Assembly (NCBI GenBank): GCA_964016885.1
Contig: OZ024746.1
Location: 86,180,001-86,244,000 of the forward strand
DNA: 64,000 nt
Direction: 5' to 3'
Origin: Eledone cirrhosa
Taxonomy: Eukaryota
The position numbers were made by a program, and so were the translations under genes. Under the pieces are notes generated by a model. That model saw only the letters and a program-made list of their open reading frames with translations. It did no database searches and was not told where the DNA came from. Below are positions 1 to 64,000 of the stretch, one piece after another. Positions within the stretch are counted from its first letter, which is position 1. The number at the start of each line of letters is the position of its first letter.

Positions 1-1605
1 TATCAGAAACGCTTCAGGGATTCTCCTCTCTCCAGAGAGGTACATCCTTCCGAGGTAGATAGAATACTTTACTGATCCTCTAAACCCAATCACAACAGTA
101 TCTTCTGATGCCATCGATGAATAATCTCTCGGAGGCTCAGATTACAAGAGCAGTTAAAGAGCTCAAATGTCACAAGGCCACTGGGGAGGATAACATTTGA
201 CCCGCGATGTTAAAAGCCTTAAATAGAGAAGCTATTCTCTGGCCGATTCATGTGTGTCGGGTGACCTGGGTTTCTGGAAAGGCAATCGGAAGTGATAATC
301 CCAATTTTCAAAGATGGAAACGGGAGAGATTGCTCCAATTAGAGAGGGGTCTAATTGTTAAGCCTCCCCAGTAAAGTCTATGCTAAGTGTCCGGCAAAGA
401 GTTGCAGGGAGATTGTAAAGTCCAAGCTAGCTGATGAACAATCAAGTTTTCGTTCCGGACACAGCACAGCCGATCAAATATTCACACTGCGGTAGGACTT
501 TGAGAAATCGTCGGAGTACAGCCAATAGGTGTATTCTTGCTTTGTAGACCTCTAAAAGGCATATGACCGTGTTTCACAGGACCTGATGTGGAAGACTGTG
601 CAGGAGTAAGGGATCGATGGTCAGCTTCTCGTTGCCCTGATGTCTCTATATGGATGCCCGAGTAATTGTGTTCAGATAAACGGTGCTAACTAGAAACCAT
701 TCAATGTGAGAGTCTGACTCCGCCAAGGGTGCATACTTTCACCCCTCCTGTTCCTTATTTTCATGAACAGGATTAATACGCGCTGCCGGCTTGGAAGCGG
801 TATCACGACTGACGGGTGTAAGATCAGTTGACTGGAATTTGAGGACGACATGTTTTTACTTAACTCGACAGATGATGATCTCCGACTTGCACTTGATACG
901 TTTTCTGTCGAGTGCTGAATGGTTGGAATGAAAATTAGTGCTGCGAAGACTGAGACATTCGTCCTCTCATGGAAGCCTGCGTAGTGCAACTCTACCTGAG
1001 AATGGAGTTCCACTGAAGCAGGTAAAGAAGTTGAAGTTGAAGTTGAAGTTGAAGTTCAAATTCAAGGCAAGAGGCTGAATTAAGTATTAGAATTGCAGGA
1101 GCTGGTGCAGTAATGCTGGTTCAGCATTCGGTAATCAGAAGAAGGAAGGTAGGTGTAAAAGCCAAACTCGCTACCTTAAAATCAATATTCGTGCCAAAGT
1201 CATGAATCTTGGGTAATGACCAAAATAATATGATCGCGAATACAAATGGCCTAAATGGGATTACTCCGAAGGGTCTATGGAGTAACATTACTCGATAGAG
1301 CGCATAACTTGGAGATCAGAGAGCCACTCCGGGTAGAGCCGCTACATCTCCGAATTGAGAGATCACAGCTCTGATATTACGGACATGTCTCAGGAAAGAA
1401 TCGCTGGACAGAATTTACGGGCAAAATCAACGATAGAAGACCCAGGAGTAGACCCCGAGCAAGATGGTTGGATAGCATCCGTGAGCTTGGCAGGTCTCAC
1501 TTTGGGATCCAGCCGGATCAGCTGGAGACGGTTGTTTCTGACAGGACTCGCTGGAAGCAGTGTTTGAGGACTCTACCTCGACGACCCTCTCAGGAATTAG
1601 TGAGC
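1..1605 (+). mobile_element. Decayed RTE-clade LINE, RT and 3' end (many stops/frameshifts)
   Basis: Broken-frame RT motifs: KATGEDNI, FVDL*KAYDRV, LRQGCILSPLLF, FEDD (from FADD), QL*YYGH, RPRARWLDSI; ends in a (GAA)n tail. Confidence 0.85.
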
Positions 1606-1673
1606 GAAGAAGAAGAAGAAGAAGAAGAAGAAGAAGAAGAAGAAGAAGAAGAAGAAGAAGAAGAAGAAGAAGA
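1606..1673 (+). repeat. (GAA)n 3' tail of the RTE element
   Basis: Pure GAA run directly after the RTE 3' end. Confidence 0.9.
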
Positions 1674-2129
1674 CTATAAATCGTTTTCTGTGATAAGAGA
1701 GCATTAACTTCTATGAAAAAGATAATAAATGTATACAACTACTATTAAGTGACATAGTTAATTAATTACAGAAAGGTTAATATATAAATTACAATAACAT
1801 AAACGGAGAGGTCAAACATGTAACAAAGAAGATTAAATTAGATAAGAAAATAGACTGCCTAGCTGAACTAGAATCTTGGCTATCTTTAAAGGACCAAAAG
1901 GTAAACTTCTCAAATAACACTAATTCTAGATTAATAAATCTAATGAAAATAGAGAGAGTGGGTTGATAATCAGGGATATATTAAGATGGGCAACACTAGT
2001 GTTGTATATTTCAGCAGTAATATAATATGGTTCAACAGTAGTATAGTATAGTTTAACAAATAGGATAAACAGGGCTAGTAAGCCCCAGAGGACATTAAGC
2101 TCCACCACACTACAAATGCATTATAAATA

Positions 2130-2677
2130 CAGGGTGTTTCAAAAAGAACGACCCAATTTTAAACAGCTATATTTATTACAAAAAACGCTTTACAGTAATG
2201 GAACAAAGTTCAAAATACTAACAAAAATATAAAGTTTCAAAAGCATTCTCACAAATGCTCAATGTGTCCTCCACTAGCTGCACGGACATCAAGACGATAT
2301 CTAAATTCGTCCCACACACCTCGCAAGGTATCTTCTTCGATTGAAGCTACTGCTACTGCTATCCTGCCTTTAAGCTCATCGAGGTTACTAGCTAAGGGAG
2401 GAACAAAAACAAGTTCCTTAACGTATCCCCATAAGAAGAAGTCTCAGGGTGTCATGTCTGGAGATCTTGGAGTATACGAGTGTAAGGCCTTGACTCGAAA
2501 TCCCGCATGACCTATCCAGCGTTGTGGAAGGATGTCATTGAGGAAACTCCGCACTTCCTTGTGCGGTGGCGGTGTTCCGTCTTGCTGGAATATGAACTTG
2601 TCTGAGTCTGCATTCCATTACTGTAAAGCGTTTTTGCGTAATAAATATAGCTGGGTTATTCTTTTTGAAACGCCCTG
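2130..2677 (-). mobile_element. Internally deleted Tc1/mariner-superfamily DNA transposon
   Basis: TIRs CAGGGTGTTTCAAAAAGAA / TTCTTTTTGAAACGCCCTG, TA on both sides; minus-strand transposase remnants FIFQQDGTPP and PRSPDMTP*DFFLWGYVK. Confidence 0.9.
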
Positions 2678-2944
2678 TATTATGGTGGAGATTAATTCCC
2701 CCTGGGACTTACTACCCCGTTCGCCCTATATGTTAGCTCTGAATGTGTATTTAAGATACAACTCATATTCTCTTTTATTCTTTTCATAATCATCATCATC
2801 GTCCAGCGCCCAACGCTAACATGGGGTAAACGGGTTGTCCCATTAGAGGAAAGCCGGGTCAGGTGACCATGTCTTGCTCATATAGAACTGTTTCTGGTTT
2901 GGTTTCTACGACTGGATGCCCTTCCTAACGCTATCCACATTTAC

Positions 2945-3165
2945 TGTGTGTGCTGGGAGCTTTTTGTCGTGATTCCTACGCGACTACTTTACAATGTGGG
3001 CTGGGTGGTTTTTTGTCGTGACTCCTCCACGACCACTTTACAGTGTGGGCTAGGTGCTTTTTGTCGTGTCACCTACACGACTACTTTAAAGTGTGGGCTA
3101 AGTGCTTTTTGTCGTGTCACCTATACCACTACTTTACAATGTGGGCTGGGTGCTTTTTGTCGTCA
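2945..3165. repeat. ~48-bp tandem repeat, ~4.5 copies
   Basis: TTGTCGTG...CGACTACTTTACAATGTGGGCTGGGTGC unit; GTCGT at 2966, 3015, 3063, 3111, 3159. Confidence 0.85.
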
Positions 3166-3280
3166 CCTACACGTTACAGTGTTTCAATCATTAGACTGCG
3201 GTCATGTTGGAGCATCACATAGAAAAAGGTTTTGTAGAGTATATTGACCCCAATACTTTATTTTTCGTGTCTGGTGTTTA

Positions 3281-3478
3281 CGAGGGTCGACTGAGAAGTT
3301 CATAGGCTGACTATGAAGGGTTGATGCTACTGTTGTGAAATCTTGTACGCATTAATTTCAACTCTTCTTATTAATAACTGCATTGTTTCTTTCCAGAGAC
3401 TATGTTGAAAAATTAATCTCACTTGGTCATTCCATGAGAGCACCTTGGTCAGCCTATGAACTTTTCTGTCGACCGTCG
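3281..3478. mobile_element. Mariner-type MITE
   Basis: ~30-bp imperfect TIRs CGAGGGTCGACTGAGAAGTTCATAGGCTGAC / GTCAGCCTATGAACTTTTCTGTCGACCGTCG, flanked by TA. Confidence 0.85.
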
Positions 3479-3674
3479 TATTTCATCAAACTGATTTGTC
3501 GAATCGCTAAGTTACGGGAGAGAAACAGAGACAAAAACAAACACAAGTACGAACACGCATGCGCATATTTACACACAAACAGACTCTTGCACCCACCCCT
3601 ACCCCCGCGCACACGCACGCACACACACACACACATACACACGTACGCACACAGACATAAACACACACACACAA

Positions 3675-3747
<73 letters not shown>

Positions 3748-4231
3748 TAATTACCACTGGCTTCTGCAAATTTTACGCTAGGTATTAGTTAAACCGTGGT
3801 TATGTGGTTATGTTAGAAGACACATTCTTAAGATGTCACACAATCGAAATAAACTGGAAACCACGTGGCTGCAAAGCAAACGCCTTAACCAAACAAACAT
3901 GCTTGCGCCTACACATAAAATTACATCTTGCTTCCCTTTCTCCCCAAAATATAAAGACCACCAACATCATTCACCATGAGTATAAAGTTTCTTTCATTCA
4001 ATATTTTACATGTGATTTTATTGTATTTTATATAGATATTTGATACAAACATTACACATTTTTAATTTCTTGGATATCATTTTACAATTAGAAACCAATA
4101 AATGTATCCATTTAGGAAGCAAAATGAAATATAGATTTAAAATATCCCCACATACTATCAAAAATAATTTAGTGTAGAGTTATATGATAAATAACCATTT
4201 TGATGAAACAGCCTTTAGGATAATGTAGCGG

Positions 4232-4249
4232 TACTACTACTACTACTGG

Positions 4250-4280
<31 letters not shown>

Positions 4281-4298
4281 GCTACTGCTGCTGCTGCT

Positions 4299-4354
<56 letters not shown>

Positions 4355-4421
4355 GTTGCTGTTGCTATTGCTATTATTACTACTACTACTACTACTATTG
4401 CTGCTGCTGCTGCTGCTACTG

Positions 4422-4474
<53 letters not shown>

Positions 4475-4500
4475 GCTGCTGCTGCTATTGCTCTACTGCT
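4232..4500. repeat. (TAC)n/(TGC)n compound microsatellite
   Basis: Direct reading. Confidence 0.9.
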
Positions 4501-4509
4501 AATAATAAT

Positions 4510-5165
4510 AATGATTTCATTTATTGGCCACAAGGGCCGACATATAGGGGACAATACAAAAGACTGGGACAGTGGGGTTTTACAGAAAAATCGAGTAAAC
4601 AATATGAATAACAATAACAAAGTAACAATAAAAATACAACAAGAAAAATTACCCAATAGAGGGGGATGACTACCCAGGGTTCGCTCAAGTACCCCACCAA
4701 TCCTGAACGACCCGATGCTTCGAGAGCACCAGGGAAGGGCACCCCTCTCCTCCTCAAATTTACCCACATACACACGCATGATCAGAGTAGGCCCACTCAC
4801 ACGGGCCATTCTCGCCACATTCACCCACCTTTCAGCAAATGTCCTGAAACGTTGATGAGGGATTGGCCGAAGGGAAAAGTGTCTGTCTTCAGTCCGTTCA
4901 ACCTAGTCCACCATACAACCTCTTTCGCTATTGCCACCAGACAGAGGAGAATTGCTTGCCCTTCCTGGCCAGAAGAAGGCGGCAGGTCGATTTTCACTGT
5001 GGACTCGGCCGATAGCCGGATCCGTTCTACACGCGACAACAGCTGTTCAACATAACTCCACAAGTCAGAAATGCACGGACACTGGACTAGTGTCTGCAGA
5101 CGGTTTCATCGCTCTGCACGCATCTCTGGCAGGTCCGTCTGACAGCATTTCCGTGGCACTTTAAA
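4510..5165 (-). mobile_element. 3' end of an L1/Tx1-like LINE (ORF2 C-terminus and 3' UTR)
   Basis: Minus strand TCQRCVQSDETV..LVQCPCISDLWSYVEQLL (C-terminal Cys-rich motif), KEVVWWTR, AERWVNVARMARV; AATAAA followed by (ATT)n. Confidence 0.7.
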
Positions 5166-5239
5166 TATGCCGAAGCCAAAAATATCTCCCTATTTCTTAA
5201 TCTATTTACTTCGTGCTATGAAGGCGGTCAATTCTTCGT

Positions 5240-5588
5240 TATTGCTTCTTACTGTATATGGTGTAACACCATATACAGTAAGAAGCATTTGCTATGGTTC
5301 TGCTGTGGTTGAGTTGTTTGCTGTAGTTTATTTTGTTGCGCTGCTGGTAGTAGAGGTGGTAATGTTGATGGATGTGGCATTTGAATTGTTGTGGATGTGT
5401 TTGTTGTGTGAGAAGTGTCTCCATTTTCTGTTGTATGTGTTGTTTGTGATGCCAAATGGTTATATTTTTGTTTTTTATTTTGGTTTTTGGGGTCCACTTT
5501 GAGTTGTATGTGTTTCGCATGTTAGTGGGAGAGTGTTTACGTTTGTGTGGGTGTTTATGTGTGCTTTTGTGTTTAGATGAGAGAGAGA

Positions 5589-5669
<81 letters not shown>

Positions 5670-5835
5670 AAAGTTTTTCTGACAGAACCCTGGGTGGTTT
5701 TGTTGTAGTCGGTTGTTGGTGATGATGGAGGTGTTCTGTGGCTGCTGTTGATATTGTAGTTGTTTTTTTTTCTGCTGTTGGTACTACCACTTCAATATTT
5801 GGTTTTGTTGCTAGGTTTGGTGTACATGGGATACT
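5240..5835 (-). mobile_element. Possible remnant of the distal ORF1 of a Tx1-like LINE
   Basis: EVVVPTAEK...TAATEH resembles EVATPATK...TAMEH in ORF1 at 61198-63009; similar T/N/Q-rich composition. Confidence 0.35.
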
Positions 5836-5849
5836 TAAGCACGAGCATC

Positions 5850-5985
5850 ACGGATGTGGTTTTTTGATCATGCTAGGGACTTGCCCATGGCCAGCCATTC
5901 CATGCATGGCAACAAATGTCGCATATCAAGCGATAACTGTGTTCGAAGCTTTTTTAAGTGAGGAAAAGCTTTATACGGGACCAAT
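5850..5985 (+). pseudogene. Remnant of a Penelope-like GIY-YIG domain N-terminus
   Basis: GCGF..GTCPWPAIPCMATNVAYQAITV..EKLYTG parallels GCNCR..NCPLKGNCLVNNIVYKCNV..SYIG of the intact ORF. Confidence 0.5.
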
Positions 5986-6008
5986 CCTACTCTCTGAACA
6001 TTGAATGC

Positions 6009-6129
6009 ATTTCCCAAAAGAAGGACTGTTCTACATCATTGGATGCAAACGAAGTCGCAGCTTTTATATCAGAGTGACCTTCTCCTAGAGAGATGACTTA
6101 ATGAAGACTAAGAGTCACACACACACACG

Positions 6130-6173
<44 letters not shown>

Positions 6174-6289
6174 GTGTGTGTGTGTGACTCTTAGTCTTCA
6201 TTAAGTCATCTCTCTAGGAGAAGGTCACTCTGATATAAAAGCTGCGACTTCGTTTGCATCCAATGATGTAGAACAGTCCTTCTTTTGGG

Positions 6290-6293
<4 letters not shown>
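6009..6293. repeat. Perfect inverted repeat, ~124-bp arms around a (TA)n loop
   Basis: 6009-6133 is the reverse complement of 6169-6293. Confidence 0.9.
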
Positions 6294-6368
<75 letters not shown>

Positions 6369-7108
6369 GATAGGGGGGAAGAAAAAATGGCTTCACTTGT
6401 GCTTTCAACAAATTTATTTTCTTCACAAAATCCAAAAAGAATTTTTCTTAAAAAAAAATTATTTTATAAATTAAGTTGTTGGTTGTTGGTTAGGTCTTAG
6501 GAGTTCTTGGTTAACGTAGGAGGCATTGTTTCGTTTTTAGAAAGACCTTTCACGCTGAGGTACGCTTGTCAAACTCATGTGTATGTGGTGTGTTGTTCTA
6601 TATATAGGGATTTAACATGTCTGTGGTGTGGTGGGGGTTTCTTTTCTCCCTCTTTAATAAGTGCATGGGTGTAGGTGTGTGAAAAAGTGTTCATAGCAGT
6701 AATGAGTTGAGACGGTGAGTAGGGTTGGGTGGGGAGAAATGTAGCAAGTGTGGCCTGCCCCGGTCATTCTCGAAAAATTCCTTTATTCAGGGGAAAAAGC
6801 TTTTAGCATTGCTTTTGTGTTGAGAATGGTCACGGGCAAATCGCACCTGTCAAGTTTGTGAATAATTATTTTTTTCTTTCTTTACTGAAGAATTTTTCTA
6901 CGTCCATCCCAAAGTTAGTCCTTTGCTCAACACACACATATGTGTGCATATACGTACATACACACACGGGCATATGTAGGAATATATAGGCACACACCAT
7001 CAATCACACACCCATGTACAAATACATACACAAAAACATATAGAGACACATATAAAAACACACATACACATACGTACACACACGAATATGTACTCATACC
7101 TCCACATG

Positions 7109-7150
<42 letters not shown>

Positions 7151-7163
7151 TATATATACACAT

Positions 7164-7212
<49 letters not shown>

Positions 7213-7226
7213 CATATACACATACA

Positions 7227-7276
<50 letters not shown>

Positions 7277-7301
7277 CACACACACATATATATATATATA
7301 T

Positions 7302-8274
7302 AGGAATTTGCAGAGTTGATCACGTAAATTCACATGGAAGTCTATAGTATCGAATCTGGGATAACCTTCTATTTTCTTTTTCTTTTTCTTTTTTCTTTTT
7401 TCTTTTTTTCTTTTTTCATGAAAGTGCATATATACTTATGTATTTCAATTTTTTTTTTTTTTTTTTTTTTGAAGTTTTTTATCTCAGTTTTTTATCTCAG
7501 TTTTTTTTTATCTCAGTTTTTTACCTCAACTCTGATATAAACCTAGGAATTTTAAACTAGACATATGATCATTATTTTTCACACATTATTGATACGTGTC
7601 TCATTCATGAATACTGATATTTACATTATAATACCTAATTCATACGAATTGATATTTTTACATTGATGAAACAATGTTTTAAATCTGCCTCGTTTATGTC
7701 TGGATATTTTTCTTTTCTCTCTATGTAACGGCTGTTTTCTCTCCTAACCACATATATCTCTCTCTACCTTAATACTAGAACTAAATAAATAAATATATCA
7801 TTGATACGTCATTCAACTGGTGCCCAACTACCTATTTTCTTTCTCTCTATCTCTATCTATATCTATCTCTCTCTATTTTTTTTCTCTCTCTCTCTTCTCT
7901 CTCTCTCTCTCTATCTATCTCCCTCTGTGTTTTTTCTCTCTCTATCTATCTCTCTCTGTTTCTTTACATGAATTTCTTCTCTCTATCTATCTCTCTATAT
8001 CTATCTCTCTCTATTTAGTTGCATGCATTTCTTCTTTTTCTTCGCTTTTTTTCTTTCTTTCTTTTTATAACTGTCCCTAACATTTTTCACTACCAAATCA
8101 ACTTTTTAAATGGAAGTTGAAGTCGTAAGGTATGTCAAATCTATCTATTTATAAGACTGTTTATATTGTATTTTGTCTGAAGAAGGCATACCATATTTTT
8201 AATATGATATCCCTGAAATATATATAATGAAATAAATATGGTTTTATAAATATAGTTTCCATTTATTTAATATC

Positions 8275-8275
<1 letters not shown>
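7302..8275 (+). mobile_element. PLE-like 3' fragment nested in a (TA)n tract of the fold-back left arm
   Basis: Absent from the mirrored right arm; ends with a hammerhead; 3' end matches 11522-11595. Confidence 0.7.
8169..8234 (+). ncRNA. Type I hammerhead ribozyme
   Basis: TATTTTGT-CTGAAGA-AGGCATACCATATT(TTT)AATATGATATCCCT-GAAA-T(ATAT)A-TA-ATGAAATA; all three stems pair. Confidence 0.75.
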
Positions 8276-8364
<89 letters not shown>

Positions 8365-8704
8365 CATATATACATACATATACATACATACACACACATA
8401 CATATACACACATAAAGATACATAACTAAATATACATATATACACATACACGCACACGTACACACACACACACACACACACGCGCACGTGTATGCACACA
8501 CACACACACACACACACATATACATATGTCCGTATATATACCCCTCCGTTCACACATACATGCATACATACACACACATATACACACATACATCCATATA
8601 TACATATACACATATAAAGAGAGAGGCATACATATACATATATGTATGGATGTGTGTATATTTGTATGTGTGTGTGTATATATATATGTATATGTATATG
8701 TATG

Positions 8705-8783
<79 letters not shown>

Positions 8784-8826
8784 ATATATGTGTATATGTA
8801 CATGTATGTATGTGTATGTTTGTATA

Positions 8827-8881
<55 letters not shown>

Positions 8882-9176
8882 ATAGATATGTATGTTTATG
8901 TGTGTGTGTATATATGTGTATGTACCTATATATATGTGTGTGTGTGTGTATGTATGTGTATATATGTATATATGTGTGTACATATGTGTATGTTTCTGTT
9001 TGTGTATATGTATGTATGTAGATGTATGTGTATATATATGTATATATATGTATATGTATGTGTATGTGTATATGTGTCTTTATGTGCTCTTATACGCACA
9101 TATATATATATGTATGTGTGTATGTGTGTATGTATGTGTGTGTATGTGTATATATATGTATATATATATGTATGTA

Positions 9177-9237
<61 letters not shown>

Positions 9238-9314
9238 GTACATGTATGTGTATGTATGTATGTGTGTATGTGTGTATTTGTATGTGTATGTGTATGTGCA
9301 TGTGTATGTATGTG

Positions 9315-9367
<53 letters not shown>

Positions 9368-9481
9368 ATATGTATGTGTATATATATGTATATGGATATG
9401 TATGTATGTGTATATGTATGTGTATATGTGTGTATGTGTCTGTGTGTATTTATGTGTACATATGTGTATATGTATGTGTAT

Positions 9482-9537
<56 letters not shown>

Positions 9538-9664
9538 GTATGTATGTGTGTGTGTGTATATGCCTCTCTCTTTATATGTGTATATGCATATATGGATGTA
9601 TGTGTGTATATGTGTGTGTATGTATGCATGTATGTGTGAACGGAGGGGTATATATACGGACATA

Positions 9665-9695
<31 letters not shown>

Positions 9696-9705
9696 ATACA
9701 CGTGC

Positions 9706-9736
<31 letters not shown>

Positions 9737-9826
9737 CGTGTATGTGTATATATGTATATTTAGTTATGTATCTTTATGTGTGTATATGTATGTGTGTGTA
9801 TGTATGTATATGTATGTATATATGTA

Positions 9827-9917
<91 letters not shown>

Positions 9918-9950
9918 GTGTGTGTGTGTATGCGTGTGTATGTGTATATG

Positions 9951-10017
<67 letters not shown>

Positions 10018-10839
10018 ATGTGTATATATATGTGTGTGTATATATATATATATATATATACCCATGTGGAGGTATGAGTACATATTCGTGTGTGTACGTA
10101 TGTGTATGTGTGTTTTTATATGTGTCTCTATATGTTTTTGTGTATGTATTTGTACATGGGTGTGTGATTGATGGTGTGTGCCTATATATTCCTACATATG
10201 CCCGTGTGTGTATGTACGTATATGCACACATATGTGTGTGTTGAGCAAAGGACTAACTTTGGGATGGACGTAGAAAAATTCTTCAGGAAAGAAAGAAAAA
10301 AATTATTATTCACAAACTTGACAGGTGCGATTTGCCCGTGACCATTCTCAACACAAAAGCAATGCTAAAAGCTTTTTCCCCTGAATAAAGGAATTTTTCG
10401 AGAATGACCGGGGCAGGCCGCACTTGCTACATTTCTCCCCACCCAACCCTACTCACCGTCTCAACTCATTACTGCTATGAACACTTTTTCAACACACCTA
10501 CACCCATGCACTTATTAAAGAGGGAGAAAAGAAACCCCCACCACACCACAGACATGTTAAATCCCTATATATAGAACAACACACCACATACACATGAGTT
10601 TGACAAGCGCACCTCAGCGTGAAAGGTCTTTCTAAAAACGAAACAATGCCTCCTACGTTAACCAAGAACTCCTAAGACCTAACCAACAACCAACAACTTC
10701 ATTTATAAAATAATTTTTTTTAAGAAAAATTCTTTTGGGATTTTGTGAAGAAAATAAATTTGTTGAAAGCACAAGTGAAGCCATTTTTTCTTCCCCCCTA
10801 TCTTAATATACCTAACTGTACCAAGGATTACACACATTT

Positions 10840-10907
<68 letters not shown>

Positions 10908-10912
<5 letters not shown>

Positions 10913-11407
10913 TTAAAACAATGAAATAAAAAATCAAGTCATTAGAGATATTCTTCACTGCTTTATGATCGTTTCTAGGTGATGATAATACATTGTAGCT
11001 AAACTTCGTTATTGATCTATGTAAGGTTAGTTACAAAATATCAGATAAAGAGAATATTTACTTACATGTATATCACCAGCTGTTTTTAAAAGCATTGCTT
11101 TTGACACAGTGATATGCATGGTGATATGCATGTAAGTAAATATTCTCTTTATCTGAACCTTACATAAATCAATAACGAAGTATATCTACAATGTATTATC
11201 ATCACCTAGAAACGATCGTAAAGCAGTGAAGTATATCTCTAATGACTTGATTTTTTATTTCATTGTTTTAACTTATATCATGACTCTGTTTTCCTTTTCA
11301 TGTTTTATTGTTTTCCGGGATTTATCTTAACCTACAACATTTTTAACATATGGATTACATTGAGTTCTTCATGCAGAATAGACCCCACAACTTACCGTGG
11401 ATATCTG
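10908..11407 (+). mobile_element. Truncated fold-back copy related to the main Naiad-like element
   Basis: Arms ~10908-11079 / 11120-11277, tail 11278-11407. Shares CCTAGAAACGATCGT.AA..AGTGAA, TGACTCTGT and TACATTGAGTTCTTCAT with 51241-51412. Confidence 0.75.
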
Positions 11408-11433
11408 TGTGTGTATATATATATATATATATA

Positions 11434-11682
11434 TACAATATTAAATAAATGGAAACTATATTTATAAAACCATATTTATTTCATTATATATATTTCAGGG
11501 ATAACATATTAACAATATGCTATGTTATCCCTGAAATATATATAATGAAATAAATATGGTTTTATAAATATAGTTTCCATTTATTTAATATTGTAAATAT
11601 ACTCCAAATATTTGTCGAGTGCTTTTATATCAGTTATAAATATTTACTAGTTGTAACACAACAATTTAAATATAACTTTCCA
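11434..11682 (+). mobile_element. Short fold-back with tail, same family as 7302-8275
   Basis: Arms 11434-11510 / 11522-11595 contain CCCTGAAATATATATAATGAAATA (hammerhead 3' half). Confidence 0.75.
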
Positions 11683-11713
<31 letters not shown>

Positions 11714-11813
11714 GCATATATATATAAACTATCTGTCTCTCTCTCTCTCTATATATATATATATAAATATATATATATATACACATATATATATATATAC
11801 ACACACACATATA

Positions 11814-11846
<33 letters not shown>

Positions 11847-12007
11847 ATCCCGAGTTCAATCGGGGGTAACCACAGTAAGGTACTCAATACATAGCAGAGT
11901 ATAAATATTTAATATAGAAATAGCTACTAAAGGACTAGAACTGTTTCATTCGAAGGAAATCATCAGTGATTTCCTTCGAATCAAGTGGTTCTAGTTCTGT
12001 AGAAGCC

Positions 12008-12008
<1 letters not shown>
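11847..12008 (-). mobile_element. Degenerate fold-back, same family as 19600-19805
   Basis: Minus strand CTGATGA-TTTCCTTCGAAT-GAAACAGTTCTAG; tail GGTAACCACAGTAAGGTACTCAATAC shared with 19620-19650. Confidence 0.65.
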
Positions 12009-12101
<93 letters not shown>

Positions 12102-12104
<3 letters not shown>

Positions 12105-12728
12105 ATCCACAAGAATCAAAGCTATGTTCAAAGCATTTATTCATTTACAATTGTTTCATCCAAACCTAGGCTTGGAGTCTTCGGACCATTTTTCAATGTT
12201 TGTACATAAAATTGACCTCCTATCCAACGCAAGGGACATACAGATACATATATATATATTGATGTACAGTGGAGAGTGATATATACTATACTATACTATA
12301 CTATCTGCCGAATGTATTTTAATTTTGATTTTGATTTTGATTTTGATTTTGAATTTGATGAATTGCTGTACAAAGATAGTATAGTATAATATATATCACT
12401 CTCCACTGTACATCAATATATATATATGTATCTGTATGTCTCTTGCGTTGGATAGGAGGTCAATTATATGTACAAACATTGAAAAATGGTCCGAAGACTC
12501 CAAGCCTAGATTTGGATGAAACAATTGTAAGTGAATAAATGCTTTCAACATAGCTTTGATTCTTATGGATTCTATATAACTGCTCTGTAGAACAACTGAT
12601 GTTATTACATTGAGCTATTTATCTTACTGGTAATAAGGTAGTAATAAATTACTGACCTTCACTGTTTAGGGTTTAAAATATACATAACTATAAAAAGTTT
12701 AAAATATACATAACCGTAAATAGTATCC

Positions 12729-12730
<2 letters not shown>
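12102..12730 (+). mobile_element. Fold-back (arms ~12102-12300 / 12375-12572) with tail and hammerhead-like core
   Basis: CCGAAGA-CTCCAAG..TTTGGAT-GAAAC(AATT)GTA; stem I does not pair well; TA flanks. Confidence 0.65.
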
Positions 12731-12813
<83 letters not shown>

Positions 12814-12818
<5 letters not shown>

Positions 12819-13308
12819 CAAGAAGATTGACATGGTTCGCTATACAATAAGGGCTTTATTCACATGGCTGACAATTGTTTCTTTGATCTGGCAGGTCTAG
12901 AGTTCGCTATACGCCTGATTTTGCGCCAATCGATCTCCAATACTTTGTTTATAACCAGTCTGTTTTTTTCACCCGCTCCGATGAAACAGACTGGTTATAA
13001 ACAAAGTATTGGAGATCGATTGGCGCAAAATCAGGCGTATAGCGAACTCTAGACCTGCCAGATCAAAGGAACAATTGTCAGCCATGTGAATAAAGCCCTT
13101 ATTGTATAGCGAACCATGTCAATCTTCTTTCTTGAATTATTATTACTCCAAGTATAAACTACATAGAAATCACCTCGGACTCGCAGCATCACTATGGAAA
13201 CGTCTTGTTGAGTCAAACTAAGCCACACGTTAATACTATCCACTACACGAACTACGCCAACTGGACTACATCTAGGTGGACTGCCATAACGATATCCTGT
13301 TATCCCGT
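12814..13308 (+). mobile_element. Fold-back (arms ~12814-12965 / 12983-13140) with tail
   Basis: Near-perfect inverted repeat containing GAAAC(AATT)GTC; TA flanks. Confidence 0.65.
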
Positions 13309-13664
13309 ATATATATATATATTTCCTTTCTGTGACACACACAGAAACAAAATGGCGTAGGACAGAAGAAAGGAAAGGCACAGAAACAAAGAAAGCAATC
13401 CCCAGTCACTGAAGAGGTCACAGAGTGTGTGACGAAAGGACTATGACTATATATAAACAACTATCTGGTTGTGGAACCAACCAACCAGAAATTTATAAAT
13501 TTGTAGATTTGTAAATTTATAAATTTATAAATATATAATAAATTGAAGTGAAAGCAACTGGTGCGTGTGTTTCTTATTGGCAACATGACCCTCCCAAAGT
13601 ATAACAATATATATATATTTTTTTCTTTTATCGACAGTCGATCGACTTTCGTCAAATCGAACCG

Positions 13665-13845
13665 AGGAAACACTGTTTCCATTGGTCTTTCCAATTGCTA
13701 ATACTATCTATCGGCCGCAACTCCAGGTAGATGGAACAAACGTGAAATAAAGTGTCTTGCTCAAGGACATAACGCATCAACCGGTCCGGGAATCGAACTC
13801 ACAACCTCACAATTGCGAATCCAATTCTCTAACCACTCAGCCACA
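13665..13845 (-). mobile_element. tRNA-derived SINE, family B
   Basis: Minus strand TGGCTGAGTGGTTAG (A box), GAGTTCGATTCC (B box), TGTCCTTGAGCAAGACACT; matches 54650-54838. Confidence 0.75.
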
Positions 13846-14351
13846 GTAAGCAAGAATATCAACATAGAAACGGAAGTATGTACAAAAACCTTATTGGAAC
13901 GCCAGAGAGGTCGTGCCGTGTTACACTCGAGTTGACAGGAAACTCTCAATCTCACAAGATGGGAGTCGGATGAGAGGAATCCATACAAGGTATTCGTGTT
14001 TGAGTCGCTCCAAAAATTTACTGATGATAGGCAAAAAGGAAACTACATTCTTCTAATTTGGCAAATAAACATGTGTGAGCGCGGAACTCCCCTCTCTCTC
14101 TTTCTTTCTGTCTGTCTGTCTGTCTGTCTTCCCCCCTCTCTCTCTTTCTGTGTGTGTGTGTCTGTAGCTTAATAATCAATAAGTGGGAGGACATACTATC
14201 TGCAGAATAGGTATATATTTACTTAATAACGATATTACGTAATACTGTACACTTATACATACATACATACATACATACATACATACATACATACATACAT
14301 ACATACATACATACATACACACACACATATATATATAAATATGTATAAATA

Positions 14352-14458
<107 letters not shown>

Positions 14459-14801
14459 ATGTATATATATATATATATGTGTGTGTGTATGTATGTATGT
14501 ATGTATGTATGTATGTATGTATGTATGTATGTATGTATGTATGTATATATATACACACATATATATATAAATATGTATAAATATGTATTAACCCTAGGAT
14601 AGGAAAATGCTTCTCTGATGATCTTTGCTTTTCCATTAATATCCACGTGATATCTAATGTTTTGCAACATGAAACTGTACAGTTAGGGCCATTTGAATAG
14701 GTAAATATTTATATTATATTTTTTAATTTTGATTAATTTTAATTGTATATTAATTTTGATTTATTTTGAAAAATTGGTTGAATTTTACGTTCTGCTTATC
14801 T

Positions 14802-14943
<142 letters not shown>

Positions 14944-15081
14944 GAGGTGAATAAATTGGGTGTAATACCAGTTTCGCACTAAATGCCGAGAACCACGATA
15001 TGTTGACCACTTATGTAATAATAGAGAGCATGAATATTTTAAAATCAATTGACAACCAAAGAGCTACTTCAAATCATTTTT

Positions 15082-15235
15082 AATAATGATTTCTACTATT
15101 TCTACAAGGCCAGTAATTTGAGGGGAGGGGAAAGTCGATTAAACTGACCCCAGTACGTGACTGGTACTTTATTTTATCGACCCCGTAAGGATGAATGGCA
15201 AAGCTAACCTCGGTGGGATTTGAACTCAGAACGTA
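15082..15235 (-). mobile_element. SINE family A, partial
   Basis: CTGGTACTTTATTTTATCGACCCCGTAAGGATG...GATTTGAACTCAG core shared with other copies. Confidence 0.75.
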
Positions 15236-15664
15236 AAATGTTTCTAAAAGGGAATAGTCAGGGAGTGGGTTCTGTCTGTTACACAATGAACATTAACAAG
15301 TCTCCTGCTGGTTGTCAGTCTCCATCTAGAGGAGGGTTGTTTCTCACATGGTCAATTGTATGTAGGTTGTTCCAGAGAAGGAAGCCCCTACAAACTCTTC
15401 ATATATGCCCCAAAGAAAATAGTTGAAAGCATTGTACATACTGAAGTTCTGTAAATATTTTATGATTTTCGCAGAACACATTTTTCTATTATTTTCTTTA
15501 TTAATTTCTGTTATTTAGATATTCGAAATTAATTTTTAAAATTATGTTATACAATATTTGAATACGTTTTAACATCTTTGATTTCAAGGAAAATGGGCAT
15601 TAGGATAGATACCAATAGGTGCCATATAAATAGTACAGACCAGGGTGAAGGCCCGAAGGTCACT

Positions 15665-15699
<35 letters not shown>

Positions 15700-15705
<6 letters not shown>

Positions 15706-15772
15706 TAAAATAACAGATTAAAGTTTAAGCAAAGAATCGCTGCTTTCACCCTTAACGGGATCTTCTGAAACA
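15700..15772 (-). mobile_element. Single arm of the CAGAAGA hammerhead-like family
   Basis: Matches 37304-37375; between TA tracts. Confidence 0.7.
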
Positions 15773-15857
<85 letters not shown>

Positions 15858-16043
15858 CCTTTGTGATCCTGTCTCTATTTTTGTACTCCCGAAGAATGGC
15901 TAAAGTCCGACACGTCGAACTTTTCCCCCTTTTTTTCAATATAAAGCGTGAAACTAATAAGACTGATTTAACTCTGTTTTGTCGTTTTCTTGAACGATAT
16001 ATATATGTATATTACAAAGGTGTTTGTTTGCGTCACACAAGAA

Positions 16044-16194
<151 letters not shown>

Positions 16195-16198
16195 ATTA

Positions 16199-16283
<85 letters not shown>

Positions 16284-16433
16284 TGAGTATATGTTGGTTG
16301 TTTATCGACACCTCAGTATGCAGTTTGGAGCACTCGACGAAGTGTGTAGGCTGGTTTGTTTACTCCGGAATAATGTAAAATAAGTAAGTCAAATATATAA
16401 AATTTGGCTTCGTTTATTATAAATTATAAATTT

Positions 16434-16488
16434 ACTGCTATATATATTTCGGTGACAGCCATGATTGGCTGTGACCTCTTCAGGCAGT
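16434..16488 (-). ncRNA. Type I hammerhead ribozyme
   Basis: ACTGC-CTGAAGA-GGTCACAGCC(AATCAT)GGCTGTCACC-GAAA-T(ATAT)A-TA-GCAGT. Confidence 0.85.
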
Positions 16489-16564
16489 CCGAATTGGTGT
16501 GGGGAAAGACATGTTGTTGAAGTGTGTTTCAACATGTGTACCTGTCTTTTCCACACCAATTCGG

Positions 16565-16619
16565 ACTGCCTGAAGAGGTCACAGCAAATGATGGCTGTCA
16601 CCGAAATATATATAGCAGT
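16565..16619 (+). ncRNA. Type I hammerhead ribozyme (mirror copy)
   Basis: ACTGC-CTGAAGA-GGTCACAGC(AAATGATG)GCTGTCACC-GAAA-TATATA-TA-GCAGT. Confidence 0.85.
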
Positions 16620-16706
16620 ATATCTATAATTTATAATAAACGAAGCCAAATTTTACATATTTGACTTACTTATTTTATATATATTATAAATTAAGGTTAA
16701 TTAGTT

Positions 16707-16987
16707 TCTAATACTTAAACATCTCAATGAGAGAAATCTCTCAGTGAAACAATATTATATATTTAAATTAAGTGAGAAAAAACTCTAATTATGCAAGTAC
16801 AAACAAGATAGACAAAAAAAAAACGAAATAATTCTATCTAACCTCGCCTATATATAGATCTCCCTGCTTAATAGAATACTTTTTTTGTCTATCTGGTTTA
16901 TACTCCTATAATTAGTGTTTTCTCTCACTTAATTGTAATATTGCTTCTCTGAGAAATTTCTCTCATTGAGATGTTTAAGTATTAGAG
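16707..16987. repeat. Older, diverged inverted repeat
   Basis: TCTAATACTTAAACATCTCAATGAGAGAAAT... mirrored by ...ATTTCTCTCATTGAGATGTTTAAGTATTAGA. Confidence 0.7.
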
Positions 16988-17524
16988 AATAACTAACCTT
17001 CAATTAATATTAAACTGGTCCTAAATTTGTCTTTTGGCTACTATTTCTAGCGATATTATAAGCCTGTCAAGTAGTCCTAATATGCTATAAGATTTTGATA
17101 ACGAAACGAAATACTACGCGTGTTTTTATTCCACCATGCTGCCTCGGCAAAGGAAACAGTACGTTTTATATCTTACTCAATTTCTCTTAGCTCTTGAAGA
17201 ATTAAACTCCCCTGAAGAAATAGCGTGCGGAGGGAGCCGGGGGGGGGGGGGGCACGGTGCGTTGGCCCCGGGCATTCTTTGGATGGGGGCTTCATTTGGG
17301 GAAAAGAACTTAATAAACTTGATTGATTTATATTAAAATCGAATAAAGCGTTTATTTCATGTTTCATCTATATTTATATATTTTAAGTGTTTTCCTTTCT
17401 CATAATATTTCTCAGTATATCAGGCCTTATACTTGAGTCTTTGGGGTATACAATCAAGATTTACCCCGGGCATCACCAGAGTTTTGCACGTCGCTGCCCT
17501 GAAGAGTATGGTGGATTCTTCAAA

Positions 17525-17635
17525 AATCTCGGTGTCTTGAACGAATGTGTTCCAGCTTATTCTGAGTATTTGCCGGAGGCATTTTTGGTGAAACTGCTCA
17601 AATATTATAACATGCCGTGTGTACACAGTCCATGT
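17525..17635 (-). mobile_element. RTE LINE fragment
   Basis: YTRHVIIFEQFHQKCLRQILRISW, typical of the RTE post-RT region. Confidence 0.65.
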
Positions 17636-17655
17636 CTATGTCTATATAAGCTTTA

Positions 17656-17848
17656 TAATTGTTTCTACGTTTGGCACAAGGCCAGCAATTACCCAGTGCA
17701 TTACTGGTACTTTATTTTATCGACCCCCGTAAGGATGAAAGGCAAAGTTAACCTCGGTGGGATTTGAACTCAGAATGGCAAGGGCCGTAACTCTATACGT
17801 CAAAGCATGGCATCCGACCCTCTACCGATACTGTCAATACACCGCCCT
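17656..17848 (-). mobile_element. tRNA-derived SINE family A, full length
   Basis: A/B boxes and shared core. Confidence 0.8.
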
Positions 17849-17940
17849 TTATAATGCTGACCTATGGTGAAAGACATTCTTATTATGACCATGCCGTCGT
17901 TTTTCTGGGCTTAGTGTTGCTAGACCACAAAAATCAAGAC

Positions 17941-18417
17941 ATTATGTATGATTTGAAGACATTATGTATGATTTGAAGAGAGTATGTATGATTTGAAGAG
18001 AGTATGTATGATTTGAAGAGAGTATGTATGATTTGAAGAGAGTATGTATGATTTGAAGAGAGTATGTATGATTTGAAGAGAGTATGTATGATTTGAAGAG
18101 AGTATGTATGATTTGAAGAGAGTATGTATGATTTGAAGACATTATGTATGATTTGAAGAGAGTATGTATGATTTGAAGAGAGTATGTATGATTTGAAGAG
18201 AGTATGTATGATTTGAAGACATTATGTATGATTTGAAGAGAGTATGTATGATTTGAAGAGAGTATGTATGATTTGAAGAGAGTATGTATGATTTGAAGAG
18301 AGTATGTATGATTTGAAGAGAGTATGTATGATTTGAAGAGAGTATGTATGATTTGAAGAGAGTATGTATGATTTGAAGAGAGTATGTATGATTTGAAGAG
18401 AGTATGTATGATTTGAA
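17941..18417. repeat. 20-bp minisatellite, ~24 copies
   Basis: AGTATGTATGATTTGAAGAG, with variant ATTATGTATGATTTGAAGAC. Confidence 0.95.
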
Positions 18418-18835
18418 TCAGATTTGGCTTGTATTTCTAGAAATGCAAACGATCACATACAGTTGAATTTGTTCGGGTGGTGAGGTAAACGAGAAGGGGG
18501 TAGGGTATATCTAGATTATGTGGGAGGTGGTGGCGTAACGAGTAATCATGTAGTGTGTGTAATTGTCGTAAAGGTGGTGGTGGTGGTGGTGGTGGTTGTG
18601 ATGATGGTGGTACTGGTTGAGTTTTTTGGAGATGGATTCTATGGAGGAACCGTTAGTCTGGAGAAAAGGGGGGAGAAAGTGATATCAGTGTTAGTCGACA
18701 TCCTGTCTAGGGTTTAATGTACGTTTATTGTCCTCGTTCTGAGTCGATCATGACATGTGACCCATTGGGAATAACTCGATAAGTCTATGCTGGTGGCGCT
18801 AGAGCCGGCGAGGAAGGTACACACACACACAGACA

Positions 18836-18951
<116 letters not shown>

Positions 18952-19147
18952 TACATACAATTAAACATATATACATATATACATATGTTCATACATTCAC
19001 ACACACATACATACACACACACACATATATATATACATATATATATATATACATAACATACATATGTATATGTTTATAAATATATAAATACACACACACA
19101 CACGCACACACACATATAAATATAAATATATATATATGTGTATACCT

Positions 19148-19182
<35 letters not shown>

Positions 19183-19184
<2 letters not shown>

Positions 19185-19292
19185 GTAATAATAATAAATT
19201 TGAAGACTAAAATCCAAAGAGGGCTCGATAAGGATAAATATATATCAAATATATAAGAACCGTAGAGCAAATAAATCTGTTATTTTAATAAA
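19183..19292 (-). mobile_element. Tail fragment of the CAGAAGA family
   Basis: Reverse complement of ~37430-37538. Confidence 0.7.
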
Positions 19293-19523
19293 TATATATA
19301 TATATATAGCGGCGATGAATTAGTGATAAACTATATATATGTGTTTGTGTCTATATTGTATCTGTATTATTTTTGACCGTCGGTCAGTCAATGGCAACAT
19401 TGAGGTCCGAGTAAGTTAGATTACCGATATAAAAGACAGCGAGAAGCGAAAACCAACCAAACAGTGAGTGTGTTCTGTTATTAATTCTGGCAATATTACA
19501 CAAATATGACCCTCCCCAAGTAT

Positions 19524-19599
<76 letters not shown>

Positions 19600-19805
19600 G
19601 TAGGTCCCGGGTTGAGTCGGGGATAACCACAGTAAGTAAGGTACTCAATACATGGCAGAGTAAAATTTTTTTATTTTATAGAAGGAGCTTCTACAGGACT
19701 AGTACTGTTTCATTCAGATGAAATCTTCAGGAAGCTGAAGATTTCTGAAGATTTCATCTGAATGAAACAGTACTAGTCCTGTAGAAGCTCCTTCTATAAA
19801 ATAAA
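19600..19805 (-). mobile_element. Short fold-back with left tail between TA tracts
   Basis: Arms ~19670-19730 / 19745-19805. Confidence 0.8.
19686..19736 (-). ncRNA. Type I hammerhead ribozyme
   Basis: AGCTTC-CTGAAGA-TTTC(ATCT)GAAT-GAAA-CAG(TACTAGTC)CTG-TA-GAAGCT. Confidence 0.8.
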
Positions 19806-19813
19806 AAAAAATA

Positions 19814-19907
<94 letters not shown>

Positions 19908-20161
19908 ACGGTGTATATGAAAACATATACGGTATGTTTATGTATGTACAAATGCGCTATAGCTTATTTTGTGGCAGTACCGCGTGATTAAATGTCACCG
20001 ATGACGGATATATATCCAGAAACACGTGCCATATATTCTCATATGGCTATTGATATAGCTGTCACATGAGCACAGCTTAAATTATTTTATATGAGACACT
20101 TGTATGCTTATTATACATAAACATGGTATATATGCCTTCATATACACCTGCATTATTTACC

Positions 20162-20350
20162 GGCGGTGGATTGGCAGTATCGGTAGAGGGTCGGAGGCCA
20201 TGCTTTCCAGCATAGTTACGTCCCTTTACGATCTGAGTTCAAATCCCGCCGAGGTTGACTTTACCTTTCATCCTTACGGGGTCGATAAAATAAAGTACCA
20301 GTAATGCACTGGGTAATTGCTGGCCTTGTGCCTAAAGTAGAAACAATTAT
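20162..20350 (+). mobile_element. tRNA-derived SINE family A
   Basis: TGGCAGTATCGG A box, GAGTTCAAATCC B box, CCTTTCATCCTTACGGGGTCGATAAAATAAAGTACCAG core. Confidence 0.8.
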
Positions 20351-20390
20351 CTCCCATCAAAATAAAGTAGCACTAATATAACGCGGTAAA

Positions 20391-20532
20391 TAATTGTTTC
20401 TACTTTAGGCACAAGGCCAGCAATTACCCAGTGCATTACTGGTACTTTATTTTATCGACCCCTTAAGGATGAAAGGCAAAGTCAACCTCGGCGGGATTTG
20501 AACTCAGATCGTAGAGGGACGTAACTATGCTG
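20391..20532 (-). mobile_element. SINE family A, 5'-truncated, tail-to-tail with the previous copy
   Basis: Reverse complement of 20208-20350. Confidence 0.8.
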
Positions 20533-20798
20533 GGGGGAGATAATATTAGAGAAAAGCAATGAAGAGTGACGATACTGAATGAAAACAAAAGCAATATATA
20601 CAAACACACACACACACCGACCACAACTAAATATCGAATTTTCATTGTTAAATTAATACCTATTTATATTTTATTATATATATATATCTATATTTAATAT
20701 ATATATATATATATTGAATAATATGCGGGATGTTTATGAAAAATATTTGAAGGCCTTTCGCTATGAAGATTTAAGGTTGTATATATTATATTATATTA

Positions 20799-21319
20799 CA
20801 CTAGCAGTGGTATCCGGCGTTGCATGGGATAAGGTATTTTGGAACGCGGGCTGCCAACAGACCTAATCGTGGAAAAACTGCATGTCCGGAGAGTATGTAA
20901 AGAAAATAAACCGAAAAAAGCCCTAAAAAGCTGAAAAAATGAAGTTTTTCACCTAATGCGGGCACTAGGCCATACAAAAGTTGGATTTTCTTTGCTCACG
21001 GTATGAAGAAGAGACTGGCTAATAAATAGTTACAATTTCAAGGAAATCGGTCTGACGTAACGCCTGAAAAAACCCCTAAAAAGCTGAAAAAACGTTTTTC
21101 ACCTAAAGCGGAGCCCTAGGGGATCAAAATGTGTGAATTTTTTTATGTGCATAACACTCCCCCTGAATCATAAGTAATACACATGTAAAGTTTTAAAAAA
21201 TTTGGTTGGGTACTTCTCGAGTTTTAAGGATTCAAACTCACAGACACACACACACACACACACACGCACACACACACCCACACACACAGAGACATCCTCA
21301 GTTTTATATATATAGAGAT
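20799..21319. mobile_element. Helentron-associated (DINE-1/HINE-like) non-autonomous element
   Basis: Starts ACTAGCAGTGGTATCCGGCGTTGCATGGG; internal direct repeat AAAAA.CCCTAAAAAGCTGAAAAAA; ends (CA)n..TTTTATATATAGAGAT. Confidence 0.55.
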
Positions 21320-21339
21320 TATTTTATATTATACTATCT

Positions 21340-21870
21340 GTTTGTGTTCCTACACGGAACAAAAGCGCCCAAATTTGTGACCCAGTCATTAAGTGCTTCG
21401 ACGAGTTTGAAGGTACTATTTATGAACATACTCAGACACAGAAGTGACCTCCCAGAGCTCTTCCCTATCATCAACAGAGTAAAGTAATGTTGCGTCCTAG
21501 CACCGACTCTCTTCACTATCTTCTTCAGTAAGATGATCAAGCAGGCCGCAGATCTTCATTATGAGGACAGGGTTTATATCAAATACCATCTTGGTGGCAG
21601 CCTGTTTAATCTTCGTCGACTAGAGGCCCACGCGAAGACCCTAGAGCATCTGATCCTAGACCTCCTCTTTGCCGACGATGTTACTGTTGTTGTCCATACA
21701 GAAAGAGCCTTGCAGCGCATAACTTCCAGCTTCGGCAAGACCTTCAGCTGCAACCACTGTGGCTGTGCCTGCGCGTCCCACATTGGTCTGAACACCCACG
21801 AGCGTGCCTGTAGTTAACGTAGACCACGGCATTCATAGTCTTCGTTTAAGAAGTCAAGCCAAGCCATACG
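21340..21870 (+). mobile_element. Internally deleted RTE (BovB-like) LINE
   Basis: VK*CCVLAPTLF, GSLFNLRRL, LLFADD fused to C-terminal CNHC..SHIGLNTHERAC. Confidence 0.8.
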
Positions 21871-22055
21871 TATATATACATAGATACACTTATGTAAATA
21901 TAATATAATAAAGAGCGACAAACACAGATATATACATATATGCGTTCAAATCACAAGGGACGCTTTTTTCCGTGTATGAACATAAATAGATCGATAGATA
22001 CACATTTATACACACACACACAAACATATGTATACACACACACACATATATATAT

Positions 22056-22086
<31 letters not shown>

Positions 22087-23399
22087 CACATATATATATA
22101 TACATATACACATATATATACATATACACATATATATATATACATATACACACACATATATACATATACATACTTACAAACACACACACACACACTCAGA
22201 CAAACAGACACACACACACATATATATATATATGTGTGTGTGTCTGTGTGTGTGTGTGTGTGTACGTATATGTATAATGTAAGGATATGTATGTGCATAT
22301 ATGTAAGCCTGTATGCATGTATGTCAGGTCATCAGTTGGTGCTACTGGTAACATGTATCCCAGTGCAACCTGTCTTATGGTCGGGTCGTTGGCGACTAAA
22401 CAGGCAATCCCACTAAGGTTTCTTGGTGAGGAGGGTGACTTTGGACATCCTGCAGGACTAAAAACAAAACCTGTCAAAGGGCAAAGGAGCTCTTAAGAGT
22501 CAATGGCCATCCAAAATCACCGGGAGAGATGACCCCTTAGCCTTTGTCAAGGCAGAATTCTAGGAGAAGGAAAACTCTGATATAACACCTGCAACCTTGA
22601 TGATATCCAATGATATTGACTTGTTCTTCTTTTTGGTAAATATCATCTTGGTTAAGAAAGTGGGACTGGCTTTGTGCAGTGCCTTTGCTCACTATAAAAG
22701 CTTCACGGCACAGGCATTGCTTTATATCTGGAGATCTCTCTGCACTTGTCATCACATGGTACCATGGGCCCAGCACTATGTGTCAATAATTGTCACAGGT
22801 GTAGTGTTTGTACCAGAGTTTTCAAGTCGCTGGCTGGACTAAAAAGTCACACTCGTTCAGCGCATCGGTAGGGGTTCTCCTACATGGATATAAAGTAGTG
22901 GCCGTACCCGAAAACTAGTTGGTAGCCACCATATATATATATAAATAAGTATATATAAATATATGTATATACATATATATATGTATGTGTGTGTGTATGT
23001 TTGTGTGCGGGTATGTGTGTGTGAATGTTTGTGTGCGTGTATGTGTGCGTGTGTGTGTATGTGTTGTGTGTTATTGTTTGTGTGCGTGTATGTGTGTGTG
23101 TGAATGTTTTTGCGTGTGTGTATGTATGTTTGTGTGCGTGTATGTATGTGTGTGTGTGTGAATGTTTGTGTGTGTGTGTGTGTATGTATGTGTGTGTTAT
23201 TGTTTGTGTGCGTGTATGTGTGTGTGTGAATGTTTTTGCGTGTGTGTATGTATGTTTGTGTGCGTGTATGTGTGTGTGTGTGTGTGAATGTTTGTGTATG
23301 TACATGTGAGCAGACAAATGTGGATTGTTTATCAATCTCTATCATATGCAGAGCTAATTTTAGATCGTTGTCGTGTTGGTATTTTGTATCCTTTCAATC

Positions 23400-24060
23400 T
23401 AATTTAAATATTTTCTTCAATCCCCTCTCATTAGATCCACGCACGACTGATTTCGGTCCGATGTAATCCACCGCCTTTGCAATCAAATTTATCTTTGGCT
23501 ATTTTTCTTGAGATATTTTGTCTACGAAATCTTTTTGGCAAAACGATTAAAAAAAAAAATTTCGAAGAAAGGTCAGTGCCTCAGGCCTTTACAAGTTCCC
23601 CGAGACCACATTCCATGACCTATATTTCATGTTTATACACCCACATATAAATTCTGTTCTTTGCTTTCTTTTCCATCCAATAAAACATTAAGAACAAAGA
23701 TCAAATTGAGAACAAGTTACTTATCTATGATGATACATTTTGTAAATTCTCTCCGGTGCCAGCTTCCTAACTTCGGCCACAAACCAGTGCACCGCCGCCC
23801 GCAGCGTAGGAGCAGGAAAAGAGGACTAAATACCAGCCATAAACAAACTGCTTCATTTTTATGCCGGTTGCCATTGAACCATCCAGTGCCCTCCCTAACT
23901 GCACTACCGTTTCCCTACACAAGATCGGGATAAGAGCATCACACCCGCGAAAATATAAAAACCCTGTAATGTGAAACGGCTGATGCAATGAGGGATCTTT
24001 GGCTGTTTTTCACGGCAATGCTTCGTCCCCTTGTCTGCGAGGTGCAGATGAAATATATTG
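23400..24060 (-). mobile_element. Possible very old Tx1-like ORF2 3' remnant
   Basis: Collinear weak motifs PRRQGDEAL, AVCLWLV, MWSRGTCKGLR, RRWI resemble the 4510-5165 element. Confidence 0.25.
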
Positions 24061-24253
24061 TCCAGCTAAAGGAGTAGAGTTAGCTCCTTTCCATTTCTCT
24101 GAACTTTTTGCCATTGTGATATTGAAAATGTATTTGAAATATAATTTGAAGAGATTTACAGATCTATATTATAATAAGAGTGTTGTCTGTCTGTCTGTCC
24201 GTCCGTCACACTCACTTTATATAGAGAGGGGAGCGCCCAGCTAGAGATATCTA

Positions 24254-25095
24254 CAGGGTGGTCCGAAAGTCTTGTCACCCCTTGTCACATATTGCTTTAA
24301 CTTTCACTATTTGTTGTGGCGGGGTTTACTTTGCCTTTCATCCTTACGGGGTCGATAAAATAAAGTACCAGTAATGCACTGCGTAATTGCTGGCCTTGTA
24401 CCAAAAGTAGAAACAATTATTTGTTGTGGCGGTGAATTGGCAGTATCGGTAGAGGGTTGGACGCCATGCTTTCTAGCATAGTTACGTCCCTTTACATTCT
24501 GAGTTTCAAATCCCGCCGAAGTTAACTTTGCCTTTCATCCTTACGGGGTCGATAAAATAAAGAACCAGTAATGCACTGGGATAATTGCTGGCCTTGTGCC
24601 AAAAGAAGAAACAATTATTTGTTGTGGATTGGCAGTATCGGTAGAGGGTCTGATGCCATGATTTGCAGCAAAGAGTTGTGGCCCTTTATGATCTGAGTTC
24701 AAATCCCGCCGAGGTTAACTTTGCCTTTCATCCTTACGGGGTCGATAAAATAAAGTACCAGTAATACACTGGGATAATTGCTGGCCTTGTGCCAAAAGTA
24801 GAAACAATTATTTTTTGTTTTAATAATATAATATATGATATCATTAATTATAATATATAATAATAATAATATAATTTTCTATTTCAGAGCTCCTACAGTT
24901 TGGAAGAGAGGCTGCTTGCAAGTGTATGGACACGTGATCGTGTGCATTCTGGCAAGAGCATAGAGGATGTGCGACATGACTTCACTGCAAGATTCGGTAA
25001 ACCAGCTCCTCCGAAGAGGACGATACTGCGATGGGAACATAAATTGTTTCCCATTACTTTTTGGTAGGGGGTGACAAGACTTTCGGACCACCCTG
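24254..25095 (+). mobile_element. Deleted Tc1/mariner element with nested SINE array
   Basis: 28-bp TIRs CAGGGTGGTCCGAAAGTCTTGTCACCCC, TA flanks; HTH-like KSIEDVRHDFTARFGKPAPPKRTILRWEHKLF. Confidence 0.85.
24310..24810 (+). mobile_element. Head-to-tail array of three SINE family A units
   Basis: Each unit starts TATTTGTTGTGG and ends AGAAACAATTAT. Confidence 0.8.
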
Positions 25096-25256
25096 TACAC
25101 AGATAGAGAAAAGGGAACGCCGTGTGTTTTCAAGGTAACAGAAAGAGGTAGATAAACATAAAGTTACGACATCACTCTCATCAGTACAGCGAGAGGGAGA
25201 GCGTCAAGTGAAAGAGATATACATAGATAGAGAGAGAAAAAGAACGTTATTTGTTT

Positions 25257-25361
<105 letters not shown>

Positions 25362-25859
25362 GTGTGTGTGACAGAGAGGGGGGAAAAGACGACGCCGCTC
25401 TCATCTATATATAGAGAGGGGCATCATTTGTTTAGAGAGAGAGAGACAGAGAGAGGGGAGAGAGAGAGAGTGAAGGAGAGAGAGAGTGAAGGAGAGAGAG
25501 AGAGAGAGTGAAAGAGAGAGAGAGAGAGAGAGAGAGTGAGAGAGAGAGTGAAAGAGAGAGACTGGGTGGTAGTATGTTTCCATTGATTCCAGTATCTATT
25601 TGGGATTTTTTGTACGGTTTTCATAGGAGTCTTTACAATCTATGATAGCAAATATTTGTAGACAGTTTTAAATAATTTTTGTCTGTTTTCAATACTGTAT
25701 ATATACAAGTCTTCATCTTGGTCTAAATCATAGTCTAGATTGCAAGTGACATTTCTTCTCTTTCATTTGTTTTCCTGTGCGGGCATGGGCTTAGTTTTCT
25801 GGTTGTGTATAGGTTTCGTTTTCTGGACATATGCCGACTGGGGTTTCTGTTTTCGTATG

Positions 25860-25975
25860 TGGCTGCTTTTGTAAAGCAAACCTTTACAAAATGGTGTAGT
25901 CTATGACATTTTCTGCATTCTCTGTTAAACGTATAACAGTCTTCTTTTCTTCTTCCACATCTTCCACACTGTCAA
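25860..25975 (-). pseudogene. LTR-retrotransposon gag zinc-knuckle remnant
   Basis: QCGRCGRRKEDCYTFNRECRKCHRLHHFVKVC (CX2CX4HX4C preceded by CxxCG). Confidence 0.6.
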
Positions 25976-26554
25976 GTGTTTTTTATTGTTACTCCATGAC
26001 ATGGATCCGTCTTTCTTTTACTGACATCTTTGTAACATGTACTGTGTTTTATCACAGCTTCATATCTTCTTACGTTTTCAAAAGATAACTCTATCGTAAG
26101 ATTTGGTTTATTTATAAGACTTCGTTTTCCATCTGTCCACTTCAATCTTTTTATTATTTGTTCAAGGATTAGGGCGGCAGAATAGAGTTCTTTTGCATCA
26201 GATCGGCTTCAAAAATTCTGAATACATTTGTTGATATTTCTTTCTATTCTGCAATAAAATTCGAACTATGTGTTAATTCTCAACCCTTTTGTCCTGTAAT
26301 AAGTAAAATATAATTGTGTGTCAAGTTTTCATCTATTTTGTTGAAGTAAGAGCTCATAAAATCGACCCATTTCATTTGGTAACAGGATTATTGACGCCGC
26401 CATGTTTGACGCTCGCCGTTTGATTCAGCTCACTTGGACATGTTTGTAAAGAGAAAACTGTAACTTCTTAATCGTATTGTCATCAGCTTTGCGATTGTTT
26501 GACTTTCAATTTTTGTCTTGTTTTTAGGTGTGATTCTGGTGCAGTCATAATGCA

Positions 26555-28127
26555 GTTTTTAATGTGGTGCGGAATTTGTGTTGTTTTTAATGTGGTGTGG
26601 CCATAGTGTTGTCTTTAATGTGGTGTGGCCATAGTGTTGTTTTTAATATGGTGTAGCCATAGTGTTGTTTTTAATGTGGTGTAGCCATAGTGTTGTTTTT
26701 AATGTGGTGTAGCCATAGTGTTGTTTTTAATGTGGTGTGGCCATAGTGTTGTTTTTAATGTGGTGTAGCCATAGTGTTGTTTTTAATGTGGTGTGGCCAT
26801 AGTGTTGTCTTTAATGTGGTGTAGCCATAGTGTTGTTTTTAATGTGGTGTGGCCATAGTGTTGTTTTTAATGTGGTGTAGCCATAGTGTTGTCTTTAATG
26901 TAGTGTGGCCATAGTGTTGTTTTTAATGTGGTGTAGCCATAGTGTTGTTTTTAATGTTGTGTAGCCATAGTGTTGTTTTTAATGTGGTGTAGCCATATTG
27001 TTGTTTTTAATGTAGTGTGGCCATAGTGTTGTTTTTAATGTGGTGTGGCCATAGTGTTGTCTTTAATGTGGTGTGGCCATAGTGTTGTTTTTAATGTGGT
27101 GTGGCCATAGTGTTGTTTTTAATGTGGTGTAGCCATAGTGTTGTTTTTAATGTAGTGTGGCCATAGTGTTGTTTTTAATGTGGTGTGGCCATAGTGTTGT
27201 CTTTAATGTGGTGCAGTCATGGTGTTGTCTTTAATGTGGTGTGGCCATAGTGTTGTCTTTAATGTGGTGTAGCCATAGTGTTGTTTTTAATGTGGTGTTG
27301 CCATAGTGTTGTTTTTAATGTAGTGTAGTCATAGTGTTGTTTTTAATGTGGTGCAGTCATGGTGTTGTTTTTAATGTGGTGTAGTCATAGTGTTGTTTTT
27401 AATGTGGTGCAGTCATGGTGTTGTTTTTAATGTGGTGCAGTCATGGTGTTGTTTTTAATGTGGTGTAGCCATAGTGTTGTTTTTAATGTGGTGTGGCCAT
27501 AGTGTTGTTTTTAATGTGGTGCAGTCATGGTGTTGTTTTTAATGTGGTGCAGTCATGGTGTTGTTTTTAATGTGCTGTAGCCATAGTGTTGTTTTTAATG
27601 TGGTGTGGCCATAGTGTTGTTTTTAATGTGGTGTAGCCATAGTGTTGTTTTTAATGTGGTGTGGCCATAGTGTTGTCTTTAATGTGGGGTAGCCATAGTG
27701 TTGTTTTTAATGTGGTGTGGCCATAGTGTTGTTTTTAATGTGGTGTAGCCATAGTGTTGTTTTTAATGTGGTGTAGCCATAGTGTTGTTTTTAATGTGGT
27801 GTAGCCATAGTGTTGTTTTTAATGTGGTGTGGCCATAGTGTTGTTTTTAATGTGGTGTGGCCATAGTGTTGTTTTTAATGTGGTGTAGTCATAGTGTTGT
27901 TTTTAATGTGGTGTGGTCATAGTGTTGTTTTTAATGTGGTGTAGTCATAGTGTTGTTTTTAATGTGGTGTAGCCATAGTGTTGTTTTTAATGTGGTGTGG
28001 CCATAGTGTTGTTTTTAATGTGGTGTGGCCATAGTGTTGTTTTTAATGTGGTGTAGCCATAGTGTTGTTTTTAATGTGGTGCAGTCATGTTGTTGTTTTT
28101 AATGTGGTGTAGTCATAGTGTTGTTTT
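26555..28127. repeat. 28-bp tandem satellite, ~56 copies
   Basis: TGTGGTGTRGCCATAGTGTTGTTTTTAA; CCATAG at 26601, 26629, ... Confidence 0.95.
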
Positions 28128-28239
28128 GTACTTTCCCAGAATATTTTGCTAATGTGGTTTTATGTGGTACTGTAGTACAGGACAGTAAGAGTTAAACATT
28201 AGTCGTGTACAGGCCTGCATACAGGCCTGTGTGTGTGTA

Positions 28240-28287
<48 letters not shown>

Positions 28288-28311
28288 CATGTACCTGTAT
28301 ATATATACATA

Positions 28312-28350
<39 letters not shown>

Positions 28351-28568
28351 GTGTGTGTGTGTGTGTCTGTGAGCATGTACCTGTATATATATACATATAT
28401 ATGTGTGTGTGTGTGTGTGTGTGTAAAAGGTAAACAGGAATAACAAAACAGCCGGCACAGTATATGAAAAGAATATATTAGATTAACGCTTGAAATAGCA
28501 GGAAGAGGAATTTAACGTTTCCAACGCTTCATATATGAGTATGCATATATATATGGGTGTGTATGTGT

Positions 28569-28609
<41 letters not shown>

Positions 28610-28715
28610 ATCTAATATATTCTTTTCATATACTGTGCCGGCTGTTTTGTTATTCCTGTTTACCTTTTACACACCAACACACACACATATATATGTATAT
28701 ATATACAGGTACATG

Positions 28716-28773
<58 letters not shown>

Positions 28774-28797
28774 TATGTATATATATACAGGTACATG

Positions 28798-28847
<50 letters not shown>

Positions 28848-28870
28848 TATGTATATATATACAGGTACAT
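28240..28870. repeat. Inverted repeat containing (CA)n-spaced ACAGGTACATGCTC units
   Basis: ~28240-28485 mirrored by 28608-28870. Confidence 0.7.
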
Positions 28871-28926
28871 GCTCACACACACACACACACACACATATAT
28901 GTATATATATACAGGTACATGCTTTC

Positions 28927-28959
<33 letters not shown>

Positions 28960-28980
28960 GTATATATATACAGGTACATG

Positions 28981-29048
<68 letters not shown>

Positions 29049-29941
29049 GATATAAATCATCAATTTTTTTACATAAATACATACATATATATTTACATAT
29101 AAACATATATACATGCATTCACCTGAGGCATATACAAACCATATATATATATATAAACATTTATAAAGAAACCACGGCAAAATATTGGATGTTTTGTGTA
29201 ATATGTGAAACAACAGACGTTAGACATACAAATGTGTGCGTAAGGTAAGTGTGTGAGTGTGTGCGTAAGTCTGTGAGTGCATGTATAAGTGTGCGAGTGC
29301 GTGTGTATGTCTGTGTGTCTCACTCTCTCTTTGTTTATCTTACTTCTATTCTCTATTTCTACCAAGTGCTGCTGCTTTTATTTCTACATATACCAATCAT
29401 TGATACACGTTATTTGAAATTGAAAAATTACGGAAATAACTTGCGCCTGCGCATAGTTCCTGTCAGATATTGAACTTGATGTCAAAGAGTTTTCGTATAT
29501 CATTGCGCATGCGTTAAGTCGGTACTGAGATTTATTTCGATAAATATTAGGTCGTCAAGTATGAAATTTGTATAAATTTATAGAGTAAAATAACAAATTT
29601 CTACAAAATTTAATAATTGACGATCCAATATATATAGCGTAGATTCTGCTATTGGTGTGTATGCCTCCGTCAGTGATAGTATACACAATGGCAGGATGTA
29701 TTGAGTTAACATGTCGTTATTTTAACATCGAAGAGAAATACAGCCGCTTTCAGATAACATAATTAGGCAACTTGGAGATGTGTGTAGATGTGTGTAGATG
29801 TGTGTAGATGTGTGTATTTGTGTGAGTATATATACATGTGTGTATAAATGTGTGTGAGTACATGAGATAAGTGTGTACGTATATATATATATATATACGT
29901 ATATACATATATACATACAAGTATACGTGTAGGTATATACT

Positions 29942-30010
<69 letters not shown>

Positions 30011-30258
30011 TTTAATAAATATATATATATATATATATACATACATACAAGTATACGTGTATGTATATACTTGTATATATATATATATATATATATTTTA
30101 ATAAATATATATATATATATATACATACATACAAGTATACGTGTATGTATATACTTGTATATATATATATATATATTAATAAATATATATATATATATAT
30201 ATACATACATACAAGTATACGTGTATGTATATACTTGTATATATATATATATATTTTA

Positions 30259-30377
<119 letters not shown>

Positions 30378-30479
30378 CATATATACATACAAATATATAT
30401 ATGTATATATGTGTGTATATATATATATATCCAGTTCGTGATTTGAACTCGGGAGTTTTATATTCTCCGAGCGAAAAGA

Positions 30480-30563
30480 ACCCTCTGACGAAAGTCTTCT
30501 TCTCAATGGATTTCCGCATGGATTATCCATTTATTTTGAGACTTGAAACCGCACGGTAAGGGT
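30480..30563 (+). ncRNA. Type I hammerhead ribozyme within a ~200-bp TA-flanked fragment (30431-30633)
   Basis: ACCCT-CTGACGA-AAGTCT(41 nt)AGACTT-GAAA-CCG(CA)CGG-TA-AGGGT. Confidence 0.8.
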
Positions 30564-30630
30564 AATTACAGCAGGCACAGTGAACTTTTTAAAATTTATT
30601 TTAAAACTGTTTCTTATTTGCTAAACCTTG

Positions 30631-30663
<33 letters not shown>

Positions 30664-30682
30664 GTGTATGTATATACATGCA

Positions 30683-30781
<99 letters not shown>

Positions 30782-30799
30782 GTGTATGTATATACATGC

Positions 30800-30859
<60 letters not shown>

Positions 30860-30972
30860 GCATATATACACATACATATATATATACGTGTATGTATATA
30901 CATGTATATATACATATACATATATACATACACACACTCACACTCACACAGACACACACACACACACTCACA

Positions 30973-31071
<99 letters not shown>

Positions 31072-31589
31072 AAGGGGGGGGGGGTGAGTGAAAATGTAGA
31101 CATATTGGATATCGTTTGTAAGTACTTCCTGGTTCATATCCACTGAAGATCGGTCATTTTGTTACAATATCTATCCCAAAAATCCGTTAGTATACTAATT
31201 GTCCACTTAGGAAGTACCAACAAGCATCTGATATACTTTACGTTTGATTAGTTCAAGTATAAATATATGTGGTGTAAAATAGAAAAAAAGTACTAATACA
31301 TAAGTAAAAAAATTAACATAAACAAAAAGTAAACACTGAAAAGGGGAAAAAAACAGCTAGAAAAATATTTGTTTTCTCGTGTTTGGAAGTGTCAAATTAT
31401 TTATTAGCTGGCTCTCCGTCGTTTACGACGACGAGTGTTCCAGTTGGTGAGGTGTAAAATATGAAAAAAATGTACAAACATATGCGTAAAAAAAAAAATC
31501 AAAGACCAAACGTAAACACTGAAAATGAGGAAAAAACAGGCAGAAAAATAATTTTTCTCGTGTTTGGAAGTATCGAATTATTTATAAAC

Positions 31590-31872
31590 TGGTGCTCCGT
31601 CGGTTACGACGACGAGTATTCCAGTTGATCCGATCAACGGAACAGCCTGCTCGTGAAATTAATGTGCGAGTAACTGAGCATTCCATAGACACGCATACCC
31701 TCAACGTAGTTCTCAGGGAGATTCAGTGTGACACGGAATATGACAAGTCTAGCCTTTCGAATTACAGATACAACTCATTTTTGTCAGCTGAGTGGACTGG
31801 TGCAACATGAAGTAAAGTGTCTTGCTCAAGGACACAACGCATCGCCGGGAATCGAACTCACTACCTCACGAT
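31590..31872 (-). mobile_element. SINE family B-related
   Basis: GTGTCTTGCTCAAGGACACAACGC..GGGAATCGAACTC; related to 34483-34770. Confidence 0.7.
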
Positions 31873-31994
31873 GCTAAAGGGTTAATTTCAAAATTATCTT
31901 CAATGGTTTTAGTATATGGCTGGCTTTTCGTTGATCAGAGGCTTGTTTAATTTATGGTACAATTGTTTCATAAAACCTACAGTGTGACAAATGT

Positions 31995-32160
31995 GTCCGA
32001 ACACGGAAGAATCGAACTCCCACTCTCATTGCCTTCATCTCTCACGCCCTCCCCATCTCTGTGTATTATGAGCAAATGGGGTCCAACGTGCTGTCCGTCC
32101 CACAGCCCCGGCGGATAGAATGGAGAAGGCATTTCCCCGAAGGAAAGTAAGGGAGATGTG
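31995..32160. repeat. Unclassified dispersed repeat (second copy ~35082-35248)
   Basis: Shared TATTATGAGCAAATGGGGTCC.ACGTGCTG and AGAATGGAGAAGGC.TTTCC. Confidence 0.6.
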
Positions 32161-32308
32161 CTGGAAGAGCCAGTCCATCTCGAGAGGCTCACACCTGCGA
32201 CTGGCCAGCTCTGTGAGCCGAATGTTCTAACCACTAAGCTATGCGCCTTCACCGAATTATTTATATCAACTAGGTAAAACACTCAATTCTCTCTCTTACT
32301 ACCCCTTT

Positions 32309-32391
<83 letters not shown>

Positions 32392-33248
32392 CCTCTCTCT
32401 CTCTAGCTTCTCCTCTTTCTCCCATTACTTCTTTCTGCCACTCCCCCAATCTCTCTCGCAGACATGAGCCAACGAAACAACTTCTAAGCCCGACGTATTC
32501 AGCCATCGTACGCTGCATATTTATTCACAGGTGTTCCGCAGGTTTTTTACGCGAGTTCGAAAATGCCAATATATTTAACCCTTTTTCAAATTATTTGGAA
32601 AATAATGAACAATTAGGAGAGATTTAGTAATATAACTAAATTTTCCATTATAATGCTGGTATTTAGAACATAACTTAACAAAGGCCCTTACATAAAAATA
32701 CGATGGAAGGTTTTTTTTTATAAATATAAATGCTGTAACTCTTTCGTTACCTTATTTGTAATGAAAATAATCAAGAATTCGGAGGGATTTAGTAATATAA
32801 CAAGTGTTTCAACATTAAGTTGTGATGGAAGATGTTTAGATAAATATAAATGCTTTAAAATAATAAATTTTGTATCAAAGAACAAGTTTGGTATTAAAAG
32901 GACTAAAGAAAACTTGAATATTTTTAATACCGCGCATCAGTGCATGTGTAAAAAAGCGTACAGCCATCTCTGTTTTAAAACAATTTTCTTACTAGTTATT
33001 GTAGAGTGTTGTGTATCATATTGCATGTAATATTGGGAACATACTTCTGCCACTGTGGTCTACATTAGGTTATGTTACAGAAGTATAAAAATTATGATTT
33101 TAATTTTCTTTTAATTTTATAGTGCTAAAATGAATGCTAATTCGCAAAAGTCTCATTGGGGGAATAACTCTTATATAATTGTTTCCTACTTCACGGTGCT
33201 TTAAAAGATTCTCGGATTCAAGTAATGATTATTCTAGATCGCTTATAA

Positions 33249-33441
33249 TAATTGTTTCTACTTTTGGCACAAGGCCAGCATTTATCCCAGTGTATTACTG
33301 GTACTTTATTTTATCGACCCCGTAAGGATGAAAGGCAAAGTTAACCTCGGCGGGATTTGAACTCAGATCATAAAGGACCGTAACTCTATGCTGCAAAGCA
33401 TGGCGTCCGACCCTCTACCGATACTGCCAATCCAACGCCCT
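33249..33441 (-). mobile_element. SINE family A
   Basis: Full-length match to other copies. Confidence 0.8.
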
Positions 33442-33890
33442 TAGATCGTTTATAATAATGTATCCTGTTTATGTTTCAAATTCTCCAAGGAGATATTTCC
33501 TCATATGTGGGCATGTAGAGCACATCCCATTTCTTCTTCATTGGGTATCATCTGTTATTAATAATGAGACTTTTCCGCAATATATGGTTGCATCTACGCA
33601 TGCTATTTACGTATAGTATAGTTTTTAACAATACTCCATTTTATTAGAATATTATTAATTCTTCTGCTTCTGAATTTCCAGAAATATTAGGCTAATAAAA
33701 TTCATTTTATTTTGTGTCTGGATTTGAATGAATATGAGCCGTATGTAGAAGATTTTGAAGGTGGTCTCTATTGTCTGTACGTTTTCTGTTGAATGTTTGA
33801 ATTCTTTATATCACAATTTTTAGTTGAATTCATGGCTTGTTGATTAGTGTTATACAGCCTAGAAATACATTCTAAACAGTCATTTATGAC

Positions 33891-34208
33891 ATACAGCTTA
33901 GATAGAGCCCTTAATTCCTGACGAAGTCGTAGATACGTTGTCTTGACACACAGCATGTCTTTGCATATAAAACCTGGTCGAAACCATAGGTATACGTTCT
34001 AAACAGACATCTATAGCATACAGCTGAGATAGAGCCCTTAATTCCTGACGAAGTCGTAGATACGTTGCCTTGACACACAGCATGTCTTTGCATATAAAAC
34101 CTGGTCGAAACCATAGGTATACGTTCTAAACAGACATCTATAGCATACAGCTGAGATAGAGCCCTTAATTCCTGACGAAGTCGTAGATACGTTGTCCTGA
34201 CACACAGC
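33891..34208. repeat. 127-bp tandem repeat, 2.5 copies
   Basis: CTGACGAAGTCG at 33918, 34045, 34172. Confidence 0.9.
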
Positions 34209-34482
34209 AAACTATCCCTCGCCAGGTTAGAATACAATCGATTTATTCTAGAAAATAAGAGTGGGGGAGAGAAAGAGAAGAGGGATAAAGATAAAAACCA
34301 ACTGCAGAACTCGACTGGTATTTTATTTATCGATCTGGAAAGGATGAAAAGTAAAGCTGACCTCCACGGGATTTGAACTCTGAACGCAGAGAGCCGGAAC
34401 AAATACCGAGGCATTCTTAATAAGTCACCCTAACGCCTCTGTCAATTCACTGCCTCTTCCTAGACATATATCCTAGATAAGT

Positions 34483-34770
34483 GAAGGCGAGTGACTTGGT
34501 GGTCAGTGTTTTCGGGTCATGATCATAAAGTCGTGAGTTCGATTCCTGCCGGCCCGTGTTGTCCTTGGGCAAAACACTATATTTCACGTCACTCCAGTCC
34601 ACTCAGTTGGCAAAAATGAGTTGTACTTGTAATTCGAAGGTTAAGTCTCACACGTGTTCAGTATCACACGTGTCTGTGGAATGCTAAGCCATAAGTACGA
34701 TACAATTCATGAGCAGGTTATTCTATTGATCGAACCAACTGGAACATTAGTCGTCATAGAGTGCCAGTAA
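34483..34770 (+). mobile_element. SINE family B-related
   Basis: GAGTTCGATTCC, TGTCCTTGGGCAAAACACT, CCAGTCCACTCAG. Confidence 0.7.
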
Positions 34771-35354
34771 TACCCTAGATATTCTACCATTTTATTCATT
34801 CTAGACATACCTCCACCCCACTAAAAACAACTAAACTAGGAAGAGAAATACCAATTAGTATTCCTTCTTTGTTACTAGAACCCACTTCTGTAGAGCTGCT
34901 TCTCTTAATAAAAACCACCCAGGGAGCTTCTATATGGTGACAAGACTTGCTAGAAATAGTAGACATCTTAACACCACAAAGACACGTGAATTGAATGTGA
35001 TGTATACGAGGAAAAAATAAGACTAGTTATAAGTAATTATGAATCACTACCTCCTTACGAACAACTGACGCTGCACACCTGGTCCGAACACAGAACAGCC
35101 GAACTCCCACTGTAATCGTCTCCATCTTTCTCGCCCACCCGATCTCTCTCTCTCTATTATGAGCAAATGGGGTCCCACGTGCTGGCTATCCCCGGCCCCT
35201 GCGGACAGAATGGAGAAGGCGTTTCCTCGGAGGATGGTATGGGAGATCTTTGGATAATGTTCTACTGGACTTATTGTGTCTGAATGAAGATAGGATGATT
35301 ACTGCTGGACCGTAATTTGACCATAGGTCAACTTGATTAGGGCTTATGTAGAGG

Positions 35355-35472
35355 TGAACATCTTCACCACCACCACCACCATCATCATCATCAACATCTT
35401 CAACACCTCCACCACCATCATCATCATCTTCACCATCACCATCACCATCCTCATCATCATCAACATCTTCAG

Positions 35473-35522
<50 letters not shown>

Positions 35523-36630
35523 CCACTACCACCACCACCATCATCATCAACATCTTCACTCCACCACCACCACCATCAACATCTTCACCACCACCACCAC
35601 CACCACCACCACCACCACCATCACCATCATCACCATCATCATCAACATCATCAACATCTTCACCACCACCACCACCACCACCCTCTTCATCATCATCATA
35701 TTCATCATCAACATCTTCACCACCACCACCACCAACAACACCACCACCAACACCACCAACACCACCAACACCAACCAACAACAACACCACCAACCAACAA
35801 CAACAACAACACCATCACCAACCACCACCAACACCACCAACAACACCAGCCAACAACAACACCACCAACACCACCACCAACACCACCAACACCAACCAAC
35901 ATCAACAACAACACCACCACCACCAACCACCACCAACAACAACACCACCAACAACGACACCACCACCACCAACACCACGAACAACACCACCAACACCACC
36001 AACACCACCAACCACCACCAACACCACCAACAACACCACCAACACCACCAACACCACCAACCACCACCAACACCACCAACACCACCACCAACACCACCAA
36101 CACCAACCAACAACAACAACAACACCACCACCACCAACCACCAACAACAACACCACCACGAACAACAACGACACCACCACCACCACCAACACCACCACCA
36201 ACACCACCAACACCACCAACACCACCAACCACCACCAACACCACCAATAACACCACCAACACCAACCAACACCACCAACATCACCAACAACAACAATACC
36301 ATCACCAACCACCACCAACACCACCAACACCAACCAACAACACCACCACCAACTAACAACAAAACAACACCACCACCAACAACACCACCACCACCACCAA
36401 CAACCAACAACATCACCGCCAACCAACAACAACACCACCACCAACCACCACCAACACCACCAACAACACCAGCCAACAACACCGCCACCAACCAACAACA
36501 ACAACAACACCACCAACAACAACAACAACACCACCACCACCACCACCACCAACCACCACCAACACCACCACCAACCACCAACACAACCACCAACACAACC
36601 ACCAACAACACCACCACAACATCAACAGCA
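35355..36630. repeat. (CAC/CAA/CAT)n low-complexity tract
   Basis: Direct reading; its ORFs are compositional artefacts. Confidence 0.9.
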
Positions 36631-36972
36631 AGTTTAATCATAATTACAGATATACAGATAAACTATTTAACAGTGGGAATAAGACCACATACAATCACCC
36701 CCACCCACCCCGCAACATTGATATATCCAAGATGGTTTCTGGGATACGTATATGTTGTTTTTTTTTGTGTTTTTCTCCCTCCATTGTGTTTGTGTGTGGT
36801 TTTAATTTCACTTCAATATCCTTTCATCTTGTTTTTTAATCCTATATACATAAAAAACAACACTATATATATATATATATATGAATATATGTATATATAT
36901 ATATATATATATGTATGTATATATATATTTATACACACACACTCACACACATATATATATATAATATAATAT

Positions 36973-37162
36973 AATTGTTTCTATTTTAGGCACAAGGCCA
37001 GCAATTACCCAGTGCATTACTGGTACTTTATTTTATCGACCCCCGTAAGGATGAAAGGCAAAGTCAACCTCGGCGGGATTTGAACTCAGATCGTAAAGGG
37101 ACATAACTATGCTGGAAAGCATGGCGTCCGACCCTCTACCGATACTGCCAATCCACCGCCCT
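36973..37162 (-). mobile_element. SINE family A
   Basis: Full-length match to other copies. Confidence 0.8.
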
Positions 37163-37257
37163 AATATAATATAATATAATATATATTATACATATATATA
37201 TAATATATATATAATACATATATATAATAATATATATATAATACATGTATGTGTAAG

Positions 37258-37303
<46 letters not shown>

Positions 37304-37305
<2 letters not shown>

Positions 37306-37533
37306 TTATTAAAATAACAGATTAAAGTTTAAGCAAAGAATCGCTGCTTTCACCCTTAACGGGATCTTCTGAAACAGTTTCAGAAGATCCCGTTAAGGGT
37401 GAAAGCAGCGATTCTTTGCTTAAACTTTAATCTGTTATTTTAATAAATATTTGCTCTACTGTTCTTATATATATGATATATATTTATCCTTATCGAGCCC
37501 TCTTTGGATTTTAGTCTTCAAATTTATTATTAT

Positions 37534-37538
<5 letters not shown>
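37304..37538 (+). mobile_element. Perfect 72-bp-arm palindrome plus tail (37449-37538), CAGAAGA hammerhead-like family
   Basis: 37304-37375 mirrors 37377-37448; AGTTT-CAGAAGA-TCCC(GTTAA)GGGT-GAAA-GCA(9)TGC-TT-AAACT at 37376-37426. Confidence 0.75.
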
Positions 37539-37604
<66 letters not shown>

Positions 37605-38390
37605 CCTTCCATATGCTGTACCGATTGTGTTGTTTACCTTTTACATATCTCTCTCTCTCTATATATATATATATACACATATGTGTGTGTGTGTGTGCAT
37701 ATATAATATATATAATACATATATGTGTTACATATATATATTTATTTGTGTGTGTATGTGTGTATGTATGTATGTATTATATATTTGTACACACCCATAC
37801 ATACATACATACATACATACATACATACATACATACATACATACATACATACATACATACATACATAAAACACACACATATTGATTCAAGCAAACACACA
37901 TACAAAAAATCAACAACAAAAAAACTCAACAACAAAATAATACAACACTGATAACAAAAAAAAAAAAAACTGTTAAAAAACAGAAAAGTTATGGCTAAGG
38001 ATTGAACCCGTGGGACCATAATATCAAACAAAGAGCATTGATGCTGCCATAACACTTTTCTTTATTGTTTCTTCTGCTATTTTCCGATGACATCAAAATC
38101 TCTGCTTGTGTTGTGTTAACCTCGATAGGAAACCTTATAGCGTTACAAATTCCTTTGAAAAAAAAAGGCGTCTTGAAAACGGTCCATTGTTTTTAAACAT
38201 ATATGTTATGTATGTATAGTATGTAATGTGTATGTATATATGAATATATCTATGTATGGATGTATGTGTATGTATGGATATATGTTATGTGTGTATTGTA
38301 TGTGTGTATGGGTATGTCTACGTGAAAGTATATGTGTGTATATGTGTATATTTGTTTGTATGTATGTATGTATGTATGTATGTATGTATG

Positions 38391-38422
<32 letters not shown>

Positions 38423-39148
38423 AAGCCACATTCGATCGCAGCGCTGTTATTTGCTTTTCGTGTGTGTGTGTGTGTGTTTAAATATGTTTATGTGTGTGCG
38501 CGTGTGTGTATATATATATATATGTATATCATTATTGTTGTTGTTGTCGTCGTTATTATTATTGTTATTATTATGGATATTTTTCCCTCGTGCAATGGCC
38601 ATACTCGATAACGAGGGGGCAGCCATCATCATGTATGTATGTATGTATGTATGTATGTATGTATGTATGTATGTATGTATGTATGTATGTATGTATGTAT
38701 GTATGAATATATGTCTGTATGTATGTATGTGTATGTATTGATGAACGTGTGTATGTGTATGTGTTTGTTTCTATATATGTATGTGTGTATGTATATATGT
38801 ATGTGAGTATGTATATATGTATGTATGTGTATGTATGTGTGTATGGGTATGTCTACGTGAAAGTATGTGTGTGTATATGTGTATATGTGTATATGTGTAT
38901 GTATGTATGTATGTATGTATGTATGAATATATATATGTATGTATATGTATTGATGTATATGTGTATGGCTATGTCTACGTGAAAGTATGTGTATGTATGT
39001 GTTTATGTGTTTGTTTATAAATATGTATGTGTGTATGTATGTACGTATGTATGTATGTGTATGTATGGATGGATGTGTGCGTGTATGTCTGTACGAAGGT
39101 CTGTATGATTGTGTGTGTGAGTGAATGTATGCATATATATATGTACAC

Positions 39149-39306
<158 letters not shown>

Positions 39307-39323
39307 ATACAAATTCAGAAACG

Positions 39324-39383
<60 letters not shown>

Positions 39384-39585
39384 ATACTTTGGGAGGGTCA
39401 TGTTGCCAATAAGAAACACACGCACCAGTTGCTTTCACTTCAATTTATTATATATTTATAAATTTACACACGATTTCAGATAAAGAATCTTGCTAAACAA
39501 ATTCAGAAACGAAATATATATATATATATATATAAAATATTAAACAAATAATGAACAAACAATTCCTTATATTAAACAAAAAAAG

Positions 39586-39740
39586 TTCACTATTTAACGA
39601 TCGTTTCTAGGGTATATATGTGCTATAATTGGTATGCATATTTAACAGATCTATGTACAAAATTATACAAAATTATACAAATTATCAAGATTAAATATAC
39701 ATACCTAACACATATATACGCCGTCTTCAGAAATAATGAA
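39586..39740 (-). ncRNA. Hammerhead ribozyme, mirror copy
   Basis: Reverse complement of 51112-51266. Confidence 0.75.
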
Positions 39741-40517
39741 GTATATTTATTGATAATAACAACAATTCAAAATATCAGTTCAAAATTGACCAATGAAAAC
39801 ACAAAGGGTTAAAAAACAGTTTGGTGTGTGTATATACATGTAAAACCCTACACACATTTTACAATAATGTGTGTATAATATGTATGTGCATACTAAAAAG
39901 ATGGATGCAAATAAAAAATTTCAAGGTTAATATCTCTGTAAGCTTAATGCGCTGATAAGAAACGCAATGATACTTATGTAGTCAAGCATATAAATATATT
40001 TTTTTCATACTCACACATATCAGTATAATCACACATACATGTGCGTATATATATAAAAAATATACACATAACCACGAACACACAAACACACACACACCCC
40101 CCACTCACATTTATATATGTGGATATAAAATCATAAGCAAATAGAAATTAAGTCACTCACATAAACACACTGGTACAACCATTTCAAGATCAAGATACAG
40201 AAATTAGGTGGGAGGGGGGGGGAGGGTTCAGTATTAGGTTGTCAGACAGACAGCCTAATATAAATGTATCTATAAATTATGAAAAATAAAAATAAAAAAA
40301 TAAAAACAATAAAATATATTACATATAATATAATGTACATACGCATACAGATATACATACACATACGTACATGTACGCGCACATAGAGATATCTACACAT
40401 ACATACATACACACATACCTATACTGTCATACACACACATACATTTACACGAACATACACATACACATATAAAAAGATAAAAATACGGACACACACACGC
40501 GCAACACATACACACAT

Positions 40518-40566
<49 letters not shown>

Positions 40567-40683
40567 TATACACACACACACATAGACTCATATATATATA
40601 CATACACATACATATACTTATACATAAACATATATATATCCCACACTCATACCACCATGAAAACACATACAAACATCCAGATG

Positions 40684-40725
<42 letters not shown>

Positions 40726-40822
40726 AACATACACACACGTACACATATATGCATATATACATACATATATACACACATACACATATATATATATATACAC
40801 ACACACATAAAATACAGACATG

Positions 40823-40853
<31 letters not shown>

Positions 40854-40949
40854 TTCATTACCCTTATATATACACATAGTATATATACATACACAACCTC
40901 ACTTATACACATATACACATAAGTTATATTACAATAATAATAAAGAATA

Positions 40950-40980
<31 letters not shown>

Positions 40981-41119
40981 TATACACACATATACACATA
41001 TACATACATACACATACATATACATACATACATACACATACATACATACACCTAAATATAAACATATATAAATACACACATACGAATAAAGACATATATT
41101 CACACATAGACACCTATAT

Positions 41120-41163
<44 letters not shown>

Positions 41164-41251
41164 ATATACACACACATACACATACATACACATATATATA
41201 TATAAACACATATATACACACGCACACACATACAGACACACATACACACTC

Positions 41252-41291
<40 letters not shown>

Positions 41292-42972
41292 GAGTGTGCG
41301 CAAATACATACATATATATACACACACACATACAAACACACACAAACACATACATATGCATACATGCACACACACACACATATATCACATAGATACGAAG
41401 ATAAACATATAAATAGAGAGACATACAAATATATACAGAACCCATATACACATACATGCAAACACGCATATACATATATACATATATACACACATATATA
41501 TTCCTATATACAAGCATACACATACGCACACATATATACATATACCTACACATATATATACCACACATTCACATACACGTACATATATAATACATATATA
41601 TACATACACATACATACATATGTATGTACAATCATATATACACACTCAATCTTACATTCATATTTACATGCTCATATATGTATTTTTATATCTAGAAATA
41701 AATACCAAAAAAACTATATAGACACCCATCTACCCAAATTCATACATATACACTTACAAAAACAGATGATAATAGTATGGGGGAAAGGGGGGGGTTTGGA
41801 GAAGAGGATCAAAGTAAATATATGTTTCAAGAAACCTATAATATTTTCCATATCTTAATTCAATGTATGTTCTTATATATTTTCAATGCCAGGAAACACG
41901 AAATCTATGCATCACAAAATAAAAAAGTATACCATTAATCATATGTCAACTAAACCAAAGATAGTCAACATATTGATTTCCAAGGTGTAAATTAGTTAGG
42001 TTTATAATATTTGAAGCAGAATTATGAAGTCAAACAGTAGTAGATTATTAATTACATTATAACTAAATTAAAGTTAATAATAGGGAAAAGAAACCCAAAT
42101 AAAAATAAAATAAAGTATTACATCGGTAGTAGCATATAAATTATATGTTAACTAAGTTAAAAATTATATATTTATTTCAATAGTATATGTTAATTAGTAT
42201 ATGTTAATTAGGTATACAATACATAAAGCAGATATTGTATTTCATCAATAGCATAATATAATTATATGCAAATAAAAATCAAAATTAATACGCATACACA
42301 TACATATACATACACATACACATACATATACATATACATACTCATATATATATATATATATACATATATATACACACATACATACATATATAGTCACATA
42401 AATATACATACAGATACACATACAATACACACATATACATATACATATAGATATACATATCTTTTTCAAAAAATTTGCACAGAATATATTAACTAGGTAT
42501 ATATCCAAAAACACCTCCCATTCTATGATTACATGAAATTCTGCAATTCGTCTGTACAAGGATACTAATTTTAAGCAAATTAAAATTAAAATTAAAGTTT
42601 TAGGTTGATTAAAGCTAAAACCAAATAATAAATATATTTCCAAAATGTATATTAATTAGGTCAATAATACTAAAAATTCTTTCTCCGTCATAGGATACAT
42701 GATATTATTTTGTTATATTTTATCTGTAAAAGAATTATAATAAAAAAAATTTTATAATAAAAGGTTAAACTAAATTAAAAAATTATAATAAAAGGTTAAA
42801 ATAAGTTAAAATTAATCTATAAATTAAATTACTGAATATATATTAGTAATATTTAAAGGTTTTTCAAAATTAATGATTACATAATATTTTCTCATCTGTA
42901 ATAAAATATTAATTAAATTAAATTTATAGGTTAACTAACATTTAAATTAAATTAAATTCTAGAATAATGTTA

Positions 42973-45405
42973 TTAATTAGGTTTATAATATTTAAATGTT
43001 TTTTTTAGTTTATGATTACACGATATAATTAATTCCTGTCTTTTATTTAATAAGATATCCCTAGACTTCATTATTTCAAATAGTTCTTGGGAACATAATC
43101 TACATTCCTTTCTATTATTTTGATAAGGGGTGGCTCTTTTGAGCACACTCCAGGTCAAATCATATTTTATATTTTTATTTTTATAACTATTGATTTTTTC
43201 TGCTAGAGATGTTGTATTAGCCAGTGCGGCATTTTTAAAGCTATGTTTGTGGGTATTATACCTTGTCTTAAAATTGTTAGAGGTAGCTCCTATATATGAG
43301 CAAATAGAATCTTTAGTTTTAACATTACATTTATAGACTATGTTGTTAACAAGACAATTCCCTTTTAATGGGCAGTTTGTTTTGTTTCTACAGTTACATC
43401 CTTTCGTTAATTCTGTATTTGAGGAGATATTATTGTTAATTTGATGTACTGGTGGTATACTTATAGTTTTCTTACATTTATATGCATTATATGCACTTAT
43501 ATTTTGTTTTATGTTATTTGTTGTAGAATATGAGAATTTAACTGTAGACCTATTTAAGATTTGATGGTATTTGTGGTTTGGCGGGAAGTTTTTCTCAAGG
43601 ATATAAAAAAATTTTTTAGCAATATTATCCTTAACTTGTAAATTAAAAGGAGCATTATACCAAGTAACTCGTCTATTACGGTTTCTATGTTGTTTATTAT
43701 TTTTATTATTTTTATATGTTGTATCATGATTTTTACTAGGAGGAATAATGTTAATGATCTCACCACAACTATTTTTAGTTATATTTGTAGATTTAGGTGT
43801 TTTATCTTTTTTATTAGGAGTTTTATTATTAATATTTATTATAGTCTTATGATGAGTAGTTTTTTGAGGGTTACTATACTTTATATTAGAAGATTTAGTA
43901 TTTTGGGGTATACTGTGGGTGGCATTTAGGTGTGTACCTTTCATTTGGTGTTTGTTGGTAATATTATGCTGTATGTTTTCAGTATTTTTAGTAGAAGTTA
44001 TATACTCTAATCTATTTTTGTGGCCACTTCTATCTAGAGCTTCATTATAAAAGGTCGCATTTTTATCAAATACATCTTGGTTAGAAGAAAGGTTAGAAAT
44101 TCTAAGTGATATATTATATGCAAGGTTTTTAAGGATAGATTTAGGGTGATTAGATTGTGAGTGTATGTAATGTAAGTTTTGGTTAGGTTTATGGTAAGGT
44201 TGGTATATACCCGTAGCTAAATCTAAAGTTATATCTAGGAAATTTACTACTTTACTTGTTTTTTCAAAAGTAATATTAAGATTATAATAGTCCTTAAGGA
44301 AAGTTCTAATATGCTTTTTGTTTTTTTCGATTTCTGAAAGGCTAAGGTTGTTAGAAAGAAGAAGACAGTCATCACGATATAAACCACCTTTGAGGTGGGG
44401 AAAAGAGGCATTTATGTTGAAAAGGAGAAAGAGGCCCACAAGATCAGTAATTTGGGCAGAATCGCTTGAACCCATAGTAATATCAAAAAGATTACTATAA
44501 GTGTTTCTGGTCCAGTATTCATTCTGAAATTCAATAAGTGTTTGTCTAGCATGTGTAATAATGTTAATGTCATCCGAAGTTAAATTAGATCTATTTTTAG
44601 CAAATATTAATGCTTTGTTCAGGAGTATGGGTGATATAGAAGAATAATAGTTATCTATATCAAACTGTAGGAAGGAAGCAGAAGATTTACACCTAATATT
44701 TTTAAACCAATTAATTACCTGGGAGGTGTTTTCCCAGAGTGGTAAAATAACGTATTTTCTTATTTGTGGGATGACTCTATCTAAAATTTTTTTGCTAATT
44801 ATTCCAATATCTGATTTGGAGGGACATATAAGTCTAATAGAAGGATTAGAGTTAAAGTTAGATTTGTGATCTTTCAGGTTGAAGTGTGGACTTCTCAATG
44901 CCAAAGGTTCAGTTCTATCTTCAATATTTAGTTTTTTTACTATGTTGTGTGTTTTGTTGTTGATATTGGTGAGTGACGCATTATTAGATTTTTTATAACT
45001 TTTTCTGAGTTCTTTATATATGAACTCATTATAATGTTCAATATCCATATGATACAAGTTACCAGTTTTGTCCGAGTGGACATGGATTTTTTTAGACTTT
45101 TTTAGGTCCAATAGGGTAGAATCAAGGTCCTTTTGAAAGACGGATTTATACTTTTTAAATTTGAGATGTTTAATTAAATTAAAAAGGTCTTTCTCGAAGT
45201 CTTCAAGTAAAAAGTTGTGTGGTGGATTCTTGTAAGTGTTGAAATCATACATATATTTCCGATCTGCTTGTTTAGATTTTCTATCAAAGTGGTAGGCTCT
45301 CCATCTAACCCTTCTGATAAAATTATTAGTTTTCTGAATCATAAGGAGTAAGAAGTCGTCCTTAGAAGGTATTGGTATGTTTTTTAAGGAGGTTCCTAAA
45401 TATTG
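42973..45405 (-). CDS. Inverted copy of the PLE RT-GIY-YIG ORF lacking the first codons (next Met gives 789 aa)
   Basis: Identical translation to the + copy; the native ATG lies in the spacer and is not duplicated. Confidence 0.85.
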   Translation of the reverse strand, partial: QYLGTSLKNIPIPSKDDFLLLMIQKTNNFIRRVRWRAYHFDRKSKQADRKYMYDFNTYKNPPHNFLLEDFEKDLFNLIKHLKFKKYKSVFQKDLDSTLLDLKKSKKIHVHSDKTGNLYHMDIEHYNEFIYKELRKSYKKSNNASLTNINNKTHNIVKKLNIEDRTEPLALRSPHFNLKDHKSNFNSNPSIRLICPSKSDIGIISKKILDRVIPQIRKYVILPLWENTSQVINWFKNIRCKSSASFLQFDIDNYYSSISPILLNKALIFAKNRSNLTSDDINIITHARQTLIEFQNEYWTRNTYSNLFDITMGSSDSAQITDLVGLFLLFNINASFPHLKGGLYRDDCLLLSNNLSLSEIEKNKKHIRTFLKDYYNLNITFEKTSKVVNFLDITLDLATGIYQPYHKPNQNLHYIHSQSNHPKSILKNLAYNISLRISNLSSNQDVFDKNATFYNEALDRSGHKNRLEYITSTKNTENIQHNITNKHQMKGTHLNATHSIPQNTKSSNIKYSNPQKTTHHKTIININNKTPNKKDKTPKSTNITKNSCGEIINIIPPSKNHDTTYKNNKNNKQHRNRNRRVTWYNAPFNLQVKDNIAKKFFYILEKNFPPNHKYHQILNRSTVKFSYSTTNNIKQNISAYNAYKCKKTISIPPVHQINNNISSNTELTKGCNCRNKTNCPLKGNCLVNNIVYKCNVKTKDSICSYIGATSNNFKTRYNTHKHSFKNAALANTTSLAEKINSYKNKNIKYDLTWSVLKRATPYQNNRKECRLCSQELFEIMKSRDILLNKRQELIISCNHKLKKTFKYYKPN

Positions 45406-45437
45406 AGCTCTTTCAATTGTCCATCATCCATATCACA

Positions 45438-47879
45438 ATGGAAAAACAATATTTAGGAACCTCCTTAAAAAACATACCAATACCTTCTAAGGACGACTTC
45501 TTACTCCTTATGATTCAGAAAACTAATAATTTTATCAGAAGGGTTAGATGGAGAGCCTACCACTTTGATAGAAAATCTAAACAAGCAGATCGGAAATATA
45601 TGTATGATTTCAACACTTACAAGAATCCACCACACAACTTTTTACTTGAAGACTTCGAGAAAGACCTTTTTAATTTAATTAAACATCTCAAATTTAAAAA
45701 GTATAAATCCGTCTTTCAAAAGGACCTTGATTCTACCCTATTGGACCTAAAAAAGTCTAAAAAAATCCATGTCCACTCGGACAAAACTGGTAACTTGTAT
45801 CATATGGATATTGAACATTATAATGAGTTCATATATAAAGAACTCAGAAAAAGTTATAAAAAATCTAATAATGCGTCACTCACCAATATCAACAACAAAA
45901 CACACAACATAGTAAAAAAACTAAATATTGAAGATAGAACTGAACCTTTGGCATTGAGAAGTCCACACTTCAACCTGAAAGATCACAAATCTAACTTTAA
46001 CTCTAATCCTTCTATTAGACTTATATGTCCCTCCAAATCAGATATTGGAATAATTAGCAAAAAAATTTTAGATAGAGTCATCCCACAAATAAGAAAATAC
46101 GTTATTTTACCACTCTGGGAAAACACCTCCCAGGTAATTAATTGGTTTAAAAATATTAGGTGTAAATCTTCTGCTTCCTTCCTACAGTTTGATATAGATA
46201 ACTATTATTCTTCTATATCACCCATACTCCTGAACAAAGCATTAATATTTGCTAAAAATAGATCTAATTTAACTTCGGATGACATTAACATTATTACACA
46301 TGCTAGACAAACACTTATTGAATTTCAGAATGAATACTGGACCAGAAACACTTATAGTAATCTTTTTGATATTACTATGGGTTCAAGCGATTCTGCCCAA
46401 ATTACTGATCTTGTGGGCCTCTTTCTCCTTTTCAACATAAATGCCTCTTTTCCCCACCTCAAAGGTGGTTTATATCGTGATGACTGTCTTCTTCTTTCTA
46501 ACAACCTTAGCCTTTCAGAAATCGAAAAAAACAAAAAGCATATTAGAACTTTCCTTAAGGACTATTATAATCTTAATATTACTTTTGAAAAAACAAGTAA
46601 AGTAGTAAATTTCCTAGATATAACTTTAGATTTAGCTACGGGTATATACCAACCTTACCATAAACCTAACCAAAACTTACATTACATACACTCACAATCT
46701 AATCACCCTAAATCTATCCTTAAAAACCTTGCATATAATATATCACTTAGAATTTCTAACCTTTCTTCTAACCAAGATGTATTTGATAAAAATGCGACCT
46801 TTTATAATGAAGCTCTAGATAGAAGTGGCCACAAAAATAGATTAGAGTATATAACTTCTACTAAAAATACTGAAAACATACAGCATAATATTACCAACAA
46901 ACACCAAATGAAAGGTACACACCTAAATGCCACCCACAGTATACCCCAAAATACTAAATCTTCTAATATAAAGTATAGTAACCCTCAAAAAACTACTCAT
47001 CATAAGACTATAATAAATATTAATAATAAAACTCCTAATAAAAAAGATAAAACACCTAAATCTACAAATATAACTAAAAATAGTTGTGGTGAGATCATTA
47101 ACATTATTCCTCCTAGTAAAAATCATGATACAACATATAAAAATAATAAAAATAATAAACAACATAGAAACCGTAATAGACGAGTTACTTGGTATAATGC
47201 TCCTTTTAATTTACAAGTTAAGGATAATATTGCTAAAAAATTTTTTTATATCCTTGAGAAAAACTTCCCGCCAAACCACAAATACCATCAAATCTTAAAT
47301 AGGTCTACAGTTAAATTCTCATATTCTACAACAAATAACATAAAACAAAATATAAGTGCATATAATGCATATAAATGTAAGAAAACTATAAGTATACCAC
47401 CAGTACATCAAATTAACAATAATATCTCCTCAAATACAGAATTAACGAAAGGATGTAACTGTAGAAACAAAACAAACTGCCCATTAAAAGGGAATTGTCT
47501 TGTTAACAACATAGTCTATAAATGTAATGTTAAAACTAAAGATTCTATTTGCTCATATATAGGAGCTACCTCTAACAATTTTAAGACAAGGTATAATACC
47601 CACAAACATAGCTTTAAAAATGCCGCACTGGCTAATACAACATCTCTAGCAGAAAAAATCAATAGTTATAAAAATAAAAATATAAAATATGATTTGACCT
47701 GGAGTGTGCTCAAAAGAGCCACCCCTTATCAAAATAATAGAAAGGAATGTAGATTATGTTCCCAAGAACTATTTGAAATAATGAAGTCTAGGGATATCTT
47801 ATTAAATAAAAGACAGGAATTAATTATATCGTGTAATCATAAACTAAAAAAAACATTTAAATATTATAAACCTAATTAA
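45438..47879 (+). CDS. Penelope-like (Naiad-type) reverse transcriptase with C-terminal GIY-YIG endonuclease, 813 aa
   Basis: SLKNIPIPS, SDKTGN, QFDIDNYY, ITMGS, LYRDD, FLDITL, SNHP, WYNAPF, CNCR..CPL.GNCL, IVY..SYIG, FKTRYNTHK, CRLCSQE; no internal stops. Confidence 0.93.
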   Translation: MEKQYLGTSLKNIPIPSKDDFLLLMIQKTNNFIRRVRWRAYHFDRKSKQADRKYMYDFNTYKNPPHNFLLEDFEKDLFNLIKHLKFKKYKSVFQKDLDSTLLDLKKSKKIHVHSDKTGNLYHMDIEHYNEFIYKELRKSYKKSNNASLTNINNKTHNIVKKLNIEDRTEPLALRSPHFNLKDHKSNFNSNPSIRLICPSKSDIGIISKKILDRVIPQIRKYVILPLWENTSQVINWFKNIRCKSSASFLQFDIDNYYSSISPILLNKALIFAKNRSNLTSDDINIITHARQTLIEFQNEYWTRNTYSNLFDITMGSSDSAQITDLVGLFLLFNINASFPHLKGGLYRDDCLLLSNNLSLSEIEKNKKHIRTFLKDYYNLNITFEKTSKVVNFLDITLDLATGIYQPYHKPNQNLHYIHSQSNHPKSILKNLAYNISLRISNLSSNQDVFDKNATFYNEALDRSGHKNRLEYITSTKNTENIQHNITNKHQMKGTHLNATHSIPQNTKSSNIKYSNPQKTTHHKTIININNKTPNKKDKTPKSTNITKNSCGEIINIIPPSKNHDTTYKNNKNNKQHRNRNRRVTWYNAPFNLQVKDNIAKKFFYILEKNFPPNHKYHQILNRSTVKFSYSTTNNIKQNISAYNAYKCKKTISIPPVHQINNNISSNTELTKGCNCRNKTNCPLKGNCLVNNIVYKCNVKTKDSICSYIGATSNNFKTRYNTHKHSFKNAALANTTSLAEKINSYKNKNIKYDLTWSVLKRATPYQNNRKECRLCSQELFEIMKSRDILLNKRQELIISCNHKLKKTFKYYKPN

Positions 47880-49560
47880 TAACATTATTCTAGAATTTAA
47901 TTTAATTTAAATGTTAGTTAACCTATAAATTTAATTTAATTAATATTTTATTACAGATGAGAAAATATTATGTAATCATTAATTTTGAAAAACCTTTAAA
48001 TATTACTAATATATATTCAGTAATTTAATTTATAGATTAATTTTAACTTATTTTAACCTTTTATTATAATTTTTTAATTTAGTTTAACCTTTTATTATAA
48101 AATTTTTTTTATTATAATTCTTTTACAGATAAAATATAACAAAATAATATCATGTATCCTATGACGGAGAAAGAATTTTTAGTATTATTGACCTAATTAA
48201 TATACATTTTGGAAATATATTTATTATTTGGTTTTAGCTTTAATCAACCTAAAACTTTAATTTTAATTTTAATTTGCTTAAAATTAGTATCCTTGTACAG
48301 ACGAATTGCAGAATTTCATGTAATCATAGAATGGGAGGTGTTTTTGGATATATACCTAGTTAATATATTCTGTGCAAATTTTTTGAAAAAGATATGTATA
48401 TCTATATGTATATGTATATGTGTGTATTGTATGTGTATCTGTATGTATATTTATGTGACTATATATGTATGTATGTGTGTATATATATGTATATATATAT
48501 ATATATATGAGTATGTATATGTATATGTATGTGTATGTGTATGTATATGTATGTGTATGCGTATTAATTTTGATTTTTATTTGCATATAATTATATTATG
48601 CTATTGATGAAATACAATATCTGCTTTATGTATTGTATACCTAATTAACATATACTAATTAACATATACTATTGAAATAAATATATAATTTTTAACTTAG
48701 TTAACATATAATTTATATGCTACTACCGATGTAATACTTTATTTTATTTTTATTTGGGTTTCTTTTCCCTATTATTAACTTTAATTTAGTTATAATGTAA
48801 TTAATAATCTACTACTGTTTGACTTCATAATTCTGCTTCAAATATTATAAACCTAACTAATTTACACCTTGGAAATCAATATGTTGACTATCTTTGGTTT
48901 AGTTGACATATGATTAATGGTATACTTTTTTATTTTGTGATGCATAGATTTCGTGTTTCCTGGCATTGAAAATATATAAGAACATACATTGAATTAAGAT
49001 ATGGAAAATATTATAGGTTTCTTGAAACATATATTTACTTTGATCCTCTTCTCCAAACCCCCCCCTTTCCCCCATACTATTATCATCTGTTTTTGTAAGT
49101 GTATATGTATGAATTTGGGTAGATGGGTGTCTATATAGTTTTTTTGGTATTTATTTCTAGATATAAAAATACATATATGAGCATGTAAATATGAATGTAA
49201 GATTGAGTGTGTATATATGATTGTACATACATATGTATGTATGTGTATGTATATATATGTATTATATATGTACGTGTATGTGAATGTGTGGTATATATAT
49301 GTGTAGGTATATGTATATATGTGTGCGTATGTGTATGCTTGTATATAGGAATATATATGTGTGTATATATGTATATATGTATATGCGTGTTTGCATGTAT
49401 GTGTATATGGGTTCTGTATATATTTGTATGTCTCTCTATTTATATGTTTATCTTCGTATCTATGTGATATATGTGTGTGTGTGTGCATGTATGCATATGT
49501 ATGTGTTTGTGTGTGTTTGTATGTGTGTGTGTATATATATGTATGTATTTGCGCACACTC

Positions 49561-49600
<40 letters not shown>

Positions 49601-49688
49601 GAGTGTGTATGTGTGTCTGTATGTGTGTGCGTGTGTATATATGTGTTTATATATATATATGTGTATGTATGTGTATGTGTGTGTATAT

Positions 49689-49732
<44 letters not shown>

Positions 49733-49871
49733 ATATAGGTGTCTATGTGTGAATATATGTCTTTATTCGTATGTGTGTATTTATATATGTTTATATTTAG
49801 GTGTATGTATGTATGTGTATGTATGTATGTATATGTATGTGTATGTATGTATATGTGTATATGTGTGTATA

Positions 49872-49902
<31 letters not shown>

Positions 49903-49998
49903 TATTCTTTATTATTATTGTAATATAACTTATGTGTATATGTGTATAAGTGAGGTTGTGTATGTATATATACTATGTGTATATATAAGGGTAATGAA

Positions 49999-50029
<31 letters not shown>

Positions 50030-50126
50030 CATGTCTGTATTTTATGTGTGTGTGTATATATATATATATGTGTATGTGTGTATATATGTATGTATATATG
50101 CATATATGTGTACGTGTGTGTATGTT

Positions 50127-50168
<42 letters not shown>

Positions 50169-50285
50169 CATCTGGATGTTTGTATGTGTTTTCATGGTGG
50201 TATGAGTGTGGGATATATATATGTTTATGTATAAGTATATGTATGTGTATGTATATATATATGAGTCTATGTGTGTGTGTGTATA

Positions 50286-50334
<49 letters not shown>

Positions 50335-51111
50335 ATGTGTGTATGTGTTGCGCGTGTGTGTGTCCGTATTTTTATCTTTTTATATGTGTATGTGTATGTT
50401 CGTGTAAATGTATGTGTGTGTATGACAGTATAGGTATGTGTGTATGTATGTATGTGTAGATATCTCTATGTGCGCGTACATGTACGTATGTGTATGTATA
50501 TCTGTATGCGTATGTACATTATATTATATGTAATATATTTTATTGTTTTTATTTTTTTATTTTTATTTTTCATAATTTATAGATACATTTATATTAGGCT
50601 GTCTGTCTGACAACCTAATACTGAACCCTCCCCCCCCCTCCCACCTAATTTCTGTATCTTGATCTTGAAATGGTTGTACCAGTGTGTTTATGTGAGTGAC
50701 TTAATTTCTATTTGCTTATGATTTTATATCCACATATATAAATGTGAGTGGGGGGTGTGTGTGTGTTTGTGTGTTCGTGGTTATGTGTATATTTTTTATA
50801 TATATACGCACATGTATGTGTGATTATACTGATATGTGTGAGTATGAAAAAAATATATTTATATGCTTGACTACATAAGTATCATTGCGTTTCTTATCAG
50901 CGCATTAAGCTTACAGAGATATTAACCTTGAAATTTTTTATTTGCATCCATCTTTTTAGTATGCACATACATATTATACACACATTATTGTAAAATGTGT
51001 GTAGGGTTTTACATGTATATACACACACCAAACTGTTTTTTAACCCTTTGTGTTTTCATTGGTCAATTTTGAACTGATATTTTGAATTGTTGTTATTATC
51101 AATAAATATAC

Positions 51112-51266
51112 TTCATTATTTCTGAAGACGGCGTATATATGTGTTAGGTATGTATATTTAATCTTGATAATTTGTATAATTTTGTATAATTTTGTACATA
51201 GATCTGTTAAATATGCATACCAATTATAGCACATATATACCCTAGAAACGATCGTTAAATAGTGAA
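51112..51266 (+). ncRNA. Type I hammerhead ribozyme with 116-nt stem II
   Basis: TTCATTATTT-CTGAAGA-[GTATATATGTGTT/AGCACATATATAC and GGTATGTATATTTAA/TTAAATATGCATACC helices]-GAAA-C(GATC)G-TT-AAATAGTGAA. Confidence 0.75.
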
Positions 51267-51451
51267 CTTTTTTTGTTTAATATAAGGAATTGTTTGTTCA
51301 TTATTTGTTTAATATTTTATCTTGACTCTGTATACCGTTTATCTTTCACCGAAATTGGATTTTCATTACATCTCTTCTTTCCATGATATCCGGAATACAT
51401 TGAGTTCTTCATACGGATTGGACACTACCGTAAACTCTTGGTAGATTTATC

Positions 51452-51508
<57 letters not shown>

Positions 51509-52641
51509 CCATATATATATATGATCATATATCAAAGGATTATATCTCCTTTAAAAATATACCCATCTTTCTACCTTATTTCAATATTATTTATTATATA
51601 TTATATAATACAAGTTACTCATTCTATATCATTCCTCTTTATCACTTTCCTTTCTTCTTCTTTTCTTTTTAATTTCTAACCTCTAATCTGTACTTTTTCT
51701 TCCTAACTACTTCTCAATTCTTATTATTACTCACCACAACATTATCCATTCTTCCATCTTTCCTCATATCATTGGCCATAAATTTTTTTTTTTTAATACA
51801 TTATAGTATTACCTTTAATAGTCCTTCATAAACATAAACATTTTTTTTGACGTTAGATTTTTCTTCCTTAAATTTCTCTTATCTCATCCTTTCATGCTCG
51901 TTTGACTTTTACATATTACAATACATAAAAACAAACTTAAACCCTAACTAATTTCTGTTAATATATTATATTATTACCATTAGAAAATATTTCGTAAACA
52001 TATATATTTTTTGATGTTAGATATTTTCTTCCTTAAACATTATTGACTTCTTTGCTTTCTGCGCTCAATTTTAAACAAACTATATACGTACACATATTAC
52101 GCACAGATATTACATTACATAAAAATAAATTTAAACCCTAACTAATTCCTCTAAATTCATAACTCATTCATTCTTCTCCTTCTTTTCACATTATATCCTT
52201 AATAACATTAATATTTTTATTTTAATAATACATATTAATAATTTCTTTTCCTCGCACATATTATTAAACCCTTCAATATACAAACCTTAATTTAATATTA
52301 TTCTTAATTCCTTTTTCTCTTCATGCATAAACCTCATTAACTTTTAATTTCAAATTCTTTTAAATTATCTATTATCTTCCAACGGCTTTTTAACTTCTCT
52401 CTGTGAGACAATATATTTTTTTTTCTCAGTTGTAAAGGCTATCTCTCTCTCTCTATCACCCATCTCTCCTCCTCTCTCATCCTTCCTTCTTATACTCATC
52501 CCCCACCATTTTTACTCTCATCTCCTCCTCTTCCTTACCTTTTCATCCCCCCCCCTCACTTTTTCCCAATCTCTTACATCAATCTTAAATTATTTTTCAT
52601 ATGTTGATTTAAAACTTCACTATTCACAAGTGTTTTTTAAG

Positions 52642-52681
<40 letters not shown>

Positions 52682-52685
<4 letters not shown>

Positions 52686-53040
52686 AAATGAAAATCGAAG
52701 GCACGGTAAAATTTCCAATCATTTTAATCACGACACGTTTCAACAAGAGATAGATCGATCGTGAAGCCATGATCAATTATTACTGATCTCATCAGGTGAA
52801 AATGAATTGTCTTCAAATTCTTGATATGAGGGGGAAAATTAGTAATGTTCACTCACAGAGTTTATTCTTTCATGATTGGAAATTTTACCTTGCCTTCGGA
52901 TTTTCATTTTGATACTAATACTCCGTTTTACTTCATCTAGCTGCTCCCTTGAATGGAATTGGAGATATACAAAAGCGTGGAGAACTTAATATTGCTAACA
53001 AAAATTTATTGGACCGTTTTACACAACCAATAATACACCT
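52682..53040 (+). mobile_element. Fold-back with tail; hammerhead candidate at 52728-52799 on the minus strand
   Basis: 52682-52722 mirrors 52872-52913; minus strand TCAC-CTGATGA-GATCAG..CTTGTT-GAAA-CGTG-TC-GTGA. Confidence 0.6.
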
Positions 53041-53064
53041 TATTATATAACAACTACATATATA

Positions 53065-53180
53065 TAGTAATAATAATAAATTTGAAGACTAAAATCCAAA
53101 GAGGGCTGGCTCGATAAGGATAAATATATATCAAATATATAAGAACCGTAGAGCAAATATTTATTATAATCTGTTATTTT

Positions 53181-53187
<7 letters not shown>
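53065..53187 (-). mobile_element. Tail fragment of the CAGAAGA family
   Basis: Matches 19183-19292. Confidence 0.7.
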
Positions 53188-53229
<42 letters not shown>

Positions 53230-53270
53230 TTTAAATAAATTAAAAAAAGTTTACTGTACTTACTATATTT

Positions 53271-53354
53271 ACCCTTACCACGCGGTTTCAAGTCTCAAAA
53301 TAAATGGATAATCCATGCGGAACAACATTGAGAAGGAGACTTTCGTCAGAGGGT
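53271..53354 (-). ncRNA. Hammerhead ribozyme, same family as 30480-30563 (partial third copy 53683-53782)
   Basis: ACCCT-CTGACGA-AAGTCT..AGACTT-GAAA-CCGCGTGG-TA-AGGGT; third copy has palindromic ACCGCGCGGT. Confidence 0.8.
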
Positions 53355-53781
53355 TCTTCTCACTCGGAGAATATAAAATTCCCGAGTTCAAATCACGAAC
53401 TGGCGCCATACAGAACTGTTCCCGGATGAGAGTGTATGATAAAGAAACAATCTTGTCTTGTGCCGTGTGTAAAGATAGAAGGCAAGGGCGGAAAGGTCAA
53501 TGTCCTGTCACTAGAAATATCAGCAGTTAAAACGACCAAAATGTTATCTCGACCTTAGGGGAGATTAATAATAATAAAGTATGTTTTCCTATGTTCAAAA
53601 AATGCATATAGGGACACATGTATTATCCAACCGTATGCCAATGTGGTTCTATCGCAGGTTAATAAATTAACGAGCCAGAACATATAATCAAGGTTTAGCA
53701 AATAGAGAAAAAGTTTTAAAATAAATTTTAAAAAGTTTACTCTACTTACTATATTTACCCTTACCGCGCGGTTTCCAGTCT

Positions 53782-53812
<31 letters not shown>

Positions 53813-54649
53813 AAACTTCTTCGTTTAATATATATATATATAGAGAGAGAGAGAGATCTAGTTATCGATAGCCCCATGGCACGAGAAAAGCGCCTCATTC
53901 ACTAATTAACATTTTATTTTTTATTTTACTTGTTTTTAAACAACCTAATTCTACCCTCAATCTTAAAGATAGTACTAATTATTTCATATCTTCTACTCTT
54001 GTAAGTTAGCTAAAGTTCTGTAGTAAAGTATATTCCTGAAAGTACCTCCAAGTACGAATTTAACATGTTTATTAAAGCCTTCGCCAATCATGGGCAAAAG
54101 GAAGTAATAGAAATAAAGGTTAGTTAATAGCTTTCTTTAACCATTCTGACGCTAAAGTAAGTGATGGTACTTGCACACTTACATAATATAAGTTTATATG
54201 GCAGTACGTATTAGCTCTATATACCATACCTACCATAGCAGCAGTCCGGTAATAACTACAAGTAAGTTAGAGCATCGTGCTTAAATTATGAGTAATAGGT
54301 CTAGTAAAGTGTCTCAGCTATCTATTTAGCTGGTGCCATAGGGCAATATGTATAGTTTAACAAGAATGAAAATATTCTAGGGAATGTTTACCATAGAGAA
54401 AATATACAATAATGAAAATATACAAAGTTCTACCTAAGGATGTTAGGGACGAGTTAACAATAACGAACATATTCAATTTCCACTTAAGGTTGCTTAGGGT
54501 TTCCTTTATCTAAGTGTGTAAGTGGGAAGGATATGAAAGCCAAGATCTACCCAACTGGGTCGTGAAGGAGTTTGAAGGAAACCCTAAGCATCCTTAGGTA
54601 GAACTTGAATATTTTCGTTCCGAAGAATTATTATACATATATATATAGT

Positions 54650-54838
54650 GAAGGCGTGTGACTGAGTGGTTAGAGAATTGGATTCACAATTTTGAGGTTG
54701 TGAGTTCGATTCCTGGACCGAGCGATGCGTTATGTCCTTGAGTAAGACACACTATTCCACGTTGCTCCTTCTACCTGGAGTTGCGACCGATAGATAGCAC
54801 TAGCAACTGGAAAGACCAACGGAAACATTGTTTCGATC
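54650..54838 (+). mobile_element. SINE family B
   Basis: Mirror of 13665-13845. Confidence 0.75.
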
Positions 54839-55081
54839 CTTAAAAATGTGTGTGTATGTGAGAGTGTGTGGGTGTGTAATATATATACCCCCCCCCCCCC
54901 TAAACACGCACATATATATATATGTATATATTTATATGTTAAGTGTATGATATTTTGTTAATACTATATATATATAGTATAAACAAAATATCATACACTT
55001 AACAGGGACGTGCTACCATTGGTTTCAGGGTCCAGTTATGGCCATCACTGTATATTGGAGGAGGCACTTATATATATATAT

Positions 55082-55390
55082 ATAAGAAGAAATTAAAAGA
55101 TGGTTAAAAAAGTTTCATATATTTTATTATGCGCATTTCAAAAACAAATATCATCTTGGGACGATAGTTGCATTCTCATCAGATAGAATAAGGTAACATG
55201 ATATGATGCCTAAATGATATGATCCCAGGATGATATTTGTTTTTGAAATGATCATAATAAAATATATGGAACTTTTTAACCATCTTTTAATTTCTTCTTA
55301 GATATACCCCAGTCCAATAAACTGTTGAGTGCTACCTATCCGATATATGCATAGTTTTATTGTTCTACAATAAAACTCACCTTCTACATT
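55082..55390 (+). mobile_element. Fold-back with tail; hammerhead at 55120-55190 on the minus strand
   Basis: TATTCTAT-CTGATGA-GAATGCAACTATCGTC(CCAA)GATGATATTTGTTTTT-GAAA-T(GCGC)A-TA-ATAAAATA. Confidence 0.7.
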
Positions 55391-55409
55391 ATATATACAT
55401 ATATATATA

Positions 55410-55610
55410 ACGAAGGAATTGTGGTAAGGAACCAGATGGACCATAACGCACCAGAGTACTCAATACTTATGGTAGAAGAATGGGTAAATGGAAAAGGTAT
55501 GACCCCGACGGCAGAGCTCAAGCCGTTTTGACAGCTATTTCTGGACTCTGGAGTCCAGAAATAGCCGTCGAAACGTCTTGAGCTCTGCCGTCGGGGTCAT
55601 ACCTTTTCCT
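55410..55610 (-). mobile_element. Short fold-back (arms ~55490-55548 / 55551-55609) with left tail
   Basis: GGAAAAGGTATGACCCCGACGGCAGAGCTCAAG mirrored; tail contains GTATTGAGTACTC on the minus strand. Confidence 0.6.
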
Positions 55611-55627
55611 ATATATATATATATAGG

Positions 55628-55660
<33 letters not shown>

Positions 55661-56512
55661 AAATATATTTTCTCTCGTTGAGTTTCTTTCTTTCTTGAAA
55701 GAAACTCAACGAGTTGAAACTTAATCTTTATCAACTATTTCCAATTTCTACAAATTGGAAATAGTTGATAAAGATTAAATCTCTCTTAATAGTCTGTATG
55801 CGTGGCTGATCTAAAATAACTTGGAACATTGTTGCCGGAGCATCCATACTCTAGTGGATTGCGTAGTTAACGATTGTGCCTGTCTGAGAATCTGCACATC
55901 CCAAAGCAGCTCATGCTACCACCCAACAAGAAACCCGAAAAGATTCCCTTTTGCTTTAACCAAACATTTGTTTTGTCCCGAATGTGTGGAAGTGAGTATG
56001 TATGTAATGCAGTGTTGACGTAGTGTATAGTGCGGCAGTGTGCAGTGTGAAGGGGAGGGGGGGGGGGGGCAGTAATGGCGGGTATAATGTGTGGCAATGA
56101 TGGTGGTATGTAGTGTGTAGAGATCAAACACTCATTAGTCTGGTTAGAATATTATTCTGACACTTGAATGGAGGTGAAACTAAGACGGAGGGGAAAAGAA
56201 TAAGTATATACAACACCATCACCATCATAATCACAATCACAATCACCAATACGACGACGACGACGACCACCACCACCAACAACAACAACAACAAATCCAA
56301 CTGCCCCAGCACCACCGCCATCAACAGTACAAGCAGCACCACCACTATCATCATCACCATAGTTGTATTTCAGACGTAATTAAGTCATCTTCTGTTACGT
56401 AACAACCTTCCAACTGCTACCCCCTTCTATACATTTCTAGGATCTCATTATTCAGTCGAAATTATGTACCCTGATGTAATTTATACATGCACCACACATA
56501 CACACACACACA

Positions 56513-56580
<68 letters not shown>

Positions 56581-56631
56581 TATATATATATATATACAAT
56601 ATATATAATATATATAATATAATATATATAC

Positions 56632-56664
<33 letters not shown>

Positions 56665-56666
56665 CG

Positions 56667-56697
<31 letters not shown>

Positions 56698-56772
56698 CAG
56701 ACAGAAAGTTTTTTGTCATTAATATACTAACTTGTATTGCCCCCAATGGATGATTTGGCATTAGATAAACTG

Positions 56773-56837
<65 letters not shown>

Positions 56838-56877
56838 ATTATATATATATATGTATATATATGTATATATAATTATA

Positions 56878-56913
<36 letters not shown>

Positions 56914-56943
56914 TGTATGTATGTATGTATGTATGTATGTATG

Positions 56944-56980
<37 letters not shown>

Positions 56981-57374
56981 TATATATATATACATATATC
57001 TATTTATATACACACATACACACATATATGTCGTGAATGTGTGTGTATTTACAATGATTTATCGTATATAATCTCCCACGTAATATTATATAATGTGTTT
57101 AATGTATATAATATGAATGAATTTACATTGTATATATATTCGTAAATATTTACATTCAATATATACAAGCAAATAAATACACAAAGACACACACACAAAC
57201 AAATGTGTACATGCACTCACGTATACATCATACGTACATACATACTTACGCACAAACATACCAACACATATATACATGCTTACATGCATACAAATATACA
57301 TACACACATACATAAATGTACACACAAACACACACGTATACATCATTCGTACACACATACACACACACATACCA

Positions 57375-57405
<31 letters not shown>

Positions 57406-58726
57406 CATGCTTACATACATACAAATATACATACTAACAAATGGGTACATACACACACGTATACATCATACGTACATACATACTTACTCGCAAACATACC
57501 AGCACACACACACACGTATATATATATATATATATTTCTCTCTATATATATATACATGCTTACATGGATACAAATATACATAAACACATATATAAATGTA
57601 CATATATACATATACATACACACATATATAAATGTACATATATACATATACATACACACATATATAAATGTACATATACATGCATACATATATAAATGTA
57701 CATACATACACACATATACAAATATACATACACACATATACAAATATACATACTCACATATACAAATATACACACACACACACATATAAATGTACATATA
57801 TACATATACATACACACATATATAAATGTACATATATACATAAGCAGACACACATATATAAATGTACATATATACATATACATACACACATATATAAATG
57901 TACATATATACATAAGCAGACACACATATATAAATGTACATATATACATATACATACACACATATATAAATGTAGATATATACATATACATACACACATT
58001 TAAATGTACATATATACATATACATACACACATATATAAATATACTTATACATATATACATACACACATATATAAATGTACATATATACATATACATACA
58101 CACATATATAAATATACTTATACATATATACATACACACATATATAAATGTACATATATACATATGCATACACACATATGTAAATGTACATATATACATA
58201 CACACATATATAAATGTACATATATACATATACATACAGACATATATAAATGTACATATATACATATACATACAGACATATATAAATGTACATATACATG
58301 CATACATATATAAATGTACATATATACATATACATACAGACATATATAAATGTACATATATACATATACATACACACATATATAAATGTACATATATACA
58401 TATACATACACACATATATAAATATACTTATACATATATACATACACACATATATAAATGTACATATATACATATATACATACCTACGGAATATATATCT
58501 GCCTGTATAGAATGAATGACACTTTATTAAAAGATCTAATTAATATGGCGCCACACTAAAGCCATTCACCAATTCCTATTTGTATTTTACTCTATTTATG
58601 TTCTCTACAAACACAGTCCCTTGGTTATTTTACACGACAACCCACATATATTACAGCTAAAACCACAACCCAAACTCTAGTGTACCGCTATTAATCGATT
58701 TGATGATGTCGTTTCTTCTTCTTCTT

Positions 58727-58812
<86 letters not shown>

Positions 58813-58815
<3 letters not shown>

Positions 58816-59695
58816 AGTTGCATTTATCTTGCTTTATGTTCATACGAGTTATCACCAAGTCACAACCAGTGACCTCAAGAGACAACAAGGTCCGCCATGT
58901 TCAAGAAAGAACATACATACTCACACATGCATCTTTAGTGTTTAGACTTGTGATGTACTTATATTGACAGAATCTTCCTTAGTATATGGGAAGTTCCCAT
59001 TAGTACTATCTTTTGTATTTCTCCTATACGCGGGTTTCCTGGGATTTGCGATAAGTAATCATTAGACCCCTTAGGTATCATTCCCAGAGCGCCTACAACC
59101 ACTGGTATTGTTTTAGTTCTCAATTTCCACATTTTTCCAATTTCTATCTCCAGGTCCTTATACTTGCTCAATTTTTCAAATGTTTTTATAGATACATTCT
59201 TGTCTATTGGAACAGACATATCAATTAGCAGGCATACCCTCTTTTTAAAGTCCTTCAATATTATATCAGGTCTATTTGCATCTATTTTTCGGTCTGTTTG
59301 GATGCTAAAGTTCCACAAGATTGAGATGTGATCTTTTTCAAGTATGGGAGGTGGTTGATGCTCCCACCAATTCTTTTGATGGGGCAGGTCAAAATGCTTA
59401 CACATTATCCAATGTATGTATTGTGCAGCTCTGTCATGCCTGTTTAGGTATTCGGTTGGAGCTATATGACTGCACATTGAAATTATATGGTCAATGGTCT
59501 CTGGTTGTTTTTTGCATACACGGCATAATGGGCTGCATCCATTTTTATTATGTTGGCTTGGTAATTTTTTGTTGGCAGACACTGATCTTGTGCTGATATA
59601 ATCAGTCCTTCAGTCTCCGATTTCAGTCCAGAGGATGCCAACCACTGATGGGTTAAAGTTTTGTCAACATCAGGATTGTTAGCTCGCTCTGGGTA

Positions 59696-59697
<2 letters not shown>
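58813..59697 (-). mobile_element. 5'-truncated R4/Dong-like non-LTR retrotransposon (RLE domain)
   Basis: CRVC..ETIDHIISMC, RHD, RPDIIL..CLLIDMSVP, KLSKY; (TAA)n on both sides. Confidence 0.8.
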
Positions 59698-59737
<40 letters not shown>

Positions 59738-59738
<1 letters not shown>

Positions 59739-60057
59739 GTTCTTTGAGTCTCAGTCATTGATGTTAGTTAACTGGAAAGTTTGTTGAAATGAATATCAAG
59801 CCACTACCTGCAGCCTCAGATATTCAGGACGTATCGGAGGGTTCTTGCTGTTCCCAGCAAGCATGCCGTTTGAAACGTTCCAAAAAGCGTGAAGGATCCA
59901 ATTTTCTTTAACCATCCCTGGAAACTTTTTGAGATAGTACCTAGTGCGCCTATGACAATCGGGACCACTCTGACTTCATGGCAGTTCCAAATCCTTTTTA
60001 CCTCCCACTTTATCGGAGGGTTCTTGCTGTTCCCAGCAAGCATGCCTTTTGAAGCGT
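59738..60057 (-). mobile_element. Short R4/Dong-like 3' fragment with internal duplication
   Basis: Same C-terminus (GTARTLRYVLNI) and 3' UTR as 60090-60972. Confidence 0.75.
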
Positions 60058-60089
60058 ATTATTATTATTATTATTATTATTGTTATTGT

Positions 60090-60972
60090 TATTCCTTGAA
60101 TCTCAGTCATTGATGTTGGTTAACTGGAAAGTCCGTTGGATTGAATATCAAGCCACTACCTGCAGCCTCAGATATTCAGGACGTATCGGAGGGTTCTTGC
60201 TGTTCCAAGCAAGCATGCCTTTTGAAGCGTTCCAAAAAGCGTGAAGGGGCCGATTTTCTTTAACCATCCCTGGAAACTTTTGGAGATAGTCCCCAGTGCG
60301 CCTATGACAATCGGGATCACTTTGACTTCATGGCAGTTCCAAATCCTTTTCACCTCCCACTTTAGGTCCTGGTATCGGTTAATTTTCTCCCTCTCCTTCT
60401 CTTGCACTCTCGTGTCGAACGGGCAGGCCACATCCACAATCAGGCACGATCTTTTTTCTTTGTCCACAACCACCAGGTCAGGTCTATTGTGTTCCAGTTT
60501 TTTGTCCGTCTGTATCCTAAAATCCCACAGCACCTTCACCTGATTGTTCTCCATCACCGCCTCTGGCCTATGCTCATACCATTTCTCAGAATGTGGTAAA
60601 TTGTTTACTTTGCACAGGTGCCAGTGGATCACCCTGCCCATCACATTGTGTCTCCAGCCCTTATAGTGGGTCTGGGCTAGGTGTTTACACTCGGACACAA
60701 TGTGAGCCACAGTCTCCTCTCTCTCTCCACAGATCCTGCACAGTGGGCTAGCCTCCTCCTTGTAGATATGGTGCTTCAACCACTTCGTTTTGAGGGCCTG
60801 CTCCTGCGCAGCCATTAGCATTCCTTCTGTAGCCTTTTTGAGGTCTCCTCTTCTCAACCAGTTCCATGTCTGTGGATCTCTAAATTCAGTTTTCTCAAAG
60901 AAGGTACTATGAAGGGATTTTCCCTTAAGGCTGCTCTTCCTCCTTGATGTTATTTCCTCCTTGGACATCCCC
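60090..60972 (-). mobile_element. 5'-truncated R4/Dong-like retrotransposon, open 268-aa C-terminal frame
   Basis: CRIC..ETVAHIVSEC, RHN, RPDLVV..CLIVDVACP, KINRY; (TAA)n flanks. Confidence 0.85.
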
Positions 60973-60982
60973 AATAATAATA

Positions 60983-61035
<53 letters not shown>

Positions 61036-61188
61036 CTACTTTTGGCACAAGGCCAGAAATTACCCAGTACATTACTTGTACTACACCAAGGTTAACTTTG
61101 CTTTTCATCCTTACGGGGTCGATAAAATAAAGTACCAGTAATATACTGGGTAATTTCTGGCCTTGTGCCAAAAGTAGAAACAATTATT
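61036..61188. mobile_element. SINE family A fragment with inverted 3' end
   Basis: 61036-61083 mirrors 61131-61178. Confidence 0.7.
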
Positions 61189-61197
61189 ATTATCAAC

Positions 61198-63009
61198 ATG
61201 GATAACACAAGAAACAGAGAGAGCGCTGTCAGACAACACAGAGAGAGGGAGACTTTATCAGCATGTCAACAAGACAGCGTTCCAGCAGAGGTAAATATAA
61301 ACGAAAATATTACAAAGGAAAAGAAGATTGTTACAGATTTAAAATTAACAAATATTTCTAACACAAACAACACCAACAATAACACCAACAACAACACCAA
61401 CAACAACACCACCAATAACAACAGCAACAACAAAAATAACAGCGGTAAAGTCGAGAACGACAATAACAAAAATAACAGCGGTAAGGTCGAGAACGACAAT
61501 AACAATGACAATAACAATAGCTACAACAATAATAGTAGGAACAGTATCAACAAAAACAACAATAATAACAACAGCAACAATAACAGTAACAACAGCAACA
61601 GTATCAACGAAAACAACAACAACAACACAAACAACTGTATCAACGAAAACATCAACAATGACATCGATACCTGTAGTAGCGATCACAGCACCACCAGTAA
61701 GACCAGTAGCGGCGGCAATAGTGGTGCTGCTGAAAAAGGGACCACTTCTTTTGCAGGTGTCGCCCGAAATATCGAGACAGTGTTAGTCACAGAGGAGGAG
61801 ATGGCAGTCGCAAGAGCCATGGTGACAAGAAGCGCCAATAGAGTCTCCCTGAAACCTCCACCCGATTTTTTCAAGGACCAGCAGCTACGGACGGTGACTT
61901 ACCGCACCGTAAGCAAAATCTCACATCGGGTGAAGAGAGCCACGGAGGCTCAAATCCAAAAGGCGTTGGGGTGCGTCTGGGCACGCAAAACCCACATCAC
62001 CCGAGGCAGAAAGTACGCCACAGTAGACGTAGTTTTCGCCACCCCCCAGGAAGCAAAGTCTCACTCTTTGGAAACCCTAAAGAGTGAGGAGATAGTCTTG
62101 GTGCCCTCCTTATGCGGGCAAAAAATTGTGAGGGTCAAAATGACCCAGGTCCCACCCGACGTGCCCATACCTTGGCTGGCGGCGTCTGTCCTTGCTGGAA
62201 TCGAGAACAGGACGACCATGCTGCAAGTAGAAAAAATAGGGAGAGAGAACTGGTCAGGTATAGGCATGACAATGCTTATACAAACTGACCAGGAATGTAT
62301 CGACGCTATCCCCGATATCATAGACATCGAGGAAGGACTCCAACTCCCTATAAGTGTAGAAGGAAGACGGCCAAAATGTTATTTCTGTGGGTCGAAGGGT
62401 CACCTCAGGGCCTTTTGCCCGCAGAAGACAGCGAAGAAGAAGGCCCCTCTCCTTCCAATACCTGGTCCGCTGCTACCAAGAGCAGGGCAGGCAACAAACG
62501 CAGAAGCCCCTTCCACGGTGAGTAGGAAGGCAACGTCCGTAGCACCCGTACCAAGGCCACGGACAACTAAAGCAGCATCATCAGTGGCGGCAACACCAAT
62601 GGCTACATTTGAAGTAGCTACACCAGCAACAAAATTGCCGAAGAGGGCTCCACTACCACCACCAACAGCCATGGAGCACATACCCCTCCCAGAGGCCACA
62701 GAATCCGACATGGTGTTTGAGGCGGGAGTCAAGTGGCAATCGGTCTGCCACAAAAAACAAAAAACAAAAAAACCCTTAGATTCACCCTCCGAAAGCGAAG
62801 GCATACAAAGAGGGGGTAAAGGCAGCAAGGAAACTTGCAGCAACACCACCACCATCACCACCACAAACACCACTGACAACAACAACCACACCACCACCAG
62901 CATCACCAAAAACACCAACAACGCAAACACAAGACACACACACACCAAACAGCAACAAGAAGAAAACAGTAACAATATCACCCCTCCTCCCAAAAGTATA
63001 CAGCCATAA
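61198..63009 (+). CDS. L1/Tx1-like ORF1 (Asn-rich N-terminus, CCHC zinc knuckle)
   Basis: VEGRRPKCYFCGSKGHLRAFCP; lies upstream of an APE ORF; start taken at first ATG (MDNTR). Confidence 0.75.
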   Translation: MDNTRNRESAVRQHRERETLSACQQDSVPAEVNINENITKEKKIVTDLKLTNISNTNNTNNNTNNNTNNNTTNNNSNNKNNSGKVENDNNKNNSGKVENDNNNDNNNSYNNNSRNSINKNNNNNNSNNNSNNSNSINENNNNNTNNCINENINNDIDTCSSDHSTTSKTSSGGNSGAAEKGTTSFAGVARNIETVLVTEEEMAVARAMVTRSANRVSLKPPPDFFKDQQLRTVTYRTVSKISHRVKRATEAQIQKALGCVWARKTHITRGRKYATVDVVFATPQEAKSHSLETLKSEEIVLVPSLCGQKIVRVKMTQVPPDVPIPWLAASVLAGIENRTTMLQVEKIGRENWSGIGMTMLIQTDQECIDAIPDIIDIEEGLQLPISVEGRRPKCYFCGSKGHLRAFCPQKTAKKKAPLLPIPGPLLPRAGQATNAEAPSTVSRKATSVAPVPRPRTTKAASSVAATPMATFEVATPATKLPKRAPLPPPTAMEHIPLPEATESDMVFEAGVKWQSVCHKKQKTKKPLDSPSESEGIQRGGKGSKETCSNTTTITTTNTTDNNNHTTTSITKNTNNANTRHTHTKQQQEENSNNITPPPKSIQP

Positions 63010-63325
63010 ACATGGCAAATAAAGAACTCCTACAACACATAAAGCAGCATACAGACATCACAGATAAAAACTACTACACCTCACCAACACCAAGAACTCT
63101 ACCGACAAACATAAGCATCATTGAAATCTCAATAGAACAGTACAAACCTTTAAAACAAAAATTCCCCAACGCAGTTGGAGACTTCAGAGGGTCGGTTACC
63201 AAGAGGATATACACTGACATCCTCTTGGAAATACCCATGACCAGCGAAAGGGACAGTTCTACTGTCCCTTCACCACACGATCAAGGTAAGTGACTCTTTC
63301 TCACTTGCCCCGTTTCTCATCCAAC

Positions 63326-63965
63326 ATGGCCGTACTCAGAATAGGCAGTATAAATGCACGTGGCCTGGGGTCATTTTGGAAGCAGGGTCACCTGCTCAAT
63401 GACCTCAGGTCACTAAACATAGATGTGGTGGCCATCAGTAAGACCAGAATCTCCGAAGCACAAGCCTTCGCACCGATCTTCCTTCGGCGGCTACGATGTA
63501 TACGCATCTCCCAGCCGTCCAGGATCGGGGGAGGGGTTGCTGTCCTTTTTCGGAGAGGCTTGGATCTCGCCATACGGGCCATCTTCCTAGACCCAGAAGG
63601 TAAGTCGGTGGTGCTGGACGTGACCGGCAGCGAAGGCAATGCTTTCAGGCTAGTAGACGTCTACGCCCCAACAGGGGCAGGACGGCCAGATTTCTTCAGA
63701 CGTCTAGAGACCTTTCTTGGAACGTCCCGCACTTTAGTGTTAGTGGCGACTGGAACGGTATCTTGGATGCCTTATCTAGTTCTCTGCAGAATACCCTATC
63801 TAGATACGATCTGGATGACTCGATGCGGTTTGTCCATGTCCACATTGGCACATTCGGGTGATCCAGTCGATACCTGTCAGACAGTTCAAAACGTCTGAGT
63901 AGGTTGGTGAGGCTCTTGCACCCTCCTCCCCTATCCACTAGCCCCACACAATCCCAGCGCTAGTA
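63326..63965 (+). pseudogene. L1/Tx1-like ORF2 AP-endonuclease domain, disrupted and partly inverted
   Basis: LRIGSINARGL, GGGVAVLF, DVYAPT, frameshifted GDWNGILDA; continuation DRYRLDHP..WTW..SYLDR lies on the minus strand. Confidence 0.8.
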
Positions 63966-64000
63966 TAAGTTGTCCACAATTTAAAATAGTCGACTACACA

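Follow-up and report, generated by a model that had tools for sequence, protein, structure and literature searches.

A head-to-head Hydra-clade Penelope-like insertion in Eledone cirrhosa and a twin hairpin at its ends

The 64 000-nucleotide stretch of Eledone cirrhosa DNA analysed here (the window) contains a large palindrome at 39532–51455. We read it as the product of a single recent event that inserted a Penelope-like retrotransposon of the Hydra clade into (TA)n; in that event both target strands were probably cut and the RNA copied twice from two hairpin-marked start sites (we put the probability at roughly 0.6). What is new is the hairpin: to judge from sequence comparison, Hydra elements carry a twin, covarying, bulged hairpin 3′ of the hammerhead ribozyme, and insertions end at it. 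The origin of inverted copies and one-sided tails in Penelope-like elements is described as an open question (PMC8557442), which a conserved hairpin at both insertion ends would make directly testable.

Architecture of the palindrome

The arms, 39532–45405 and 45447–51320, are exact reverse complements over 5874 bp. A base-by-base walk found 0 mismatches, and identity is unbroken across 13 dinucleotide runs of 12–38 nt each. An earlier sequence-only reading had described two identical arms, microsatellites included, and the self-comparison, a single exact run, bears this out. The left arm (− strand) is an inverted copy that lacks Met1–Lys3 and the 3′ tail; its ORF (42973–45405, − strand) holds residues 4–813 without the native start codon and, as follows from arm identity, a mirror of the hammerhead-type motif lies at 39586–39740 (− strand). 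Between this arm and the right one (+ strand) is a 41-bp spacer (45406–45446, + strand) composed of a short 5′ UTR and codons 1–3 of the right copy, and the spacer does hold the only native ATG (45438), as had been claimed. The predicted right-only tail of ∼ 135 bp is also present: 134 nt (51321–51454, + strand) follow the right copy, of near unit length as described, until (TA)n, and have no mirror at the left. Both flanks are indeed (TA)n, the left one (39514–39531) by its sequence the likely target site and the right one extending over 51455–51506; a target duplication is therefore unreadable. Beyond the flanks the sequences are unrelated to each other.

Two of the earlier descriptions need qualification. 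The element had been called intact: its ORF is undamaged, but no pseudo-LTR (a direct repeat of the 3′ end from a partial tandem) stands before the ATG anywhere in the 39532–51455 insertion, only 35 nt precede the ATG in the right copy, and since no pseudo-LTR lies upstream, the insertion probably has no promoter of its own. The inversion had been said to cover the whole element: all but three ORF codons are inverted, but an inversion that enters the ORF is not unique, since inverted copies in relatives also extend deep into it. These come in all lengths, for example 758 bp at 100% identity with a 771-bp spacer in locus L084 and 1519 bp in L078.

Many relatives have a direct pseudo-LTR, which is optional in published Penelope copies (PMC2377424). 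Penelope of Drosophila virilis and the Penelope families of Adineta vaga have large inverted repeats of variable size, most commonly head-to-head and with a tail on one side, and the inverted part usually adjoins a partial-tandem pseudo-LTR (PMC2377424, PMC3846280). The window insertion, by contrast, has no tandem and its inverted copy spans the ORF minus three codons. As head-to-head inverted copies and one-sided tails are already published for Penelope, the near-complete inversion is the sole extreme trait of this locus. Passages of PMC13282606 yielded nothing on this structure.

The encoded protein and its clade

The ORF (45438–47879, + strand) encodes 813 residues, with a TERT-like reverse transcriptase (RT) at ∼ 1–475 (YRDD at residue 346), a low-complexity N/K/T-rich insert at ∼ 476–579 and, C-terminally, a GIY-YIG endonuclease at ∼ 668–803. 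The RT structure model (pLDDT 81) matched telomerase RTs at PDB ranks 1–9 (best E 6.5e-9), and the top three matches of the 668–803 model were I-TevI (Z 9.3, rmsd 2.3, 89 aligned), T4 EndoII and UvrC. Sequence methods gave little: Pfam had no match to the protein at E ≤ 0.1, a PDB sequence search returned a single retron RT (E 0.009), an endonuclease profile search gave nothing useful, and Foldseek with the endonuclease model found nothing at E ≤ 0.001, GIY-YIG chains ranking first. Across 70 aligned endonuclease domains Y, Y, G, R, H, E and N are invariant, as are C6, C14, C20, C104, C107, C132, H55 and H134; Pfam GIY-YIG matched 12 of the 70, with the domain of the window not among them.

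A telomerase-like RT and a GIY-YIG domain in the same ORF, an inverted copy and a one-sided tail uphold the earlier assignment to Penelope-like elements. The proposed Naiad type does not stand, as Naiad is defined by an endonuclease N-terminal to the RT (Craig et al. 2021, PMC8557442) and the GIY-YIG fold is C-terminal here. Naiad, as described there, resembles the window element in (TA)n targeting, 5′ truncation, inverted 5′-truncated copies and a one-sided tail, but its N-terminal endonuclease, CxC linker before the RT, DKA and CCHH are all four absent here, and it is without a canonical hammerhead (PMC8557442). The first Cys of the 813-residue protein is residue 197, so there is no CxC ahead of the RT, and the alignment of 70 domains shows no conserved Cys pair (CCHH) between the GIY and YIG motifs. 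The Hydra clade and the window element are alike in having RT then GIY-YIG, RW[K/R] (RWR at residue 37), DKT (residue 115), CxCx5C (CNCRNKTNC, 673), CxxC (CRLC, 771) and CxH (CNH, 799) without CCHH, together with a (TA)n target (PMC8557442); the hammerhead that Hydra elements have near the 3′ end may have its counterpart in the putative type I motif described below. The motif layout of the endonuclease also matches the Hydra alignment in that paper, where the 5′ end of one listed member, Penelope-13_HM, carries an inverted copy of 966 nt. By these motifs the element is a Hydra-clade Penelope-like retrotransposon with a C-terminal endonuclease.

It differs from the listed Hydra members in size. 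These measure 1.1–3.0 kb and the unit in the window 6.05 kb, because its 3′ UTR takes up 3.2 kb; a length under 3 kb is worded as general rather than defining for the clade (PMC8557442). Hydra-1_Obim (2507 bp, with a different ribozyme) was excluded on a by-eye comparison.

Contigs of four runs were aligned to 45366–48400; these are short, come from other samples and have fixed differences from the window. The family is multi-copy in all four runs, and fixed sites separate the window copy from the copies there. Among the listed ORF differences 23 of 38 are synonymous, against 11.1 expected. Met1 aligns with the ORF starts of relatives, 48 of 61 of which are preceded by the hairpin motif discussed below. 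The Hydra-clade protein is intact and apparently recently active. The literature searched held no functional study of this clade, for which the locus supplies an intact protein together with candidate RNA signals.

The 3′ end and the twin hairpin

The 3′ UTR (47880–51121, + strand; 3242 nt) is AT-rich (24% GC) and laden with microsatellites, and contigs from all four runs cover its first 520 nt. In 52 of 53 relatives the ORF end lies 53–524 nt from the ribozyme, and in one 2463 nt, a comparison by which the 3.2-kb 3′ UTR of this family is unusual. The putative type I hammerhead-like motif (51112–51266, + strand) consists of a 10-bp stem I, the core CTGAAGA at 51122, a 116-nt stem II and a palindromic stem III, with a predicted cut site after 51256. 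Core, stem I and stem III agree with the table in PMC8557442 and the fold has z −6.6; the stem II region is longer than the 10–31 nt of the Hydra members listed there. Rfam on 45300–51600 gave no hammerhead at E ≤ 5, its 77 matches (0 at gathering score) being nearly all microRNA models over microsatellites, and a hammerhead pattern with stem II limited to 60 nt overlooks the motif.

The relatives comprise 91 related loci with 95 ribozyme-downstream segments; among viral contigs, 91 candidates included 0 relatives. In 31 of the 95, two GCTC-stem-NN-GAGC hairpins, spaced 55–83 nt, lie ahead of the ATG. Among 71 distinct hairpins the inner pairs 1–3 are Watson–Crick in 70, 51 and 45, compared with shuffle means of 35.8, 21.3 and 17.9; none of these counts was reached in 5000 shuffles, which indicates covariation. 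In the window the first hairpin, ACTC-TGT … ACA-TT-GAGT (51325–51405, + strand), begins 4 nt past the tail-less arm end. Its interior (outer stem to bulge) is expanded to 71 nt, against 6–18 nt in relatives, which accounts for the long tail: 134 nt, compared with the hairpin spacing of 55–83 nt in relatives and with 30–40 bp quoted for Penelope-like elements. Of the second hairpin, the 3′ strand (TT-GAGC; 45403–45408, + strand) lies 35 nt before the ATG, where the right copy starts; the spacing suggests that the right end is the site of this hairpin, its 5′ strand falling outside the window. A reading of the centre motif as splice acceptor or initiator was dropped, because AG precedes just 10 of 48 motifs and because a covarying hairpin has this motif as its 3′ strand.

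Insertion ends map to these hairpins. With 12 of 25 aligned segments left out (contig end or < 88% identity), 11 of the 13 usable 3′ ends of relatives fall 0–6 nt before a hairpin (hairpin 1: 8; hairpin 2: 3), these 11 coming from about five families. The other two lie away from any hairpin, and their references are just 88–89% alike. Since the long forward copies L012, L008, L029, L076 and L080 end at hairpin 1, it is a genuine end site on its own. A strict form of the hairpin occurs six times on the + strand of the 64-kb window, four times beginning 3–4 nt past a tail-less arm end (11278, 12578, 13140 and 51320); it was found at none of six further palindrome ends tested in the window. Measured against shuffles, the tail shows no better folding (z −1.06 and −1.28).

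Three of these four ends belong to small palindromes; small asymmetric copies nearby, to which the earlier reading appealed, do exist. The palindrome at 10906–11413 (+ strand) has 160-bp arms at 96% identity, a 40-bp spacer and a 135-nt tail from the homologous base, and its 10906–11278 part is a relative that has diverged, to about 65% across the 3′ end. Those at 12097–12578 and 12813–13140 belong to other families. A word search for hairpin or stem-loop turned up no account of a twin hairpin in PMC8557442, a 2026 retrozyme preprint or PMC4209133; subscription papers, Repbase notes and supplements may hold one.

Origin of the head-to-head insertion

The turning point of the palindrome coincides with hairpin 2. 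A 5-nt TATTG/CAATA microhomology had been suggested there, but these letters are just the terminal 5 bp of each arm. One contig from a related sample has different upstream letters and agrees with the window only from 45403 on, which reduces the microhomology to 3 nt: TTG (45403–45405, + strand), which closes the left arm and also belongs to the native 5′ sequence, and CAA (45447–45449). Upstream of 45403 stand 14 loose letters that nothing in the window matches exactly and that have four matches at 2 mismatches; they could be flank, or a different inversion junction instead.

In the mechanism that we favour, the enzyme would cut both target strands and copy the RNA twice from two start sites. 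One cDNA would start just before hairpin 2, hence the 134-nt tail, and run through the whole unit to hairpin 2 upstream of the ATG; the other would start just before hairpin 1, without a tail, and extend at least to codon 4. The 3′ ends of the two cDNAs would then pair via TTG/CAA and be filled in. In vitro, a purified protein of the Poseidon clade starts at two sites and extends the target on both strands, and the stretch between its two RT start sites is the tail (Frangieh et al. 2024, PMC11167929). That element, PAc of Anolis, shares an AT-rich target with ours and behaves as we propose here: a stem-loop lies close to the two RT start sites that define the tail, and both strands are cut and extended. 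Its start sites fall within the beginning of the ORF, where the stem-loop is AC-rich (PMC11167929), whereas Hydra relatives end before two bulged GCTC/GAGC hairpins in the UTR. Against the proposal, the in vitro work concerns a different clade. Our wider proposal, to which we give even odds, is that the duplicated hairpin provides two RT loading and start signals, one per cut strand, and that both cDNAs cover nearly the whole unit at this locus, a fresh product of double length; such a rule would predict tail length and both ends across the clade.

The main competitor, possible though clearly less probable, is the cDNA fold-back put forward by the sequence-only reading: a full-length cDNA would fold at TTG/CAA, prime itself, be copied back as far as the base of hairpin 1, which leaves it 134 nt short, and join the left flank. 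Perfect arm identity suits it, as do the 41 bp of native sequence that form a short loop on the copy with the tail, and head-to-head palindromes of rotifer Penelope led to a self-priming proposal (PMC3846280). All 8 small palindromes measured in the window also have short spacers (0–149 bp), although picking centred matches favours short spacers; those of 721–859 bp in L078, L084 and L037 are not local hairpin loops. Fold-back leaves unexplained why a DNA-templated strand should stop 3–4 nt before an RNA hairpin, where the first strands of long copies also end, and hairpin 1 ends both arms of L080. Because tail-less arms end in this way here and in the three small palindromes, priming at two sites is favoured over fold-back, as it is by the two start sites on both strands in vitro (PMC11167929). 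Fold-back is therefore ranked second.

The same ends speak strongly against the palindrome being an artefact, be it a chimeric read from fold-back or two identical copies that were mis-joined or smoothed in the consensus. All three junctions lie at family-specific sites: the left one is 4 nt before hairpin 1, exactly where the diverged small copy ends too, and the central one at hairpin 2; a chimera would mirror on to the read end rather than halt at such a site, and the two flanks are unrelated sequence. Identity is, on the other hand, absolute across microsatellites and homopolymers, and no independent molecule crosses the centre: none of nine listed contig joints from the four runs changes strand there, these short contigs from other samples being uninformative on the junction. 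We consider an artefact very unlikely, in agreement with the earlier preference for biology, which the conserved hairpins at the junctions and the same end in nearby small palindromes support; even if the structure is real, a few genuine differences could have been polished away. Slightly more improbable still is an older head-to-head insertion whose arms were kept identical by gene conversion, so that identity would say little about age. Palindrome arms with short spacers can convert one another, and the window copy stands at fixed differences from the copies in the four other runs. However, arm identity is down to 94–99% in older small palindromes of this window, and ORF, ribozyme and hairpin are all undamaged here. 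The very recent insertion claimed earlier, or else homogenised arms, is supported.

Some further observations concern the palindrome itself. The 0 differences over 5874 bp, 13 microsatellite runs included, suit the copying of a single strand slightly better than two separate RT passes. In both this locus and L084 the spacer is on the tail-bearing copy, an arrangement that fold-back requires and twin priming merely allows; we found no insertion in which just the shorter arm has a tail. With 5.9-kb arms and a 41-bp spacer, the palindrome would be a likely source of cruciform breakage and of assembly errors, and read-through across it could give a hairpin RNA that silences the family.

Structure and identity of the element

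Self-comparison of the window gives a single dominant inverted match (39532-51320), which consists of two head-to-head copies, a left arm (39532-45405, minus strand) and a right arm (45447-51320, plus strand). A base-by-base walk follows the arms exactly for 5874 bp (0 mismatches), and every one of the 13 dinucleotide runs (12-38 nt) inside them is mirrored. The right copy carries an ORF of 813 aa (ATG 45438 to 47879), of which the left copy encodes residues 4-813. The left end lies directly against (TA)n, while the right copy runs 134 nt past 51320 (the tail) up to a (TA)n tract. Exact arms, a 41-bp spacer and a tail on the right side only had all been described in the sequence-only reading and are borne out here.

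The predicted structure of the ORF protein (pLDDT 81) matches telomerase RTs at ranks 1-9. For the C-terminal domain, a model built from 70 aligned domains has three GIY-YIG nucleases as its top matches, I-TevI (Z 9.3, rmsd 2.3, 89 aligned), T4 EndoII and UvrC. RT therefore comes first and endonuclease second, the reverse of the order that defines Naiad in PMC8557442, and the earlier assignment to Naiad does not hold. In that paper Hydra elements are defined by an endonuclease that is C-terminal and lacks CCHH, by RWK, DKT, CxCx5C, CxxC and CxH motifs, and by (TA)n targets and a hammerhead; the 813-aa protein has RWR37, DKT115, CNCRNKTNC673, CRLC771 and CNH799. Since the best of its 117 homologues is just 40% identical over the whole length, the element represents a separate family within the Hydra clade, both new and long. 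An N/K/T-rich insert of ∼ 100 aa (residues 476-579, 46863-47174), predicted to be disordered and missing in most relatives, resembles the asparagine-rich inserts known in rotifer Penelope ORFs (PMC3846280).

A type I hammerhead-like motif (51112-51266, fold z -6.6) agrees with the hammerhead table of PMC8557442 and is absent from the Rfam matches. Its stem II region spans 116 nt, compared with 10-31 nt in 53 relatives. The 3' UTR is 3242 nt long, whereas the ORF-to-ribozyme distance is 53-524 nt in 52 of those 53. The window as a whole probably comes from an invertebrate genome rich in microsatellites.

The element family is alive elsewhere. Between 30 and 59% of sampled words were found in six runs from two studies, and contigs from four runs (2017, 220, 192 and 71), spanning identity bands from > 99% to < 90%, were placed on 45366-48400. 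Fixed differences set these contigs apart from the window, and they thus do not stem from the assembly's own sample. Among the best-supported 40 differences (244 more exist), 23 of the 38 in the ORF are synonymous versus 11.1 expected (0 of 2000 simulations).

A hairpin rule for the insertion ends

The motif TTGAGCRCT lies ahead of 48 of 61 ORF starts in relatives, mostly 21-57 nt upstream. This motif provides the 3' strand of a hairpin composed of GCTC plus a short stem, a loop, a 2-nt bulge and GAGC. In 31 of 95 segments, two such hairpins (1 and 2, 55-83 nt apart) lie between the ribozyme and the ATG. Inner pair 1 is Watson-Crick in 70 of 71 distinct hairpins (41 C-G, 29 T-A; shuffle mean 35.8), pair 2 in 51 (21.3) and pair 3 in 45 (17.9); pair 4 is weak (28, reached in 183 of 5000 shuffles), and these statistics ignore relatedness among the hairpins. 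When the other 64 segments were aligned to two-hairpin references, 25 aligned, 12 of which were dropped (contig end or < 88% identity). Eight of the 13 kept end 0-6 nt before hairpin 1, three end 1-3 nt before hairpin 2 and two end elsewhere; the ends at a hairpin come from ∼ 5 families.

At the tail-less arm of the large palindrome, 4 nt separate the end from a version of this hairpin, ACTC-TGT...ACA-TT-GAGT, whose outer pair is A-U and whose interior spans 71 nt; a diverged small copy (10906-11413, tail 135 nt) has the hairpin at an equal distance. A strict pattern that admits this A-U variant has six sites on the plus strand of the window, four of which start 3-4 nt after a palindrome's tail-less end; it is absent at six other palindrome ends in the window, and the complete tail shows no better folding than shuffled sequence. 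The right copy starts on the 3' strand of hairpin 2. The related loci L037 and L036 have comparable starts, on the 3' strand of hairpin 1 and immediately ahead of hairpin 2 respectively, and we infer that the right copy is one unit long, lacking only the loop and 5' strand of hairpin 2. No description of the twin-hairpin rule turned up in the open-access articles searched.

Origin of the palindrome

In published Penelope-like insertions, the 5' side bears an inverted copy that is itself 5'-truncated, and one of the two ends has a tail of 30-40 bp; the head-to-head arrangement is the commonest and the inverted repeats vary in size (PMC8557442, PMC3846280, PMC2377424). For the Hydra clade, a member with an inverted copy of 966 nt is on record (PMC8557442). 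We compared 91 related loci, taken from metagenome (77) and genome (14) contigs and most likely representing animal DNA within those records. Inverted arms measure 1519 bp in L078 (residues 252-802) and 758 bp at 100% in L084 (spacer 771 bp, tail ∼ 62 nt), and are shorter in L037, L080 and L087. Two near-complete ORFs occur in none of the 91, most of whose contigs (2-6 kb) are too short to show them. The palindrome is a known kind of structure at extreme length, the far end of a known range. In L078-L091, 14 contigs from bacterial genome bins, the Hydra-type elements have ribozymes and are flanked by (TA)n; these contigs are most likely wrongly binned animal-host DNA.

For the Poseidon clade, work with a purified protein showed that both target strands are cut and extended and that synthesis starts at two sites whose distance equals the genomic tail (PMC11167929). 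Together with the end rule, these in vitro data make twin priming the simplest account, with a probability of about 0.58. Once cut, both strands of the (TA)n target, which is self-complementary, would each prime a minus-strand cDNA, one beginning before hairpin 2 and the other before hairpin 1, and TTG/CAA would link the 3' ends of the two cDNAs head to head. Of this, the sequence displays just the product; cutting, start sites and joining are deduced for this Hydra-type element. The sequence-only reading had tentatively proposed a longer microhomology, TATTG/CAATA, but one contig from the other samples matches only from 45403, its differing upstream letters ending in TAG as in several relatives, and the usable part is therefore cut to TTG/CAA. 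None of these contigs spans the palindrome centre; being short and from other samples, they are uninformative on it.

Fold-back of a single cDNA, as that reading had it, yields the same centre and accounts slightly better for the perfect arm identity and for the spacer on the tail-bearing copy. However, it leaves the stop at hairpin 1, where long forward copies such as L012 end too, to be explained separately, and we regard it as possible but rather unlikely. Because all three junctions sit at family-specific sites and the two flanks are unrelated, an artefact is improbable; an older insertion with gene-converted arms is likewise improbable. The palindrome pattern itself is already published, and the twin-hairpin rule gives a testable clue to the formation of such insertions.

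Other repeats in the window

Two small palindromes of other families, 12097-12735 (203-bp arms at 96%) and 12813-13307 (153-bp arms at 99%), have tail-less arms ending 3 and 4 nt before the bulged hairpin described above, with the next (TA)n at 157 and 167 nt respectively; they probably represent the 3' ends of additional, long-tailed Hydra-type families. At 6364-10845 lies a nested inverted structure (∼ 1-kb arms at 94%) inside which microsatellite-rich sequence forms a second inversion. Its tail, ∼ 36 nt on one side only, lacks the hairpin, and the structure is a Penelope-like insertion of canonical tail length. It is adjoined on the left by a perfect palindrome (6009-6293, 142-bp arms, no spacer) centred on (TA)n. 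Small (TA)n-flanked palindromes at 52681-52914, 54937-55004 and 55077-55306 have one-sided extensions and only degenerate hairpin traces.

Both arms of a head-to-head palindrome at 16369-16685 (152 bp each, 95% alike) contain a hammerhead core, at 16483 on the minus and at 16570 on the plus strand. Hammerhead-core-like motifs in an inverted pair at 85% (30431-30662 and 53181-53403) and in two copies 127 bp apart (33918 and 34045) are possibly retrozyme-like. The large palindrome neighbours a fragment of another recently active element, 99 bp at 39368-39466 being identical to 13520-13618; a short repeat family occupies 13409-13618 (compact hammerhead core at 13409), 19503-19530 and 39380-39513, and a 25-bp piece is present twice left of the palindrome (39302-39330 and 39490-39518).

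Pfam matches below cut-offs mark non-LTR retrotransposon fragments: 58959-60983 (minus) holds two C-terminal pieces that match zf-RVT weakly, and 61126-63898 (plus) holds an ORF1-like, zinc-knuckle frame ahead of an endonuclease/exonuclease/phosphatase piece. Tandem arrays at 26537-28127 and 17936-18417 have offsets in multiples of 28 and 60 bp.
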